From: Naegleria gruberi | Lineage: Eukaryota | Strand: one strand, 5' to 3' | NCBI GenBank assembly: GCA_000004985.1 | Contig: GG738923.1 | Length of the DNA: 64,000 nucleotides | Shown: positions 1 through 64,000 of the stretch, in pieces | How the letters are laid out: the number at the start of each line of letters is the position of its first letter | How positions within the stretch are numbered: the stretch's first letter is position 1 | The notes under the pieces: generated by a model | Database searches by the model: none | Seen by the model: only the letters and a program-made list of their open reading frames with translations | Told to the model about the DNA's origin: nothing | Translations under genes and position numbers: made by a program

Positions 1-12
1 GCGCGCCAATAT
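1..12. promoter_or_regulatory. GC-rich E2F-like element GCGCGCCAAT at the window edge, about 375 bp upstream of the thymidine kinase ATG (truncated by the window start)
   Basis: Sequence gcgcgccaatat at positions 1-12. It shares GCGCCAATA with the palindromic TTGGCGCCAATA found upstream of the DNA ligase gene at 12513-12524. The E2F consensus is TTTSSCGC. Confidence 0.25.
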
Positions 13-376
13 TTTTCGTTACACAAAACACTTTGCAAAATAATCCAAACAAAAAAAAAGCGACAAATCTCCTGAACTCAAAGTCAAAGTACACACAATT
101 TGATTTTGATCATCTCCAACACTCAAGGTAGGTTAATCAACATTCTCCGAGATGCTAAATCATTGAATCAATATCGTTCATCACGACAATTTTCCAATCA
201 ATTTTAAAAAACTCCAAAATCTTGGAAACTTTCTATGAAAAGAAGGAAAAAACGTTTCAAAAAAATCAACGAAGAAAACAAACTCTAGATTCTCATCACC
301 ACGAAATCTTTGTAGTTGAAGAAGAAGGAATTTTTAAACACACATCTCTGATTTAATAATTATTCAAACTTAAACA

Positions 377-1204
377 ATGTCTGATATTGCCACTATCGAA
401 CCTAGTGCTACACCATCCACTCCTAAAAAGTCATCACCAAAGGCTTCATGTTCTTCTACTCCTTCAAATAGTAGTAAACCAAATGGTGAAGCTATCAATG
501 TTTCCACTCCAAATTCAGCACTCCACTTGTCTAATCAATATGGTTTTCCATTGAATTATAATGGTCAAATTCAACTCATCTTTGGTAATATGTTTGCTGG
601 TAAAACCTCGGAATTGTTGAGAAGATTACGTAGATATCAATATGCTCAAAAGGAAACCGTATTGGTAAAGTACATCAATGATGACCGTTACAGTAAGGAA
701 AATGTGTCAACACACGACTTGGTTCAACAAAAAGCTATTCCGACAGATCGTCTCGAAAAGATTGCTTCACAATTGCTTGGTTATCATGTTATTGGTATTG
801 ATGAAGGTCAATTCTTCCCTGATTTGGTTGAATTCTGTGAAGCTGCTGCTAATGGAGGTAAAATTGTAATTGTTAGTGCTTTGGATGGTACTTTCCAAAG
901 AAAACAATTTGGAAATGTTCTTTCATTGGTTCCAATGGCTGAAAGTGTTGTGAAACTTAAGGCTGTTTGTATGGTTTGTGGTAAAGATGCTGCCTTCTCT
1001 AAACGTATCACTGATGAACAACAAACTGAAGTTATTGGTGGATCTGATAAGTATATTGCCACTTGTAGAAAGTGTTATATGACTAGAAATACTCCATATT
1101 CAAAGAAGAGTAAGAGCGTTTTCCAAGATTCCATGTTAGAAGAACATGAAGAATGCTCTGATTATTCTGAACATTGTGAAATTTTCTCTCCTCAAAAACA
1201 CTAA
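377..1204 (+). CDS. TK1: Thymidine kinase, TK1 family (275 aa), with a roughly 60-aa S/T/P-rich N-terminal extension and an acidic C-terminal tail
   Basis: True ATG at 377 in an A-rich context (ttaaacaATG). P-loop IFGNMFAGKTSELLRR aligns with TK1 IYGPMFSGKSTELIRR. VIGIDEGQFF aligns with the VIGIDEAQFF motif. Zinc-ribbon cysteines are present (CMVCGKDAAFSKR ... CRKCY). Stop is TAA at 1202-1204. Confidence 0.85.
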   Translation: MSDIATIEPSATPSTPKKSSPKASCSSTPSNSSKPNGEAINVSTPNSALHLSNQYGFPLNYNGQIQLIFGNMFAGKTSELLRRLRRYQYAQKETVLVKYINDDRYSKENVSTHDLVQQKAIPTDRLEKIASQLLGYHVIGIDEGQFFPDLVEFCEAAANGGKIVIVSALDGTFQRKQFGNVLSLVPMAESVVKLKAVCMVCGKDAAFSKRITDEQQTEVIGGSDKYIATCRKCYMTRNTPYSKKSKSVFQDSMLEEHEECSDYSEHCEIFSPQKH

Positions 1205-1447
1205 GCATTCTGTTACAAAAATTGTTGAGCTAGTTCTCAATCTAGGTAGTTACAACCAGTAACGCTCTCTAATGGTAATGCACAAGTTGTATGTGTGCTC
1301 AATCCAACCTAACAACCCACAATATTAAAACATTATTTATTTTAAATCAATTCGGTTTTATTTAATTTCGCCTCTTTGCTAAAATTATATTATTTGCGAT
1401 ATTTAAATGTGCAAAACAAAATCATTCAATTATACTAACAAAAACAA

Positions 1448-1624
1448 ATGAATCAACAACCAAACAATCAAGATAGAGAAATTGCCAAGACTGAAACATG
1501 TCCATGCCCTGAGCAAGATAAAAAACCATTTGACATCTCACAGAAGAAACAGTGTGAGGGAACAAAGAAAGTTTGTGATGAGAATGGATGCAGAGATGTT
1601 CCTTGTTTGTATTTTGCTAGTTAA
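1448..1624 (+). CDS. Candidate small Cys-rich protein (58 aa): MNQQPNNQDREIAKTETCPCPEQDKKPFDISQKKQCEGTKKVCDENGCRDVPCLYFAS
   Basis: ATG in an A-rich context (aaaaacaaATG). Six cysteines in 58 aa. Codon usage resembles neighbouring genes, and local GC is higher than the flanking AT-rich spacer. It sits in the 495-bp gap between the TK stop and the DyP stop. It is below the 60-aa ORF-track cutoff and has no recognisable family. Confidence 0.3.
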   Translation: MNQQPNNQDREIAKTETCPCPEQDKKPFDISQKKQCEGTKKVCDENGCRDVPCLYFAS

Positions 1625-1698
1625 ACTCGCGTTTTATAAGGTTTAAGGCCACTCCCAATAACATTGTAAATAAAATGTACTATTATATTTCAAAAATA

Positions 1699-2799
1699 TT
1701 ACAACCTTGAAGGTCTATAGCTTGTCAATTTCTCTCGCATTTTCAATAACGTTCCAATAGAAGGAATAAAATACAGCGAGCCTAAAATATTAGTGGAAAA
1801 TCTCATAATATGATCATTGTGACCTTGTGGAGTGGCATATTCGCCCTTTCCAACCATGCTCTCCAATTGATGAATGAAGGTTTTTCCAGAGTTTGCATAC
1901 GAAATGAAGAATAATCCATGTTGTGATGAATTTCCAAAGCTCATTGATTGCCTCACAACCTCAATTTCATCTCCGTCCTTTTCTAAAGTGACACGAGCCA
2001 CATGGGAAGTTTCTGGCTTATTTTCCAACTCGATGCTATCCTCTTTCGTTCTTCCAATATCATTCTCTTGTTCTTTCAATGAAAGTGAATTGAAAAATTT
2101 GAGATTGTGAACCCATTTCTGAGCCAAGAGGAAACTATCCTTTTCATTGGTGAGGGTTGCCTCAATTTTCTCTTCCATTTCTTTTGGATTTTCAGTTCCA
2201 TCCTCGAATCCACTCAAATCTCTTCCAAGACCAGATTTCTTATTTCTTCTATGGAGGAATGCATAGGTTTCATCCTGAATTTTCTTTATCAATGGAGAAA
2301 TAAATTCATGATTTGCAAAATCCTGAGTAGCTCTAAAACAATTGTCCATATTTACAGATTTAATGTGAAGAAATAAATCTCCACCAGTATTTGGAAAACC
2401 ACCAAATTTACCCTTCAAATCTTTAGGATATTGTGGAAATATTTCTGCCTGCATATATTCTCTTACATAATCCAGTGAATTATCTTGTATATTTCCTAAA
2501 ATTGAATTGGTCAACTCATATCCAAATCCAACAGCAAACTGTGTGCATTTTTCTTTATTCCACCTCTCCATAATCTGCAAACAAGCTTCCACTAATTTAA
2601 AATAAATTTTCATAGCCTTCCCATTTGATGAACTCTTCAGCTCATCCTTCAATTCAATCGTAACAAAACAAGCATGATCCGAGATTGGAGTTAATATCGT
2701 CGATTGGCAATGTTTCTCACCATGCCGATGATGGTGATGATTCTCATGGTGTGCGTGATGATGATGGTGATGATTATGCAAGTGATGCAGTGAGGACAT
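1699..2799 (-). CDS. DyP-type (dye-decolorizing) heme peroxidase family protein, 366 aa, with a His-rich N-terminus (HHLHNHHHHHHAHHENHHHHRH)
   Basis: N-terminal hallmark QSTILTPISDHACFVTIEL resembles the GILTPxxxHAxFxxxD motif of DyP/EfeB. GFEDGTENP matches the GFKDGTxNP distal-Asp motif. TSHVARV fits the proximal-His region. ATG at 2797-2799 on the minus strand is preceded by an A-run. Stop TAA is at 1699-1701 (minus). Confidence 0.6.
   Translation of the reverse strand: MSSLHHLHNHHHHHHAHHENHHHHRHGEKHCQSTILTPISDHACFVTIELKDELKSSSNGKAMKIYFKLVEACLQIMERWNKEKCTQFAVGFGYELTNSILGNIQDNSLDYVREYMQAEIFPQYPKDLKGKFGGFPNTGGDLFLHIKSVNMDNCFRATQDFANHEFISPLIKKIQDETYAFLHRRNKKSGLGRDLSGFEDGTENPKEMEEKIEATLTNEKDSFLLAQKWVHNLKFFNSLSLKEQENDIGRTKEDSIELENKPETSHVARVTLEKDGDEIEVVRQSMSFGNSSQHGLFFISYANSGKTFIHQLESMVGKGEYATPQGHNDHIMRFSTNILGSLYFIPSIGTLLKMREKLTSYRPSRL
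2706..2790 (-). repeat. Imperfect CAT/CAC codon repeat encoding the poly-His tract of the DyP-like protein
   Basis: Plus strand reads catgccgatgatggtgatgattctcatggtgtgcgtgatgatgatggtgatgattatgcaagtgatg; the reverse complement gives runs of CAC/CAT (His) codons. Confidence 0.6.
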
Positions 2800-2967
2800 T
2801 TTTTTTCTACTTGATTTTTATGTTTGAGGAAAACTTCAAAATTTCCCGCCTCTGTAATCCTCTTCAATATTCAATTATAACTTTATGTTAATCTTAATAA
2901 ATATTATTAAATCAATTCATCAAACCTTTGATATTTATTGTAAACTTGCAAGTTCATCTTTAAAAAA

Positions 2968-4020
2968 ATGTCTCAATACAACAACACTAACACATTCCAT
3001 CCACAACCAACAAATACAACAATAACTTCAGCACCACTCACGAGAGGAATTCGCTCCATTTCTAATTGTCCAGACGTGATAGAGGCTCTTGTTCAAGTGT
3101 TGGCTCATCTCGATCCTGTGGTAGAACAATATTTATTCAAACAACAACATGATGATCATCAGATCAAATCGGATGAAAGATCGGAACTTGGGGTAGCCTT
3201 TGATAGGGTATGTAGGAGTGTGTGGAGTCTTGATCAAGGTAGTAGTGAACCTGTTGATGGTTCAGCTTTGGGTGGGTTATTTCCTATGGAAAGTGGTATC
3301 TCCCTTGATTTTGTGGAGGCTTTGAATATTGTGGTCGATGCTTGTCGTGGGAATTTTAATTTTTGTAAAGGAATGACATCTAATTGGATAAGAAGTGATG
3401 ATTGTCCAATATGTGGTTGTAAATCTGCAAGCGAAAGAAAGGAAGAGTTTTGTTCAATCAAGGTGCCAAGTAATCAGTGGAAAGAGTTTGAAAAAAGTGG
3501 AGTGTTGAATCTGAAGGAGGTAGAAACAATTGAAGGATATCATTGTGATGTGTGTTCATTTAGTAAGCCTGCTGAAATTTCTCGTTCCATCAGTCAAGCT
3601 CCACAAATATTGATTTTACAAATGGATCGTTTCTGTTTCGATTATGAAACATTTAATGTTGTTAAAAAGAATGATTTTTACAAGGTTTATCTTAATCAAC
3701 AATTGAAACTATTGATGGAAAATAATTCTTTGGAATCCTATGAATTGGTTGCTGTAGTGAATCATTATGGATTGCAGACATCAGGTTCTTATGGAGGATT
3801 CTTTTTAAATCCAACCAATAGAAGATGGTACAAAGTAGCTTGCCCAAATCAGGTTCCAACTCTTGTTGAAGACTTTAGTACAATCAACAATGTCTCAAAT
3901 TATGTTTATTTCTTTAAGAAGGCAGCTGAAAAGAAATCATGGCAATCTACTGCCTTGTCCAGCCAGTCTGTATCAGATATTTCATTTTCCTTCACGAATG
4001 AAGAAGACTGTGAAATGTAA
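2968..4020 (+). CDS. Ubiquitin carboxyl-terminal hydrolase (USP / peptidase C19)-like protein, 350 aa, probably a catalytically inactive pseudo-deubiquitinase
   Basis: Degenerate Cys-box GIRSISNCPDVIEALVQVL (canonical GLxNLGNTCYMNSxLQCL). USP finger zinc ribbon CPICGC ... CDVC. QILILQMDRF matches the LxLxLKRF motif. His-box YELVAVVNHYGLQTSGSYGGFF ... WYKVACPNQV keeps the first His, but the catalytic GHY His is Ser (GSY) and the FDD Asp is replaced (VAC). ATG at 2968 in the context aaaaaaaATG. Confidence 0.55.
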   Translation: MSQYNNTNTFHPQPTNTTITSAPLTRGIRSISNCPDVIEALVQVLAHLDPVVEQYLFKQQHDDHQIKSDERSELGVAFDRVCRSVWSLDQGSSEPVDGSALGGLFPMESGISLDFVEALNIVVDACRGNFNFCKGMTSNWIRSDDCPICGCKSASERKEEFCSIKVPSNQWKEFEKSGVLNLKEVETIEGYHCDVCSFSKPAEISRSISQAPQILILQMDRFCFDYETFNVVKKNDFYKVYLNQQLKLLMENNSLESYELVAVVNHYGLQTSGSYGGFFLNPTNRRWYKVACPNQVPTLVEDFSTINNVSNYVYFFKKAAEKKSWQSTALSSQSVSDISFSFTNEEDCEM

Positions 4021-4289
4021 ATTCTTCTTGAACTGTTGTCGACCATTATAAGCTGTGAAAATCTTGAATTCTCCCTTTCCATCATCGTTTGGAAACCAAA
4101 CTAATCTGGATTGTTCTGGATTTTCAACATCCCCAATAAATTCTCTTGTCCAATTCAGAGTTTACGAATTTATCCATCATTCCAACCATATTCCAAATGC
4201 CAAATGTGAAATTATTAATGATATGGTGAATAATACACAACAGGAGAAAATGAATTTCCAATTTTTATTAGAATTTTAATTTAAAAAAA

Positions 4290-5159
4290 ATGAAGCGGTC
4301 AGTAACTAATGAAGGCCATCAAAAGAACAAGAAAAAGAAAAGCACTTATTCCAATTCTTCATCATTTAAATTTGTTGATTTGCCTTCCGAAATGATTGGT
4401 AACATTCTTGATTATTCACTCATAAGTGATGGATTATCACTCGTCACTACATGTAAACAATTCCACAACGATCACTACAACGAACATTTATTGTTCTCTC
4501 CATGCAAGTATATGAAATTAATGGCAAATATGACACCTTATCAATTGAAACTGCACCATAAAGCAGCAACTCATATGAAAGATCAAATGAGAGCCAAAGA
4601 GATTTATGAGAATGAAAAGAAGAAATTCAAATGCATGTTGAAATTAATTAAAAAAGAAATTGGAAAGAAAACAGCACGTGAATTGAAAAAAAAACTTTTC
4701 AAGAAAGTGATTTATAACAAAATAGATGCACAAGACACCAGAAGAGAAATAACAATTGGAGAATGTTCTATCATTCATGAATCAAGTTTTGAGTCAAATA
4801 TTCAAAGTTATGAAAGTATTGATGCACAGGTTTGGTATTCATGTAAAATTGTTAAGGATAATGAGGTTTATGAAATAGTTGACAACTGTTCATGGTTATG
4901 TGACAGTCAAGGAACGTGCACTACTGATGATCTAAATGAGCTATTAACTATTGATCATAATATAGATTCTAAATTAGTGTTAGCTTGCTTGCTCATGACA
5001 GCTCCTCTACTGAGCTGGTCAGTTGTGAAGAATGAATATCCAACTTCATTTTCTTCGAATAAGCCACCTGAAATATATTTTAGTGGTTCGATTACTTTAA
5101 CCAAGCAATCAGCTTCTATTAATGATATCGTGCAACAAGTGTTCAATTGGGCCATATAA
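4290..5159 (+). CDS. F-box domain protein (289 aa), K-rich, no other recognisable domain
   Basis: FVDLPSEMIGNILDYSLISDGLSLVTTCKQFHN fits the F-box consensus LPxEIxxxIxxxLxxxDLxxxxxVCKxW. ATG at 4290 in the context aaaaaaaaATG. Stop TAA at 5157-5159. Confidence 0.45.
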   Translation: MKRSVTNEGHQKNKKKKSTYSNSSSFKFVDLPSEMIGNILDYSLISDGLSLVTTCKQFHNDHYNEHLLFSPCKYMKLMANMTPYQLKLHHKAATHMKDQMRAKEIYENEKKKFKCMLKLIKKEIGKKTARELKKKLFKKVIYNKIDAQDTRREITIGECSIIHESSFESNIQSYESIDAQVWYSCKIVKDNEVYEIVDNCSWLCDSQGTCTTDDLNELLTIDHNIDSKLVLACLLMTAPLLSWSVVKNEYPTSFSSNKPPEIYFSGSITLTKQSASINDIVQQVFNWAI

Positions 5160-5914
5160 ATAGTAAATGCTTATTCATTGTTGGGTGTTGAAAACTTATT
5201 CACTGTTGTGATGGTTGTATATTATTGACAATTTCTTCTTTTGAGTGAAAGGATTGTACGGGCATAAATTTTTGCACTACTATTGAATAGTTGCGTATTG
5301 ATTAGTGATTCTATTGAGTTATCAACACATTGATGCCAAACATTGGAGTAAACTTCCTAAGATAATCAACATATTCATCATGCACACAAATTCCAAAATC
5401 CAATTCTCAATATTCGACACTTCATTAAATTCATCCCATTCCGTTTCTTCCGTTTTAAAAGCAAAATCCCTAAATAAATGTCTCGTACTCGCCACTCGAT
5501 ACCAGGAAATTAAAAAGCAATTGGAAATAATTTGTCTTAATTTTCTTGTAATATTGCAACATTTTACAATGAGTATTTTAAAGATCTTCATATTGTAAAG
5601 ATTCATCACAACCAGCATTTTGTGTTATTTTTAAATCAAAAAAAAGATAAAAAGTATTTAAGATCGGAATTGATTACATTTAACAATTTTCATAAAGAGA
5701 TATTTATTCTCAATTAATATCAAATCATATCCACCTTTAGATTAATATTTCAATGATCAACACCATTATTAACAACTCTCATCAAAAAACAACATTAAAT
5801 TCCTTAATCTCCATCATCAAACATACTTCTCTCCCTTAGAAATATGATCATCCACTCACCAAACATGGTCCCTATCTTCTCCAAACATGTCCACCTCCAT
5901 TACTCTTCCCATAT

Positions 5915-5979
5915 GTTAATACGTTAATATTAACGAGTTTGCAAGTTCTTGAAAGTGCTTCACAAGATTGAATCTTGTG
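5915..5979. promoter_or_regulatory. Two perfect palindromes in the roughly 1-kb intergenic region, about 160-270 bp upstream of the gene starting at 6185: cgttaatattaacg (5922-5935, with tandem GTTAAT half-sites) and cacaagattgaatcttgtg (5961-5979)
   Basis: Read directly: tgttaatacgttaatattaacg and cacaagatt-g-aatcttgtg. Perfect 14-bp and 19-bp dyads. Confidence 0.25.
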
Positions 5980-6184
5980 ATCCGCAAACCTTTTTGCTTT
6001 CAACACGTTCCATTTCCAGACCATCATCAAAAAAAAAACTTTCCACATCAAGTTGCTAATTTTCTATATTTTGCCTTTAAAGAAATCTGAGCAGGAAATT
6101 AAGTGATTGGTTTAATTTTAGAGGTCTTCCCGTTGGTTGTGTCACTTCCGAAAGTTTTTATTGTTATTAATCATCATCATCATC

Positions 6185-7191
6185 ATGATGACAAGAAATT
6201 CTAGTCCGCTAGAAGGAAGAGAGGAGAATGGTGGACAACAAGATGATTTGAATGTTGTGTCATCAGCATCATCATTAACAAACTCATCATCATTTAATGG
6301 AAAGGATGCACAGCAATATGTGGGAGGAGTTTATAATAATAGACCCTCACCTATTAGGTATACATCACATTTAGGAATGCCAAAACATCAAAGTCCAAAT
6401 ACTGTGGCGAATGCAAATAGCTCTTCTTCAAATAGTGGTGGAGATGTGAAGGAAGAGGTGAATCCACTAAAGAGAAGATATTGTGATAATGATGATATGT
6501 TATTCGAGGTGCAAGAGAAACAATTACAAACACAGAAATATTTAACAATAGTACCATATGAAATCACCAATCATGATAGCGGTCAATTATTGACCTGTGT
6601 GAGAGGAAATAGACTTCCCATGTTGGTGAACAAGTTGGTTGATGAGGTGAATGAATATTTGAAAACTAATTCAGAAGAGGATGAGGAGGAAAAGGTTGTG
6701 GATGTGTATGCAATCCAAACAATGTTTTTGAATACAATTATGAGAATTGATTTATTTAATAACGAAGTGGGTGTTTATGATAGTGTTAAAAATAGAGTAT
6801 TTAAAGATTTGAAAATGGTAATGAGCCCTCCTGATTACTATCCGTTCAGTAAGTTTATTTTGAGTATGGACCTATTCACAATTTATCAGATTATCCAACA
6901 TTTTATGGAAAGGAAACTGATGAAGAATCTATTACAAATTATAACAAATTAATGGAATCTGATGAGATGTTTGATTTGAGGAAAAGTTATCAAACAAAAT
7001 ATACCAAAGCTTGGACTAAGGAGGAAAGAAAGAAATTCCAAGAAGGTTTAAAATTATTTGGTTATGGACATGATAGTAATAAGAAGATTGCTGAACATAT
7101 GGGCTCTTCAATTCACCCTAATCAAGTAGCTCACGAAAAACAAAAATTACAGCAACGTCACCAAAAGAAGAGAAAGAGAGCAAAGAAATAA
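6185..7191 (+). CDS. Myb/SANT (SHAQKYF-like) domain protein, probably one gene made of ORF 6137/6185-6952 plus ORF 6952-7191 joined by a short intron (candidate donor GTAAGT at 6849; candidate acceptors AG at 6889 or 6925)
   Basis: Likely start ATGATG at 6185 (the upstream LLLLIIIIIMM comes from a ttattgttattaatcatcatcatcat tract). The downstream ORF encodes WTKEERKKFQEGLKLFGYGHDSNKKIAEHMGSSIHPNQVAHEKQK, which matches the Myb/SANT pattern WTxEExxxFxxxLxxxGxGxWxxIAxxxG...QVxSHAQKY. The downstream frame is open back to 6853, exactly at the TAA inside the GTAAGT donor. The two ORFs abut with zero spacing (TAA at 6950-6952, ATG at 6952-6954). Confidence 0.45.
6849..6925 (+). other. Putative 77-nt intron (alternative 41 nt, 6849-6889) joining the two Myb-gene ORFs
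   Basis: GTAAGT at 6849-6854. AG acceptors at 6888-6889 and 6924-6925 both give intron lengths of 2 mod 3, as needed to move from frame 2 to frame 1. Intron AT content is lower than in the confirmed ligase intron, so this is tentative. Confidence 0.3.
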
Positions 7192-7205
7192 CTGTGGAAT
7201 CAATT

Positions 7206-10004
7206 TTATGGTCTTTCGGCTAACATTTGATTAATGTTGAGAATAATGGAAGAGTAGACTGTGACTGATTCTAAATAGTTTTGAATGAGGATTCTTTCAT
7301 TGTGACCGTGAATTCTTTGGAGATCTTCAGTCTTCTTTACGAGTCTCATTGGCAAATAGCCATATGCAAAATCACTCAACTTTCTATAATACTTGCTATC
7401 ACTACCAGCAATAAATAAATAAGGTGAAACAATCACATCTGGTTGAATATGATTAATTGCTCTCTTTACAACTTCAAACTCTACACAATCAACACAAGAT
7501 ACAGAGGAAGCTTCTTGACAATCGATCATTAAAGGTGTGACGGTAATGTTTGGATGATTGACAACCTTTTCCAAGTGGCTCTTGACACTTTGCAAATTAT
7601 CATACGGAGAGAATCTAGTATTGAGAATAAAGTTTGCCTTAGATGGCATTACATTACTTTGGACACCAGCAGCCACAATGGTTGGAGCAAAGCTAGTTCT
7701 AGCCAAAGCATTTGGTGGACCACCAATATAAGACAATGCAATACTCAAAGGATAGGCCAAAATATCAAGATTTGCAACAATGGCCTTCATGATATAACCT
7801 TCAGAGTGTGGAGCCAAACTGAGGAGAACATTATGAATGATTGGTTTAAGTAAATGGGCAGGCATTGGATTATTTTCAATTTCAAGGATGGCCTTTGACA
7901 ATGTTCCAATACAGCTAGTTCTTCCTGGCATGGAAGCATGACCTGGATTACAATTGGCTTGAATGTCGAAATTACAATAGCCCTTTTCTGCAATGGCAAC
8001 AAAGGCAATTGGAGAGGCAACACCTGGAAATTGTTGGTCAGCAATTTGACCTCCTTCATCCAAAACAAATGCAAATCTGACATTCTTCTTCAAAAAGTAT
8101 GAAGTAACTTTGGCAGCTCCATGAACTCCTCCAATTTCTTCATCCATACCAATAACAACATAGGTATCTCTTTGAGGTTTAACCAATAAATTTTCTCTTC
8201 TCAATTGATTAAGAGCTTCCAAAATTTCATAAACTCCATTCTTATCATCCAATGTGCCTCTTCCATGCAAGAAACCATTCACTTGTTTACCACTAAATGG
8301 TGGATATTCCCATTTAGATTCATCATTGATTGGCACAACATCCACATGTCCAGTCAATAGAACTGGTTTCTTTTCCTTATCACTTCCTCTCCATACCCAA
8401 ACTCTCGAAGCAAGAAAATCATCCTCTCCCTTAACTTCACTTTGAATAATATCTTGAGTAATTTCCTCCAAAACTCCCTCACTTTCAGAGAATAAAAGTG
8501 GGAAATCCTTCACCATTTGATCAAACAATTCATGGAAAAGTTGTTTATCCTTCTGATAATCAATAGTTGGTTTCTGAATAGCCCTAGCCAATCTCAACAC
8601 TGCATCAGCCTGTTCCTCCTTGCTCCAATTTAATTTACTAAATTGTTCGGAAGCCTTTGATTGTTCAATTCTCTTTGAAAATTCCAAATCTCTTTCTTTA
8701 ATAATTTTCATATTAAATGTATAGGTTCGGAATGCCATCAATCCAATCAACCCGATCGCAGCCAAGAATAATAATTTTAAAATCGATTTGATGAGTGAGC
8801 ACGCAAGATTTGAAATGGCCATTTTTTTAAGATGAAAACGGAGTGAATGTTCGGACAATTGTGCAGATGGACATTTTATGCATGGTGAGATGAAAGTTGT
8901 TTTTTGAGTTTCTCCAAAGATTATATCAGAAACAGATTTGATATCATCTTCTGAGGTAGCATTAACAATATGATAGGAATCAAGTGTATTTCTATCTATT
9001 TTCTTGAAATATTGTGTAATGATCGAGTTGATAACTAGTTTAAGATAATGATTAGCAATTTCTGATCTTTCTAATTCTGGTAAAATATTCGAAACGAGTT
9101 CTCTATCATATTTCACTCCATTTTCCAATTTTTTACAAAGAATATCTGGTTTTACAAAGAGAATGATCTTACGAGAAGGAATAAACCATCTCGTATTCAT
9201 AACCTCACCAATTAGGGATAGAGATTCGTCCATTCTTTGAACACTGTCATCTTCCATTATAGTTTGATTAAATTCTGAAAGAGAAACCATGTAAACTAAT
9301 GTATGAACATCCTCAAAGAAATGAATCCAAATCTTTCTTGAATTTCTCCTTCCCACAACATCAATCACTTGAATTTCAGTGTTTCGTCTCGTAATAGTTT
9401 CGTATATTGAAATTCCTTTAGATGTGGAAGAAATCAATGAATAGGGAGAAAATATTTTCCCACGTTCAATTCTCAAAACTAATTCCTTAACATTTTCGTA
9501 CATTGAAATTCCACCTCTACTCCACACCAATTCATAAAACTCTCTAAAAAAGGAAATTTTCCACAGATTGACCAATATTTCAACGCAATCTATTTTTTGC
9601 AATTCCATTTCTAAACAGTTGCTAGCATTATCTGTTGCACTTTCGAATAATAATCTCATCTCAGGTCGAATAATTTCTTTCAACAAGTAATTTCTCTCTT
9701 GCTCTCCCATCTCTTCCCAAATTCTCTCAACAACCAGCGAGCAGACAATTTGCAAATTATTTGCAAAGTTTGCTTCCATGTCGTCACGAAAAGTTGTTTC
9801 TATTCTTGTTTCGGTTTTTGCTGTTCTTGTTTCGGTTGTTGATACGAGTTGTAACATGTGAAATAATGTTGATTTGCCAGAATCGGAGGGACCTAGTAGG
9901 AGAACTTTTGAACATGGGCGATTTTTAATAATATTATAATTGGATTGTGTTAATGTGACATTTGGATTGGCGTTTGACTTGGTGTGTGATGGTTTTGTGC
10001 CCAT
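7206..10004 (-). CDS. 932-aa chimeric protein: N-terminal degenerate G-protein alpha-subunit-like domain (about aa 1-390), one transmembrane helix, and a C-terminal carboxypeptidase S-like M20A metallopeptidase (about aa 430-932)
   Basis: G-alpha part: MGTKPS (Gly2, Ser6 myristoylation pattern). P-loop KVLLLGPSDSGKST (plus strand about 9845-9910). Helical-domain-length insert. Switch I ISSTSKGI instead of RVKTTGI. Switch II DVVGRRNSRKIWIHFFEDVHTLVYMVSLSEF aligns with [31 protein letters not shown] (plus strand about 9337-9372). IILFVKPDIL replaces IILFLNKKDLF. VNATSED replaces TCATDT. TM helix LIKSILKLLFLAAIGLIGLMAF (about 8735-8800). M20 part matches yeast Cps1 throughout: WRGSDKEKKPVLLTGHVDVVPINDESKWEYPPFSG (about 8331-8360), GRGTLDDKNG, VVIGMDEEIGGVHGAA, FVLDEGGQI, IAEKGYCNFDI, HGHNERI. 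The ORF is continuous with no stop between the domains. Confidence 0.7.
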   Translation of the reverse strand: MGTKPSHTKSNANPNVTLTQSNYNIIKNRPCSKVLLLGPSDSGKSTLFHMLQLVSTTETRTAKTETRIETTFRDDMEANFANNLQIVCSLVVERIWEEMGEQERNYLLKEIIRPEMRLLFESATDNASNCLEMELQKIDCVEILVNLWKISFFREFYELVWSRGGISMYENVKELVLRIERGKIFSPYSLISSTSKGISIYETITRRNTEIQVIDVVGRRNSRKIWIHFFEDVHTLVYMVSLSEFNQTIMEDDSVQRMDESLSLIGEVMNTRWFIPSRKIILFVKPDILCKKLENGVKYDRELVSNILPELERSEIANHYLKLVINSIITQYFKKIDRNTLDSYHIVNATSEDDIKSVSDIIFGETQKTTFISPCIKCPSAQLSEHSLRFHLKKMAISNLACSLIKSILKLLFLAAIGLIGLMAFRTYTFNMKIIKERDLEFSKRIEQSKASEQFSKLNWSKEEQADAVLRLARAIQKPTIDYQKDKQLFHELFDQMVKDFPLLFSESEGVLEEITQDIIQSEVKGEDDFLASRVWVWRGSDKEKKPVLLTGHVDVVPINDESKWEYPPFSGKQVNGFLHGRGTLDDKNGVYEILEALNQLRRENLLVKPQRDTYVVIGMDEEIGGVHGAAKVTSYFLKKNVRFAFVLDEGGQIADQQFPGVASPIAFVAIAEKGYCNFDIQANCNPGHASMPGRTSCIGTLSKAILEIENNPMPAHLLKPIIHNVLLSLAPHSEGYIMKAIVANLDILAYPLSIALSYIGGPPNALARTSFAPTIVAAGVQSNVMPSKANFILNTRFSPYDNLQSVKSHLEKVVNHPNITVTPLMIDCQEASSVSCVDCVEFEVVKRAINHIQPDVIVSPYLFIAGSDSKYYRKLSDFAYGYLPMRLVKKTEDLQRIHGHNERILIQNYLESVTVYSSIILNINQMLAERP

Positions 10005-10229
10005 TTTTTTAAAGTTGAATTGCTTTCAGATACCTACAAAGAATTGAATGAAAATTTATTGTAAAGGAGTAACAGAACTTTCGAATAAAAAATTGCCAAT
10101 TACAATGTAATGTTTTTTCAAAGTTTCCAACAAGATTAATATAATCAAGGTCACTTCATGGACTTTGAGTTTCCAAATATCTTCCAGATTCGTCTCCTTT
10201 CGTTTCACAAACATCAAACCACAAAAAAA

Positions 10230-10433
10230 ATGTCTGACTCACTTGCGATTGGCATTGGAGCTGGAGTTGGAGGATTCGCAGGTGTTAGCATTCTTCTCAT
10301 TATCATCATTATTGCCATTGTACTATATCGGAGGAAAAGGAGACACCAGAGGAGAGGTTATATCGAGCAAGAAGGAGATTATTCGCATTATTATGCTGCC
10401 TCTGGTGAGACACTGCCAGGACATTTGCATTAA
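10230..10433 (+). CDS. Small single-pass membrane protein (67 aa): MSDSLAIGIGAGVGGFAGVSILLIIIIIAIVLYRRKRRHQRRGYIEQEGDYSHYYAASGETLPGHLH
   Basis: ATG at 10230 after an 8-A run. Glycine-zipper-like GIGAGVGGFAG followed by a hydrophobic stretch (TM), a basic stop-transfer RRKRRHQRR, and a Tyr-rich tail. The ORF-track start at 10158 is non-ATG, so 10230 is preferred. Confidence 0.35.
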   Translation: MSDSLAIGIGAGVGGFAGVSILLIIIIIAIVLYRRKRRHQRRGYIEQEGDYSHYYAASGETLPGHLH

Positions 10434-10683
10434 TGTGGTTTTTCTGGAGAGTTGATGAATGTAATGATTTGAAATAATTCGAAAATGTGAAAAATATTAC
10501 ATTGTAAATGAAATAGAATTTGATTTTTTTTTAAATTTTGAATTGTTGTTTTTCGAATTGACAAGGTTACTATTTAAGGAAACTGTAAAAAAGGTCTGTA
10601 TAAGTATTATTAAAATTGAAATCTATGATAGAACATACTTATCATTAAATCAATTGATGTAAAGCACTCTTAACTGAACACTA

Positions 10684-10702
10684 GGAAATTGGTCAAATTT
10701 CC
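10684..10702. promoter_or_regulatory. Inverted repeat ggaaatt-ggtca-aatttcc, about 130 bp upstream of the membrane glycoprotein ATG
   Basis: 7-bp perfect arms with a 5-bp spacer, read directly from the sequence. Confidence 0.15.
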
Positions 10703-10832
10703 AAATTGATTTGAAATCGAACAGTAATATGCAGAGCGCACAATAAGGAACACTAAGGGAAAGCAAAATCCCGTAGATGAGATTATGAAATAATAACATG
10801 TTGAAGATTTTGAATGAAAAAAAATAGGCGAT

Positions 10833-12356
10833 ATGAATGCATCGAAAATTCTACGACTTTGCTTTGTGATAAGTGTGTGGATGCTACTGCTTAATAATCA
10901 GCTTGTTAAGGGTTGTTTGTTCGGCCAAGTCATTAAAGAAACACTCGATGGTTCTTGTCAATATACCTATCAACACTATGGTTCTAATATTGGTTTTGTC
11001 GTGTCCTCCGATTTTGGCAAATATCAATACAAGTTAGAGCATATTGATAAGTGTGATGATTATTGCAAAAAGCTATATGCAAAGACTCAATTATTTATAA
11101 TGGATGCACTTGTCTTTTCTTTGGTTGATTTTGATCCAAACTCAGCTCATAGAGATGAAGGTTGGACACTAACCTTCTCCTATTATAATCTGGGTCCCAT
11201 GTGGGATATTGATCCAACCAAATTGACAATCAATATTACTACAAAGGATGGACTTGAAAAAATCCCTGAAATTAATATACCTGCTCAAGGAAATCAGTGG
11301 TATTCTCTGGTTAAGTTTAATGATTTTTTGAGAGATGGTATTCAAGAATTTAGAATTTCTCTAATTTCTCTGACTGGTCTTATTCCATTGAATGCAAATC
11401 TAGATCAAGAATATGATCTTGATTACCCTAGGTCTGTTAACTTTGTTGGAGACAAAAACAAAGTTCAAATGAATATTCTGGAATTATCTGGATTGCCTAC
11501 TAGAATTACTCTTTATAACGAGCAGCCTAACCAACTATTGAATTTTGCATGTTTCAAAAATAATGTCTATAACACAATGGGGAATTATAGATGGGAATCT
11601 AGTGGATCAATTTCAGATGTTTTAACTACCGTAACTCTTTCAAATATGACAACAGATGTCTTTGGAAATTTGGTGAGTGTGAATGCGACAACTCTTGAAT
11701 TGAATCTTGAAAATCCAAATTCTCTTTATGATAGCCTAACATCAACTCATTCTAAATATCTTGGCGGTTCTTCAGTTGCTAGCACTCTTACATTACAAGA
11801 TGGTAATATATTGAGAATTATGGCAGTTGACAAGGCATTCAGACAGCACTGCATTACTCCAAATCAACAAGTGATTGGATCAATGAAATTTGGACAAGTA
11901 ATCTCTTACCGAGTCCAAATATATCCTCAGCCATTTAGCAGTATTGGACAAGTCAACCTCAACATCTCTACATACACAAGTGTTCTATTCCTTCAAACCA
12001 CTCACTATGATGCAGACAGTTCTCAATTATGTTCATTAGCAGATCATGTGGATTTTGAAACTGAAGTCACCATCAAAGGAATGGATGTACATCAACCACT
12101 TTCGATTTCCAATGCAAAAAGAAACCACTTGATCGCCATGAATTTATTCTTTATTTGTAAGGCAGAGGAAGGTTGCAATTTTGATTTTACTCTTTCTGGA
12201 GGAACATCTCACAACCCAATTGATGAGACAACCATTATTATTGTGTCAAGCATTGCAGGAATTGCCTTGATTTTAAACATTATTGCCTTACTCGTAATGG
12301 TAGTAGTAGTTTATTTGACTATTAAACGAAGAAAGGTCTATGTCAGTATTCAATAA
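10833..12356 (+). CDS. Type I membrane glycoprotein of unknown function (507 aa), with a signal peptide, a large N-glycosylatable ectodomain, a C-terminal TM helix and a 12-aa cytoplasmic tail
   Basis: ATG at 10833. N-terminal MNASKILRLCFVISVWMLLLNNQLVKG has a hydrophobic h-region. Many N-x-S/T sequons (NIT, NMT, NAT, NIS). C-terminal IIIVSSIAGIALILNIIALLVMVVVVYL is followed by TIKRRKVYVSIQ and stop. Confidence 0.55.
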   Translation: MNASKILRLCFVISVWMLLLNNQLVKGCLFGQVIKETLDGSCQYTYQHYGSNIGFVVSSDFGKYQYKLEHIDKCDDYCKKLYAKTQLFIMDALVFSLVDFDPNSAHRDEGWTLTFSYYNLGPMWDIDPTKLTINITTKDGLEKIPEINIPAQGNQWYSLVKFNDFLRDGIQEFRISLISLTGLIPLNANLDQEYDLDYPRSVNFVGDKNKVQMNILELSGLPTRITLYNEQPNQLLNFACFKNNVYNTMGNYRWESSGSISDVLTTVTLSNMTTDVFGNLVSVNATTLELNLENPNSLYDSLTSTHSKYLGGSSVASTLTLQDGNILRIMAVDKAFRQHCITPNQQVIGSMKFGQVISYRVQIYPQPFSSIGQVNLNISTYTSVLFLQTTHYDADSSQLCSLADHVDFETEVTIKGMDVHQPLSISNAKRNHLIAMNLFFICKAEEGCNFDFTLSGGTSHNPIDETTIIIVSSIAGIALILNIIALLVMVVVVYLTIKRRKVYVSIQ

Positions 12357-12512
12357 ACAGTATTTCTTCTAACAAGCTTCAACCAACATGAAACTCTTCA
12401 CATTTAATCCATGTAAATCAGGAAAAGAATCTTTCTCAAAATGAGAAGAACCTCGTTTCAGAAATTCTCAGTATCCACTGTTTAGTGGAAATTGGATGAA
12501 CTTGGCGCCAAT

Positions 12513-12524
12513 AAAAAACGCTGG
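12513..12524. promoter_or_regulatory. Perfect palindromic E2F-like site TTGGCGCCAA(TA), about 65-85 bp upstream of the DNA ligase start codon
   Basis: cttggcgccaataaaaaacg. TTGGCGCCAA is its own reverse complement and resembles the overlapping inverted E2F sites TTTSGCGCCAAA found in replication-gene promoters. It shares GCGCCAATA with the TK upstream edge. Confidence 0.35.
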
Positions 12525-12585
12525 ATAAAAAAATTTGACAAAAATCAGAAAAAAAAATTTGGTAAACACAGTTTAAATAATAATA

Positions 12586-15500
12586 ATGGTAGGTTGATAA
12601 TGGTAATTTTCAAGGTAGATAATGATGGATAATTTGATGATTTGTGTTTATTATTATTTTTGTAGGCATCTAGATCCTCTTCATCTTCATCAAAGGATAA
12701 TTCGGGTAGATTCTCTGAATTTGTTGCCCTCTGTAAAGACATTGAAGAGGTATCGGCTCACACTGAAAAGAGTCAAGTGATGAAGGAGTTTCTATCCGAT
12801 TTCAAGGGAGATGTTTATTTGTTGTATAAATTATTATTTGCAAAGGAAAATCAGAGAAAGTTTAATTTAAAAGATAAGAAACTTGTTGATGTTTGTGCAA
12901 GTGCATTCGGAGAAGATCTTGATGAAATGATTGATCACATGGATTCTAAAGGAGATGTTTCTGAAACTTTAAAGAAATATTTAGTGAGAAGTGATCATGC
13001 AAGAGATAAAGGAATTGTTACTTTGAAACAGGTTGATGATTTCCTTGAAGAATTAACACAATTATCAAAGAAAGAAGATCAAATTCGTGCTTTTAAGAAA
13101 TTTGTAAATGATAAGTTAACTGGAGATGAATTGAAATTTATATGTAGAATAATTTGTAAAGATTTAAAGATTAGAGCTGGACCAAAATATTTATTAGCAG
13201 CACTTCATTCTGATGCTTATCAATCCTATATTTTAACACATGATTTGAAACAAATTGTAAATGTTATAACTAGTGGAAGTGATTTAAAAAATTTATCAAT
13301 GACAGCTCAATCACTTTTAGATATTGATGCATTGATTAAAGATGCAGATAGTGATGATGAAGGTACAAATTTTGATATGATGAATATATCAGATGATGAA
13401 GATGATAAAAAGAAGAAATCATCCAAAGCAACTTCTTCCAATGATAAAAAGAAGACAATTGATAAAAAGAAGAGTAGTAAATCATCAGATAATTCTGATA
13501 AGGATGATGATTCTGGAGATGAAACAGATATTGGTGAAAATGTGGATGATATTGAGGAAAAACCTGAAGAACTTGTAGATGAAGAATCAGAGGATGATTC
13601 TAAAAAGAAAAAGAAGAATAAGAAGGCTCCTAAGAAGATTAAAATATCAACCAAGATGAAACTTTTCCATCCTGTCAAACCAATGCTTGCTCGTCCAAGT
13701 AAGACTTATGATGATGTTATTGCTCGTTGTCCAAATGGTTTTTATTCTGAACTTAAATATGATGGTGAAAGAATTCAAATTCACTATGATAGAAAAAATG
13801 ATGAAATCAAATATTTTAGTAGAAATTTGAAAGATGTTCAAGAGTATAAGATCAAATCTGTAAAAAAGTATATTTCTAAAGCTATTAAGGAAAAGGTTGA
13901 ATCTGTAATTTTAGATGGTGAAATTTTAATGATGGATACAAAGACAAATAAGATTCTTCCATTTGGTACACTTGGTAAAAATGTTAGACAAGATCACAAA
14001 GATGCTGTAACAACTATATTTTTATTTGATATATTGTATTATAATGGTAAATCACTCCTTTCAGTTCCTTTATATAAGAGAAAGGCATTAATGACTAAAA
14101 TTGTAAATCCAATCAAACATAGAGTAATGTTAGGTGAATATTTGGTTGTAAAGGGTTCAAAACAAACAAGAGAAGCTATTGTTTCTGCTGAAATGAGTGC
14201 AATGATTAAGAAGGGTGAAGAAGGTTTAGTGGTATGTATTATTTTCAAATTTATTATTAATTTTTTTATTAACAATTTTACATATTAGTTAAAAGATTTA
14301 TGTTCTCCATATGAACCTAATGCTAGACATTGGCTTAAAATGAAAAAAGATTACTTGAAAGGTATGGCAGATAGTGTAGATCTTGTTGTTCTAGGAGCTT
14401 ATCTTGGTACAGGTAGTAAAGGTGGTTTAATGTCTGTATTCATGATGGGTTCTTTTGACAAGAAATTAGGAAAGTGGAGAATTATTTGTAAATGTGGTAA
14501 CGGACACGATGATCAAACTATTGAAACATTGAATGAAGAATTGAAATCAAATATGAAAAGAATCAGTAAGGATCCTTCATTGGTTCCAGATGATATTGAT
14601 ATTCATACTAATGCTCTTGTACCTGATTTTATTGTTAAAGATCCAAAAAAGAGTGTTGTTTGGGAAATTCAAGGAGCTGAATTTTCAGTTTCCTCAAGAA
14701 AAGACAGACCAATTTCTGTCAGATTCCCTAGAGTTACAAAAATTAGAGATGATAAGGATGTTTTAGATCATACCAATTATCAAGAAATTATCAAATTGAA
14801 AAATGAAAGTAATAGAAAAGGTTTAGTGCCTATTTTTGGAGATGCTGATGCAGGAGATGATTCTGATGAAAGTGTAGATGTAAAAGATAAAAAGAAACGT
14901 TCCAGAGCTAAAAAATCAAAATCTGATGATGAAGAAGATGAATCAGATTCAAGCTCAAAGAAAAAGAAAAATTCAAGAAAGAAGAAGATAAATTCCTCAG
15001 ATGATGAAGATGATGAGGATGATAAAAAGTCAGCTAAAAAGGCTAATGATAAGAAAAAATCAAAATCCTCAGATAATTCTGATGGTGAAGATGATGATCC
15101 AAAAGCAAAGAAAGCTAAAAAGTCAACTATTGGTATCAAATTATCTGATATTGATACTATTAATGACTCTTCTACTCCAGAACAAATCTATTACATTTAT
15201 GGTGATTTTATGAAAATGCCAATGAATAAGGAAGAAAAACTAATTTCACATTGTGTAGATGACTCTAGTAGATGGTCAGATAAAGGATCAATGGGAAATA
15301 TTGAACTCTTGTATGGTGAAGATATTAAGAAGGCTTACACTGATGATATGAACATAATTGGTGATGCTCAAATTGTTGTAGCATTACCAAATCATTTATG
15401 TAATATGGTATGTCTTCAATTTGTCAAGAAAGGATCTGCACCAAAAGTTGACTATCATGCTTTGGATGAATGTTTAAAGAAATGTGCTACCTACATGAAT

Positions 15501-15677
15501 CAAAAAAAGATTGGTACATTCCATTTATATAGATTGCATCACGCCATTTCTGGTTTGGATTGGAATAGAGTTGAACAACTTTTGAAGGAAAATCTTTCAA
15601 ACAAGGGATTTGCTGTTTTCATCTATACAAAGGATAGAGATGATAAGGATAGAGTTAATGAATCAAAAAATAAGTTG
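12586..15677 (+). CDS. LIG1: ATP-dependent DNA ligase I, three exons: exon 1 is the ATG only (12586-12588, or alternatively 12600-12602); exon 2 is 12666-14231; exon 3 is 14289 to at least 15677, where the 3' end is lost in the N gap. At least 986 aa. Carries two K/D/E/S-rich inserts and a C-terminal extension of about 190 aa beyond the conserved core.
   Basis: Exon 2 opens right after an acceptor ttattatttttgtag|GCA and encodes FSEFVALCKDIEEVSAHTEKSQVMKEFL (compare human LIG1 [28 protein letters not shown]). Motif I is ELKYDGERIQIHY (KxDGxR). Motif V EGLV is joined across the intron to LKDLCSPYEPNARHWLKMKKDYL (compare EGLMVKTL...YEIAKRSHNWLKLKKDYL). DLVVLGAYLGTGSKGG and ISVRFPRVTKIRDDK match the OB/conserved C-terminal motifs. 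Reading through the 14232-14288 intron gives the stop TAG at 14286-14288. Confidence 0.85.
12589..12665 (+). other. Intron 1 of the DNA ligase gene, immediately after the start codon (77 nt; 63 nt if ATG 12600 is used)
   Basis: aataataATG|gtaggt...tttgtttattattatttttgtag|GCATCT. Frame check gives M + ASRSSSSSSKDNSGRFSEF... in phase 0. No in-frame ATG exists in exon 2 upstream of the conserved region except this one. Confidence 0.55.
13341..13655 (+). repeat. Low-complexity coding insert (D/E/K/S-rich, about 105 aa) between the DNA-binding and adenylation domains of the ligase
   Basis: DADSDDEGTNFDMMNISDDEDDKKKKSSKATSSNDKKKTIDKKKSSKSSDNSDKDDDSGDE...KKKKKNKKAPKK, generated by GAT/GAA/AAG-rich triplets. 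It also creates the spurious antisense ORF 13307-13678. Confidence 0.7.
14232..14288 (+). other. Intron 2 of the DNA ligase gene (57 nt, GTATGT...TATTAG)
   Basis: Conserved motifs EGLV and LKDLCSPYEP are contiguous only after removing this AT-rich segment. It ends with an in-frame TAG, so it cannot be coding. Confidence 0.8.
14841..15125 (+). repeat. Second low-complexity D/E/K/S-rich insert (about 95 aa) after the ligase catalytic core. It contains a 15-nt exact copy (tcagataattctgat, 15069-15083) of a segment in the first insert (13485-13499).
   Basis: DADAGDDSDESVDVKDKKKRSRAKKSKSDDEEDESDSSSKKKKNSRKKKINSSDDEDDEDDKKSAKKANDKKKSKSSDNSDGEDDDPKAKKAKK. KSSDNSD is shared with the first insert at the nucleotide level. 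Confidence 0.7.
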
Positions 15678-15727
15678 NNNNNNNNNNNNNNNNNNNNNNN
15701 NNNNNNNNNNNNNNNNNNNNNNNNNNN
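15678..15727. other. Assembly gap (50 N) of unknown true length. It removes the 3' end of the ligase gene and the 5' half of the following kinase gene.
   Basis: Run of n characters. The flanking ORFs are both open into the gap. Confidence 0.95.
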
Positions 15728-16170
15728 CTGAAAAGAATGGTTAAATTGGTTGACTTTGGGTTGAGTTGTCAACCAACAGATTCACTAAGAAGGAACATAC
15801 ATTATTTTGTGGAAATAGTAATTATGCATGTCCTGAACTGTTACTAAAGAAGGCATATGGATCTGAAGTTGATGTCTATGCACTAGGAGTCCTTCTCTAT
15901 AAGATACTGTTTGGTTGTTTCCCATTTCGTGGAGCTCAACAGAAATTGCTCATGCACTTTACAGTCCCACTGAAGGATGATGTAAATGGAGATGATGCAA
16001 TGGGAAGTGATGATTGTGGTCAGAATATTTCGAAATGTTGTAAAGATTTGTTGCATAATATTTTGGAAGTCAATTGTGAAAAGAGATTTTCCATACAAGA
16101 TATCAAGAATCATCAATGGTACAAGATTGGAAAAACTCAGAAGGTGGATTTACTAGAAAGTCACGAATAA
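15728..16170 (+). CDS. C-terminal fragment of a Ser/Thr protein kinase (CAMK/AMPK-like catalytic subdomains VII-XI), with an apparent frameshift just after the DFG motif
   Basis: Frame A reads LKRMVKLVDFGLS (subdomain VII, 15728-15766). From about 15769, frame B reads STNRFTKKEHTLFCGNSNYACPELL (subdomain VIII, compare TxCGTPxYxAPE), VDVYALGVLLYKILFGCFPF (subdomain IX) and KRFSIQDIKNHQWY (subdomain XI). TAA at 16168-16170. The N-lobe is missing in the gap. Confidence 0.6.
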
Positions 16171-16505
16171 ATATATAGCCAATGTTCAAGATTTCCAATC
16201 AATCTGTTAAATTCTTTCTTTCATTATATTTTACACACTTTATATTGTGAATCATTTCCACACATATATATGAGAATTGGAGAGATAACAGTTTGGATTG
16301 AAGAAGAGCTAATGATGCACATTTATTTTGATTCGAATTTTCAAAAAAGTTGCCTCAAATCATCACCATAATGGTCGTAGAAATTGTTTATTTCAAAGCT
16401 CACGAAGAGGTAATTATATTCCGCACATAATGATGGTTTACAATATTTATCACAAAATTGAAAAATAGGAATTATTGAATTATTGAAATTAATTGCACAA
16501 GTTGA

Positions 16506-17024
16506 ATTGAATACCAATTAACTGGACTCGAAGGAGAATCGTGGAAAAATCATAAACCATTTACAAGATATGGTCAACTTCCCTACTTGAAAGTTTCAGA
16601 TGATTTTCATGTTTATCAAACATTGGCAATTGCCAGATATCTTGCTCAGGAAGGTAATTTATATCCTCTCAATGAAAGAAGGGATGCAACTCTCACTGAA
16701 GAAGTAGTTGCTTCCTTAAATGAAGTTTTGCTTGAATTCTTTAGAGTTTTCTATGAAATTTGCAATGAAACAGAGAAGGAAGAAGAATTGAAGAAATTTA
16801 AGGAAGGAACTTTGCAAAGAGTATTTAGTGGATTGAATAATTTATTGAATGGAACTAAGTGCGGATATTTCATTGAAGGAATGTTGACATGGGCTGATCT
16901 TTTTCTTTTGGAAATTGTATTAAATTTAGAAAGTGTTGGAATTGCAAATGAATATCAAAGATTGAAACAAATTTTGATGGAAAATGAGCAAGTTAAGATT
17001 CATTTGGAAACGAGAAGAAAATAA
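16506..17024 (+). CDS. Sigma-class (HPGDS-like) glutathione S-transferase, 3' portion. The open frame runs from 16506 to the stop; the 5' exon(s) encoding the first roughly 35 aa are not resolved.
   Basis: ESWKNHKPFTRYGQLPYLKVSDDFHVYQTLAIARYLAQEGNL aligns with HPGDS ADWPEIKSTLPFGKIPILEVDGLTLHQSLAIARYLTKNTDL (the QSxAIxRYL hallmark). A helical C-terminal domain follows. The ORF-track start at 16587 is a TTG, not ATG. An in-frame TGA at 16503-16505 closes the frame upstream. Confidence 0.7.
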   Translation: MEYQLTGLEGESWKNHKPFTRYGQLPYLKVSDDFHVYQTLAIARYLAQEGNLYPLNERRDATLTEEVVASLNEVLLEFFRVFYEICNETEKEEELKKFKEGTLQRVFSGLNNLLNGTKCGYFIEGMLTWADLFLLEIVLNLESVGIANEYQRLKQILMENEQVKIHLETRRK

Positions 17025-17121
17025 ACAATTTCATTAATCAAAATCTTTGATGTTGATATCATTCGAATGTTAAATAAGAATTGTAATCTCCAAGATATTC
17101 TCATAAAAAAACATAATTATA

Positions 17122-20100
17122 NNNNNNNNNNNNNNNNNNNNNNNNNNNNNNNNNNNNNNNNNNNNNNNNNNNNNNNNNNNNNNNNNNNNNNNNNNNNNNN
17201 NNNNNNNNNNNNNNNNNNNNNNNNNNNNNNNNNNNNNNNNNNNNNNNNNNNNNNNNNNNNNNNNNNNNNNNNNNNNNNNNNNNNNNNNNNNNNNNNNNNN
17301 NNNNNNNNNNNNNNNNNNNNNNNNNNNNNNNNNNNNNNNNNNNNNNNNNNNNNNNNNNNNNNNNNNNNNNNNNNNNNNNNNNNNNNNNNNNNNNNNNNNN
17401 NNNNNNNNNNNNNNNNNNNNNNNNNNNNNNNNNNNNNNNNNNNNNNNNNNNNNNNNNNNNNNNNNNNNNNNNNNNNNNNNNNNNNNNNNNNNNNNNNNNN
17501 NNNNNNNNNNNNNNNNNNNNNNNNNNNNNNNNNNNNNNNNNNNNNNNNNNNNNNNNNNNNNNNNNNNNNNNNNNNNNNNNNNNNNNNNNNNNNNNNNNNN
17601 NNNNNNNNNNNNNNNNNNNNNNNNNNNNNNNNNNNNNNNNNNNNNNNNNNNNNNNNNNNNNNNNNNNNNNNNNNNNNNNNNNNNNNNNNNNNNNNNNNNN
17701 NNNNNNNNNNNNNNNNNNNNNNNNNNNNNNNNNNNNNNNNNNNNNNNNNNNNNNNNNNNNNNNNNNNNNNNNNNNNNNNNNNNNNNNNNNNNNNNNNNNN
17801 NNNNNNNNNNNNNNNNNNNNNNNNNNNNNNNNNNNNNNNNNNNNNNNNNNNNNNNNNNNNNNNNNNNNNNNNNNNNNNNNNNNNNNNNNNNNNNNNNNNN
17901 NNNNNNNNNNNNNNNNNNNNNNNNNNNNNNNNNNNNNNNNNNNNNNNNNNNNNNNNNNNNNNNNNNNNNNNNNNNNNNNNNNNNNNNNNNNNNNNNNNNN
18001 NNNNNNNNNNNNNNNNNNNNNNNNNNNNNNNNNNNNNNNNNNNNNNNNNNNNNNNNNNNNNNNNNNNNNNNNNNNNNNNNNNNNNNNNNNNNNNNNNNNN
18101 NNNNNNNNNNNNNNNNNNNNNNNNNNNNNNNNNNNNNNNNNNNNNNNNNNNNNNNNNNNNNNNNNNNNNNNNNNNNNNNNNNNNNNNNNNNNNNNNNNNN
18201 NNNNNNNNNNNNNNNNNNNNNNNNNNNNNNNNNNNNNNNNNNNNNNNNNNNNNNNNNNNNNNNNNNNNNNNNNNNNNNNNNNNNNNNNNNNNNNNNNNNN
18301 NNNNNNNNNNNNNNNNNNNNNNNNNNNNNNNNNNNNNNNNNNNNNNNNNNNNNNNNNNNNNNNNNNNNNNNNNNNNNNNNNNNNNNNNNNNNNNNNNNNN
18401 NNNNNNNNNNNNNNNNNNNNNNNNNNNNNNNNNNNNNNNNNNNNNNNNNNNNNNNNNNNNNNNNNNNNNNNNNNNNNNNNNNNNNNNNNNNNNNNNNNNN
18501 NNNNNNNNNNNNNNNNNNNNNNNNNNNNNNNNNNNNNNNNNNNNNNNNNNNNNNNNNNNNNNNNNNNNNNNNNNNNNNNNNNNNNNNNNNNNNNNNNNNN
18601 NNNNNNNNNNNNNNNNNNNNNNNNNNNNNNNNNNNNNNNNNNNNNNNNNNNNNNNNNNNNNNNNNNNNNNNNNNNNNNNNNNNNNNNNNNNNNNNNNNNN
18701 NNNNNNNNNNNNNNNNNNNNNNNNNNNNNNNNNNNNNNNNNNNNNNNNNNNNNNNNNNNNNNNNNNNNNNNNNNNNNNNNNNNNNNNNNNNNNNNNNNNN
18801 NNNNNNNNNNNNNNNNNNNNNNNNNNNNNNNNNNNNNNNNNNNNNNNNNNNNNNNNNNNNNNNNNNNNNNNNNNNNNNNNNNNNNNNNNNNNNNNNNNNN
18901 NNNNNNNNNNNNNNNNNNNNNNNNNNNNNNNNNNNNNNNNNNNNNNNNNNNNNNNNNNNNNNNNNNNNNNNNNNNNNNNNNNNNNNNNNNNNNNNNNNNN
19001 NNNNNNNNNNNNNNNNNNNNNNNNNNNNNNNNNNNNNNNNNNNNNNNNNNNNNNNNNNNNNNNNNNNNNNNNNNNNNNNNNNNNNNNNNNNNNNNNNNNN
19101 NNNNNNNNNNNNNNNNNNNNNNNNNNNNNNNNNNNNNNNNNNNNNNNNNNNNNNNNNNNNNNNNNNNNNNNNNNNNNNNNNNNNNNNNNNNNNNNNNNNN
19201 NNNNNNNNNNNNNNNNNNNNNNNNNNNNNNNNNNNNNNNNNNNNNNNNNNNNNNNNNNNNNNNNNNNNNNNNNNNNNNNNNNNNNNNNNNNNNNNNNNNN
19301 NNNNNNNNNNNNNNNNNNNNNNNNNNNNNNNNNNNNNNNNNNNNNNNNNNNNNNNNNNNNNNNNNNNNNNNNNNNNNNNNNNNNNNNNNNNNNNNNNNNN
19401 NNNNNNNNNNNNNNNNNNNNNNNNNNNNNNNNNNNNNNNNNNNNNNNNNNNNNNNNNNNNNNNNNNNNNNNNNNNNNNNNNNNNNNNNNNNNNNNNNNNN
19501 NNNNNNNNNNNNNNNNNNNNNNNNNNNNNNNNNNNNNNNNNNNNNNNNNNNNNNNNNNNNNNNNNNNNNNNNNNNNNNNNNNNNNNNNNNNNNNNNNNNN
19601 NNNNNNNNNNNNNNNNNNNNNNNNNNNNNNNNNNNNNNNNNNNNNNNNNNNNNNNNNNNNNNNNNNNNNNNNNNNNNNNNNNNNNNNNNNNNNNNNNNNN
19701 NNNNNNNNNNNNNNNNNNNNNNNNNNNNNNNNNNNNNNNNNNNNNNNNNNNNNNNNNNNNNNNNNNNNNNNNNNNNNNNNNNNNNNNNNNNNNNNNNNNN
19801 NNNNNNNNNNNNNNNNNNNNNNNNNNNNNNNNNNNNNNNNNNNNNNNNNNNNNNNNNNNNNNNNNNNNNNNNNNNNNNNNNNNNNNNNNNNNNNNNNNNN
19901 NNNNNNNNNNNNNNNNNNNNNNNNNNNNNNNNNNNNNNNNNNNNNNNNNNNNNNNNNNNNNNNNNNNNNNNNNNNNNNNNNNNNNNNNNNNNNNNNNNNN
20001 NNNNNNNNNNNNNNNNNNNNNNNNNNNNNNNNNNNNNNNNNNNNNNNNNNNNNNNNNNNNNNNNNNNNNNNNNNNNNNNNNNNNNNNNNNNNNNNNNNNN

Positions 20101-23100
20101 NNNNNNNNNNNNNNNNNNNNNNNNNNNNNNNNNNNNNNNNNNNNNNNNNNNNNNNNNNNNNNNNNNNNNNNNNNNNNNNNNNNNNNNNNNNNNNNNNNNN
20201 NNNNNNNNNNNNNNNNNNNNNNNNNNNNNNNNNNNNNNNNNNNNNNNNNNNNNNNNNNNNNNNNNNNNNNNNNNNNNNNNNNNNNNNNNNNNNNNNNNNN
20301 NNNNNNNNNNNNNNNNNNNNNNNNNNNNNNNNNNNNNNNNNNNNNNNNNNNNNNNNNNNNNNNNNNNNNNNNNNNNNNNNNNNNNNNNNNNNNNNNNNNN
20401 NNNNNNNNNNNNNNNNNNNNNNNNNNNNNNNNNNNNNNNNNNNNNNNNNNNNNNNNNNNNNNNNNNNNNNNNNNNNNNNNNNNNNNNNNNNNNNNNNNNN
20501 NNNNNNNNNNNNNNNNNNNNNNNNNNNNNNNNNNNNNNNNNNNNNNNNNNNNNNNNNNNNNNNNNNNNNNNNNNNNNNNNNNNNNNNNNNNNNNNNNNNN
20601 NNNNNNNNNNNNNNNNNNNNNNNNNNNNNNNNNNNNNNNNNNNNNNNNNNNNNNNNNNNNNNNNNNNNNNNNNNNNNNNNNNNNNNNNNNNNNNNNNNNN
20701 NNNNNNNNNNNNNNNNNNNNNNNNNNNNNNNNNNNNNNNNNNNNNNNNNNNNNNNNNNNNNNNNNNNNNNNNNNNNNNNNNNNNNNNNNNNNNNNNNNNN
20801 NNNNNNNNNNNNNNNNNNNNNNNNNNNNNNNNNNNNNNNNNNNNNNNNNNNNNNNNNNNNNNNNNNNNNNNNNNNNNNNNNNNNNNNNNNNNNNNNNNNN
20901 NNNNNNNNNNNNNNNNNNNNNNNNNNNNNNNNNNNNNNNNNNNNNNNNNNNNNNNNNNNNNNNNNNNNNNNNNNNNNNNNNNNNNNNNNNNNNNNNNNNN
21001 NNNNNNNNNNNNNNNNNNNNNNNNNNNNNNNNNNNNNNNNNNNNNNNNNNNNNNNNNNNNNNNNNNNNNNNNNNNNNNNNNNNNNNNNNNNNNNNNNNNN
21101 NNNNNNNNNNNNNNNNNNNNNNNNNNNNNNNNNNNNNNNNNNNNNNNNNNNNNNNNNNNNNNNNNNNNNNNNNNNNNNNNNNNNNNNNNNNNNNNNNNNN
21201 NNNNNNNNNNNNNNNNNNNNNNNNNNNNNNNNNNNNNNNNNNNNNNNNNNNNNNNNNNNNNNNNNNNNNNNNNNNNNNNNNNNNNNNNNNNNNNNNNNNN
21301 NNNNNNNNNNNNNNNNNNNNNNNNNNNNNNNNNNNNNNNNNNNNNNNNNNNNNNNNNNNNNNNNNNNNNNNNNNNNNNNNNNNNNNNNNNNNNNNNNNNN
21401 NNNNNNNNNNNNNNNNNNNNNNNNNNNNNNNNNNNNNNNNNNNNNNNNNNNNNNNNNNNNNNNNNNNNNNNNNNNNNNNNNNNNNNNNNNNNNNNNNNNN
21501 NNNNNNNNNNNNNNNNNNNNNNNNNNNNNNNNNNNNNNNNNNNNNNNNNNNNNNNNNNNNNNNNNNNNNNNNNNNNNNNNNNNNNNNNNNNNNNNNNNNN
21601 NNNNNNNNNNNNNNNNNNNNNNNNNNNNNNNNNNNNNNNNNNNNNNNNNNNNNNNNNNNNNNNNNNNNNNNNNNNNNNNNNNNNNNNNNNNNNNNNNNNN
21701 NNNNNNNNNNNNNNNNNNNNNNNNNNNNNNNNNNNNNNNNNNNNNNNNNNNNNNNNNNNNNNNNNNNNNNNNNNNNNNNNNNNNNNNNNNNNNNNNNNNN
21801 NNNNNNNNNNNNNNNNNNNNNNNNNNNNNNNNNNNNNNNNNNNNNNNNNNNNNNNNNNNNNNNNNNNNNNNNNNNNNNNNNNNNNNNNNNNNNNNNNNNN
21901 NNNNNNNNNNNNNNNNNNNNNNNNNNNNNNNNNNNNNNNNNNNNNNNNNNNNNNNNNNNNNNNNNNNNNNNNNNNNNNNNNNNNNNNNNNNNNNNNNNNN
22001 NNNNNNNNNNNNNNNNNNNNNNNNNNNNNNNNNNNNNNNNNNNNNNNNNNNNNNNNNNNNNNNNNNNNNNNNNNNNNNNNNNNNNNNNNNNNNNNNNNNN
22101 NNNNNNNNNNNNNNNNNNNNNNNNNNNNNNNNNNNNNNNNNNNNNNNNNNNNNNNNNNNNNNNNNNNNNNNNNNNNNNNNNNNNNNNNNNNNNNNNNNNN
22201 NNNNNNNNNNNNNNNNNNNNNNNNNNNNNNNNNNNNNNNNNNNNNNNNNNNNNNNNNNNNNNNNNNNNNNNNNNNNNNNNNNNNNNNNNNNNNNNNNNNN
22301 NNNNNNNNNNNNNNNNNNNNNNNNNNNNNNNNNNNNNNNNNNNNNNNNNNNNNNNNNNNNNNNNNNNNNNNNNNNNNNNNNNNNNNNNNNNNNNNNNNNN
22401 NNNNNNNNNNNNNNNNNNNNNNNNNNNNNNNNNNNNNNNNNNNNNNNNNNNNNNNNNNNNNNNNNNNNNNNNNNNNNNNNNNNNNNNNNNNNNNNNNNNN
22501 NNNNNNNNNNNNNNNNNNNNNNNNNNNNNNNNNNNNNNNNNNNNNNNNNNNNNNNNNNNNNNNNNNNNNNNNNNNNNNNNNNNNNNNNNNNNNNNNNNNN
22601 NNNNNNNNNNNNNNNNNNNNNNNNNNNNNNNNNNNNNNNNNNNNNNNNNNNNNNNNNNNNNNNNNNNNNNNNNNNNNNNNNNNNNNNNNNNNNNNNNNNN
22701 NNNNNNNNNNNNNNNNNNNNNNNNNNNNNNNNNNNNNNNNNNNNNNNNNNNNNNNNNNNNNNNNNNNNNNNNNNNNNNNNNNNNNNNNNNNNNNNNNNNN
22801 NNNNNNNNNNNNNNNNNNNNNNNNNNNNNNNNNNNNNNNNNNNNNNNNNNNNNNNNNNNNNNNNNNNNNNNNNNNNNNNNNNNNNNNNNNNNNNNNNNNN
22901 NNNNNNNNNNNNNNNNNNNNNNNNNNNNNNNNNNNNNNNNNNNNNNNNNNNNNNNNNNNNNNNNNNNNNNNNNNNNNNNNNNNNNNNNNNNNNNNNNNNN
23001 NNNNNNNNNNNNNNNNNNNNNNNNNNNNNNNNNNNNNNNNNNNNNNNNNNNNNNNNNNNNNNNNNNNNNNNNNNNNNNNNNNNNNNNNNNNNNNNNNNNN

Positions 23101-26100
23101 NNNNNNNNNNNNNNNNNNNNNNNNNNNNNNNNNNNNNNNNNNNNNNNNNNNNNNNNNNNNNNNNNNNNNNNNNNNNNNNNNNNNNNNNNNNNNNNNNNNN
23201 NNNNNNNNNNNNNNNNNNNNNNNNNNNNNNNNNNNNNNNNNNNNNNNNNNNNNNNNNNNNNNNNNNNNNNNNNNNNNNNNNNNNNNNNNNNNNNNNNNNN
23301 NNNNNNNNNNNNNNNNNNNNNNNNNNNNNNNNNNNNNNNNNNNNNNNNNNNNNNNNNNNNNNNNNNNNNNNNNNNNNNNNNNNNNNNNNNNNNNNNNNNN
23401 NNNNNNNNNNNNNNNNNNNNNNNNNNNNNNNNNNNNNNNNNNNNNNNNNNNNNNNNNNNNNNNNNNNNNNNNNNNNNNNNNNNNNNNNNNNNNNNNNNNN
23501 NNNNNNNNNNNNNNNNNNNNNNNNNNNNNNNNNNNNNNNNNNNNNNNNNNNNNNNNNNNNNNNNNNNNNNNNNNNNNNNNNNNNNNNNNNNNNNNNNNNN
23601 NNNNNNNNNNNNNNNNNNNNNNNNNNNNNNNNNNNNNNNNNNNNNNNNNNNNNNNNNNNNNNNNNNNNNNNNNNNNNNNNNNNNNNNNNNNNNNNNNNNN
23701 NNNNNNNNNNNNNNNNNNNNNNNNNNNNNNNNNNNNNNNNNNNNNNNNNNNNNNNNNNNNNNNNNNNNNNNNNNNNNNNNNNNNNNNNNNNNNNNNNNNN
23801 NNNNNNNNNNNNNNNNNNNNNNNNNNNNNNNNNNNNNNNNNNNNNNNNNNNNNNNNNNNNNNNNNNNNNNNNNNNNNNNNNNNNNNNNNNNNNNNNNNNN
23901 NNNNNNNNNNNNNNNNNNNNNNNNNNNNNNNNNNNNNNNNNNNNNNNNNNNNNNNNNNNNNNNNNNNNNNNNNNNNNNNNNNNNNNNNNNNNNNNNNNNN
24001 NNNNNNNNNNNNNNNNNNNNNNNNNNNNNNNNNNNNNNNNNNNNNNNNNNNNNNNNNNNNNNNNNNNNNNNNNNNNNNNNNNNNNNNNNNNNNNNNNNNN
24101 NNNNNNNNNNNNNNNNNNNNNNNNNNNNNNNNNNNNNNNNNNNNNNNNNNNNNNNNNNNNNNNNNNNNNNNNNNNNNNNNNNNNNNNNNNNNNNNNNNNN
24201 NNNNNNNNNNNNNNNNNNNNNNNNNNNNNNNNNNNNNNNNNNNNNNNNNNNNNNNNNNNNNNNNNNNNNNNNNNNNNNNNNNNNNNNNNNNNNNNNNNNN
24301 NNNNNNNNNNNNNNNNNNNNNNNNNNNNNNNNNNNNNNNNNNNNNNNNNNNNNNNNNNNNNNNNNNNNNNNNNNNNNNNNNNNNNNNNNNNNNNNNNNNN
24401 NNNNNNNNNNNNNNNNNNNNNNNNNNNNNNNNNNNNNNNNNNNNNNNNNNNNNNNNNNNNNNNNNNNNNNNNNNNNNNNNNNNNNNNNNNNNNNNNNNNN
24501 NNNNNNNNNNNNNNNNNNNNNNNNNNNNNNNNNNNNNNNNNNNNNNNNNNNNNNNNNNNNNNNNNNNNNNNNNNNNNNNNNNNNNNNNNNNNNNNNNNNN
24601 NNNNNNNNNNNNNNNNNNNNNNNNNNNNNNNNNNNNNNNNNNNNNNNNNNNNNNNNNNNNNNNNNNNNNNNNNNNNNNNNNNNNNNNNNNNNNNNNNNNN
24701 NNNNNNNNNNNNNNNNNNNNNNNNNNNNNNNNNNNNNNNNNNNNNNNNNNNNNNNNNNNNNNNNNNNNNNNNNNNNNNNNNNNNNNNNNNNNNNNNNNNN
24801 NNNNNNNNNNNNNNNNNNNNNNNNNNNNNNNNNNNNNNNNNNNNNNNNNNNNNNNNNNNNNNNNNNNNNNNNNNNNNNNNNNNNNNNNNNNNNNNNNNNN
24901 NNNNNNNNNNNNNNNNNNNNNNNNNNNNNNNNNNNNNNNNNNNNNNNNNNNNNNNNNNNNNNNNNNNNNNNNNNNNNNNNNNNNNNNNNNNNNNNNNNNN
25001 NNNNNNNNNNNNNNNNNNNNNNNNNNNNNNNNNNNNNNNNNNNNNNNNNNNNNNNNNNNNNNNNNNNNNNNNNNNNNNNNNNNNNNNNNNNNNNNNNNNN
25101 NNNNNNNNNNNNNNNNNNNNNNNNNNNNNNNNNNNNNNNNNNNNNNNNNNNNNNNNNNNNNNNNNNNNNNNNNNNNNNNNNNNNNNNNNNNNNNNNNNNN
25201 NNNNNNNNNNNNNNNNNNNNNNNNNNNNNNNNNNNNNNNNNNNNNNNNNNNNNNNNNNNNNNNNNNNNNNNNNNNNNNNNNNNNNNNNNNNNNNNNNNNN
25301 NNNNNNNNNNNNNNNNNNNNNNNNNNNNNNNNNNNNNNNNNNNNNNNNNNNNNNNNNNNNNNNNNNNNNNNNNNNNNNNNNNNNNNNNNNNNNNNNNNNN
25401 NNNNNNNNNNNNNNNNNNNNNNNNNNNNNNNNNNNNNNNNNNNNNNNNNNNNNNNNNNNNNNNNNNNNNNNNNNNNNNNNNNNNNNNNNNNNNNNNNNNN
25501 NNNNNNNNNNNNNNNNNNNNNNNNNNNNNNNNNNNNNNNNNNNNNNNNNNNNNNNNNNNNNNNNNNNNNNNNNNNNNNNNNNNNNNNNNNNNNNNNNNNN
25601 NNNNNNNNNNNNNNNNNNNNNNNNNNNNNNNNNNNNNNNNNNNNNNNNNNNNNNNNNNNNNNNNNNNNNNNNNNNNNNNNNNNNNNNNNNNNNNNNNNNN
25701 NNNNNNNNNNNNNNNNNNNNNNNNNNNNNNNNNNNNNNNNNNNNNNNNNNNNNNNNNNNNNNNNNNNNNNNNNNNNNNNNNNNNNNNNNNNNNNNNNNNN
25801 NNNNNNNNNNNNNNNNNNNNNNNNNNNNNNNNNNNNNNNNNNNNNNNNNNNNNNNNNNNNNNNNNNNNNNNNNNNNNNNNNNNNNNNNNNNNNNNNNNNN
25901 NNNNNNNNNNNNNNNNNNNNNNNNNNNNNNNNNNNNNNNNNNNNNNNNNNNNNNNNNNNNNNNNNNNNNNNNNNNNNNNNNNNNNNNNNNNNNNNNNNNN
26001 NNNNNNNNNNNNNNNNNNNNNNNNNNNNNNNNNNNNNNNNNNNNNNNNNNNNNNNNNNNNNNNNNNNNNNNNNNNNNNNNNNNNNNNNNNNNNNNNNNNN

Positions 26101-29100
26101 NNNNNNNNNNNNNNNNNNNNNNNNNNNNNNNNNNNNNNNNNNNNNNNNNNNNNNNNNNNNNNNNNNNNNNNNNNNNNNNNNNNNNNNNNNNNNNNNNNNN
26201 NNNNNNNNNNNNNNNNNNNNNNNNNNNNNNNNNNNNNNNNNNNNNNNNNNNNNNNNNNNNNNNNNNNNNNNNNNNNNNNNNNNNNNNNNNNNNNNNNNNN
26301 NNNNNNNNNNNNNNNNNNNNNNNNNNNNNNNNNNNNNNNNNNNNNNNNNNNNNNNNNNNNNNNNNNNNNNNNNNNNNNNNNNNNNNNNNNNNNNNNNNNN
26401 NNNNNNNNNNNNNNNNNNNNNNNNNNNNNNNNNNNNNNNNNNNNNNNNNNNNNNNNNNNNNNNNNNNNNNNNNNNNNNNNNNNNNNNNNNNNNNNNNNNN
26501 NNNNNNNNNNNNNNNNNNNNNNNNNNNNNNNNNNNNNNNNNNNNNNNNNNNNNNNNNNNNNNNNNNNNNNNNNNNNNNNNNNNNNNNNNNNNNNNNNNNN
26601 NNNNNNNNNNNNNNNNNNNNNNNNNNNNNNNNNNNNNNNNNNNNNNNNNNNNNNNNNNNNNNNNNNNNNNNNNNNNNNNNNNNNNNNNNNNNNNNNNNNN
26701 NNNNNNNNNNNNNNNNNNNNNNNNNNNNNNNNNNNNNNNNNNNNNNNNNNNNNNNNNNNNNNNNNNNNNNNNNNNNNNNNNNNNNNNNNNNNNNNNNNNN
26801 NNNNNNNNNNNNNNNNNNNNNNNNNNNNNNNNNNNNNNNNNNNNNNNNNNNNNNNNNNNNNNNNNNNNNNNNNNNNNNNNNNNNNNNNNNNNNNNNNNNN
26901 NNNNNNNNNNNNNNNNNNNNNNNNNNNNNNNNNNNNNNNNNNNNNNNNNNNNNNNNNNNNNNNNNNNNNNNNNNNNNNNNNNNNNNNNNNNNNNNNNNNN
27001 NNNNNNNNNNNNNNNNNNNNNNNNNNNNNNNNNNNNNNNNNNNNNNNNNNNNNNNNNNNNNNNNNNNNNNNNNNNNNNNNNNNNNNNNNNNNNNNNNNNN
27101 NNNNNNNNNNNNNNNNNNNNNNNNNNNNNNNNNNNNNNNNNNNNNNNNNNNNNNNNNNNNNNNNNNNNNNNNNNNNNNNNNNNNNNNNNNNNNNNNNNNN
27201 NNNNNNNNNNNNNNNNNNNNNNNNNNNNNNNNNNNNNNNNNNNNNNNNNNNNNNNNNNNNNNNNNNNNNNNNNNNNNNNNNNNNNNNNNNNNNNNNNNNN
27301 NNNNNNNNNNNNNNNNNNNNNNNNNNNNNNNNNNNNNNNNNNNNNNNNNNNNNNNNNNNNNNNNNNNNNNNNNNNNNNNNNNNNNNNNNNNNNNNNNNNN
27401 NNNNNNNNNNNNNNNNNNNNNNNNNNNNNNNNNNNNNNNNNNNNNNNNNNNNNNNNNNNNNNNNNNNNNNNNNNNNNNNNNNNNNNNNNNNNNNNNNNNN
27501 NNNNNNNNNNNNNNNNNNNNNNNNNNNNNNNNNNNNNNNNNNNNNNNNNNNNNNNNNNNNNNNNNNNNNNNNNNNNNNNNNNNNNNNNNNNNNNNNNNNN
27601 NNNNNNNNNNNNNNNNNNNNNNNNNNNNNNNNNNNNNNNNNNNNNNNNNNNNNNNNNNNNNNNNNNNNNNNNNNNNNNNNNNNNNNNNNNNNNNNNNNNN
27701 NNNNNNNNNNNNNNNNNNNNNNNNNNNNNNNNNNNNNNNNNNNNNNNNNNNNNNNNNNNNNNNNNNNNNNNNNNNNNNNNNNNNNNNNNNNNNNNNNNNN
27801 NNNNNNNNNNNNNNNNNNNNNNNNNNNNNNNNNNNNNNNNNNNNNNNNNNNNNNNNNNNNNNNNNNNNNNNNNNNNNNNNNNNNNNNNNNNNNNNNNNNN
27901 NNNNNNNNNNNNNNNNNNNNNNNNNNNNNNNNNNNNNNNNNNNNNNNNNNNNNNNNNNNNNNNNNNNNNNNNNNNNNNNNNNNNNNNNNNNNNNNNNNNN
28001 NNNNNNNNNNNNNNNNNNNNNNNNNNNNNNNNNNNNNNNNNNNNNNNNNNNNNNNNNNNNNNNNNNNNNNNNNNNNNNNNNNNNNNNNNNNNNNNNNNNN
28101 NNNNNNNNNNNNNNNNNNNNNNNNNNNNNNNNNNNNNNNNNNNNNNNNNNNNNNNNNNNNNNNNNNNNNNNNNNNNNNNNNNNNNNNNNNNNNNNNNNNN
28201 NNNNNNNNNNNNNNNNNNNNNNNNNNNNNNNNNNNNNNNNNNNNNNNNNNNNNNNNNNNNNNNNNNNNNNNNNNNNNNNNNNNNNNNNNNNNNNNNNNNN
28301 NNNNNNNNNNNNNNNNNNNNNNNNNNNNNNNNNNNNNNNNNNNNNNNNNNNNNNNNNNNNNNNNNNNNNNNNNNNNNNNNNNNNNNNNNNNNNNNNNNNN
28401 NNNNNNNNNNNNNNNNNNNNNNNNNNNNNNNNNNNNNNNNNNNNNNNNNNNNNNNNNNNNNNNNNNNNNNNNNNNNNNNNNNNNNNNNNNNNNNNNNNNN
28501 NNNNNNNNNNNNNNNNNNNNNNNNNNNNNNNNNNNNNNNNNNNNNNNNNNNNNNNNNNNNNNNNNNNNNNNNNNNNNNNNNNNNNNNNNNNNNNNNNNNN
28601 NNNNNNNNNNNNNNNNNNNNNNNNNNNNNNNNNNNNNNNNNNNNNNNNNNNNNNNNNNNNNNNNNNNNNNNNNNNNNNNNNNNNNNNNNNNNNNNNNNNN
28701 NNNNNNNNNNNNNNNNNNNNNNNNNNNNNNNNNNNNNNNNNNNNNNNNNNNNNNNNNNNNNNNNNNNNNNNNNNNNNNNNNNNNNNNNNNNNNNNNNNNN
28801 NNNNNNNNNNNNNNNNNNNNNNNNNNNNNNNNNNNNNNNNNNNNNNNNNNNNNNNNNNNNNNNNNNNNNNNNNNNNNNNNNNNNNNNNNNNNNNNNNNNN
28901 NNNNNNNNNNNNNNNNNNNNNNNNNNNNNNNNNNNNNNNNNNNNNNNNNNNNNNNNNNNNNNNNNNNNNNNNNNNNNNNNNNNNNNNNNNNNNNNNNNNN
29001 NNNNNNNNNNNNNNNNNNNNNNNNNNNNNNNNNNNNNNNNNNNNNNNNNNNNNNNNNNNNNNNNNNNNNNNNNNNNNNNNNNNNNNNNNNNNNNNNNNNN

Positions 29101-32100
29101 NNNNNNNNNNNNNNNNNNNNNNNNNNNNNNNNNNNNNNNNNNNNNNNNNNNNNNNNNNNNNNNNNNNNNNNNNNNNNNNNNNNNNNNNNNNNNNNNNNNN
29201 NNNNNNNNNNNNNNNNNNNNNNNNNNNNNNNNNNNNNNNNNNNNNNNNNNNNNNNNNNNNNNNNNNNNNNNNNNNNNNNNNNNNNNNNNNNNNNNNNNNN
29301 NNNNNNNNNNNNNNNNNNNNNNNNNNNNNNNNNNNNNNNNNNNNNNNNNNNNNNNNNNNNNNNNNNNNNNNNNNNNNNNNNNNNNNNNNNNNNNNNNNNN
29401 NNNNNNNNNNNNNNNNNNNNNNNNNNNNNNNNNNNNNNNNNNNNNNNNNNNNNNNNNNNNNNNNNNNNNNNNNNNNNNNNNNNNNNNNNNNNNNNNNNNN
29501 NNNNNNNNNNNNNNNNNNNNNNNNNNNNNNNNNNNNNNNNNNNNNNNNNNNNNNNNNNNNNNNNNNNNNNNNNNNNNNNNNNNNNNNNNNNNNNNNNNNN
29601 NNNNNNNNNNNNNNNNNNNNNNNNNNNNNNNNNNNNNNNNNNNNNNNNNNNNNNNNNNNNNNNNNNNNNNNNNNNNNNNNNNNNNNNNNNNNNNNNNNNN
29701 NNNNNNNNNNNNNNNNNNNNNNNNNNNNNNNNNNNNNNNNNNNNNNNNNNNNNNNNNNNNNNNNNNNNNNNNNNNNNNNNNNNNNNNNNNNNNNNNNNNN
29801 NNNNNNNNNNNNNNNNNNNNNNNNNNNNNNNNNNNNNNNNNNNNNNNNNNNNNNNNNNNNNNNNNNNNNNNNNNNNNNNNNNNNNNNNNNNNNNNNNNNN
29901 NNNNNNNNNNNNNNNNNNNNNNNNNNNNNNNNNNNNNNNNNNNNNNNNNNNNNNNNNNNNNNNNNNNNNNNNNNNNNNNNNNNNNNNNNNNNNNNNNNNN
30001 NNNNNNNNNNNNNNNNNNNNNNNNNNNNNNNNNNNNNNNNNNNNNNNNNNNNNNNNNNNNNNNNNNNNNNNNNNNNNNNNNNNNNNNNNNNNNNNNNNNN
30101 NNNNNNNNNNNNNNNNNNNNNNNNNNNNNNNNNNNNNNNNNNNNNNNNNNNNNNNNNNNNNNNNNNNNNNNNNNNNNNNNNNNNNNNNNNNNNNNNNNNN
30201 NNNNNNNNNNNNNNNNNNNNNNNNNNNNNNNNNNNNNNNNNNNNNNNNNNNNNNNNNNNNNNNNNNNNNNNNNNNNNNNNNNNNNNNNNNNNNNNNNNNN
30301 NNNNNNNNNNNNNNNNNNNNNNNNNNNNNNNNNNNNNNNNNNNNNNNNNNNNNNNNNNNNNNNNNNNNNNNNNNNNNNNNNNNNNNNNNNNNNNNNNNNN
30401 NNNNNNNNNNNNNNNNNNNNNNNNNNNNNNNNNNNNNNNNNNNNNNNNNNNNNNNNNNNNNNNNNNNNNNNNNNNNNNNNNNNNNNNNNNNNNNNNNNNN
30501 NNNNNNNNNNNNNNNNNNNNNNNNNNNNNNNNNNNNNNNNNNNNNNNNNNNNNNNNNNNNNNNNNNNNNNNNNNNNNNNNNNNNNNNNNNNNNNNNNNNN
30601 NNNNNNNNNNNNNNNNNNNNNNNNNNNNNNNNNNNNNNNNNNNNNNNNNNNNNNNNNNNNNNNNNNNNNNNNNNNNNNNNNNNNNNNNNNNNNNNNNNNN
30701 NNNNNNNNNNNNNNNNNNNNNNNNNNNNNNNNNNNNNNNNNNNNNNNNNNNNNNNNNNNNNNNNNNNNNNNNNNNNNNNNNNNNNNNNNNNNNNNNNNNN
30801 NNNNNNNNNNNNNNNNNNNNNNNNNNNNNNNNNNNNNNNNNNNNNNNNNNNNNNNNNNNNNNNNNNNNNNNNNNNNNNNNNNNNNNNNNNNNNNNNNNNN
30901 NNNNNNNNNNNNNNNNNNNNNNNNNNNNNNNNNNNNNNNNNNNNNNNNNNNNNNNNNNNNNNNNNNNNNNNNNNNNNNNNNNNNNNNNNNNNNNNNNNNN
31001 NNNNNNNNNNNNNNNNNNNNNNNNNNNNNNNNNNNNNNNNNNNNNNNNNNNNNNNNNNNNNNNNNNNNNNNNNNNNNNNNNNNNNNNNNNNNNNNNNNNN
31101 NNNNNNNNNNNNNNNNNNNNNNNNNNNNNNNNNNNNNNNNNNNNNNNNNNNNNNNNNNNNNNNNNNNNNNNNNNNNNNNNNNNNNNNNNNNNNNNNNNNN
31201 NNNNNNNNNNNNNNNNNNNNNNNNNNNNNNNNNNNNNNNNNNNNNNNNNNNNNNNNNNNNNNNNNNNNNNNNNNNNNNNNNNNNNNNNNNNNNNNNNNNN
31301 NNNNNNNNNNNNNNNNNNNNNNNNNNNNNNNNNNNNNNNNNNNNNNNNNNNNNNNNNNNNNNNNNNNNNNNNNNNNNNNNNNNNNNNNNNNNNNNNNNNN
31401 NNNNNNNNNNNNNNNNNNNNNNNNNNNNNNNNNNNNNNNNNNNNNNNNNNNNNNNNNNNNNNNNNNNNNNNNNNNNNNNNNNNNNNNNNNNNNNNNNNNN
31501 NNNNNNNNNNNNNNNNNNNNNNNNNNNNNNNNNNNNNNNNNNNNNNNNNNNNNNNNNNNNNNNNNNNNNNNNNNNNNNNNNNNNNNNNNNNNNNNNNNNN
31601 NNNNNNNNNNNNNNNNNNNNNNNNNNNNNNNNNNNNNNNNNNNNNNNNNNNNNNNNNNNNNNNNNNNNNNNNNNNNNNNNNNNNNNNNNNNNNNNNNNNN
31701 NNNNNNNNNNNNNNNNNNNNNNNNNNNNNNNNNNNNNNNNNNNNNNNNNNNNNNNNNNNNNNNNNNNNNNNNNNNNNNNNNNNNNNNNNNNNNNNNNNNN
31801 NNNNNNNNNNNNNNNNNNNNNNNNNNNNNNNNNNNNNNNNNNNNNNNNNNNNNNNNNNNNNNNNNNNNNNNNNNNNNNNNNNNNNNNNNNNNNNNNNNNN
31901 NNNNNNNNNNNNNNNNNNNNNNNNNNNNNNNNNNNNNNNNNNNNNNNNNNNNNNNNNNNNNNNNNNNNNNNNNNNNNNNNNNNNNNNNNNNNNNNNNNNN
32001 NNNNNNNNNNNNNNNNNNNNNNNNNNNNNNNNNNNNNNNNNNNNNNNNNNNNNNNNNNNNNNNNNNNNNNNNNNNNNNNNNNNNNNNNNNNNNNNNNNNN

Positions 32101-35100
32101 NNNNNNNNNNNNNNNNNNNNNNNNNNNNNNNNNNNNNNNNNNNNNNNNNNNNNNNNNNNNNNNNNNNNNNNNNNNNNNNNNNNNNNNNNNNNNNNNNNNN
32201 NNNNNNNNNNNNNNNNNNNNNNNNNNNNNNNNNNNNNNNNNNNNNNNNNNNNNNNNNNNNNNNNNNNNNNNNNNNNNNNNNNNNNNNNNNNNNNNNNNNN
32301 NNNNNNNNNNNNNNNNNNNNNNNNNNNNNNNNNNNNNNNNNNNNNNNNNNNNNNNNNNNNNNNNNNNNNNNNNNNNNNNNNNNNNNNNNNNNNNNNNNNN
32401 NNNNNNNNNNNNNNNNNNNNNNNNNNNNNNNNNNNNNNNNNNNNNNNNNNNNNNNNNNNNNNNNNNNNNNNNNNNNNNNNNNNNNNNNNNNNNNNNNNNN
32501 NNNNNNNNNNNNNNNNNNNNNNNNNNNNNNNNNNNNNNNNNNNNNNNNNNNNNNNNNNNNNNNNNNNNNNNNNNNNNNNNNNNNNNNNNNNNNNNNNNNN
32601 NNNNNNNNNNNNNNNNNNNNNNNNNNNNNNNNNNNNNNNNNNNNNNNNNNNNNNNNNNNNNNNNNNNNNNNNNNNNNNNNNNNNNNNNNNNNNNNNNNNN
32701 NNNNNNNNNNNNNNNNNNNNNNNNNNNNNNNNNNNNNNNNNNNNNNNNNNNNNNNNNNNNNNNNNNNNNNNNNNNNNNNNNNNNNNNNNNNNNNNNNNNN
32801 NNNNNNNNNNNNNNNNNNNNNNNNNNNNNNNNNNNNNNNNNNNNNNNNNNNNNNNNNNNNNNNNNNNNNNNNNNNNNNNNNNNNNNNNNNNNNNNNNNNN
32901 NNNNNNNNNNNNNNNNNNNNNNNNNNNNNNNNNNNNNNNNNNNNNNNNNNNNNNNNNNNNNNNNNNNNNNNNNNNNNNNNNNNNNNNNNNNNNNNNNNNN
33001 NNNNNNNNNNNNNNNNNNNNNNNNNNNNNNNNNNNNNNNNNNNNNNNNNNNNNNNNNNNNNNNNNNNNNNNNNNNNNNNNNNNNNNNNNNNNNNNNNNNN
33101 NNNNNNNNNNNNNNNNNNNNNNNNNNNNNNNNNNNNNNNNNNNNNNNNNNNNNNNNNNNNNNNNNNNNNNNNNNNNNNNNNNNNNNNNNNNNNNNNNNNN
33201 NNNNNNNNNNNNNNNNNNNNNNNNNNNNNNNNNNNNNNNNNNNNNNNNNNNNNNNNNNNNNNNNNNNNNNNNNNNNNNNNNNNNNNNNNNNNNNNNNNNN
33301 NNNNNNNNNNNNNNNNNNNNNNNNNNNNNNNNNNNNNNNNNNNNNNNNNNNNNNNNNNNNNNNNNNNNNNNNNNNNNNNNNNNNNNNNNNNNNNNNNNNN
33401 NNNNNNNNNNNNNNNNNNNNNNNNNNNNNNNNNNNNNNNNNNNNNNNNNNNNNNNNNNNNNNNNNNNNNNNNNNNNNNNNNNNNNNNNNNNNNNNNNNNN
33501 NNNNNNNNNNNNNNNNNNNNNNNNNNNNNNNNNNNNNNNNNNNNNNNNNNNNNNNNNNNNNNNNNNNNNNNNNNNNNNNNNNNNNNNNNNNNNNNNNNNN
33601 NNNNNNNNNNNNNNNNNNNNNNNNNNNNNNNNNNNNNNNNNNNNNNNNNNNNNNNNNNNNNNNNNNNNNNNNNNNNNNNNNNNNNNNNNNNNNNNNNNNN
33701 NNNNNNNNNNNNNNNNNNNNNNNNNNNNNNNNNNNNNNNNNNNNNNNNNNNNNNNNNNNNNNNNNNNNNNNNNNNNNNNNNNNNNNNNNNNNNNNNNNNN
33801 NNNNNNNNNNNNNNNNNNNNNNNNNNNNNNNNNNNNNNNNNNNNNNNNNNNNNNNNNNNNNNNNNNNNNNNNNNNNNNNNNNNNNNNNNNNNNNNNNNNN
33901 NNNNNNNNNNNNNNNNNNNNNNNNNNNNNNNNNNNNNNNNNNNNNNNNNNNNNNNNNNNNNNNNNNNNNNNNNNNNNNNNNNNNNNNNNNNNNNNNNNNN
34001 NNNNNNNNNNNNNNNNNNNNNNNNNNNNNNNNNNNNNNNNNNNNNNNNNNNNNNNNNNNNNNNNNNNNNNNNNNNNNNNNNNNNNNNNNNNNNNNNNNNN
34101 NNNNNNNNNNNNNNNNNNNNNNNNNNNNNNNNNNNNNNNNNNNNNNNNNNNNNNNNNNNNNNNNNNNNNNNNNNNNNNNNNNNNNNNNNNNNNNNNNNNN
34201 NNNNNNNNNNNNNNNNNNNNNNNNNNNNNNNNNNNNNNNNNNNNNNNNNNNNNNNNNNNNNNNNNNNNNNNNNNNNNNNNNNNNNNNNNNNNNNNNNNNN
34301 NNNNNNNNNNNNNNNNNNNNNNNNNNNNNNNNNNNNNNNNNNNNNNNNNNNNNNNNNNNNNNNNNNNNNNNNNNNNNNNNNNNNNNNNNNNNNNNNNNNN
34401 NNNNNNNNNNNNNNNNNNNNNNNNNNNNNNNNNNNNNNNNNNNNNNNNNNNNNNNNNNNNNNNNNNNNNNNNNNNNNNNNNNNNNNNNNNNNNNNNNNNN
34501 NNNNNNNNNNNNNNNNNNNNNNNNNNNNNNNNNNNNNNNNNNNNNNNNNNNNNNNNNNNNNNNNNNNNNNNNNNNNNNNNNNNNNNNNNNNNNNNNNNNN
34601 NNNNNNNNNNNNNNNNNNNNNNNNNNNNNNNNNNNNNNNNNNNNNNNNNNNNNNNNNNNNNNNNNNNNNNNNNNNNNNNNNNNNNNNNNNNNNNNNNNNN
34701 NNNNNNNNNNNNNNNNNNNNNNNNNNNNNNNNNNNNNNNNNNNNNNNNNNNNNNNNNNNNNNNNNNNNNNNNNNNNNNNNNNNNNNNNNNNNNNNNNNNN
34801 NNNNNNNNNNNNNNNNNNNNNNNNNNNNNNNNNNNNNNNNNNNNNNNNNNNNNNNNNNNNNNNNNNNNNNNNNNNNNNNNNNNNNNNNNNNNNNNNNNNN
34901 NNNNNNNNNNNNNNNNNNNNNNNNNNNNNNNNNNNNNNNNNNNNNNNNNNNNNNNNNNNNNNNNNNNNNNNNNNNNNNNNNNNNNNNNNNNNNNNNNNNN
35001 NNNNNNNNNNNNNNNNNNNNNNNNNNNNNNNNNNNNNNNNNNNNNNNNNNNNNNNNNNNNNNNNNNNNNNNNNNNNNNNNNNNNNNNNNNNNNNNNNNNN

Positions 35101-38100
35101 NNNNNNNNNNNNNNNNNNNNNNNNNNNNNNNNNNNNNNNNNNNNNNNNNNNNNNNNNNNNNNNNNNNNNNNNNNNNNNNNNNNNNNNNNNNNNNNNNNNN
35201 NNNNNNNNNNNNNNNNNNNNNNNNNNNNNNNNNNNNNNNNNNNNNNNNNNNNNNNNNNNNNNNNNNNNNNNNNNNNNNNNNNNNNNNNNNNNNNNNNNNN
35301 NNNNNNNNNNNNNNNNNNNNNNNNNNNNNNNNNNNNNNNNNNNNNNNNNNNNNNNNNNNNNNNNNNNNNNNNNNNNNNNNNNNNNNNNNNNNNNNNNNNN
35401 NNNNNNNNNNNNNNNNNNNNNNNNNNNNNNNNNNNNNNNNNNNNNNNNNNNNNNNNNNNNNNNNNNNNNNNNNNNNNNNNNNNNNNNNNNNNNNNNNNNN
35501 NNNNNNNNNNNNNNNNNNNNNNNNNNNNNNNNNNNNNNNNNNNNNNNNNNNNNNNNNNNNNNNNNNNNNNNNNNNNNNNNNNNNNNNNNNNNNNNNNNNN
35601 NNNNNNNNNNNNNNNNNNNNNNNNNNNNNNNNNNNNNNNNNNNNNNNNNNNNNNNNNNNNNNNNNNNNNNNNNNNNNNNNNNNNNNNNNNNNNNNNNNNN
35701 NNNNNNNNNNNNNNNNNNNNNNNNNNNNNNNNNNNNNNNNNNNNNNNNNNNNNNNNNNNNNNNNNNNNNNNNNNNNNNNNNNNNNNNNNNNNNNNNNNNN
35801 NNNNNNNNNNNNNNNNNNNNNNNNNNNNNNNNNNNNNNNNNNNNNNNNNNNNNNNNNNNNNNNNNNNNNNNNNNNNNNNNNNNNNNNNNNNNNNNNNNNN
35901 NNNNNNNNNNNNNNNNNNNNNNNNNNNNNNNNNNNNNNNNNNNNNNNNNNNNNNNNNNNNNNNNNNNNNNNNNNNNNNNNNNNNNNNNNNNNNNNNNNNN
36001 NNNNNNNNNNNNNNNNNNNNNNNNNNNNNNNNNNNNNNNNNNNNNNNNNNNNNNNNNNNNNNNNNNNNNNNNNNNNNNNNNNNNNNNNNNNNNNNNNNNN
36101 NNNNNNNNNNNNNNNNNNNNNNNNNNNNNNNNNNNNNNNNNNNNNNNNNNNNNNNNNNNNNNNNNNNNNNNNNNNNNNNNNNNNNNNNNNNNNNNNNNNN
36201 NNNNNNNNNNNNNNNNNNNNNNNNNNNNNNNNNNNNNNNNNNNNNNNNNNNNNNNNNNNNNNNNNNNNNNNNNNNNNNNNNNNNNNNNNNNNNNNNNNNN
36301 NNNNNNNNNNNNNNNNNNNNNNNNNNNNNNNNNNNNNNNNNNNNNNNNNNNNNNNNNNNNNNNNNNNNNNNNNNNNNNNNNNNNNNNNNNNNNNNNNNNN
36401 NNNNNNNNNNNNNNNNNNNNNNNNNNNNNNNNNNNNNNNNNNNNNNNNNNNNNNNNNNNNNNNNNNNNNNNNNNNNNNNNNNNNNNNNNNNNNNNNNNNN
36501 NNNNNNNNNNNNNNNNNNNNNNNNNNNNNNNNNNNNNNNNNNNNNNNNNNNNNNNNNNNNNNNNNNNNNNNNNNNNNNNNNNNNNNNNNNNNNNNNNNNN
36601 NNNNNNNNNNNNNNNNNNNNNNNNNNNNNNNNNNNNNNNNNNNNNNNNNNNNNNNNNNNNNNNNNNNNNNNNNNNNNNNNNNNNNNNNNNNNNNNNNNNN
36701 NNNNNNNNNNNNNNNNNNNNNNNNNNNNNNNNNNNNNNNNNNNNNNNNNNNNNNNNNNNNNNNNNNNNNNNNNNNNNNNNNNNNNNNNNNNNNNNNNNNN
36801 NNNNNNNNNNNNNNNNNNNNNNNNNNNNNNNNNNNNNNNNNNNNNNNNNNNNNNNNNNNNNNNNNNNNNNNNNNNNNNNNNNNNNNNNNNNNNNNNNNNN
36901 NNNNNNNNNNNNNNNNNNNNNNNNNNNNNNNNNNNNNNNNNNNNNNNNNNNNNNNNNNNNNNNNNNNNNNNNNNNNNNNNNNNNNNNNNNNNNNNNNNNN
37001 NNNNNNNNNNNNNNNNNNNNNNNNNNNNNNNNNNNNNNNNNNNNNNNNNNNNNNNNNNNNNNNNNNNNNNNNNNNNNNNNNNNNNNNNNNNNNNNNNNNN
37101 NNNNNNNNNNNNNNNNNNNNNNNNNNNNNNNNNNNNNNNNNNNNNNNNNNNNNNNNNNNNNNNNNNNNNNNNNNNNNNNNNNNNNNNNNNNNNNNNNNNN
37201 NNNNNNNNNNNNNNNNNNNNNNNNNNNNNNNNNNNNNNNNNNNNNNNNNNNNNNNNNNNNNNNNNNNNNNNNNNNNNNNNNNNNNNNNNNNNNNNNNNNN
37301 NNNNNNNNNNNNNNNNNNNNNNNNNNNNNNNNNNNNNNNNNNNNNNNNNNNNNNNNNNNNNNNNNNNNNNNNNNNNNNNNNNNNNNNNNNNNNNNNNNNN
37401 NNNNNNNNNNNNNNNNNNNNNNNNNNNNNNNNNNNNNNNNNNNNNNNNNNNNNNNNNNNNNNNNNNNNNNNNNNNNNNNNNNNNNNNNNNNNNNNNNNNN
37501 NNNNNNNNNNNNNNNNNNNNNNNNNNNNNNNNNNNNNNNNNNNNNNNNNNNNNNNNNNNNNNNNNNNNNNNNNNNNNNNNNNNNNNNNNNNNNNNNNNNN
37601 NNNNNNNNNNNNNNNNNNNNNNNNNNNNNNNNNNNNNNNNNNNNNNNNNNNNNNNNNNNNNNNNNNNNNNNNNNNNNNNNNNNNNNNNNNNNNNNNNNNN
37701 NNNNNNNNNNNNNNNNNNNNNNNNNNNNNNNNNNNNNNNNNNNNNNNNNNNNNNNNNNNNNNNNNNNNNNNNNNNNNNNNNNNNNNNNNNNNNNNNNNNN
37801 NNNNNNNNNNNNNNNNNNNNNNNNNNNNNNNNNNNNNNNNNNNNNNNNNNNNNNNNNNNNNNNNNNNNNNNNNNNNNNNNNNNNNNNNNNNNNNNNNNNN
37901 NNNNNNNNNNNNNNNNNNNNNNNNNNNNNNNNNNNNNNNNNNNNNNNNNNNNNNNNNNNNNNNNNNNNNNNNNNNNNNNNNNNNNNNNNNNNNNNNNNNN
38001 NNNNNNNNNNNNNNNNNNNNNNNNNNNNNNNNNNNNNNNNNNNNNNNNNNNNNNNNNNNNNNNNNNNNNNNNNNNNNNNNNNNNNNNNNNNNNNNNNNNN

Positions 38101-41100
38101 NNNNNNNNNNNNNNNNNNNNNNNNNNNNNNNNNNNNNNNNNNNNNNNNNNNNNNNNNNNNNNNNNNNNNNNNNNNNNNNNNNNNNNNNNNNNNNNNNNNN
38201 NNNNNNNNNNNNNNNNNNNNNNNNNNNNNNNNNNNNNNNNNNNNNNNNNNNNNNNNNNNNNNNNNNNNNNNNNNNNNNNNNNNNNNNNNNNNNNNNNNNN
38301 NNNNNNNNNNNNNNNNNNNNNNNNNNNNNNNNNNNNNNNNNNNNNNNNNNNNNNNNNNNNNNNNNNNNNNNNNNNNNNNNNNNNNNNNNNNNNNNNNNNN
38401 NNNNNNNNNNNNNNNNNNNNNNNNNNNNNNNNNNNNNNNNNNNNNNNNNNNNNNNNNNNNNNNNNNNNNNNNNNNNNNNNNNNNNNNNNNNNNNNNNNNN
38501 NNNNNNNNNNNNNNNNNNNNNNNNNNNNNNNNNNNNNNNNNNNNNNNNNNNNNNNNNNNNNNNNNNNNNNNNNNNNNNNNNNNNNNNNNNNNNNNNNNNN
38601 NNNNNNNNNNNNNNNNNNNNNNNNNNNNNNNNNNNNNNNNNNNNNNNNNNNNNNNNNNNNNNNNNNNNNNNNNNNNNNNNNNNNNNNNNNNNNNNNNNNN
38701 NNNNNNNNNNNNNNNNNNNNNNNNNNNNNNNNNNNNNNNNNNNNNNNNNNNNNNNNNNNNNNNNNNNNNNNNNNNNNNNNNNNNNNNNNNNNNNNNNNNN
38801 NNNNNNNNNNNNNNNNNNNNNNNNNNNNNNNNNNNNNNNNNNNNNNNNNNNNNNNNNNNNNNNNNNNNNNNNNNNNNNNNNNNNNNNNNNNNNNNNNNNN
38901 NNNNNNNNNNNNNNNNNNNNNNNNNNNNNNNNNNNNNNNNNNNNNNNNNNNNNNNNNNNNNNNNNNNNNNNNNNNNNNNNNNNNNNNNNNNNNNNNNNNN
39001 NNNNNNNNNNNNNNNNNNNNNNNNNNNNNNNNNNNNNNNNNNNNNNNNNNNNNNNNNNNNNNNNNNNNNNNNNNNNNNNNNNNNNNNNNNNNNNNNNNNN
39101 NNNNNNNNNNNNNNNNNNNNNNNNNNNNNNNNNNNNNNNNNNNNNNNNNNNNNNNNNNNNNNNNNNNNNNNNNNNNNNNNNNNNNNNNNNNNNNNNNNNN
39201 NNNNNNNNNNNNNNNNNNNNNNNNNNNNNNNNNNNNNNNNNNNNNNNNNNNNNNNNNNNNNNNNNNNNNNNNNNNNNNNNNNNNNNNNNNNNNNNNNNNN
39301 NNNNNNNNNNNNNNNNNNNNNNNNNNNNNNNNNNNNNNNNNNNNNNNNNNNNNNNNNNNNNNNNNNNNNNNNNNNNNNNNNNNNNNNNNNNNNNNNNNNN
39401 NNNNNNNNNNNNNNNNNNNNNNNNNNNNNNNNNNNNNNNNNNNNNNNNNNNNNNNNNNNNNNNNNNNNNNNNNNNNNNNNNNNNNNNNNNNNNNNNNNNN
39501 NNNNNNNNNNNNNNNNNNNNNNNNNNNNNNNNNNNNNNNNNNNNNNNNNNNNNNNNNNNNNNNNNNNNNNNNNNNNNNNNNNNNNNNNNNNNNNNNNNNN
39601 NNNNNNNNNNNNNNNNNNNNNNNNNNNNNNNNNNNNNNNNNNNNNNNNNNNNNNNNNNNNNNNNNNNNNNNNNNNNNNNNNNNNNNNNNNNNNNNNNNNN
39701 NNNNNNNNNNNNNNNNNNNNNNNNNNNNNNNNNNNNNNNNNNNNNNNNNNNNNNNNNNNNNNNNNNNNNNNNNNNNNNNNNNNNNNNNNNNNNNNNNNNN
39801 NNNNNNNNNNNNNNNNNNNNNNNNNNNNNNNNNNNNNNNNNNNNNNNNNNNNNNNNNNNNNNNNNNNNNNNNNNNNNNNNNNNNNNNNNNNNNNNNNNNN
39901 NNNNNNNNNNNNNNNNNNNNNNNNNNNNNNNNNNNNNNNNNNNNNNNNNNNNNNNNNNNNNNNNNNNNNNNNNNNNNNNNNNNNNNNNNNNNNNNNNNNN
40001 NNNNNNNNNNNNNNNNNNNNNNNNNNNNNNNNNNNNNNNNNNNNNNNNNNNNNNNNNNNNNNNNNNNNNNNNNNNNNNNNNNNNNNNNNNNNNNNNNNNN
40101 NNNNNNNNNNNNNNNNNNNNNNNNNNNNNNNNNNNNNNNNNNNNNNNNNNNNNNNNNNNNNNNNNNNNNNNNNNNNNNNNNNNNNNNNNNNNNNNNNNNN
40201 NNNNNNNNNNNNNNNNNNNNNNNNNNNNNNNNNNNNNNNNNNNNNNNNNNNNNNNNNNNNNNNNNNNNNNNNNNNNNNNNNNNNNNNNNNNNNNNNNNNN
40301 NNNNNNNNNNNNNNNNNNNNNNNNNNNNNNNNNNNNNNNNNNNNNNNNNNNNNNNNNNNNNNNNNNNNNNNNNNNNNNNNNNNNNNNNNNNNNNNNNNNN
40401 NNNNNNNNNNNNNNNNNNNNNNNNNNNNNNNNNNNNNNNNNNNNNNNNNNNNNNNNNNNNNNNNNNNNNNNNNNNNNNNNNNNNNNNNNNNNNNNNNNNN
40501 NNNNNNNNNNNNNNNNNNNNNNNNNNNNNNNNNNNNNNNNNNNNNNNNNNNNNNNNNNNNNNNNNNNNNNNNNNNNNNNNNNNNNNNNNNNNNNNNNNNN
40601 NNNNNNNNNNNNNNNNNNNNNNNNNNNNNNNNNNNNNNNNNNNNNNNNNNNNNNNNNNNNNNNNNNNNNNNNNNNNNNNNNNNNNNNNNNNNNNNNNNNN
40701 NNNNNNNNNNNNNNNNNNNNNNNNNNNNNNNNNNNNNNNNNNNNNNNNNNNNNNNNNNNNNNNNNNNNNNNNNNNNNNNNNNNNNNNNNNNNNNNNNNNN
40801 NNNNNNNNNNNNNNNNNNNNNNNNNNNNNNNNNNNNNNNNNNNNNNNNNNNNNNNNNNNNNNNNNNNNNNNNNNNNNNNNNNNNNNNNNNNNNNNNNNNN
40901 NNNNNNNNNNNNNNNNNNNNNNNNNNNNNNNNNNNNNNNNNNNNNNNNNNNNNNNNNNNNNNNNNNNNNNNNNNNNNNNNNNNNNNNNNNNNNNNNNNNN
41001 NNNNNNNNNNNNNNNNNNNNNNNNNNNNNNNNNNNNNNNNNNNNNNNNNNNNNNNNNNNNNNNNNNNNNNNNNNNNNNNNNNNNNNNNNNNNNNNNNNNN

Positions 41101-44100
41101 NNNNNNNNNNNNNNNNNNNNNNNNNNNNNNNNNNNNNNNNNNNNNNNNNNNNNNNNNNNNNNNNNNNNNNNNNNNNNNNNNNNNNNNNNNNNNNNNNNNN
41201 NNNNNNNNNNNNNNNNNNNNNNNNNNNNNNNNNNNNNNNNNNNNNNNNNNNNNNNNNNNNNNNNNNNNNNNNNNNNNNNNNNNNNNNNNNNNNNNNNNNN
41301 NNNNNNNNNNNNNNNNNNNNNNNNNNNNNNNNNNNNNNNNNNNNNNNNNNNNNNNNNNNNNNNNNNNNNNNNNNNNNNNNNNNNNNNNNNNNNNNNNNNN
41401 NNNNNNNNNNNNNNNNNNNNNNNNNNNNNNNNNNNNNNNNNNNNNNNNNNNNNNNNNNNNNNNNNNNNNNNNNNNNNNNNNNNNNNNNNNNNNNNNNNNN
41501 NNNNNNNNNNNNNNNNNNNNNNNNNNNNNNNNNNNNNNNNNNNNNNNNNNNNNNNNNNNNNNNNNNNNNNNNNNNNNNNNNNNNNNNNNNNNNNNNNNNN
41601 NNNNNNNNNNNNNNNNNNNNNNNNNNNNNNNNNNNNNNNNNNNNNNNNNNNNNNNNNNNNNNNNNNNNNNNNNNNNNNNNNNNNNNNNNNNNNNNNNNNN
41701 NNNNNNNNNNNNNNNNNNNNNNNNNNNNNNNNNNNNNNNNNNNNNNNNNNNNNNNNNNNNNNNNNNNNNNNNNNNNNNNNNNNNNNNNNNNNNNNNNNNN
41801 NNNNNNNNNNNNNNNNNNNNNNNNNNNNNNNNNNNNNNNNNNNNNNNNNNNNNNNNNNNNNNNNNNNNNNNNNNNNNNNNNNNNNNNNNNNNNNNNNNNN
41901 NNNNNNNNNNNNNNNNNNNNNNNNNNNNNNNNNNNNNNNNNNNNNNNNNNNNNNNNNNNNNNNNNNNNNNNNNNNNNNNNNNNNNNNNNNNNNNNNNNNN
42001 NNNNNNNNNNNNNNNNNNNNNNNNNNNNNNNNNNNNNNNNNNNNNNNNNNNNNNNNNNNNNNNNNNNNNNNNNNNNNNNNNNNNNNNNNNNNNNNNNNNN
42101 NNNNNNNNNNNNNNNNNNNNNNNNNNNNNNNNNNNNNNNNNNNNNNNNNNNNNNNNNNNNNNNNNNNNNNNNNNNNNNNNNNNNNNNNNNNNNNNNNNNN
42201 NNNNNNNNNNNNNNNNNNNNNNNNNNNNNNNNNNNNNNNNNNNNNNNNNNNNNNNNNNNNNNNNNNNNNNNNNNNNNNNNNNNNNNNNNNNNNNNNNNNN
42301 NNNNNNNNNNNNNNNNNNNNNNNNNNNNNNNNNNNNNNNNNNNNNNNNNNNNNNNNNNNNNNNNNNNNNNNNNNNNNNNNNNNNNNNNNNNNNNNNNNNN
42401 NNNNNNNNNNNNNNNNNNNNNNNNNNNNNNNNNNNNNNNNNNNNNNNNNNNNNNNNNNNNNNNNNNNNNNNNNNNNNNNNNNNNNNNNNNNNNNNNNNNN
42501 NNNNNNNNNNNNNNNNNNNNNNNNNNNNNNNNNNNNNNNNNNNNNNNNNNNNNNNNNNNNNNNNNNNNNNNNNNNNNNNNNNNNNNNNNNNNNNNNNNNN
42601 NNNNNNNNNNNNNNNNNNNNNNNNNNNNNNNNNNNNNNNNNNNNNNNNNNNNNNNNNNNNNNNNNNNNNNNNNNNNNNNNNNNNNNNNNNNNNNNNNNNN
42701 NNNNNNNNNNNNNNNNNNNNNNNNNNNNNNNNNNNNNNNNNNNNNNNNNNNNNNNNNNNNNNNNNNNNNNNNNNNNNNNNNNNNNNNNNNNNNNNNNNNN
42801 NNNNNNNNNNNNNNNNNNNNNNNNNNNNNNNNNNNNNNNNNNNNNNNNNNNNNNNNNNNNNNNNNNNNNNNNNNNNNNNNNNNNNNNNNNNNNNNNNNNN
42901 NNNNNNNNNNNNNNNNNNNNNNNNNNNNNNNNNNNNNNNNNNNNNNNNNNNNNNNNNNNNNNNNNNNNNNNNNNNNNNNNNNNNNNNNNNNNNNNNNNNN
43001 NNNNNNNNNNNNNNNNNNNNNNNNNNNNNNNNNNNNNNNNNNNNNNNNNNNNNNNNNNNNNNNNNNNNNNNNNNNNNNNNNNNNNNNNNNNNNNNNNNNN
43101 NNNNNNNNNNNNNNNNNNNNNNNNNNNNNNNNNNNNNNNNNNNNNNNNNNNNNNNNNNNNNNNNNNNNNNNNNNNNNNNNNNNNNNNNNNNNNNNNNNNN
43201 NNNNNNNNNNNNNNNNNNNNNNNNNNNNNNNNNNNNNNNNNNNNNNNNNNNNNNNNNNNNNNNNNNNNNNNNNNNNNNNNNNNNNNNNNNNNNNNNNNNN
43301 NNNNNNNNNNNNNNNNNNNNNNNNNNNNNNNNNNNNNNNNNNNNNNNNNNNNNNNNNNNNNNNNNNNNNNNNNNNNNNNNNNNNNNNNNNNNNNNNNNNN
43401 NNNNNNNNNNNNNNNNNNNNNNNNNNNNNNNNNNNNNNNNNNNNNNNNNNNNNNNNNNNNNNNNNNNNNNNNNNNNNNNNNNNNNNNNNNNNNNNNNNNN
43501 NNNNNNNNNNNNNNNNNNNNNNNNNNNNNNNNNNNNNNNNNNNNNNNNNNNNNNNNNNNNNNNNNNNNNNNNNNNNNNNNNNNNNNNNNNNNNNNNNNNN
43601 NNNNNNNNNNNNNNNNNNNNNNNNNNNNNNNNNNNNNNNNNNNNNNNNNNNNNNNNNNNNNNNNNNNNNNNNNNNNNNNNNNNNNNNNNNNNNNNNNNNN
43701 NNNNNNNNNNNNNNNNNNNNNNNNNNNNNNNNNNNNNNNNNNNNNNNNNNNNNNNNNNNNNNNNNNNNNNNNNNNNNNNNNNNNNNNNNNNNNNNNNNNN
43801 NNNNNNNNNNNNNNNNNNNNNNNNNNNNNNNNNNNNNNNNNNNNNNNNNNNNNNNNNNNNNNNNNNNNNNNNNNNNNNNNNNNNNNNNNNNNNNNNNNNN
43901 NNNNNNNNNNNNNNNNNNNNNNNNNNNNNNNNNNNNNNNNNNNNNNNNNNNNNNNNNNNNNNNNNNNNNNNNNNNNNNNNNNNNNNNNNNNNNNNNNNNN
44001 NNNNNNNNNNNNNNNNNNNNNNNNNNNNNNNNNNNNNNNNNNNNNNNNNNNNNNNNNNNNNNNNNNNNNNNNNNNNNNNNNNNNNNNNNNNNNNNNNNNN

Positions 44101-47100
44101 NNNNNNNNNNNNNNNNNNNNNNNNNNNNNNNNNNNNNNNNNNNNNNNNNNNNNNNNNNNNNNNNNNNNNNNNNNNNNNNNNNNNNNNNNNNNNNNNNNNN
44201 NNNNNNNNNNNNNNNNNNNNNNNNNNNNNNNNNNNNNNNNNNNNNNNNNNNNNNNNNNNNNNNNNNNNNNNNNNNNNNNNNNNNNNNNNNNNNNNNNNNN
44301 NNNNNNNNNNNNNNNNNNNNNNNNNNNNNNNNNNNNNNNNNNNNNNNNNNNNNNNNNNNNNNNNNNNNNNNNNNNNNNNNNNNNNNNNNNNNNNNNNNNN
44401 NNNNNNNNNNNNNNNNNNNNNNNNNNNNNNNNNNNNNNNNNNNNNNNNNNNNNNNNNNNNNNNNNNNNNNNNNNNNNNNNNNNNNNNNNNNNNNNNNNNN
44501 NNNNNNNNNNNNNNNNNNNNNNNNNNNNNNNNNNNNNNNNNNNNNNNNNNNNNNNNNNNNNNNNNNNNNNNNNNNNNNNNNNNNNNNNNNNNNNNNNNNN
44601 NNNNNNNNNNNNNNNNNNNNNNNNNNNNNNNNNNNNNNNNNNNNNNNNNNNNNNNNNNNNNNNNNNNNNNNNNNNNNNNNNNNNNNNNNNNNNNNNNNNN
44701 NNNNNNNNNNNNNNNNNNNNNNNNNNNNNNNNNNNNNNNNNNNNNNNNNNNNNNNNNNNNNNNNNNNNNNNNNNNNNNNNNNNNNNNNNNNNNNNNNNNN
44801 NNNNNNNNNNNNNNNNNNNNNNNNNNNNNNNNNNNNNNNNNNNNNNNNNNNNNNNNNNNNNNNNNNNNNNNNNNNNNNNNNNNNNNNNNNNNNNNNNNNN
44901 NNNNNNNNNNNNNNNNNNNNNNNNNNNNNNNNNNNNNNNNNNNNNNNNNNNNNNNNNNNNNNNNNNNNNNNNNNNNNNNNNNNNNNNNNNNNNNNNNNNN
45001 NNNNNNNNNNNNNNNNNNNNNNNNNNNNNNNNNNNNNNNNNNNNNNNNNNNNNNNNNNNNNNNNNNNNNNNNNNNNNNNNNNNNNNNNNNNNNNNNNNNN
45101 NNNNNNNNNNNNNNNNNNNNNNNNNNNNNNNNNNNNNNNNNNNNNNNNNNNNNNNNNNNNNNNNNNNNNNNNNNNNNNNNNNNNNNNNNNNNNNNNNNNN
45201 NNNNNNNNNNNNNNNNNNNNNNNNNNNNNNNNNNNNNNNNNNNNNNNNNNNNNNNNNNNNNNNNNNNNNNNNNNNNNNNNNNNNNNNNNNNNNNNNNNNN
45301 NNNNNNNNNNNNNNNNNNNNNNNNNNNNNNNNNNNNNNNNNNNNNNNNNNNNNNNNNNNNNNNNNNNNNNNNNNNNNNNNNNNNNNNNNNNNNNNNNNNN
45401 NNNNNNNNNNNNNNNNNNNNNNNNNNNNNNNNNNNNNNNNNNNNNNNNNNNNNNNNNNNNNNNNNNNNNNNNNNNNNNNNNNNNNNNNNNNNNNNNNNNN
45501 NNNNNNNNNNNNNNNNNNNNNNNNNNNNNNNNNNNNNNNNNNNNNNNNNNNNNNNNNNNNNNNNNNNNNNNNNNNNNNNNNNNNNNNNNNNNNNNNNNNN
45601 NNNNNNNNNNNNNNNNNNNNNNNNNNNNNNNNNNNNNNNNNNNNNNNNNNNNNNNNNNNNNNNNNNNNNNNNNNNNNNNNNNNNNNNNNNNNNNNNNNNN
45701 NNNNNNNNNNNNNNNNNNNNNNNNNNNNNNNNNNNNNNNNNNNNNNNNNNNNNNNNNNNNNNNNNNNNNNNNNNNNNNNNNNNNNNNNNNNNNNNNNNNN
45801 NNNNNNNNNNNNNNNNNNNNNNNNNNNNNNNNNNNNNNNNNNNNNNNNNNNNNNNNNNNNNNNNNNNNNNNNNNNNNNNNNNNNNNNNNNNNNNNNNNNN
45901 NNNNNNNNNNNNNNNNNNNNNNNNNNNNNNNNNNNNNNNNNNNNNNNNNNNNNNNNNNNNNNNNNNNNNNNNNNNNNNNNNNNNNNNNNNNNNNNNNNNN
46001 NNNNNNNNNNNNNNNNNNNNNNNNNNNNNNNNNNNNNNNNNNNNNNNNNNNNNNNNNNNNNNNNNNNNNNNNNNNNNNNNNNNNNNNNNNNNNNNNNNNN
46101 NNNNNNNNNNNNNNNNNNNNNNNNNNNNNNNNNNNNNNNNNNNNNNNNNNNNNNNNNNNNNNNNNNNNNNNNNNNNNNNNNNNNNNNNNNNNNNNNNNNN
46201 NNNNNNNNNNNNNNNNNNNNNNNNNNNNNNNNNNNNNNNNNNNNNNNNNNNNNNNNNNNNNNNNNNNNNNNNNNNNNNNNNNNNNNNNNNNNNNNNNNNN
46301 NNNNNNNNNNNNNNNNNNNNNNNNNNNNNNNNNNNNNNNNNNNNNNNNNNNNNNNNNNNNNNNNNNNNNNNNNNNNNNNNNNNNNNNNNNNNNNNNNNNN
46401 NNNNNNNNNNNNNNNNNNNNNNNNNNNNNNNNNNNNNNNNNNNNNNNNNNNNNNNNNNNNNNNNNNNNNNNNNNNNNNNNNNNNNNNNNNNNNNNNNNNN
46501 NNNNNNNNNNNNNNNNNNNNNNNNNNNNNNNNNNNNNNNNNNNNNNNNNNNNNNNNNNNNNNNNNNNNNNNNNNNNNNNNNNNNNNNNNNNNNNNNNNNN
46601 NNNNNNNNNNNNNNNNNNNNNNNNNNNNNNNNNNNNNNNNNNNNNNNNNNNNNNNNNNNNNNNNNNNNNNNNNNNNNNNNNNNNNNNNNNNNNNNNNNNN
46701 NNNNNNNNNNNNNNNNNNNNNNNNNNNNNNNNNNNNNNNNNNNNNNNNNNNNNNNNNNNNNNNNNNNNNNNNNNNNNNNNNNNNNNNNNNNNNNNNNNNN
46801 NNNNNNNNNNNNNNNNNNNNNNNNNNNNNNNNNNNNNNNNNNNNNNNNNNNNNNNNNNNNNNNNNNNNNNNNNNNNNNNNNNNNNNNNNNNNNNNNNNNN
46901 NNNNNNNNNNNNNNNNNNNNNNNNNNNNNNNNNNNNNNNNNNNNNNNNNNNNNNNNNNNNNNNNNNNNNNNNNNNNNNNNNNNNNNNNNNNNNNNNNNNN
47001 NNNNNNNNNNNNNNNNNNNNNNNNNNNNNNNNNNNNNNNNNNNNNNNNNNNNNNNNNNNNNNNNNNNNNNNNNNNNNNNNNNNNNNNNNNNNNNNNNNNN

Positions 47101-50100
47101 NNNNNNNNNNNNNNNNNNNNNNNNNNNNNNNNNNNNNNNNNNNNNNNNNNNNNNNNNNNNNNNNNNNNNNNNNNNNNNNNNNNNNNNNNNNNNNNNNNNN
47201 NNNNNNNNNNNNNNNNNNNNNNNNNNNNNNNNNNNNNNNNNNNNNNNNNNNNNNNNNNNNNNNNNNNNNNNNNNNNNNNNNNNNNNNNNNNNNNNNNNNN
47301 NNNNNNNNNNNNNNNNNNNNNNNNNNNNNNNNNNNNNNNNNNNNNNNNNNNNNNNNNNNNNNNNNNNNNNNNNNNNNNNNNNNNNNNNNNNNNNNNNNNN
47401 NNNNNNNNNNNNNNNNNNNNNNNNNNNNNNNNNNNNNNNNNNNNNNNNNNNNNNNNNNNNNNNNNNNNNNNNNNNNNNNNNNNNNNNNNNNNNNNNNNNN
47501 NNNNNNNNNNNNNNNNNNNNNNNNNNNNNNNNNNNNNNNNNNNNNNNNNNNNNNNNNNNNNNNNNNNNNNNNNNNNNNNNNNNNNNNNNNNNNNNNNNNN
47601 NNNNNNNNNNNNNNNNNNNNNNNNNNNNNNNNNNNNNNNNNNNNNNNNNNNNNNNNNNNNNNNNNNNNNNNNNNNNNNNNNNNNNNNNNNNNNNNNNNNN
47701 NNNNNNNNNNNNNNNNNNNNNNNNNNNNNNNNNNNNNNNNNNNNNNNNNNNNNNNNNNNNNNNNNNNNNNNNNNNNNNNNNNNNNNNNNNNNNNNNNNNN
47801 NNNNNNNNNNNNNNNNNNNNNNNNNNNNNNNNNNNNNNNNNNNNNNNNNNNNNNNNNNNNNNNNNNNNNNNNNNNNNNNNNNNNNNNNNNNNNNNNNNNN
47901 NNNNNNNNNNNNNNNNNNNNNNNNNNNNNNNNNNNNNNNNNNNNNNNNNNNNNNNNNNNNNNNNNNNNNNNNNNNNNNNNNNNNNNNNNNNNNNNNNNNN
48001 NNNNNNNNNNNNNNNNNNNNNNNNNNNNNNNNNNNNNNNNNNNNNNNNNNNNNNNNNNNNNNNNNNNNNNNNNNNNNNNNNNNNNNNNNNNNNNNNNNNN
48101 NNNNNNNNNNNNNNNNNNNNNNNNNNNNNNNNNNNNNNNNNNNNNNNNNNNNNNNNNNNNNNNNNNNNNNNNNNNNNNNNNNNNNNNNNNNNNNNNNNNN
48201 NNNNNNNNNNNNNNNNNNNNNNNNNNNNNNNNNNNNNNNNNNNNNNNNNNNNNNNNNNNNNNNNNNNNNNNNNNNNNNNNNNNNNNNNNNNNNNNNNNNN
48301 NNNNNNNNNNNNNNNNNNNNNNNNNNNNNNNNNNNNNNNNNNNNNNNNNNNNNNNNNNNNNNNNNNNNNNNNNNNNNNNNNNNNNNNNNNNNNNNNNNNN
48401 NNNNNNNNNNNNNNNNNNNNNNNNNNNNNNNNNNNNNNNNNNNNNNNNNNNNNNNNNNNNNNNNNNNNNNNNNNNNNNNNNNNNNNNNNNNNNNNNNNNN
48501 NNNNNNNNNNNNNNNNNNNNNNNNNNNNNNNNNNNNNNNNNNNNNNNNNNNNNNNNNNNNNNNNNNNNNNNNNNNNNNNNNNNNNNNNNNNNNNNNNNNN
48601 NNNNNNNNNNNNNNNNNNNNNNNNNNNNNNNNNNNNNNNNNNNNNNNNNNNNNNNNNNNNNNNNNNNNNNNNNNNNNNNNNNNNNNNNNNNNNNNNNNNN
48701 NNNNNNNNNNNNNNNNNNNNNNNNNNNNNNNNNNNNNNNNNNNNNNNNNNNNNNNNNNNNNNNNNNNNNNNNNNNNNNNNNNNNNNNNNNNNNNNNNNNN
48801 NNNNNNNNNNNNNNNNNNNNNNNNNNNNNNNNNNNNNNNNNNNNNNNNNNNNNNNNNNNNNNNNNNNNNNNNNNNNNNNNNNNNNNNNNNNNNNNNNNNN
48901 NNNNNNNNNNNNNNNNNNNNNNNNNNNNNNNNNNNNNNNNNNNNNNNNNNNNNNNNNNNNNNNNNNNNNNNNNNNNNNNNNNNNNNNNNNNNNNNNNNNN
49001 NNNNNNNNNNNNNNNNNNNNNNNNNNNNNNNNNNNNNNNNNNNNNNNNNNNNNNNNNNNNNNNNNNNNNNNNNNNNNNNNNNNNNNNNNNNNNNNNNNNN
49101 NNNNNNNNNNNNNNNNNNNNNNNNNNNNNNNNNNNNNNNNNNNNNNNNNNNNNNNNNNNNNNNNNNNNNNNNNNNNNNNNNNNNNNNNNNNNNNNNNNNN
49201 NNNNNNNNNNNNNNNNNNNNNNNNNNNNNNNNNNNNNNNNNNNNNNNNNNNNNNNNNNNNNNNNNNNNNNNNNNNNNNNNNNNNNNNNNNNNNNNNNNNN
49301 NNNNNNNNNNNNNNNNNNNNNNNNNNNNNNNNNNNNNNNNNNNNNNNNNNNNNNNNNNNNNNNNNNNNNNNNNNNNNNNNNNNNNNNNNNNNNNNNNNNN
49401 NNNNNNNNNNNNNNNNNNNNNNNNNNNNNNNNNNNNNNNNNNNNNNNNNNNNNNNNNNNNNNNNNNNNNNNNNNNNNNNNNNNNNNNNNNNNNNNNNNNN
49501 NNNNNNNNNNNNNNNNNNNNNNNNNNNNNNNNNNNNNNNNNNNNNNNNNNNNNNNNNNNNNNNNNNNNNNNNNNNNNNNNNNNNNNNNNNNNNNNNNNNN
49601 NNNNNNNNNNNNNNNNNNNNNNNNNNNNNNNNNNNNNNNNNNNNNNNNNNNNNNNNNNNNNNNNNNNNNNNNNNNNNNNNNNNNNNNNNNNNNNNNNNNN
49701 NNNNNNNNNNNNNNNNNNNNNNNNNNNNNNNNNNNNNNNNNNNNNNNNNNNNNNNNNNNNNNNNNNNNNNNNNNNNNNNNNNNNNNNNNNNNNNNNNNNN
49801 NNNNNNNNNNNNNNNNNNNNNNNNNNNNNNNNNNNNNNNNNNNNNNNNNNNNNNNNNNNNNNNNNNNNNNNNNNNNNNNNNNNNNNNNNNNNNNNNNNNN
49901 NNNNNNNNNNNNNNNNNNNNNNNNNNNNNNNNNNNNNNNNNNNNNNNNNNNNNNNNNNNNNNNNNNNNNNNNNNNNNNNNNNNNNNNNNNNNNNNNNNNN
50001 NNNNNNNNNNNNNNNNNNNNNNNNNNNNNNNNNNNNNNNNNNNNNNNNNNNNNNNNNNNNNNNNNNNNNNNNNNNNNNNNNNNNNNNNNNNNNNNNNNNN

Positions 50101-53100
50101 NNNNNNNNNNNNNNNNNNNNNNNNNNNNNNNNNNNNNNNNNNNNNNNNNNNNNNNNNNNNNNNNNNNNNNNNNNNNNNNNNNNNNNNNNNNNNNNNNNNN
50201 NNNNNNNNNNNNNNNNNNNNNNNNNNNNNNNNNNNNNNNNNNNNNNNNNNNNNNNNNNNNNNNNNNNNNNNNNNNNNNNNNNNNNNNNNNNNNNNNNNNN
50301 NNNNNNNNNNNNNNNNNNNNNNNNNNNNNNNNNNNNNNNNNNNNNNNNNNNNNNNNNNNNNNNNNNNNNNNNNNNNNNNNNNNNNNNNNNNNNNNNNNNN
50401 NNNNNNNNNNNNNNNNNNNNNNNNNNNNNNNNNNNNNNNNNNNNNNNNNNNNNNNNNNNNNNNNNNNNNNNNNNNNNNNNNNNNNNNNNNNNNNNNNNNN
50501 NNNNNNNNNNNNNNNNNNNNNNNNNNNNNNNNNNNNNNNNNNNNNNNNNNNNNNNNNNNNNNNNNNNNNNNNNNNNNNNNNNNNNNNNNNNNNNNNNNNN
50601 NNNNNNNNNNNNNNNNNNNNNNNNNNNNNNNNNNNNNNNNNNNNNNNNNNNNNNNNNNNNNNNNNNNNNNNNNNNNNNNNNNNNNNNNNNNNNNNNNNNN
50701 NNNNNNNNNNNNNNNNNNNNNNNNNNNNNNNNNNNNNNNNNNNNNNNNNNNNNNNNNNNNNNNNNNNNNNNNNNNNNNNNNNNNNNNNNNNNNNNNNNNN
50801 NNNNNNNNNNNNNNNNNNNNNNNNNNNNNNNNNNNNNNNNNNNNNNNNNNNNNNNNNNNNNNNNNNNNNNNNNNNNNNNNNNNNNNNNNNNNNNNNNNNN
50901 NNNNNNNNNNNNNNNNNNNNNNNNNNNNNNNNNNNNNNNNNNNNNNNNNNNNNNNNNNNNNNNNNNNNNNNNNNNNNNNNNNNNNNNNNNNNNNNNNNNN
51001 NNNNNNNNNNNNNNNNNNNNNNNNNNNNNNNNNNNNNNNNNNNNNNNNNNNNNNNNNNNNNNNNNNNNNNNNNNNNNNNNNNNNNNNNNNNNNNNNNNNN
51101 NNNNNNNNNNNNNNNNNNNNNNNNNNNNNNNNNNNNNNNNNNNNNNNNNNNNNNNNNNNNNNNNNNNNNNNNNNNNNNNNNNNNNNNNNNNNNNNNNNNN
51201 NNNNNNNNNNNNNNNNNNNNNNNNNNNNNNNNNNNNNNNNNNNNNNNNNNNNNNNNNNNNNNNNNNNNNNNNNNNNNNNNNNNNNNNNNNNNNNNNNNNN
51301 NNNNNNNNNNNNNNNNNNNNNNNNNNNNNNNNNNNNNNNNNNNNNNNNNNNNNNNNNNNNNNNNNNNNNNNNNNNNNNNNNNNNNNNNNNNNNNNNNNNN
51401 NNNNNNNNNNNNNNNNNNNNNNNNNNNNNNNNNNNNNNNNNNNNNNNNNNNNNNNNNNNNNNNNNNNNNNNNNNNNNNNNNNNNNNNNNNNNNNNNNNNN
51501 NNNNNNNNNNNNNNNNNNNNNNNNNNNNNNNNNNNNNNNNNNNNNNNNNNNNNNNNNNNNNNNNNNNNNNNNNNNNNNNNNNNNNNNNNNNNNNNNNNNN
51601 NNNNNNNNNNNNNNNNNNNNNNNNNNNNNNNNNNNNNNNNNNNNNNNNNNNNNNNNNNNNNNNNNNNNNNNNNNNNNNNNNNNNNNNNNNNNNNNNNNNN
51701 NNNNNNNNNNNNNNNNNNNNNNNNNNNNNNNNNNNNNNNNNNNNNNNNNNNNNNNNNNNNNNNNNNNNNNNNNNNNNNNNNNNNNNNNNNNNNNNNNNNN
51801 NNNNNNNNNNNNNNNNNNNNNNNNNNNNNNNNNNNNNNNNNNNNNNNNNNNNNNNNNNNNNNNNNNNNNNNNNNNNNNNNNNNNNNNNNNNNNNNNNNNN
51901 NNNNNNNNNNNNNNNNNNNNNNNNNNNNNNNNNNNNNNNNNNNNNNNNNNNNNNNNNNNNNNNNNNNNNNNNNNNNNNNNNNNNNNNNNNNNNNNNNNNN
52001 NNNNNNNNNNNNNNNNNNNNNNNNNNNNNNNNNNNNNNNNNNNNNNNNNNNNNNNNNNNNNNNNNNNNNNNNNNNNNNNNNNNNNNNNNNNNNNNNNNNN
52101 NNNNNNNNNNNNNNNNNNNNNNNNNNNNNNNNNNNNNNNNNNNNNNNNNNNNNNNNNNNNNNNNNNNNNNNNNNNNNNNNNNNNNNNNNNNNNNNNNNNN
52201 NNNNNNNNNNNNNNNNNNNNNNNNNNNNNNNNNNNNNNNNNNNNNNNNNNNNNNNNNNNNNNNNNNNNNNNNNNNNNNNNNNNNNNNNNNNNNNNNNNNN
52301 NNNNNNNNNNNNNNNNNNNNNNNNNNNNNNNNNNNNNNNNNNNNNNNNNNNNNNNNNNNNNNNNNNNNNNNNNNNNNNNNNNNNNNNNNNNNNNNNNNNN
52401 NNNNNNNNNNNNNNNNNNNNNNNNNNNNNNNNNNNNNNNNNNNNNNNNNNNNNNNNNNNNNNNNNNNNNNNNNNNNNNNNNNNNNNNNNNNNNNNNNNNN
52501 NNNNNNNNNNNNNNNNNNNNNNNNNNNNNNNNNNNNNNNNNNNNNNNNNNNNNNNNNNNNNNNNNNNNNNNNNNNNNNNNNNNNNNNNNNNNNNNNNNNN
52601 NNNNNNNNNNNNNNNNNNNNNNNNNNNNNNNNNNNNNNNNNNNNNNNNNNNNNNNNNNNNNNNNNNNNNNNNNNNNNNNNNNNNNNNNNNNNNNNNNNNN
52701 NNNNNNNNNNNNNNNNNNNNNNNNNNNNNNNNNNNNNNNNNNNNNNNNNNNNNNNNNNNNNNNNNNNNNNNNNNNNNNNNNNNNNNNNNNNNNNNNNNNN
52801 NNNNNNNNNNNNNNNNNNNNNNNNNNNNNNNNNNNNNNNNNNNNNNNNNNNNNNNNNNNNNNNNNNNNNNNNNNNNNNNNNNNNNNNNNNNNNNNNNNNN
52901 NNNNNNNNNNNNNNNNNNNNNNNNNNNNNNNNNNNNNNNNNNNNNNNNNNNNNNNNNNNNNNNNNNNNNNNNNNNNNNNNNNNNNNNNNNNNNNNNNNNN
53001 NNNNNNNNNNNNNNNNNNNNNNNNNNNNNNNNNNNNNNNNNNNNNNNNNNNNNNNNNNNNNNNNNNNNNNNNNNNNNNNNNNNNNNNNNNNNNNNNNNNN

Positions 53101-56100
53101 NNNNNNNNNNNNNNNNNNNNNNNNNNNNNNNNNNNNNNNNNNNNNNNNNNNNNNNNNNNNNNNNNNNNNNNNNNNNNNNNNNNNNNNNNNNNNNNNNNNN
53201 NNNNNNNNNNNNNNNNNNNNNNNNNNNNNNNNNNNNNNNNNNNNNNNNNNNNNNNNNNNNNNNNNNNNNNNNNNNNNNNNNNNNNNNNNNNNNNNNNNNN
53301 NNNNNNNNNNNNNNNNNNNNNNNNNNNNNNNNNNNNNNNNNNNNNNNNNNNNNNNNNNNNNNNNNNNNNNNNNNNNNNNNNNNNNNNNNNNNNNNNNNNN
53401 NNNNNNNNNNNNNNNNNNNNNNNNNNNNNNNNNNNNNNNNNNNNNNNNNNNNNNNNNNNNNNNNNNNNNNNNNNNNNNNNNNNNNNNNNNNNNNNNNNNN
53501 NNNNNNNNNNNNNNNNNNNNNNNNNNNNNNNNNNNNNNNNNNNNNNNNNNNNNNNNNNNNNNNNNNNNNNNNNNNNNNNNNNNNNNNNNNNNNNNNNNNN
53601 NNNNNNNNNNNNNNNNNNNNNNNNNNNNNNNNNNNNNNNNNNNNNNNNNNNNNNNNNNNNNNNNNNNNNNNNNNNNNNNNNNNNNNNNNNNNNNNNNNNN
53701 NNNNNNNNNNNNNNNNNNNNNNNNNNNNNNNNNNNNNNNNNNNNNNNNNNNNNNNNNNNNNNNNNNNNNNNNNNNNNNNNNNNNNNNNNNNNNNNNNNNN
53801 NNNNNNNNNNNNNNNNNNNNNNNNNNNNNNNNNNNNNNNNNNNNNNNNNNNNNNNNNNNNNNNNNNNNNNNNNNNNNNNNNNNNNNNNNNNNNNNNNNNN
53901 NNNNNNNNNNNNNNNNNNNNNNNNNNNNNNNNNNNNNNNNNNNNNNNNNNNNNNNNNNNNNNNNNNNNNNNNNNNNNNNNNNNNNNNNNNNNNNNNNNNN
54001 NNNNNNNNNNNNNNNNNNNNNNNNNNNNNNNNNNNNNNNNNNNNNNNNNNNNNNNNNNNNNNNNNNNNNNNNNNNNNNNNNNNNNNNNNNNNNNNNNNNN
54101 NNNNNNNNNNNNNNNNNNNNNNNNNNNNNNNNNNNNNNNNNNNNNNNNNNNNNNNNNNNNNNNNNNNNNNNNNNNNNNNNNNNNNNNNNNNNNNNNNNNN
54201 NNNNNNNNNNNNNNNNNNNNNNNNNNNNNNNNNNNNNNNNNNNNNNNNNNNNNNNNNNNNNNNNNNNNNNNNNNNNNNNNNNNNNNNNNNNNNNNNNNNN
54301 NNNNNNNNNNNNNNNNNNNNNNNNNNNNNNNNNNNNNNNNNNNNNNNNNNNNNNNNNNNNNNNNNNNNNNNNNNNNNNNNNNNNNNNNNNNNNNNNNNNN
54401 NNNNNNNNNNNNNNNNNNNNNNNNNNNNNNNNNNNNNNNNNNNNNNNNNNNNNNNNNNNNNNNNNNNNNNNNNNNNNNNNNNNNNNNNNNNNNNNNNNNN
54501 NNNNNNNNNNNNNNNNNNNNNNNNNNNNNNNNNNNNNNNNNNNNNNNNNNNNNNNNNNNNNNNNNNNNNNNNNNNNNNNNNNNNNNNNNNNNNNNNNNNN
54601 NNNNNNNNNNNNNNNNNNNNNNNNNNNNNNNNNNNNNNNNNNNNNNNNNNNNNNNNNNNNNNNNNNNNNNNNNNNNNNNNNNNNNNNNNNNNNNNNNNNN
54701 NNNNNNNNNNNNNNNNNNNNNNNNNNNNNNNNNNNNNNNNNNNNNNNNNNNNNNNNNNNNNNNNNNNNNNNNNNNNNNNNNNNNNNNNNNNNNNNNNNNN
54801 NNNNNNNNNNNNNNNNNNNNNNNNNNNNNNNNNNNNNNNNNNNNNNNNNNNNNNNNNNNNNNNNNNNNNNNNNNNNNNNNNNNNNNNNNNNNNNNNNNNN
54901 NNNNNNNNNNNNNNNNNNNNNNNNNNNNNNNNNNNNNNNNNNNNNNNNNNNNNNNNNNNNNNNNNNNNNNNNNNNNNNNNNNNNNNNNNNNNNNNNNNNN
55001 NNNNNNNNNNNNNNNNNNNNNNNNNNNNNNNNNNNNNNNNNNNNNNNNNNNNNNNNNNNNNNNNNNNNNNNNNNNNNNNNNNNNNNNNNNNNNNNNNNNN
55101 NNNNNNNNNNNNNNNNNNNNNNNNNNNNNNNNNNNNNNNNNNNNNNNNNNNNNNNNNNNNNNNNNNNNNNNNNNNNNNNNNNNNNNNNNNNNNNNNNNNN
55201 NNNNNNNNNNNNNNNNNNNNNNNNNNNNNNNNNNNNNNNNNNNNNNNNNNNNNNNNNNNNNNNNNNNNNNNNNNNNNNNNNNNNNNNNNNNNNNNNNNNN
55301 NNNNNNNNNNNNNNNNNNNNNNNNNNNNNNNNNNNNNNNNNNNNNNNNNNNNNNNNNNNNNNNNNNNNNNNNNNNNNNNNNNNNNNNNNNNNNNNNNNNN
55401 NNNNNNNNNNNNNNNNNNNNNNNNNNNNNNNNNNNNNNNNNNNNNNNNNNNNNNNNNNNNNNNNNNNNNNNNNNNNNNNNNNNNNNNNNNNNNNNNNNNN
55501 NNNNNNNNNNNNNNNNNNNNNNNNNNNNNNNNNNNNNNNNNNNNNNNNNNNNNNNNNNNNNNNNNNNNNNNNNNNNNNNNNNNNNNNNNNNNNNNNNNNN
55601 NNNNNNNNNNNNNNNNNNNNNNNNNNNNNNNNNNNNNNNNNNNNNNNNNNNNNNNNNNNNNNNNNNNNNNNNNNNNNNNNNNNNNNNNNNNNNNNNNNNN
55701 NNNNNNNNNNNNNNNNNNNNNNNNNNNNNNNNNNNNNNNNNNNNNNNNNNNNNNNNNNNNNNNNNNNNNNNNNNNNNNNNNNNNNNNNNNNNNNNNNNNN
55801 NNNNNNNNNNNNNNNNNNNNNNNNNNNNNNNNNNNNNNNNNNNNNNNNNNNNNNNNNNNNNNNNNNNNNNNNNNNNNNNNNNNNNNNNNNNNNNNNNNNN
55901 NNNNNNNNNNNNNNNNNNNNNNNNNNNNNNNNNNNNNNNNNNNNNNNNNNNNNNNNNNNNNNNNNNNNNNNNNNNNNNNNNNNNNNNNNNNNNNNNNNNN
56001 NNNNNNNNNNNNNNNNNNNNNNNNNNNNNNNNNNNNNNNNNNNNNNNNNNNNNNNNNNNNNNNNNNNNNNNNNNNNNNNNNNNNNNNNNNNNNNNNNNNN

Positions 56101-59100
56101 NNNNNNNNNNNNNNNNNNNNNNNNNNNNNNNNNNNNNNNNNNNNNNNNNNNNNNNNNNNNNNNNNNNNNNNNNNNNNNNNNNNNNNNNNNNNNNNNNNNN
56201 NNNNNNNNNNNNNNNNNNNNNNNNNNNNNNNNNNNNNNNNNNNNNNNNNNNNNNNNNNNNNNNNNNNNNNNNNNNNNNNNNNNNNNNNNNNNNNNNNNNN
56301 NNNNNNNNNNNNNNNNNNNNNNNNNNNNNNNNNNNNNNNNNNNNNNNNNNNNNNNNNNNNNNNNNNNNNNNNNNNNNNNNNNNNNNNNNNNNNNNNNNNN
56401 NNNNNNNNNNNNNNNNNNNNNNNNNNNNNNNNNNNNNNNNNNNNNNNNNNNNNNNNNNNNNNNNNNNNNNNNNNNNNNNNNNNNNNNNNNNNNNNNNNNN
56501 NNNNNNNNNNNNNNNNNNNNNNNNNNNNNNNNNNNNNNNNNNNNNNNNNNNNNNNNNNNNNNNNNNNNNNNNNNNNNNNNNNNNNNNNNNNNNNNNNNNN
56601 NNNNNNNNNNNNNNNNNNNNNNNNNNNNNNNNNNNNNNNNNNNNNNNNNNNNNNNNNNNNNNNNNNNNNNNNNNNNNNNNNNNNNNNNNNNNNNNNNNNN
56701 NNNNNNNNNNNNNNNNNNNNNNNNNNNNNNNNNNNNNNNNNNNNNNNNNNNNNNNNNNNNNNNNNNNNNNNNNNNNNNNNNNNNNNNNNNNNNNNNNNNN
56801 NNNNNNNNNNNNNNNNNNNNNNNNNNNNNNNNNNNNNNNNNNNNNNNNNNNNNNNNNNNNNNNNNNNNNNNNNNNNNNNNNNNNNNNNNNNNNNNNNNNN
56901 NNNNNNNNNNNNNNNNNNNNNNNNNNNNNNNNNNNNNNNNNNNNNNNNNNNNNNNNNNNNNNNNNNNNNNNNNNNNNNNNNNNNNNNNNNNNNNNNNNNN
57001 NNNNNNNNNNNNNNNNNNNNNNNNNNNNNNNNNNNNNNNNNNNNNNNNNNNNNNNNNNNNNNNNNNNNNNNNNNNNNNNNNNNNNNNNNNNNNNNNNNNN
57101 NNNNNNNNNNNNNNNNNNNNNNNNNNNNNNNNNNNNNNNNNNNNNNNNNNNNNNNNNNNNNNNNNNNNNNNNNNNNNNNNNNNNNNNNNNNNNNNNNNNN
57201 NNNNNNNNNNNNNNNNNNNNNNNNNNNNNNNNNNNNNNNNNNNNNNNNNNNNNNNNNNNNNNNNNNNNNNNNNNNNNNNNNNNNNNNNNNNNNNNNNNNN
57301 NNNNNNNNNNNNNNNNNNNNNNNNNNNNNNNNNNNNNNNNNNNNNNNNNNNNNNNNNNNNNNNNNNNNNNNNNNNNNNNNNNNNNNNNNNNNNNNNNNNN
57401 NNNNNNNNNNNNNNNNNNNNNNNNNNNNNNNNNNNNNNNNNNNNNNNNNNNNNNNNNNNNNNNNNNNNNNNNNNNNNNNNNNNNNNNNNNNNNNNNNNNN
57501 NNNNNNNNNNNNNNNNNNNNNNNNNNNNNNNNNNNNNNNNNNNNNNNNNNNNNNNNNNNNNNNNNNNNNNNNNNNNNNNNNNNNNNNNNNNNNNNNNNNN
57601 NNNNNNNNNNNNNNNNNNNNNNNNNNNNNNNNNNNNNNNNNNNNNNNNNNNNNNNNNNNNNNNNNNNNNNNNNNNNNNNNNNNNNNNNNNNNNNNNNNNN
57701 NNNNNNNNNNNNNNNNNNNNNNNNNNNNNNNNNNNNNNNNNNNNNNNNNNNNNNNNNNNNNNNNNNNNNNNNNNNNNNNNNNNNNNNNNNNNNNNNNNNN
57801 NNNNNNNNNNNNNNNNNNNNNNNNNNNNNNNNNNNNNNNNNNNNNNNNNNNNNNNNNNNNNNNNNNNNNNNNNNNNNNNNNNNNNNNNNNNNNNNNNNNN
57901 NNNNNNNNNNNNNNNNNNNNNNNNNNNNNNNNNNNNNNNNNNNNNNNNNNNNNNNNNNNNNNNNNNNNNNNNNNNNNNNNNNNNNNNNNNNNNNNNNNNN
58001 NNNNNNNNNNNNNNNNNNNNNNNNNNNNNNNNNNNNNNNNNNNNNNNNNNNNNNNNNNNNNNNNNNNNNNNNNNNNNNNNNNNNNNNNNNNNNNNNNNNN
58101 NNNNNNNNNNNNNNNNNNNNNNNNNNNNNNNNNNNNNNNNNNNNNNNNNNNNNNNNNNNNNNNNNNNNNNNNNNNNNNNNNNNNNNNNNNNNNNNNNNNN
58201 NNNNNNNNNNNNNNNNNNNNNNNNNNNNNNNNNNNNNNNNNNNNNNNNNNNNNNNNNNNNNNNNNNNNNNNNNNNNNNNNNNNNNNNNNNNNNNNNNNNN
58301 NNNNNNNNNNNNNNNNNNNNNNNNNNNNNNNNNNNNNNNNNNNNNNNNNNNNNNNNNNNNNNNNNNNNNNNNNNNNNNNNNNNNNNNNNNNNNNNNNNNN
58401 NNNNNNNNNNNNNNNNNNNNNNNNNNNNNNNNNNNNNNNNNNNNNNNNNNNNNNNNNNNNNNNNNNNNNNNNNNNNNNNNNNNNNNNNNNNNNNNNNNNN
58501 NNNNNNNNNNNNNNNNNNNNNNNNNNNNNNNNNNNNNNNNNNNNNNNNNNNNNNNNNNNNNNNNNNNNNNNNNNNNNNNNNNNNNNNNNNNNNNNNNNNN
58601 NNNNNNNNNNNNNNNNNNNNNNNNNNNNNNNNNNNNNNNNNNNNNNNNNNNNNNNNNNNNNNNNNNNNNNNNNNNNNNNNNNNNNNNNNNNNNNNNNNNN
58701 NNNNNNNNNNNNNNNNNNNNNNNNNNNNNNNNNNNNNNNNNNNNNNNNNNNNNNNNNNNNNNNNNNNNNNNNNNNNNNNNNNNNNNNNNNNNNNNNNNNN
58801 NNNNNNNNNNNNNNNNNNNNNNNNNNNNNNNNNNNNNNNNNNNNNNNNNNNNNNNNNNNNNNNNNNNNNNNNNNNNNNNNNNNNNNNNNNNNNNNNNNNN
58901 NNNNNNNNNNNNNNNNNNNNNNNNNNNNNNNNNNNNNNNNNNNNNNNNNNNNNNNNNNNNNNNNNNNNNNNNNNNNNNNNNNNNNNNNNNNNNNNNNNNN
59001 NNNNNNNNNNNNNNNNNNNNNNNNNNNNNNNNNNNNNNNNNNNNNNNNNNNNNNNNNNNNNNNNNNNNNNNNNNNNNNNNNNNNNNNNNNNNNNNNNNNN

Positions 59101-62100
59101 NNNNNNNNNNNNNNNNNNNNNNNNNNNNNNNNNNNNNNNNNNNNNNNNNNNNNNNNNNNNNNNNNNNNNNNNNNNNNNNNNNNNNNNNNNNNNNNNNNNN
59201 NNNNNNNNNNNNNNNNNNNNNNNNNNNNNNNNNNNNNNNNNNNNNNNNNNNNNNNNNNNNNNNNNNNNNNNNNNNNNNNNNNNNNNNNNNNNNNNNNNNN
59301 NNNNNNNNNNNNNNNNNNNNNNNNNNNNNNNNNNNNNNNNNNNNNNNNNNNNNNNNNNNNNNNNNNNNNNNNNNNNNNNNNNNNNNNNNNNNNNNNNNNN
59401 NNNNNNNNNNNNNNNNNNNNNNNNNNNNNNNNNNNNNNNNNNNNNNNNNNNNNNNNNNNNNNNNNNNNNNNNNNNNNNNNNNNNNNNNNNNNNNNNNNNN
59501 NNNNNNNNNNNNNNNNNNNNNNNNNNNNNNNNNNNNNNNNNNNNNNNNNNNNNNNNNNNNNNNNNNNNNNNNNNNNNNNNNNNNNNNNNNNNNNNNNNNN
59601 NNNNNNNNNNNNNNNNNNNNNNNNNNNNNNNNNNNNNNNNNNNNNNNNNNNNNNNNNNNNNNNNNNNNNNNNNNNNNNNNNNNNNNNNNNNNNNNNNNNN
59701 NNNNNNNNNNNNNNNNNNNNNNNNNNNNNNNNNNNNNNNNNNNNNNNNNNNNNNNNNNNNNNNNNNNNNNNNNNNNNNNNNNNNNNNNNNNNNNNNNNNN
59801 NNNNNNNNNNNNNNNNNNNNNNNNNNNNNNNNNNNNNNNNNNNNNNNNNNNNNNNNNNNNNNNNNNNNNNNNNNNNNNNNNNNNNNNNNNNNNNNNNNNN
59901 NNNNNNNNNNNNNNNNNNNNNNNNNNNNNNNNNNNNNNNNNNNNNNNNNNNNNNNNNNNNNNNNNNNNNNNNNNNNNNNNNNNNNNNNNNNNNNNNNNNN
60001 NNNNNNNNNNNNNNNNNNNNNNNNNNNNNNNNNNNNNNNNNNNNNNNNNNNNNNNNNNNNNNNNNNNNNNNNNNNNNNNNNNNNNNNNNNNNNNNNNNNN
60101 NNNNNNNNNNNNNNNNNNNNNNNNNNNNNNNNNNNNNNNNNNNNNNNNNNNNNNNNNNNNNNNNNNNNNNNNNNNNNNNNNNNNNNNNNNNNNNNNNNNN
60201 NNNNNNNNNNNNNNNNNNNNNNNNNNNNNNNNNNNNNNNNNNNNNNNNNNNNNNNNNNNNNNNNNNNNNNNNNNNNNNNNNNNNNNNNNNNNNNNNNNNN
60301 NNNNNNNNNNNNNNNNNNNNNNNNNNNNNNNNNNNNNNNNNNNNNNNNNNNNNNNNNNNNNNNNNNNNNNNNNNNNNNNNNNNNNNNNNNNNNNNNNNNN
60401 NNNNNNNNNNNNNNNNNNNNNNNNNNNNNNNNNNNNNNNNNNNNNNNNNNNNNNNNNNNNNNNNNNNNNNNNNNNNNNNNNNNNNNNNNNNNNNNNNNNN
60501 NNNNNNNNNNNNNNNNNNNNNNNNNNNNNNNNNNNNNNNNNNNNNNNNNNNNNNNNNNNNNNNNNNNNNNNNNNNNNNNNNNNNNNNNNNNNNNNNNNNN
60601 NNNNNNNNNNNNNNNNNNNNNNNNNNNNNNNNNNNNNNNNNNNNNNNNNNNNNNNNNNNNNNNNNNNNNNNNNNNNNNNNNNNNNNNNNNNNNNNNNNNN
60701 NNNNNNNNNNNNNNNNNNNNNNNNNNNNNNNNNNNNNNNNNNNNNNNNNNNNNNNNNNNNNNNNNNNNNNNNNNNNNNNNNNNNNNNNNNNNNNNNNNNN
60801 NNNNNNNNNNNNNNNNNNNNNNNNNNNNNNNNNNNNNNNNNNNNNNNNNNNNNNNNNNNNNNNNNNNNNNNNNNNNNNNNNNNNNNNNNNNNNNNNNNNN
60901 NNNNNNNNNNNNNNNNNNNNNNNNNNNNNNNNNNNNNNNNNNNNNNNNNNNNNNNNNNNNNNNNNNNNNNNNNNNNNNNNNNNNNNNNNNNNNNNNNNNN
61001 NNNNNNNNNNNNNNNNNNNNNNNNNNNNNNNNNNNNNNNNNNNNNNNNNNNNNNNNNNNNNNNNNNNNNNNNNNNNNNNNNNNNNNNNNNNNNNNNNNNN
61101 NNNNNNNNNNNNNNNNNNNNNNNNNNNNNNNNNNNNNNNNNNNNNNNNNNNNNNNNNNNNNNNNNNNNNNNNNNNNNNNNNNNNNNNNNNNNNNNNNNNN
61201 NNNNNNNNNNNNNNNNNNNNNNNNNNNNNNNNNNNNNNNNNNNNNNNNNNNNNNNNNNNNNNNNNNNNNNNNNNNNNNNNNNNNNNNNNNNNNNNNNNNN
61301 NNNNNNNNNNNNNNNNNNNNNNNNNNNNNNNNNNNNNNNNNNNNNNNNNNNNNNNNNNNNNNNNNNNNNNNNNNNNNNNNNNNNNNNNNNNNNNNNNNNN
61401 NNNNNNNNNNNNNNNNNNNNNNNNNNNNNNNNNNNNNNNNNNNNNNNNNNNNNNNNNNNNNNNNNNNNNNNNNNNNNNNNNNNNNNNNNNNNNNNNNNNN
61501 NNNNNNNNNNNNNNNNNNNNNNNNNNNNNNNNNNNNNNNNNNNNNNNNNNNNNNNNNNNNNNNNNNNNNNNNNNNNNNNNNNNNNNNNNNNNNNNNNNNN
61601 NNNNNNNNNNNNNNNNNNNNNNNNNNNNNNNNNNNNNNNNNNNNNNNNNNNNNNNNNNNNNNNNNNNNNNNNNNNNNNNNNNNNNNNNNNNNNNNNNNNN
61701 NNNNNNNNNNNNNNNNNNNNNNNNNNNNNNNNNNNNNNNNNNNNNNNNNNNNNNNNNNNNNNNNNNNNNNNNNNNNNNNNNNNNNNNNNNNNNNNNNNNN
61801 NNNNNNNNNNNNNNNNNNNNNNNNNNNNNNNNNNNNNNNNNNNNNNNNNNNNNNNNNNNNNNNNNNNNNNNNNNNNNNNNNNNNNNNNNNNNNNNNNNNN
61901 NNNNNNNNNNNNNNNNNNNNNNNNNNNNNNNNNNNNNNNNNNNNNNNNNNNNNNNNNNNNNNNNNNNNNNNNNNNNNNNNNNNNNNNNNNNNNNNNNNNN
62001 NNNNNNNNNNNNNNNNNNNNNNNNNNNNNNNNNNNNNNNNNNNNNNNNNNNNNNNNNNNNNNNNNNNNNNNNNNNNNNNNNNNNNNNNNNNNNNNNNNNN

Positions 62101-64000
62101 NNNNNNNNNNNNNNNNNNNNNNNNNNNNNNNNNNNNNNNNNNNNNNNNNNNNNNNNNNNNNNNNNNNNNNNNNNNNNNNNNNNNNNNNNNNNNNNNNNNN
62201 NNNNNNNNNNNNNNNNNNNNNNNNNNNNNNNNNNNNNNNNNNNNNNNNNNNNNNNNNNNNNNNNNNNNNNNNNNNNNNNNNNNNNNNNNNNNNNNNNNNN
62301 NNNNNNNNNNNNNNNNNNNNNNNNNNNNNNNNNNNNNNNNNNNNNNNNNNNNNNNNNNNNNNNNNNNNNNNNNNNNNNNNNNNNNNNNNNNNNNNNNNNN
62401 NNNNNNNNNNNNNNNNNNNNNNNNNNNNNNNNNNNNNNNNNNNNNNNNNNNNNNNNNNNNNNNNNNNNNNNNNNNNNNNNNNNNNNNNNNNNNNNNNNNN
62501 NNNNNNNNNNNNNNNNNNNNNNNNNNNNNNNNNNNNNNNNNNNNNNNNNNNNNNNNNNNNNNNNNNNNNNNNNNNNNNNNNNNNNNNNNNNNNNNNNNNN
62601 NNNNNNNNNNNNNNNNNNNNNNNNNNNNNNNNNNNNNNNNNNNNNNNNNNNNNNNNNNNNNNNNNNNNNNNNNNNNNNNNNNNNNNNNNNNNNNNNNNNN
62701 NNNNNNNNNNNNNNNNNNNNNNNNNNNNNNNNNNNNNNNNNNNNNNNNNNNNNNNNNNNNNNNNNNNNNNNNNNNNNNNNNNNNNNNNNNNNNNNNNNNN
62801 NNNNNNNNNNNNNNNNNNNNNNNNNNNNNNNNNNNNNNNNNNNNNNNNNNNNNNNNNNNNNNNNNNNNNNNNNNNNNNNNNNNNNNNNNNNNNNNNNNNN
62901 NNNNNNNNNNNNNNNNNNNNNNNNNNNNNNNNNNNNNNNNNNNNNNNNNNNNNNNNNNNNNNNNNNNNNNNNNNNNNNNNNNNNNNNNNNNNNNNNNNNN
63001 NNNNNNNNNNNNNNNNNNNNNNNNNNNNNNNNNNNNNNNNNNNNNNNNNNNNNNNNNNNNNNNNNNNNNNNNNNNNNNNNNNNNNNNNNNNNNNNNNNNN
63101 NNNNNNNNNNNNNNNNNNNNNNNNNNNNNNNNNNNNNNNNNNNNNNNNNNNNNNNNNNNNNNNNNNNNNNNNNNNNNNNNNNNNNNNNNNNNNNNNNNNN
63201 NNNNNNNNNNNNNNNNNNNNNNNNNNNNNNNNNNNNNNNNNNNNNNNNNNNNNNNNNNNNNNNNNNNNNNNNNNNNNNNNNNNNNNNNNNNNNNNNNNNN
63301 NNNNNNNNNNNNNNNNNNNNNNNNNNNNNNNNNNNNNNNNNNNNNNNNNNNNNNNNNNNNNNNNNNNNNNNNNNNNNNNNNNNNNNNNNNNNNNNNNNNN
63401 NNNNNNNNNNNNNNNNNNNNNNNNNNNNNNNNNNNNNNNNNNNNNNNNNNNNNNNNNNNNNNNNNNNNNNNNNNNNNNNNNNNNNNNNNNNNNNNNNNNN
63501 NNNNNNNNNNNNNNNNNNNNNNNNNNNNNNNNNNNNNNNNNNNNNNNNNNNNNNNNNNNNNNNNNNNNNNNNNNNNNNNNNNNNNNNNNNNNNNNNNNNN
63601 NNNNNNNNNNNNNNNNNNNNNNNNNNNNNNNNNNNNNNNNNNNNNNNNNNNNNNNNNNNNNNNNNNNNNNNNNNNNNNNNNNNNNNNNNNNNNNNNNNNN
63701 NNNNNNNNNNNNNNNNNNNNNNNNNNNNNNNNNNNNNNNNNNNNNNNNNNNNNNNNNNNNNNNNNNNNNNNNNNNNNNNNNNNNNNNNNNNNNNNNNNNN
63801 NNNNNNNNNNNNNNNNNNNNNNNNNNNNNNNNNNNNNNNNNNNNNNNNNNNNNNNNNNNNNNNNNNNNNNNNNNNNNNNNNNNNNNNNNNNNNNNNNNNN
63901 NNNNNNNNNNNNNNNNNNNNNNNNNNNNNNNNNNNNNNNNNNNNNNNNNNNNNNNNNNNNNNNNNNNNNNNNNNNNNNNNNNNNNNNNNNNNNNNNNNNN
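17122..64000. other. Assembly gap: 46,879 consecutive N to the end of the window, with no sequence information
   Basis: Uninterrupted n characters from 17122 to 64000. Confidence 1.

Follow-up and report, generated by a model that had tools for sequence, protein, structure and literature searches.

G-alpha-like domains with non-canonical catalytic residues are known within larger polypeptides from the plant extra-large G proteins (XLGs) and from atypical G-alphas. The XLGs have an N-terminal soluble extension, possess neither a transmembrane (TM) helix nor an enzyme domain, and are conserved across plants. Among M20 peptidases, yeast Cps1 (carboxypeptidase S) and mammalian PM20D1 belong to the PRK08262-type group. 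A same-group precedent for joining G-protein-cycle modules to membrane-spanning regions is provided by the seven-transmembrane (7TM) RGS proteins of Naegleria and plants, a large conserved family with 28 members in N. fowleri (PMC9283941).

Here we describe a locus at which a G-alpha-like domain, a TM helix and an M20 peptidase follow one another in one open reading frame (ORF). It shares with the XLGs and atypical G-alphas the placement of such a domain, with non-canonical catalytic residues, within a larger polypeptide, but here, unlike in the XLGs, the added part lies on the C-terminal side, includes a membrane span and is limited to one lineage. The 7TM RGS proteins differ in that an RGS domain, not a G-alpha, is carried on the seven helices, whereas the present case is a single lineage-specific join (PMC9283941). 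From sequence comparisons we put at about even the chance that a rearrangement, probably recent and specific to a Naegleria-like heterolobosean lineage, created a read-through fusion with a fused 932-aa product.

Architecture of the open reading frame

By the window we mean the whole 64-kb stretch of DNA analysed, in which 17,121 nt are real sequence; a gap of 50 Ns lies at 15678-15727 and N padding follows. The ORF listing, with its translation checked, gives a single uninterrupted minus-strand ORF of 932 aa with the N-terminus MGTKPS (Table 1), and all motifs quoted in the first-pass annotation of this DNA were found in the translation. The three-part architecture described there (G-alpha, TM, M20) is borne out by Pfam domains, hydropathy and a helix in the AlphaFold2 model. 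As that annotation had anticipated, Pfam returned G-alpha (PF00503) at aa 29-362 (profile positions 20-329 of 333, E=5.5e-42, 144.5 bits against a cut-off of 48.8) and Peptidase_M20 at aa 549-922 (E=1.5e-24), with M20_dimer inserted in the latter at aa 671-819 (E=2.9e-10). A 54-nt spacer separates the G-alpha domain from the TM helix and peptidase. The sole strongly hydrophobic 19-mer windows fall within aa 396-430 (Kyte-Doolittle maximum 2.3) and the AlphaFold2 model has one long helix at aa 391-455, both pointing to a single TM segment.

The combination had been put forward as undescribed, and it still appears unique: no second protein matching both halves was present among the best 150 matches from 1.84 billion representatives, and a literature search found no G-alpha-peptidase fusion. 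One candidate, a 1003-aa protein with three matched stretches (P0004), proved to be a tandem M20 duplication from an ostracod.

Table 1. Features of the locus, with positions in the window
Feature	Position	Strand	Basis or remark
Continuous 932-codon ORF	7206..10004	-	Stop codon 7206-7208
Gene-start motif TTCAACTTTAAAAAAATG at M1 (ATG 10004-10002)	10002..10019	-	Motif only at three starts on contig
G-alpha-like domain, aa 1-376	8877..10004	-	Pfam PF00503, PDB matches, alignment, nucleotide identity to L002/L004
P-loop GPSDSGKST, aa 38-46	9867..9893	-	Gi1 G42 position is Ser, as throughout subfamily
Switch I SKGIS, aa 195-199	9408..9422	-	No Arg at Arg-finger position; Thr181 position is Ser
Switch II DVVGRR, aa 215-220	9345..9362	-	Catalytic Gln position is Arg; G-to-V window-specific
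VKPD instead of NKxD, aa 284-287	9144..9155	-	Subfamily-wide
VNAT instead of TCAT, aa 347-350	8955..8966	-	Subfamily has VNxT or VNTI
Rearrangement breakpoint	8876..8877	-	DNA alignment; blastn and tblastn end points
54-nt spacer, read as KCPSAQLSEHSLRFHLKK, aa 377-394	8823..8876	-	Predicted unstructured
Internal gene-start motif TTCATCTTAAAAAAATG at M395 (ATG 8822-8820)	8820..8836	-	Motif searches; orthologue starts
Hydrophobic signal-anchor/TM segment LACSLIKSILKLLFLAAIGLIGLMAF, aa 400-425	8730..8807	-	Hydropathy; helix 391-455 in model; conserved in P0001
Predicted exoplasmic M20 peptidase portion, aa 426-932	7209..8729	-	Pfam, alignments, AlphaFold2, Foldseek
HVDVVP, aa 553-558 (metal His553, catalytic Asp555)	8331..8348	-	
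GRGTLDDKNG, aa 581-590 (bridging Asp586)	8235..8264	-	
GMDEEIGG, aa 619-626 (general base Glu622, metal Glu623)	8127..8150	-	
LDEGG, aa 648-652 (metal ligand Glu650)	8049..8063	-	
HGHNERI, aa 899-905 (metal His899)	7290..7310	-	

The G-alpha-like domain and its subfamily

The G-alpha half runs from its MGTKPS N-terminus through a Ras-like domain with a helical insert to ...TTFISPCI, which aligns with the canonical G-alpha C-terminus ...NLKDCGLF. Its PDB matches are 6ne6 and Gi/Gt/Go, down to E=1.3e-25, and the order of secondary-structure elements in the AlphaFold2 model, of moderate confidence here, fits a G-alpha. The GxxxxGK[ST] P-loop and DxxG are both present (GPSDSGKST, DVVG), while the catalytic Gln, the Arg finger and the Mg-binding Thr are missing (DVVGRR; STSKGI in switch I) and the sequence departs from both guanine-specificity motifs, VKPD keeping Lys and Asp but not Asn, and VNAT keeping Ala. 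The alignment agrees with the earlier description of substituted GTPase residues with one amendment at switch I: there is no Arg finger, but the Thr is better described as replaced than as lost, since S-K-G aligns with Gi1 T181-T182-G183 and Ser stands in place of Thr.

Judged by its sequence, this half belongs to a divergent, Naegleria-specific G-alpha subfamily, which includes the stand-alone N. gruberi protein XP_002671433.1 (NAEGRDRAFT_59438; here P0152) and two stand-alone metagenomic relatives, P0003 (on contig L002) and P0160 (on contig L004). These three show 65-69% identity to the window copy across the whole G-alpha domain and have in common with it the G(P/T)SDSGKST P-loop, VKPD, VNxT and the ...TTFISPCI end; the MGTKPS N-terminus also occurs in P0003 and P0160. 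The domain had been described as degenerate. The same P-loop Ser, VKPD and VNxT are, however, present in all stand-alone members examined, and the changes are thus not a result of the fusion. The Arg-finger position is likewise without Arg in the stand-alone relatives, and the GRR of switch II is common to P0152, P0160 and the paralogue P0151, whereas P0003 keeps GQR. Among the motif substitutions only the G-to-V change in DVVGRR and the switch-I Thr-to-Ser change are specific to the window copy, which also differs from the subfamily by a 16-aa insert after alpha-1. The stand-alone proteins, of 372-391 aa, continue into an extra conserved tail (IIPxNNRMxxCLFNxxLxEKLTDIQIITS) that is kept even in P0151, at 50% identity; the window copy has no such tail and runs on into the spacer, TM helix and peptidase.

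Could the G-alpha half be no more than a pseudogene fragment, truncated and in decay, that lies ahead of a working peptidase gene? The loss of the conserved tail, the larger number of unique amino-acid changes (63, against 35 and 19 in the relatives) and the two window-specific changes at functional positions would fit such a fragment, and a pairwise omega (dN/dS) of 0.47, together with the excess of unique changes, had at one point suggested relaxed selection. Branch-wise values, computed using a third DNA sequence, reject the latter: omega is 0.42 for the fused copy, a value that spans the whole window branch and may mostly reflect pre-fusion time, and the stand-alone copies give 0.48 and 0.33. 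Judged by synonymous distances, the larger number of changes stems from an earlier split and not from relaxed constraint. All length differences from the stand-alone relatives are whole codons, the protein aligns in a single frame, and the start motif and MGTKPS N-terminus are intact; the chance that the 376 codons would have stayed open through 100-130 neutral substitutions is ∼0.001. On these comparisons the G-alpha half is not decaying, and we consider the pseudogene reading very improbable.

The peptidase and its stand-alone relatives

The first-pass annotation had described the M20 active site as intact, and this holds: all five metal ligands and the catalytic Asp and Glu are present. H553, D555, D586, E622, E623, E650 and H899 occupy near-invariant columns of a 41-sequence alignment (36 rows of which are peptidase relatives), and an alignment to DapE agrees on the metal and catalytic residues. 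The peptidase portion is modelled by AlphaFold2 with pLDDT above 90, and its Foldseek matches are DapE, CNDP and CPG2 (target-normalised TM-score up to 0.84). Of the assignment to a Cps1-type M20A peptidase, the M20 family is upheld and the Cps1 type is no more than a candidate: the best NCBIfam models are of the PRK08262 type ('M20 family peptidase'), PRK08262.1-1 (284 bits; cut-off 825) and PRK08262.1-4 (278 bits; cut-off 503), and both matches are below the equivalog cut-offs.

Two stand-alone orthologues from Naegleria-like metagenomic sequence, P0001 and P0154 (532/533 aa), show about 60-62% identity to aa 402-932. They share with the window peptidase the TM segment (…GxIGLMxxRT), the metal and catalytic residues and six Cys, but have only about 8 residues ahead of the TM segment where the window has the long G-alpha-like domain; P0001 begins MYLCGVCK and then enters the membrane helix. 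The earlier proposal that the G-alpha-like domain takes the place of a very short cytosolic tail is therefore supported. Constraint on the peptidase half is evident from an omega of 0.20 against the stand-alone locus L001. Its six Cys, all conserved in P0001, and one N-glycosylation sequon shared with that orthologue fit an exoplasmic location.

Gene order downstream of the peptidase is partly conserved between the window and the stand-alone relatives; relative to L001, synteny holds on the 3' side (orf6137 homologue, TK) and is lost precisely at the 5' end of the peptidase. Upstream of P0001 and P0154 lies a divergent ZZ/PB1-like gene, and no remnant of a G-alpha was found ahead of the stand-alone peptidase in either L001 or the second such locus, L005. 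The first-pass annotation had asked whether orthologues keep the fusion. They do not: the closest relatives of the G-alpha half (L002, L004, N. gruberi) and of the peptidase (L001, L005) are separate genes at different loci, and the fusion is absent from every relative found.

The breakpoint and the spacer

Nucleotide identity to the stand-alone G-alpha genes is 80% for L002 (over window 9771..8878) and 76% for L004 (over 10010..8878), and in both the homology stops abruptly at 8878/8877. Neither the stop codon nor the conserved 30-aa subfamily tail (IIPxNNRM...TDIQIITS) is retained in the fused copy, and no other part of the contig encodes this tail. Model confidence is low around the spacer, with pLDDT under 50 across aa 366-395. 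Compared with the tail and 3' UTR of the L002 and L004 G-alpha genes and with the leaders of L001 and L005, the spacer gave no significant match; it probably served as the peptidase gene's 5' leader before the rearrangement. Since an open, in-frame spacer of 54 nt is expected by chance about 11% of the time, its in-frame state is weak evidence of selection.

Two other accounts of the junction were considered and rejected. A hidden frameshift into frame +1, where the linker translates as ...EKLKKQLSSHHA*, would end the G-alpha at its canonical length; however, the own-frame ...QKTTFISPCI is conserved in P0003, P0152, P0151 and P0160. A hidden intron was also sought, and no GTATGT donor occurs in 8600-9100; the contig's real intron, in a DNA ligase gene (14232-14288), starts with GTATGT.

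A more general concern is that the ORF is an assembly or sequencing artefact, in which either a single base wrongly gained or lost in the spacer, for instance within the A-run that precedes the ATG, conceals a frame change and a stop, or a G-alpha locus and the peptidase locus are joined as a chimera. A miscounted base in any of the spacer's short homopolymers, that A-run included, would shift the frame, and both alternative frames have stops inside the spacer or just past it. The scaffold is short and contains an N gap, the breakpoint coincides with the synteny break, and L003, another contig from this organism, carries 108 nt of unrelated sequence at one end, showing how easily assemblies of its DNA go wrong. 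The fusion was in no other record searched: no independent copy of the junction was returned by exact look-ups of the 932-aa and 538-aa products, by a scan of JGI metagenomes with protein patterns, by a scan for exact matches to a breakpoint-spanning 28-mer, by look-ups of neighbouring ORFs, or by a word-index search with the junction segment (a weak negative, as the full-length query also returned nothing). Against an artefact, protein conservation verifies the frame as far as ...TTFISPCI and again from M395 on, so any error must fall within the 54 nt, and the specific frameshift is rejected as above. There is no sign of a repeat at the join by which an assembler could have been misled. A chimeric join would produce an open, in-frame spacer only at the chance rate given above, and the conserved G-alpha tail would then have to lie elsewhere. 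We regard an artefact as distinctly unlikely.

The organism itself is also represented in the ENA metagenome ERZ929261; the junction was not confirmed in any independent assembly.

Start signals and the number of genes

M1 and M395 lie in the identical context aaaaaaATGG, and they are the only 2 of the 23 in-frame Met codons preceded in this way (aaaaaaATG). The 14-nt motif TTCAWCTTWAAAAA occurs three times on the contig, in each case at a start (0.35 expected; none of 100 shuffles reached three). An internal Met (MAISN) at about 8819-8821 had been suggested as the possible start of a stand-alone peptidase isoform; this is M395, with its ATG corrected to 8822..8820, and the suggestion gains support from the start context and motif. 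Moreover, the stand-alone orthologues P0001 and P0154, whose genes have an in-frame stop two codons before the ATG, start within a few residues of it. From these signals M395 is the ancestral start of the peptidase gene. With its gene-start motif complete, it probably continues to give rise to the ancestral 538-aa peptidase, in which case the locus would give two nested products.

The same observations suit a reading in which the juxtaposition is real and the halves are still two genes, the peptidase being made from the signals at M395, the G-alpha transcript being separate and short-lived or non-stop, and the 932-aa protein being absent or minor. The motif kept at M395 is otherwise limited to gene starts on the contig, M395 lies where the stand-alone orthologues begin, the relatives lack the fusion, and the open spacer has the chance probability noted above. 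Furthermore, tandem genes in a related genome (L004) are merely 49 nt apart, so the spacer could serve as an ordinary intergenic region. However, the breakpoint removed the stop codon and 3' end of the G-alpha copy, so that an independent G-alpha mRNA could be polyadenylated only at a newly arisen site, either in the next ∼54 nt or within the peptidase gene itself. An intact G-alpha ORF with an omega like that of its functional relatives is hard to square with a poorly made product, and an in-frame stop is found within 18 codons upstream of 10 of the 11 other gene starts, whereas M395 has none. We judge the two-gene arrangement to be somewhat unlikely.

Origin and predicted product

On the comparisons above, a G-alpha gene of this GTPase-deficient-looking subfamily has been cut exactly where the canonical fold ends, with loss of the 30-residue tail, stop codon and 3' end, and stands 54 nt ahead of the ATG with which a stand-alone, signal-anchored M20 metallopeptidase gene originally began. 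As these 54 nt happen to be in frame and without stops, the G-alpha frame continues into the peptidase. In the read-through fusion that we favour, transcripts from the G-alpha promoter, with no 3' end of that gene left to stop them, should go on through the peptidase gene. The predicted 932-aa product would be a type-II membrane protein of three parts: a cytosolic G-alpha-like domain, putatively N-myristoylated, nucleotide-binding and impaired in hydrolysis; a single TM helix; and, facing the lumen or the outside of the cell, a catalytically active di-zinc M20 carboxypeptidase or amidohydrolase. Most plausibly, its G-alpha module would be a membrane-tethered, permanently 'on-like' binding or sorting module and not a timer GTPase, the covalent TM anchor substituting for the role of the lost tail.

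A further step, which we think improbable, would be that the 932-aa protein is both made and selected as a novel type of single-pass membrane protein, an exoplasmic M20 enzyme permanently linked to a G-alpha-like switch that lies in the cytosol and is deficient in hydrolysis. The enzyme's substrate occupancy, dimerisation or trafficking might then be coupled directly to G-protein-type effectors or beta-gamma without a 7TM receptor or, alternatively, the G-alpha module might direct sorting of the peptidase. Should the fused protein prove to be produced, it would stand as the first natural G-alpha-type domain tethered via a membrane helix to an extracellular enzyme, and the locus would record a datable birth of a signalling architecture, in which a single breakpoint let a former 5' leader be read through while the old internal start was kept.

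Regardless of a fused product, the comparisons identify a set of Naegleria-specific G-alphas under purifying selection (omega 0.33-0.48), and for Naegleria G-protein biochemistry this subfamily is a better-founded target than the fusion. All of its examined members are without the Arg finger and the Asn of NKxD, most are also without the catalytic Gln (kept in P0003), and every stand-alone member carries the conserved, as yet unexplained C-terminal tail.

Domain composition of the fusion ORF

Real sequence occupies 17,121 nt of the window (GC ∼33-35%), with a scaffold gap of 50 N at 15678-15727 and N padding throughout beyond 17121. ORF listing recovered the single unbroken frame of 932 aa at 7206..10004 (-) described in the first-pass annotation, and every motif quoted there was found in its place. 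The G-alpha and M20/M20_dimer assignments that it expected from Pfam were both obtained (see table). Against solved structures the N-terminal half returned G-alpha chains, led by 6ne6 'Galpha7' (E=1.3e-25), and the C-terminal half returned DapE, ACY1 and CNDP-type M20 enzymes. We take 6ne6 to be the Naegleria fowleri G-alpha7, the protein studied in PMC9283941. The sole strongly hydrophobic stretch of the protein is aa 396-430. The narrower designation of the peptidase as Cps1-type is putative, the best NCBIfam models being PRK08262-type M20 peptidases with scores below their cut-offs. Both halves are clear members of known families, the G-alpha half departing from its family in the catalytic residues, as does its subfamily as a whole.

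Protein domains of the fusion ORF, subfamily tails of stand-alone G-alpha genes, and sites of the start-associated motif
Feature	Position	Remarks
G-alpha (PF00503)	aa 29-362	Pfam E=5.5e-42; 144.5 bits (cut-off 48.8); spans profile positions 20-329 of 333
Peptidase_M20	aa 549-922	Pfam E=1.5e-24
M20_dimer	aa 671-819	Pfam E=2.9e-10
Subfamily tail	L002:1156-1245	Stand-alone G-alpha gene
Subfamily tail	L004:1945-2050	Stand-alone G-alpha gene
Subfamily tail		Also in proteins P0003, P0160, P0152 and P0151
TTCAWCTTWAAAAA	2953-2966 (+)	Directly 5' of ATG
TTCAWCTTWAAAAA	8823-8836 (-)	Directly 5' of ATG
TTCAWCTTWAAAAA	10006-10019 (-)	Directly 5' of ATG

An AlphaFold2 model was built from an alignment covering both halves (mean pLDDT 79). 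The peptidase half exceeded 90, and a single long helix at aa 391-455 includes the TM segment; aa 366-395, comprising the G-alpha end and the spacer, are unstructured in the model (pLDDT <50). The N-terminal half reached only 50-79 because four relatives alone cover it, and its order of secondary-structure elements fits G-alpha (beta1, alpha1, helical insert 72-180, beta2/beta3, alpha2 through beta6, alpha5). Foldseek against the PDB returned M20 enzymes, with a target-normalised TM-score of up to 0.84 for DapE. In an alignment of 41 sequences, 36 of them peptidase relatives, the metal and catalytic positions of M20 are near-invariant and all are present here (H553, D555, D586, E622, E623, E650, H899). 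All six cysteines of the predicted ectodomain are conserved with the closest orthologue, which fits a putative exoplasmic, disulfide-bonded enzyme, and omega of the peptidase half against its stand-alone counterpart at L001 is 0.20.

Relatives of the two halves are separate genes

We searched 1.84 billion representatives exhaustively with HMMER, using the full 932-aa query; the listed matches extended down to 234 bits. Top matches included P0001, a stand-alone M20 peptidase of 532 aa that matches aa 402-932 only (62% identity). Others were P0002, a 219-aa fragment 100% identical to aa 714-932, and P0003, a stand-alone G-alpha of 372 aa that matches aa 23-377 only (69% identity). The only long match in multiple stretches, P0004 (1003 aa), was rejected as a second fusion, since it is an ostracod protein with M20 in tandem. 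No second protein covering both halves was among the matches listed, and a fusion with 30-35% identity in each half should exceed 234 bits comfortably. The literature searched likewise held no paper describing a G-alpha-peptidase combination. What is new is the combination of two known families, found nowhere else in the HMMER matches or the literature searched, and we provisionally regard the fusion as lineage-specific. Word-index searching, with the G-alpha half as query, identified two N. gruberi paralogues, P0152 (XP_002671433.1 / NAEGRDRAFT_59438, 376 aa; 66% identity, 95% query coverage) and P0151. From these matches we take the window to derive from a Naegleria-like heterolobosean other than N. 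gruberi NEG-M.

Stand-alone relatives were located in metagenomic contigs. The peptidase gene at L001 (JGI) and L005 (ENA) has an in-frame stop 2 codons 5' of its ATG, a start context of taaaaaATG and a divergent ZZ/PB1-like gene as its 5' neighbour; on its 3' side lie a homologue of the window's orf6137 and TK. Synteny with the window is thus kept 3' of the peptidase and broken exactly at its 5' end. At L002 the G-alpha gene encoding P0003 is followed by a convergent CoA-transferase gene, and at L004 the gene for P0160, which clusters with P0152 at ≥90% identity, lies between two unrelated same-strand genes. The fusion is accordingly not kept in orthologues, a point raised by the first-pass annotation; each half stands as a gene of its own, the peptidase at L001 and L005 and the G-alpha at L002 and L004. 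The first 50 nt of contig L002 (L002:1-50) resemble a tRNA gene of which the contig end has left only the 3' half (GGTTCGAGCCCACC...); ARAGORN reported none.

Two loci in the ENA metagenome ERZ929261 (run ERR1078381, project PRJEB11402) are much closer to the window: L006, which holds an exact match to the TK protein, and L003, which carries 1 kb of the peptidase gene at 99.5% nucleotide identity. The TK genes (window 377-1204 (+), L006:1576-2403) encode identical proteins, although the leaders upstream have diverged, with one 6-nt indel and a number of substitutions, so the metagenome organism is a close strain and not the same clone. Nucleotides 109-1142 of L003 are 99.5% identical to window 7921..6888, and L003:1-108 has no match in the window; this end is either chimeric or a structural variant within the peptidase coding sequence (∼aa 695).

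The junction

Aligned DNA of the window and the stand-alone G-alpha genes (80% identity with L002 over 9771..8878; 76% with L004 over 10010..8878) ceases to be similar at ...TTCATCTCACCATGCATA (8877). Since the window retains ...QKTTFISPCI, which aligns with the canonical C-terminus ...NNLKDCGLF (Gi1 as reference sequence), the canonical fold is complete. Every stand-alone member of the subfamily, including the ∼50%-identical P0151, continues into a conserved tail of ∼30 residues, IIPxNNRMxxCLFNxxLxEKLTDIQIITS, for which Pfam gave no match. The window copy has neither this tail nor a stop codon, and no tail-like coding sequence was found elsewhere on the contig. The 54-nt spacer (8876..8823) translates as KCPSAQLSEHSLRFHLKK and shows no significant similarity to the relatives' tails, 3' UTRs or leaders. 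It is followed directly by the ATG of the internal methionine M395 (8822-8820), and a few residues further on the protein becomes homologous to the P0001 N-terminus (LACSLIKS... vs LCGVCKL..., then a conserved G-x-IGLM-xx-RT). These comparisons mark the junction as a clean breakpoint.

Separately, L004:304-355, inside an LRR-like gene upstream of the G-alpha gene, is 92% identical, in inverted orientation, to the 52 nt of L002:1244-1295 just past the G-alpha stop. This hints at segmental rearrangements having shuffled the G-alpha loci of this subfamily.

Protein conservation fixes the frame as far as aa 376 and again from M395, the spacer alone being without such an anchor. The two other frames meet stops inside or just past the spacer, so the ORF would be split by an error of one base, for example within the A-run that precedes the ATG. 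That the continuous ORF is an artefact of sequencing or assembly nevertheless seems improbable to us, given the conserved frame on either side. No match to the junction was found in independent assemblies (protein look-ups, word-index, JGI metagenome scans), the word-index negatives being weak, and no intron donor like the contig's GTATGT lies near it. Among random 54-nt pieces of intergenic DNA from the contig, 34% lack a stop in a given frame, which puts the chance of an open in-frame join at ∼11%. In contrast to the open spacer, 10 of the 11 further gene starts examined are preceded by an in-frame stop no more than 18 codons away.

The start signal at M395

The first-pass annotation had noted the A-rich context of M395. 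Only 2 of 23 in-frame methionines, M1 and M395, lie in the context aaaaaaATG that is shared with real gene starts on the contig. The contig has exactly three copies of the 14-nt motif TTCAWCTTWAAAAA, one each at the start of the UCH gene, M1 and M395 (chance expectation ∼0.35; 0 of 100 shuffles reached three), and a search with TTAAAAAAATG returned the identical three sites. This motif is a candidate initiator or leader element in this genome. The contig's other gene starts have the A-run alone in common, without the full motif. M395 is the ancestral peptidase start, with its full start signal retained.

At L004 only 49 nt (826-874) separate the stop of the preceding gene from the G-alpha ATG on the same strand, so promoters there must be tiny or overlap upstream coding sequence, and in such genomes 54 nt would suffice for a normal spacer between genes. 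On this evidence the juxtaposition could be real and the two halves expressed separately, which we consider rather unlikely. The history that the data support best is a rearrangement within this lineage that would have joined the end of the G-alpha fold to a point just 5' of the peptidase start, giving a read-through fusion. Because the 3' end of the G-alpha gene was lost, transcripts from its promoter should run through the peptidase and encode a 932-aa type-II membrane protein; the ancestral peptidase of 538 aa is probably made as well, since M395 has a complete start signal. We put at about even the prospect that the fused protein is made, whether alone or alongside the nested isoform; it would be of about 105 kDa, against about 60 kDa for the peptidase product, and would contain the stretch KCPSAQLSEHSLR. 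The fusion is chiefly of value in that it captures, in testable form, the birth of a new architecture.

GTPase motifs and selection

The degenerate GTPase residues reported earlier are present, yet they are not specific to the fusion, most being shared with stand-alone members. In these relatives the P-loop reads G(P/T)SDSGKST, with Ser in place of Gi1 G42, a residue whose replacement by Val or Arg (G42V, G42R) perturbs the GTPase cycle according to PMC9283941. VKPD replaces NKxD, VNxT or VNTI replaces TCAT, and the canonical Arg-finger position lacks Arg (HCRT(T/A)G). The catalytic Gln is Arg in N. gruberi P0152 and P0151 and in P0160, and P0003 retains DVGGQR. Private to the window copy are Val for Gly in DVVGRR, Ser and Lys where Gi1 has T181 and T182, and several insertions that keep the frame. 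The P-loop Lys/Ser, the DxxG Asp/Gly, the N/VKxD Lys/Asp and the TCAT Ala are retained, so nucleotide binding is plausible and hydrolysis should be very slow. We speculate that the predicted cytosolic module most likely serves in binding or sorting, tethered to the membrane and in a GTP-locked-like state, with the TM anchor replacing the lost tail. A conserved, apparently GTPase-deficient Naegleria G-alpha subfamily with an unexplained tail is a sturdier by-product of the analysis than the fusion.

Nei-Gojobori estimates over the 340 codons common to the window, L002 and L004 gave dS of 0.42 (window-L002), 0.43 (window-L004) and 0.30 (L002-L004), the lowest value indicating the tree ((L002, L004), WIN), with which four-taxon site patterns agree. 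Branch omega was 0.42 for the window, an average over the entire branch that may mostly reflect pre-fusion time, 0.48 for L002 and 0.33 for L004. The window copy carries 63 unique amino-acid changes against 35 and 19; given the dS tree and the branch omegas, this surplus reflects an earlier split, not relaxed constraint. A 376-codon ORF would stay open by chance after 100-130 neutral substitutions with a probability of ∼0.001, and all length differences from relatives are whole codons, the protein aligning in a single frame throughout. That the G-alpha half is a pseudogene is highly improbable in view of its 376 open codons, these whole-codon differences and an omega like that of the stand-alone copies; by these measures it does not appear to be decaying.

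Other genes on the contig

Divergent from the fusion gene is an ORF of 67 aa (10230-10433 (+)) with a single predicted TM segment; a 507-aa ORF at 10833-12356 (+) is a predicted membrane protein that begins with a signal-like segment and has a TM at its C-terminus. Neither has a Pfam match. The ATP-dependent DNA ligase gene (12777-15731 (+)) consists of two ORFs split by a 57-nt GTATGT...AG intron (14232-14288) and reaches into the 50-N gap. A Dyp-type peroxidase gene (1699-2799 (-); Dyp_perox_C E=7.5e-39), which could be an acquired bacterial-type gene, lies head-to-head with the UCH-type deubiquitinase gene, 168 nt apart.

Follow-up and report, generated by a model that had tools for sequence, protein, structure and literature searches.

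Naegleria gruberi is a heterolobosean amoeboflagellate (Discoba). The stretch of its genome analysed here (the window) is 64,000 nt long, but 73% of it is N padding and 17,071 positions are real bases. Positions 17122-64000 (46,879 positions) are all N, and a 50-N scaffold gap occupies 15678-15727. The within-window statistics are based on these 17 kb and on three sites.

Genes were called from open reading frames (ORFs) together with Pfam matches (Table 1). The window encodes a TK1-type thymidine kinase (TK) whose protein is 100% identical to N. gruberi TK, along with a DyP peroxidase, a UCH-type hydrolase, a membrane protein and a DNA ligase. A 932 aa ORF on the minus strand contains a G-protein alpha subunit domain (residues 29-362) and an M20 peptidase with its dimerisation domain (residues 549-922), an unusual fusion if this is one gene. 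The scaffold gap that truncates the ligase gene also hides a protein kinase gene in its 5' portion. CpG is depleted in the window (observed/expected 0.41, vs 0.83 for GpC), consistent with cytosine methylation of the N. gruberi genome. Non-genic DNA makes up about 21% of the window and has a lower GC content (0.29); its CpG density is higher than that of genic DNA (14.2 vs 10.1 per kb).

Table 1. Genes, gene parts and candidate regulatory sites in the N. gruberi window (a slash marks an exon-intron boundary).
Feature	Position	Strand	Remarks
E2F-type TK-promoter site GCGCGCCAATA	1-11	+	Cut by window edge; full form ACTTGCGCGCCAATA
Inferred TK 5'-UTR intron (188 nt)	128-315	+	caag/GTAGGT ... tttgtAG/tt; sequence reading only
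TK, TK1-type thymidine kinase	377-1204	+	Single coding exon, 275 aa; Pfam TK E = 3.8e-66
DyP peroxidase	1699-2799	-	ORF and Pfam
Third site TTTCCCGCC (as TTTCCCGC, 2842-2849)	2842-2850	+	8/8 vs TTTSSCGC, canonical E2F consensus
UCH-type hydrolase	2968-4020	+	ORF and Pfam
G-alpha/M20-peptidase ORF	7206-10004	-	ORF and Pfam
Membrane protein, 507 aa	10833-12356	+	ORF and Pfam
Extended block ACTTGGCGCCAATA	12500-12513	+	Common to the TK element ACTTGCGCGCCAATA except for a 1-nt indel
10-bp perfect palindrome TTGGCGCCAA	12502-12511		Putative E2F/DP (or DEL) site, ligase promoter
DNA ligase III-like gene	12586-15677	+	Pfam DNA_ligase_A_N, _M, _C
Ligase exon 2; intron; exon 3	12666-14231; 14232-14288; from 14289	+	3' end lost in 50-N gap

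The first exon of the ligase gene consists of the ATG codon itself (12586-12588). It is followed by a 77 nt intron (12589-12665) with clean ends, ATG/GTAGGT...TTTTGTAG. An in-frame TAG at 12663-12665, just before exon 2, means that the start exon must lie upstream, and the match to DNA_ligase_A_N begins 16 residues into exon 2. The second intron is confirmed by the EEGLV/LKDL junction, which is present in the reference protein P0121. This public N. gruberi ligase model (915 aa) begins at an internal Met (MKLFHPV...) and does not include the N-terminal DNA-binding domain encoded in the window (DNA_ligase_A_N, E = 8e-32), so the annotation looks to be truncated at its N-terminus. The few amino acid differences between the window ligase and the reference model show that the window derives from another haplotype or strain.

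The best homologues of the ligase are Lig3 proteins. Lacking is the PARP-type zinc finger of animal Lig3, and the C-terminal BRCT domains are found in the reference model P0121; in the window this 3' region falls in the scaffold gap. Among the matches listed, Percolomonas transcripts are closest (40-49% identity), followed by animal Lig3 (about 43%). The enzyme is DNA ligase III-like (repair or mitochondrial type) and not the replicative ligase I, which contradicts an earlier note on this DNA that had treated the gene as an obvious S-phase or replication gene. Homologues of the ligase were searched for twice, the second time with the low-complexity linkers taken out of the query, and neither list of matches included a Lig3 orthologue of N. 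lovaniensis, N. fowleri or Willaertia. A tblastn search with the ligase over the N. lovaniensis TK locus (21 kb) did not identify an orthologue. The distribution of the Lig3-like ligase is patchy. Beyond the DyP gene, N. lovaniensis is no longer syntenic with the N. gruberi window, and a piggyBac-like DDE transposase gene (PF13843; L009 16011-17627) was found at the point of breakdown in N. lovaniensis.

GC-rich sites upstream of the TK and ligase genes

The published E2F consensus is GCGSSAAA (TTTSSCGC on the other strand), with the GCGC core contacted by the RRXYD motif of the protein (PMC4862756, citing Zheng et al., 1999). We identified matches to this consensus, with a central SGCGS core, at the ligase, upstream of TK and of its orthologues, and at 2842. 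All three strict E2F-consensus sites in the window are in non-genic (5' intergenic) DNA.

The palindrome TTGGCGCCAA reported earlier upstream of the ligase is real, and includes the sole GGCGCC in the window. It is located in the 229-bp intergenic region 12357-12585, and the distance from its end to the ATG is 75 bp, close to the 70 bp or so originally given. The palindrome reads as two overlapping inverted E2F half-sites, with TTGGCGC on both strands. The half-sites, GCGCCAAT and GCGCCAAG, each match GCGSSAAA at 7/8 positions. In its longer form, the element at the ligase reads aACTTG-GCGCCAATAaaa.

The TK string GCGCGCCAAT is at positions 1-10, as previously described, and the TK start codon is at 377, which agrees with the distance of about 375 bp noted before (site-to-ATG distance 366 bp). 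On the minus strand the site reads ATTGGCGC and matches TTTSSCGC at 7/8 positions. The element had been recognized as cut by the window edge, and the whole of it, cACTTGCGCGCCAATAttt, is recovered on a near-identical N. gruberi contig (L001 1193-1207). This is a metagenome contig on which the TK protein is identical and the non-coding DNA slightly diverged. The TK and ligase sites both have AAT in place of AAA, hence the 7/8 matches. The TK element ACTTGCGCGCCAATA and the ligase sequence ACTTG-GCGCCAATA are equal at 14/15 positions, with one indel. The statement that the shared element is otherwise absent also stands: GCGCCAATA occurs exactly twice in the window (3-11 and 12505-12513), and there is no other GCGCC.

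The TK element is part of a 610-bp divergent promoter in N. gruberi. The partner gene, a member of the CDC123/D123 cell-proliferation family, is encoded on L001 1-965, upstream of window position 1 and divergent from TK. Donor and acceptor pairs similar to those of the predicted 5'-UTR intron (Table 1) are present upstream of TK in N. lovaniensis and in a second Naegleria species (L004). If this intron is real, the start of TK transcription would lie downstream of the E2F-type site by no more than about 120 bp.

The third site, a perfect E2F match that is absent from the earlier note, lies between the divergent DyP peroxidase and UCH genes, whose start codons are 43 bp (DyP) and 118 bp (UCH) away. 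It is not conserved at the N. lovaniensis or L004 loci, and the shuffles give p about 0.26 for one such match arising by chance. It may be a chance occurrence or specific to N. gruberi.

Conservation upstream of TK

For comparison we used the TK loci of N. lovaniensis (L002/L009), Willaertia magna (L003), a Logan-assembled Naegleria (L004) and Acrasis kona (L005). The L004 TK fragment is almost identical to N. lovaniensis TK, but the non-coding DNA is different. Two further loci were left out of the footprint. One is a transcript-like contig with a leader of only 50 nt (P0018). The other encodes a TK homologue with 63% identity (P0032) and lies on an unrelated-looking metagenome contig of 103 kb (L006), close to whose end the gene has a ribonucleotide reductase large-subunit gene as a neighbour; this contig is possibly of a giant virus or an unrelated eukaryote.

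About 250 bp upstream of TK were aligned for N. gruberi, N. lovaniensis, L004 and Willaertia magna, with a mean column identity of 56%. The only contiguous invariant block in the alignment is C-CGCCAA. The upstream sequences read agcTTGTCCCGCCAAActc in N. lovaniensis, ataaCCCGCCAAActc in L004 and cacttgttgTTCCCGCCAAAatc in Willaertia, and the orthologous sites are TCCCGCCAAA, ACCCGCCAAA and TTCCCGCCAAA, respectively (other strand TTTGGCGGG(A)). Judged by their fit to the consensus, TCCCGCCAAA and TTCCCGCCAAA read as textbook E2F sites. The substitutions between the N. gruberi site and its orthologues (GCGCGCCAAT to TCCCGCCAAA and TTCCCGCCAAA) are all inside the E2F consensus, but CCAAT is lost. 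The predicted functional core is CGCCAA(A/T), rather than the shared 9-mer GCGCCAATA that had been taken as the key element.

In 49.6 kb of DNA from Naegleria and Willaertia, CGCCAA/TTGGCG was found 12 times. Five copies lie upstream of the four TK genes, at most 600 bp away and all in sense orientation, and two are in the ligase palindrome, which leaves about 0.1 per kb as background. For the relaxed 7-mer TTSSCGS/SCGSSAA there is exactly one occurrence in the 7 kb of L002 and one in the 4.5 kb of L004, in both at the TK site, and there are four in 21 kb of N. lovaniensis. The upstream neighbour of TK is the divergent CDC123-like gene in N. gruberi and a same-strand F-box gene in N. lovaniensis. 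As the neighbour differs between species while the site stays, the site goes with TK and not with the neighbour. No such site was identified in about 600 bp upstream of TK in Acrasis kona, a more distant heterolobosean.

We regard the footprint upstream of TK as decisive evidence for reading this element as a putative E2F site. The conservation evidence is specific to TK, no ligase orthologue having been among the matches listed.

E2F-DP as the probable factor, and the alternatives

The source data of Medina et al. (2016, eLife; PMC4862756) include an E2F (NgruE2F), a DP (NgruDP), an E2F7/8-like DEL (NgruDEL) and an RB (NgruRB) of N. gruberi. We identified the Pfam domains E2F_TDP and CC-MB in NgruE2F, and E2F_TDP and DP in NgruDP. 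The DNA-binding domain of NgruE2F matches that of human E2F4 in PDB 1CF7 (E = 1.6e-26), and a 24-residue stretch that includes the RRXYD motif is identical in the two proteins, as is the recognition helix. N. gruberi thus encodes a cognate E2F and DP with RRXYD. With a recognition helix identical to the one in human E2F4, the N. gruberi E2F is expected to share its DNA specificity.

Both motifs are probable E2F/DP sites. We consider it likely that the elements at TK and at the ligase are binding sites of a Naegleria E2F-DP heterodimer, with more confidence for TK and less for the ligase. The E2F-type reading proposed in the earlier note is supported by the presence of E2F, DP, DEL and RB genes, by the conservation of the TK site in four taxa and by enrichment of the consensus, and it withstood each test applied.

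It is unlikely that the resemblance arose by chance, from GC-rich strings near two genes chosen post hoc, such that the TK site only, or neither site, is functional. Rarity was evaluated by shuffling the 17,071 real bases 2,000 times with dinucleotide counts preserved (a second shuffle implementation agrees). With the consensus fixed beforehand, TTSSCGC was found four times, counting both strands, vs 0.74 expected (p = 0.0075). GCGCCAA/TTGGCGC was found three times vs 0.21 expected (p = 0.003). The palindrome TTGGCGCCAA has p = 0.003 per window and about 4e-5 for a given 229-bp promoter. Thus, the claim that such strings are rare by chance holds for the consensus and the palindrome. It fails for the shared 9-mer: repeated 9-mers with at least five G/C and a CpG number 7 in the window vs 6.5 expected in this control, so that GCGCCAATA by itself, with multiple testing taken into account, is not beyond chance. 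The argument from the 9-mer being weak alone, the weight falls on the match to a pre-defined consensus, on position and on conservation. In favour of chance are also the small number of sites (three in 17 kb), the lack of an orthologous promoter with which to footprint the ligase site, and the canonical site at 2842, which is not conserved. Against it are the enrichment of the pre-specified E2F consensus (p about 0.008) and of the palindrome, the TK core that remained invariant in four taxa while its flanks diverged, and the five sense copies of CGCCAA at most 600 bp upstream of the four TK genes, compared with the low background.

We think it very unlikely that the shared GCGCCAAT is a CCAAT box of the kind present in the human TK1 promoter, bound by an NF-Y (HAP2/3/5)-type factor. 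Both N. gruberi sites do include CCAAT, in equal orientation, and functional inverted CCAAT boxes are known from mammalian TK1 promoters (PMC7694900). However, NF-Y requires an intact CCAAT pentamer, CCAAA is found instead at the orthologous site upstream of TK in N. lovaniensis, the second Naegleria species and Willaertia, and the part kept across TK orthologues is the CGCC core. The NF-Y/CCAAT box was rejected on this lack of conservation of the pentamer. CCAAT/ATTGG occurs 84 times in the 17 kb and so carries little information, GCGCC being the rare part. NF-Y prefers the flanks RRCCAATSR, to which those of the present sites do not appear to conform.

A lineage-specific composite, ACTTG(N0-1)GCGCCAATA, bound by a factor of its own alone or with E2F and defining a regulon narrower than that of E2F, is highly improbable: the TK/ligase identity does reach past the E2F core (14/15 positions, one indel), both elements have a downstream CG at the same offset (AATA-N5-CG), and in Willaertia a TCACTTG precedes the site by a few bases, but neither N. 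lovaniensis nor L004 has kept these flanks, the canonical site at 2842 is not accompanied by them, and the composite has two instances and no known candidate factor.

Returning to the E2F-DP reading, we infer that a Naegleria E2F-DP heterodimer physically binds the putative proximal-promoter sites of TK and of the Lig3-like gene, with the ligase site predicted to be functional. The two-domain E2F7/8-like DEL possibly binds these sites as well, and its two DNA-binding domains would suit it to the palindrome. By analogy with animals, plants and Dictyostelium, an RB-family pocket protein may keep the site-bound E2F-DP repressed in non-proliferating cells. Phosphorylation of RB by CDK would then lead to its release, and the enzymes of nucleotide salvage and DNA joining would be transcribed in time with the cell cycle, for DNA synthesis.

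The components of the RB-E2F network have been placed in the last common ancestor of eukaryotes on gene presence alone (Medina et al., 2016; PMC4862756). It is possible, though short of probable, that the wiring of E2F to thymidine kinase is itself ancestral since the last eukaryotic common ancestor and has been kept in Discoba (Naegleria, Willaertia) as in animals, and that the patchily distributed Lig3-like gene was additionally recruited to the same regulon in N. gruberi via a double site that forms a perfect palindrome and whose flanks (ACTTG...CCAATA) are specific to N. gruberi. Were this the case, Naegleria would offer a tractable model of an RB-E2F network outside opisthokonts and plants.

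Comparison with known RB-E2F systems

In animal G1/S promoters, E2F sites can overlap in inverted orientation (DHFR-type TTTCGCGCCAAA), and it is these that the ligase site most resembles, in having a palindromic GC core with T/A arms and in its location at most about 100 bp from the coding start of a DNA-metabolism gene. Compared with the DHFR-type site, the arms of TTGGCGCCAA are one base shorter (10/12), which is why each half-site reaches 7/8. The recognition helix of the cognate E2F is identical to that of the animal system; the host here is a heterolobosean, and binding is predicted.

In mammals, TK1 belongs to the classical targets of RB/E2F/DREAM (PMC7694900). The mammalian TK1 promoter, with an E2F site and inverted CCAAT boxes, controls a gene of the same TK1-type family, and the Naegleria gene likewise has an E2F-type site upstream, which in N. 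gruberi also overlaps a CCAAT. Unlike in mammals, the CCAAT is not conserved across Naegleria and Willaertia, there is no adjacent CHR, and the Naegleria site is probably upstream of a 5'-UTR intron.

In Dictyostelium, Rb represses replication and DNA-repair genes, ligase genes included (PMC3386910). The RblA/E2F/DP regulon of Dictyostelium and the E2F regulons of plants are, like the one proposed here, non-animal cases of RB-E2F acting over replication and repair genes. Those regulons were defined by expression data from mutants, whereas the Naegleria case is known from sequence and conservation. In the literature that we searched, no E2F cis-elements were described for Naegleria or other Discoba, and Cao et al. 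(2010) mention neither Naegleria nor excavates.

Cis-regulatory evidence for RB-E2F is scarce outside animals, plants and Amoebozoa. The TK site kept across vahlkampfiid genera provides sequence-level support for similar wiring in Discoba, and the human-identical recognition helix of the N. gruberi E2F fits with conserved RB-E2F wiring. The element is probably a known one, the E2F site, newly met in a little-studied branch of eukaryotes; as an E2F mechanism was to be expected, the finding confirms a prediction and overturns none. Short, mutable candidate E2F targets are now available in Naegleria, the genus of the pathogen N. fowleri.

Other elements were considered at these promoters. A CDE/CHR (DREAM) element was rejected, as no TTYGAA/TTCRAA was identified at most 45 bp from the TK or ligase site; one TTCAAA is present 7 bp upstream of the third site. 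An NFI site, TTGGC(N5)GCCAA, was also rejected, since TTGGC and GCCAA abut in the ligase palindrome (0 bp spacer vs 5 bp). To our knowledge, NFI proteins are restricted to animals. A block, T(T/C)CGTTA, is located 5-6 nt 3' of the TK E2F-type site and is kept in three Naegleria (window 17-23, L002 about 2476-2482 and L004 about 229-235). In N. lovaniensis and L004 its other strand reads TAACGG, similar to a Myb site. A CG is also present in the ligase promoter, at an offset matching the one in this block.

Follow-up and report, generated by a model that had tools for sequence, protein, structure and literature searches.

The window analysed here is a stretch of 64,000 nucleotides from Naegleria gruberi (assembly GCA_000004985.1, contig GG738923.1). 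Downstream of a membrane-protein ORF (10833-12356), positions 12586 to 15677 carry what is, judged by its sequence, the 5' three quarters of the N. gruberi orthologue of DNA ligase III (LIG3). The features of the locus are collected in Table 1. An earlier, sequence-only reading of this DNA had recognised a ligase gene here; its exon and intron coordinates hold, and the gene is borne out as one for an ATP-dependent DNA ligase.

Table 1. Features of the N. gruberi ligase locus (positions in the window; a slash marks an exon-intron border)
Feature	Position	Strand	Remarks
Intergenic DNA and 5' leader	12357-12585	+	follows the membrane-protein ORF upstream and reaches to the ligase ATG
Start codon	12586-12588	+	putative sole coding bases of the first coding exon; context common to Willaertia magna
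Intron 1	12589-12665	+	phase 0, 77 nt, gtaggt...tttttgtag
Exon 2	12666-14231	+	residues 2-523; DNA-binding domain (DBD), acidic/basic insert, most of the nucleotidyltransferase (NTase) domain
DBD	12711-13208	+	Pfam DNA_ligase_A_N, residues 17-182, E 2.5e-31
Low-complexity insert, acidic then basic	13335-13652	+	about residues 225-330, between DBD and NTase
NTase (adenylation) domain	13680-14345	+	residues 340-542, E 1.4e-51; split by intron 2
Motif I, KYDGER	13755-13772	+	K365
Motif III, LDGEIL	13911-13928	+	in NTase domain
Motif IIIa	14019-14039	+	in NTase domain
Motif IV, EGLV/LK	14220-14294	+	spans intron 2
Intron 2	14232-14288	+	phase 0, 57 nt, gtatgt...atattag
Exon 3	14289-15677	+	residues 524-986; ORF open at the gap
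Motif V, WLKMKKDY	14331-14354	+	after intron 2
OB-fold domain	14421-14756	+	Pfam DNA_ligase_A_C, residues 568-679, E 3.8e-11
Motif VI, RFPRVTKIRDDK	14721-14756	+	in OB domain
K/D/E/S-rich low-complexity linker	14817-15173	+	residues 700-818
ALC1-like macrodomain	15174-15650	+	residues 819-977; complete upstream of the gap
50-N assembly gap	15678-15727	.	ligase ORF still open at 15677
3' part of another gene, for a protein kinase	15728-16170	+	stop 16168-16170; not ligase

As had been noted earlier, the ligase frame opens at the acceptor 12665/12666 with no in-frame ATG on its 5' side, and two start codons are each followed by a donor, ATG/gtaggt at 12586 and ATG/gtaatt at 12600. Directly before the opening stands an in-frame TAG (12663-12665), whose last two letters also serve as the acceptor AG. 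The former is the earliest ATG in the leader; the latter, spliced at gtaatt, would yield an identical protein. Intron 1 could alternatively use a donor at 12603, for a length of 63 nt, or one at 12615, for a length of 51 nt and with VIFK added to the protein. The start context aataataATG/gta of N. gruberi reads caataataATG/gtacgt in Willaertia magna, where a 60-nt intron is followed by GCTTCC, and ATG/gtacgt...aaag/GCTTCA in a Naegleria-like metagenome contig (L002) is compatible with an intron of 104 nt. The public N. gruberi model begins MASRSS, and MAS- N-termini occur in two species annotated independently. These observations support the proposal, already made in the sequence-only reading, that the first coding exon consists of the start codon alone, followed by a phase-0 intron up to 12665. 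The further claim that this was the only way to start the frame went too far, as ATG12600-GTAATTTTCAAG spliced at the in-frame GT donor of 12615 (AAG/gtagat) would also be in frame, giving MVIFK-ASRS, and in the L002 contig the frame is open upstream and has in-frame ATGs. Nevertheless, we regard a start other than the isolated ATG as improbable, because Willaertia permits only ATG/gtacgt, the M-A-S N-terminus is shared, and the ATG at 12586 comes first. A start without intron 1 at the first in-frame ATG of the ORF (12780, M39) would lie downstream of residues conserved with human LIG3 and the orthologues; the protein sequence of residues 12-38 is conserved even in human LIG3, and this start is thus excluded.

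The leader also contains a 10-bp palindrome, TTGGCGCCAA, at 12502-12511, which we take to resemble an E2F-type site. It was dropped as regulatory evidence, since it is not present upstream of the gene in Willaertia or in the L002 contig.

The translation of exon 2 is 100% identical to the public protein XP_002669721.1, and its DBD aligns with that of human LIG3 in the structure 3l2p. The insert that follows contains a conserved stretch, DSGDETDIGENVDDIEEKPEELVDEES, and a run of KKKKKNKKAPKKIK; it is found at variable length in the heterolobosean orthologues but not in human LIG3, in which two aligned stretches flank it. A role of the insert as a nuclear localisation signal or phospho-motif would be speculation. 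Intron 2, predicted earlier at the same 57 nucleotides, ends in an in-frame TAG and must therefore be spliced out, and its removal yields EEGLV/LKDL, continuous with the homologues. In Willaertia a 47-nt intron with the same gtatgt donor lies at the identical position (EEGLV/FKDL), such that both N. gruberi intron positions recur in that species; the L002 species lacks intron 2, its gene being a single ORF. What we take to be motifs I, III, IIIa, IV, V and VI of the nucleotidyltransferases (KYDGER, LDGEIL, FLFDILY, EGLVLK, WLKMKKDY and RFPRVTKIRDDK) are all intact. Intron 2 splits motif IV; it does not, as had been thought, lie between motif V and a later motif, WLKMKKDY being motif V itself.

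In its catalytic core (DBD-NTase-OBD), the protein resembles LIG3 more closely than LIG1 or LIG4. In comparison with the PDB, the core matched LIG3 (3l2p) with 415.6 bits (E 3.9e-123), while the best LIG1 entry scored 161.8 bits (E 2.4e-46), 254 bits lower, and the best LIG4 entry 160.2 bits; the nearest named homologues of the protein are LIG3 proteins. Relative to human LIG3, the part missing from the Naegleria protein is the PARP-type zinc finger. No Pfam match to PF00645 was obtained in the ligase, and the 229 nt between the upstream stop and the start codon leave no room for a zinc-finger exon. This domain is not universal in LIG3, being present in the animal and Gefionella proteins and absent from the dictyostelid and heterolobosean ones.

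The gene is indeed cut at 15677 by the run of N, as had been reported, but its true end, left as unknown at that time, can be inferred from a second N. gruberi copy, XP_002669061.1, and from the orthologues. The second copy, an allele or a paralogue on a 99-kb scaffold, is about 99% identical to the copy in the window, with most of the differences falling in the linker (residues 700-818), and it carries a BRCT plus a Pfam LIG3_BRCT (PF16759, E 2e-27). A LIG3-type BRCT is also found in the Willaertia and Acrasis orthologues; the ligase sequence in the window ends before that region. The gap would then hide about 261 aa of the ligase (residues 655-915 of XP_002669061.1), comprising a linker, a BRCT, a LIG3_BRCT and the stop codon. 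The full protein, reconstructed from the second copy and the orthologues, would have about 1,245 aa in the order DBD, acidic/basic insert, NTase, OB, charged linker, ALC1-class macrodomain, BRCT and LIG3-type BRCT. The kinase fragment beyond the gap covers Pkinase positions 150-262, so that the gap hides, besides the end of the ligase, the DNA between the two genes and no fewer than 150 initial positions of the kinase domain, which amounts to at least 1.3 kb of missing sequence. Kinase and ligase are united in one protein by the public model XP_002669721.1 (NAEGRDRAFT_75379) alone, a three-gene chimera (ligase-kinase-GST) joined across the gap and inherited by UniProt entry D2W1U2.

We then turn to the domain behind the linker, for which the sequence-only reading had considered a macro fold without accepting it, leaving the domain unplaced and suggesting structure prediction. 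By sequence and by predicted structure, it is a macrodomain of the ALC1/CHD1L class. A phmmer search of the PDB returned CHD1L (E 1.3e-10), BT1257 (6e-9) and SCO6735 (1.4e-6). The region was modelled with AlphaFold2 as a macrodomain with the three-layer alpha/beta/alpha fold (pLDDT 93.3, pTM 0.89), and the top Foldseek matches of the model were all macrodomains of the ALC1/TARG1/DarG group, BT1257 and SCO6735 among them (2fg1, E 3.8e-12; 5e3b, 1.4e-11; ALC1, 6e-10; DarG, 4e-9; TARG1, 5e-9). Pfam Macro (PF01661) and Macro_2 gave no match to the domain even at E <= 1, and only the sequence search of the PDB and the comparison of folds revealed it. With the macrodomain by itself as query, a word-indexed homology search came back empty; relatives of the domain were sought by exhaustive HMMER search instead. 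A reading as BRCT was rejected, and so was one as TfoX_C, which at E 0.04 fell short of the family threshold. In the aligned sequences, D829 of YIYGDF (15192-15209) corresponds to D723 of ALC1, and G856 of KGSMG (15282-15296) to G750; ALC1 requires both residues for binding of poly(ADP-ribose) (PAR), D723A and G750E being its PAR-binding mutants (PMC7895907). These correspondences suggest PAR as the ligand of the Naegleria macrodomain. Loop 2, however, reads RLHH where ALC1 has RIGH, and the ligand could thus differ from PAR, or be bound weakly. Searches of the searchable literature turned up neither an account of the Naegleria LIG3 macrodomain nor experiments on any LIG3 macrodomain.

The order LIG3 core, macrodomain, BRCT is also found in Willaertia, Acrasis, dictyostelids, diplonemids and Gefionella, and is thus spread over Heterolobosea, dictyostelids, diplonemids and a malawimonad. 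From this spread, the arrangement of LIG3 core, ALC1-type macrodomain and two BRCTs may be the ancestral eukaryotic DNA ligase III, the animals having later swapped the macrodomain for PAR sensing by zinc finger and XRCC1, and the macrodomain might also gate the ligase allosterically; we consider this possible but doubtful. In a rough neighbour-joining tree of macrodomains, those of ALC1 and LIG3 cluster apart from the bacterial stand-alone ones with 33% bootstrap; the LIG3 macrodomains were not recovered as one clade in this poorly supported tree.

Two readings would deny that the locus encodes a macrodomain-bearing LIG3. The gene had earlier been assigned to DNA ligase I, in which case it would lack the PIP-box N-terminus and carry a new C-terminal domain that defies classification. 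LIG1, LIG3 and LIG4 have the Pfam ligase domains in common, and Pfam names no family for the C-terminal domain; but the assignment proved wrong, and we hold it to be highly improbable, given the difference of 416 against 162 bits for the core, the LIG3_BRCT of the second copy and the orthologues, and a C-terminal domain that is confidently modelled as a macrodomain. For a LIG3 orthologue, the missing PIP-box region is irrelevant. It is hardly conceivable, on the other hand, that the macrodomain region is a separate gene fused to the ligase by an artefact of annotation or assembly. The public model at the locus is truly chimeric across the gap, but the macrodomain lies upstream of it, in a single uninterrupted ORF (14289-15677) that runs from the OB domain through the macrodomain, and the same order recurs across many genera, in assemblies and transcriptomes produced independently. 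The sequence-only reading, too, had placed the extra domain on the ligase polypeptide.

With all six ligase motifs present, nick sealing is expected, and the core would perform it through the usual lysine-AMP mechanism at K365. In vertebrates, recruitment of LIG3 is linked to PAR through its zinc finger at the N-terminus and through XRCC1, its partner. In Naegleria, the macrodomain would bind the PAR that PARPs produce at DNA breaks, thereby concentrating the ligase at these sites, and the pair of C-terminal BRCTs would bind partners; the N. gruberi genome encodes PARPs, along with as many as seven PARGs of the bacterial type (PMC4245714). PAR-guided recruitment to breaks is the likely role, and as a whole we judge it quite probable that the gene encodes a LIG3 orthologue with a macrodomain and two BRCTs that is recruited in this manner. 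The structural neighbours also include the hydrolases TARG1, DarG and SCO6735, and a lysine (VKKG) aligns with the catalytic K84 of TARG1, such that the macrodomain could instead be a TARG1/DarG-like ADP-ribosyl hydrolase stripping ADP-ribose from DNA ends or proteins before sealing. This seems unlikely, because the equivalent of K84 varies (K/Q/R/H/S) across the LIG3 macrodomains, the position of D125 is a Ser in Naegleria (the alignment in that loop being uncertain), so that the Lys84/Asp125 dyad of TARG1 was not found in the alignment, and among the sequence relatives of known role the nearest is ALC1, a reader. An autoinhibitory switch of the ALC1 kind, in which the macrodomain docks on the ligase core until released by PAR, would be compatible with recruitment. 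The proximity to the ALC1 macrodomain by sequence and in the rough tree speaks for it, as does a remodeller (P0146) built of SNF2, macro and LIG3_BRCT, which shows that such modules are exchanged between the two protein types; with a disordered linker of 120 residues between core and macrodomain and a poorly resolved tree, we find it rather unlikely.

The result corrects the public annotation, in which the chimera XP_002669721.1 was created by the scaffold gap, and shows how Naegleria LIG3 is really built. LIG3 with a macrodomain, which was known from Dictyostelium, is now seen in Discoba and a malawimonad as well, a range that is relevant to how early eukaryotes connected PAR signalling with the sealing of breaks; the LIG3 macrodomain subfamily is missed by Pfam.

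Compared with known systems, the Naegleria macrodomain has the fold of TARG1/OARD1 and DarG (TM about 0.7-0.8) and the same GD motif, at 16-18% identity and without conservation of the catalytic aspartate of TARG1. Human ALC1/CHD1L (7enn, 7epu, 9t4v) is the best sequence match among solved structures, with YxxGD, HCVDDSGxW and HLxR(I/L)xH...W in common at about 26% identity; its macrodomain sits on a SNF2 ATPase, that of Naegleria on a ligase. Human DNA ligase III alpha shares the DBD, NTase and OB core with all catalytic motifs, and a C-terminal LIG3-type BRCT is common to human LIG3 and the second N. gruberi copy; the human enzyme carries a PARP-like zinc finger at its N-terminus and a single BRCT but no macrodomain, whereas the Naegleria one has no zinc finger (the orthologues begin at the same place), one macrodomain and two BRCTs. 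The macrodomain of Dictyostelium DNA ligase III has already been reported (Gunn et al., 2016, J Cell Sci, PMC5087659), and the layout being published, the Naegleria case is a re-annotation and represents no new mechanism or kind of system. Like the Naegleria protein, D. discoideum LIG3 (DDB_G0283857) has a LIG3-type core, a macrodomain and BRCTs without the PARP zinc finger, and the dictyostelid macrodomains match that of Naegleria at the same place in the protein. Identity between the two macrodomains is only about 20-25%, loop 2 is shorter by 2 residues in the dictyostelids, which also have NxxDNSG in place of HCVDDS, and Naegleria, unlike Dictyostelium, has the acidic/basic insert of roughly 100 aa between DBD and NTase. 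The two belong to separate lineages, Naegleria to Discoba and Dictyostelium to Amoebozoa.

The fragment is real and was delimited correctly in the sequence-only reading, which had assigned it to DNA ligase I. Three generic ATP-dependent ligase domains were detected by Pfam, and against solved structures the core scored 415.6 bits with human LIG3 (E 3.9e-123) versus about 162 and about 160 bits with LIG1 and LIG4, respectively. The named homologues are the LIG3 of amoebozoans, rotifers, insects, molluscs and vertebrates, and all six catalytic motifs are intact. Taken together, these scores, homologues and motifs identify the gene, at the level of sequence, as a DNA ligase III orthologue; the ligase I assignment does not hold, and the missing PIP-box region, which had been remarked upon, is irrelevant to a LIG3 orthologue. 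Animal LIG3 has a PARP-like zinc finger, whereas the Naegleria protein has none; the mere 229 nt between the ligase start and the upstream membrane-protein ORF leave no space for it, and the orthologues begin at the same place. This upstream ORF (10833-12356, + strand; 507 aa), without a match in Pfam, ends with one transmembrane helix and a short tail of basic residues. A perfect 10-bp palindrome, TTGGCGCCAA, located at 12502-12511, 75 nt 5' of the ligase start codon, looks like overlapping E2F-type sites; it was absent 5' of the orthologues of Willaertia and of the Naegleria-like metagenome species. Between the DNA-binding and adenylation domains there is an insert of about 100 aa, acidic then basic (13335-13652), specific to heterolobosean LIG3, with a conserved S/D-D-E/D-T-D-I motif and a poly-K run. 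That it might hold a CK2-type phospho-motif (FHA-binding, as in XRCC1 or XRCC4) and an NLS is pure speculation.

The ligase frame does open at 12666, directly after an in-frame TAG (12663-12665) that provides the AG of a pyrimidine-rich acceptor. The first in-frame ATG within the ligase ORF is M39 (12780). Residues 12-38 (DNSGRFSEFVALCKDIEEVSAHTEK) are kept throughout the heterolobosean orthologues and can be aligned to human LIG3; being conserved, they are taken as coding, and a start upstream of M39 is therefore needed. Two starts had been proposed as the sole options, ATG/gtaggt (12586) and ATG/gtaatt (12600), and both indeed yield M-ASRSS, but a third in-frame option was overlooked: ATG12600...AAG/gtagat, with the donor at 12615, giving MVIFK-ASRSS. 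In Willaertia magna the arrangement is caataataATG/gtacgt, a 60-nt intron and aatag/GCTTCC, with no other in-frame solutions; in the Naegleria-like metagenome contig it is ATG/gtacgt, 104 nt and aaag/GCTTCA, the upstream frame being open as well. MAS is the N-terminus in two annotations produced independently. Overall, we favour a first exon that would consist of the ATG only. The second intron (14232-14288, 57 nt, gtatgt...attag, with an in-frame TAG at its end) is also real, as the unbroken EEGLV/LKDL demands its removal. Willaertia has an intron at exactly this position, with the donor also gtatgt, and the metagenome species has none there. The intron had been placed after motif V; in the motif naming that we assume, its position is within motif IV.

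The C-terminal domain, previously considered unplaceable and not a macro fold, resolves to a macrodomain, which is complete and ends before the gap, the latter sitting in a linker 3' of it. A Pfam search of the segment tabulated below returned no matches. A PDB sequence search, however, retrieved the CHD1L/ALC1 macrodomain (E 1.3e-10), BT1257, the macrodomain protein 5e3b (SCO6735) and, weakly, TARG1. The AlphaFold2 model, with 16 homologues as input, was confident (pLDDT 93.3, pTM 0.89), and its top Foldseek matches in the PDB were 2fg1, 5e3b, ALC1, DarG and TARG1 (E 4e-12 to 5e-9, TM 0.7-0.8), which we take to be the ALC1-like macrodomain class.

Coordinates of the macrodomain, the C-terminal domains of the second copy, the gap and the parts of the public model
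Feature	Residues	Window position	Basis or remark
Macrodomain	~819-977	15174-15650	PDB sequence search, AlphaFold2, Foldseek
BRCT (P0003)	708-782		
LIG3_BRCT (P0003)	824-903		E 2e-27
N gap		15678-15727	50 N
Chimera part 1, ligase		to 15671	spliced to part 2 across gap
Chimera part 2, kinase 3' end		15814-16158	spliced to part 3 past kinase stop into GST gene
Chimera part 3, GST 3' part		16536-17021	

The alignment contains YIYGD (D829 = ALC1 D723), HCVDDSSRW and KG (G856 = ALC1 G750); ALC1 D723A and G750E serve as PAR-binding mutants (PMC7895907). A hydrolase like TARG1 or DarG, both found among the structural matches, is disfavoured, since the catalytic Asp125 of TARG1 is missing from the Naegleria macrodomain; the position of TARG1 Lys84 is variable in the alignment. 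An autoinhibitory switch, as in ALC1, would be a hypothetical alternative. We propose that the macrodomain would read the PAR made at breaks and so recruit the ligase, whose nick-sealing core is intact as judged by sequence. PAR-guided recruitment falls to the zinc finger and XRCC1 in animals. N. gruberi possesses PARPs and bacterial-type PARGs (PMC4245714).

The second N. gruberi copy (P0003, XP_002669061.1), a 5'-truncated model on a 99-kb scaffold, shares about 99% identity across 654 aa, with differences mostly within the low-complexity linker, among them one 1-residue indel; it is either a haplotig representing another allele or the product of a recent duplication. It runs on past ...NESKNKL for 261 further residues, which include two BRCT domains, and the same layout is found in the orthologues of Willaertia (1209 aa), the Naegleria-like contig (1223 aa) and Acrasis (1228 aa). 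The gap is followed directly by the 3' portion of a protein kinase gene (Pkinase profile positions 150-262, stop at 16168). Given the presumed hidden ligase C-terminus and the missing 5' part of the kinase, the 50 Ns therefore represent at least 1.3 kb.

Real sequence occupies bases 1-17121 of the window (G+C about 30-35%), with N padding from 17122 on. The public model of the locus (XP_002669721.1, NAEGRDRAFT_75379, UniProt D2W1U2; 1260 aa, window 12666-17021) is the best protein match, with 100% identity along the entire query, and is a three-gene chimera, its parts linked by two false introns, one spanning the N gap and the other the kinase stop codon. In the kinase fragment (15728-15830), the DFG motif KLVDFGLS reads in the frame of 15728 but the activation-loop/APE segment TLFCGNSNYACPELL in that of 15730, an apparent 1-nt indel near 15760-15775; this could be low-quality contig-edge sequence or a pseudogene. 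The GST-like gene (16371-16560 region) has its own start ATG at 16371, MVVEIVYFKAHEE, and a donor GAG/gtaatt at 16410; the N-terminal segment IIELLKLIAQVELNTN of this gene reads in the frame of 16471 and the next, LTGLEGESWKNHKPF, in that of 16470, a second apparent frameshift in the final 1.4 kb of the scaffold.

When 1.84 billion representatives were searched exhaustively with HMMER, only 163 matches to the macrodomain were obtained at E <= 0.001. Architectures were classified for about 165 macrodomain-matching proteins pooled from both homology searches: a ligase core is also present in 23, with BRCT in 22 of these, 13 are macro+BRCT fragments, nine are ALC1-type SNF2 remodellers and the remainder are short stand-alone proteins. 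One remodeller of the ALC1 type (P0146, a Logan contig, 1018 aa) combines an SNF2 ATPase, the macrodomain and a LIG3-type BRCT, and thus, in some protist, the two protein types, ALC1-like and LIG3, appear to have a macro+BRCT cassette in common. Named members are Naegleria, Willaertia, Acrasis, several dictyostelids, the diplonemids Diplonema japonicum and Namystynia karyoxenos, and the malawimonad Gefionella okellyi, in whose protein the zinc finger is present as well; the macrodomain matches of Gefionella and Namystynia are partial and weak. A rough NJ tree gave no resolution on a single origin of the LIG3 macrodomains, and our literature search found no description of a LIG3 macrodomain in Naegleria. 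The value of this analysis is chiefly an annotation correction and an evolutionary data point. The macrodomain is a known fold and the architecture is already described in Dictyostelium, where Gunn et al. 2016 (PMC5087659) reported a macrodomain in DNA ligase III and a 2021 review (PMC8529158) mentioned it anew.
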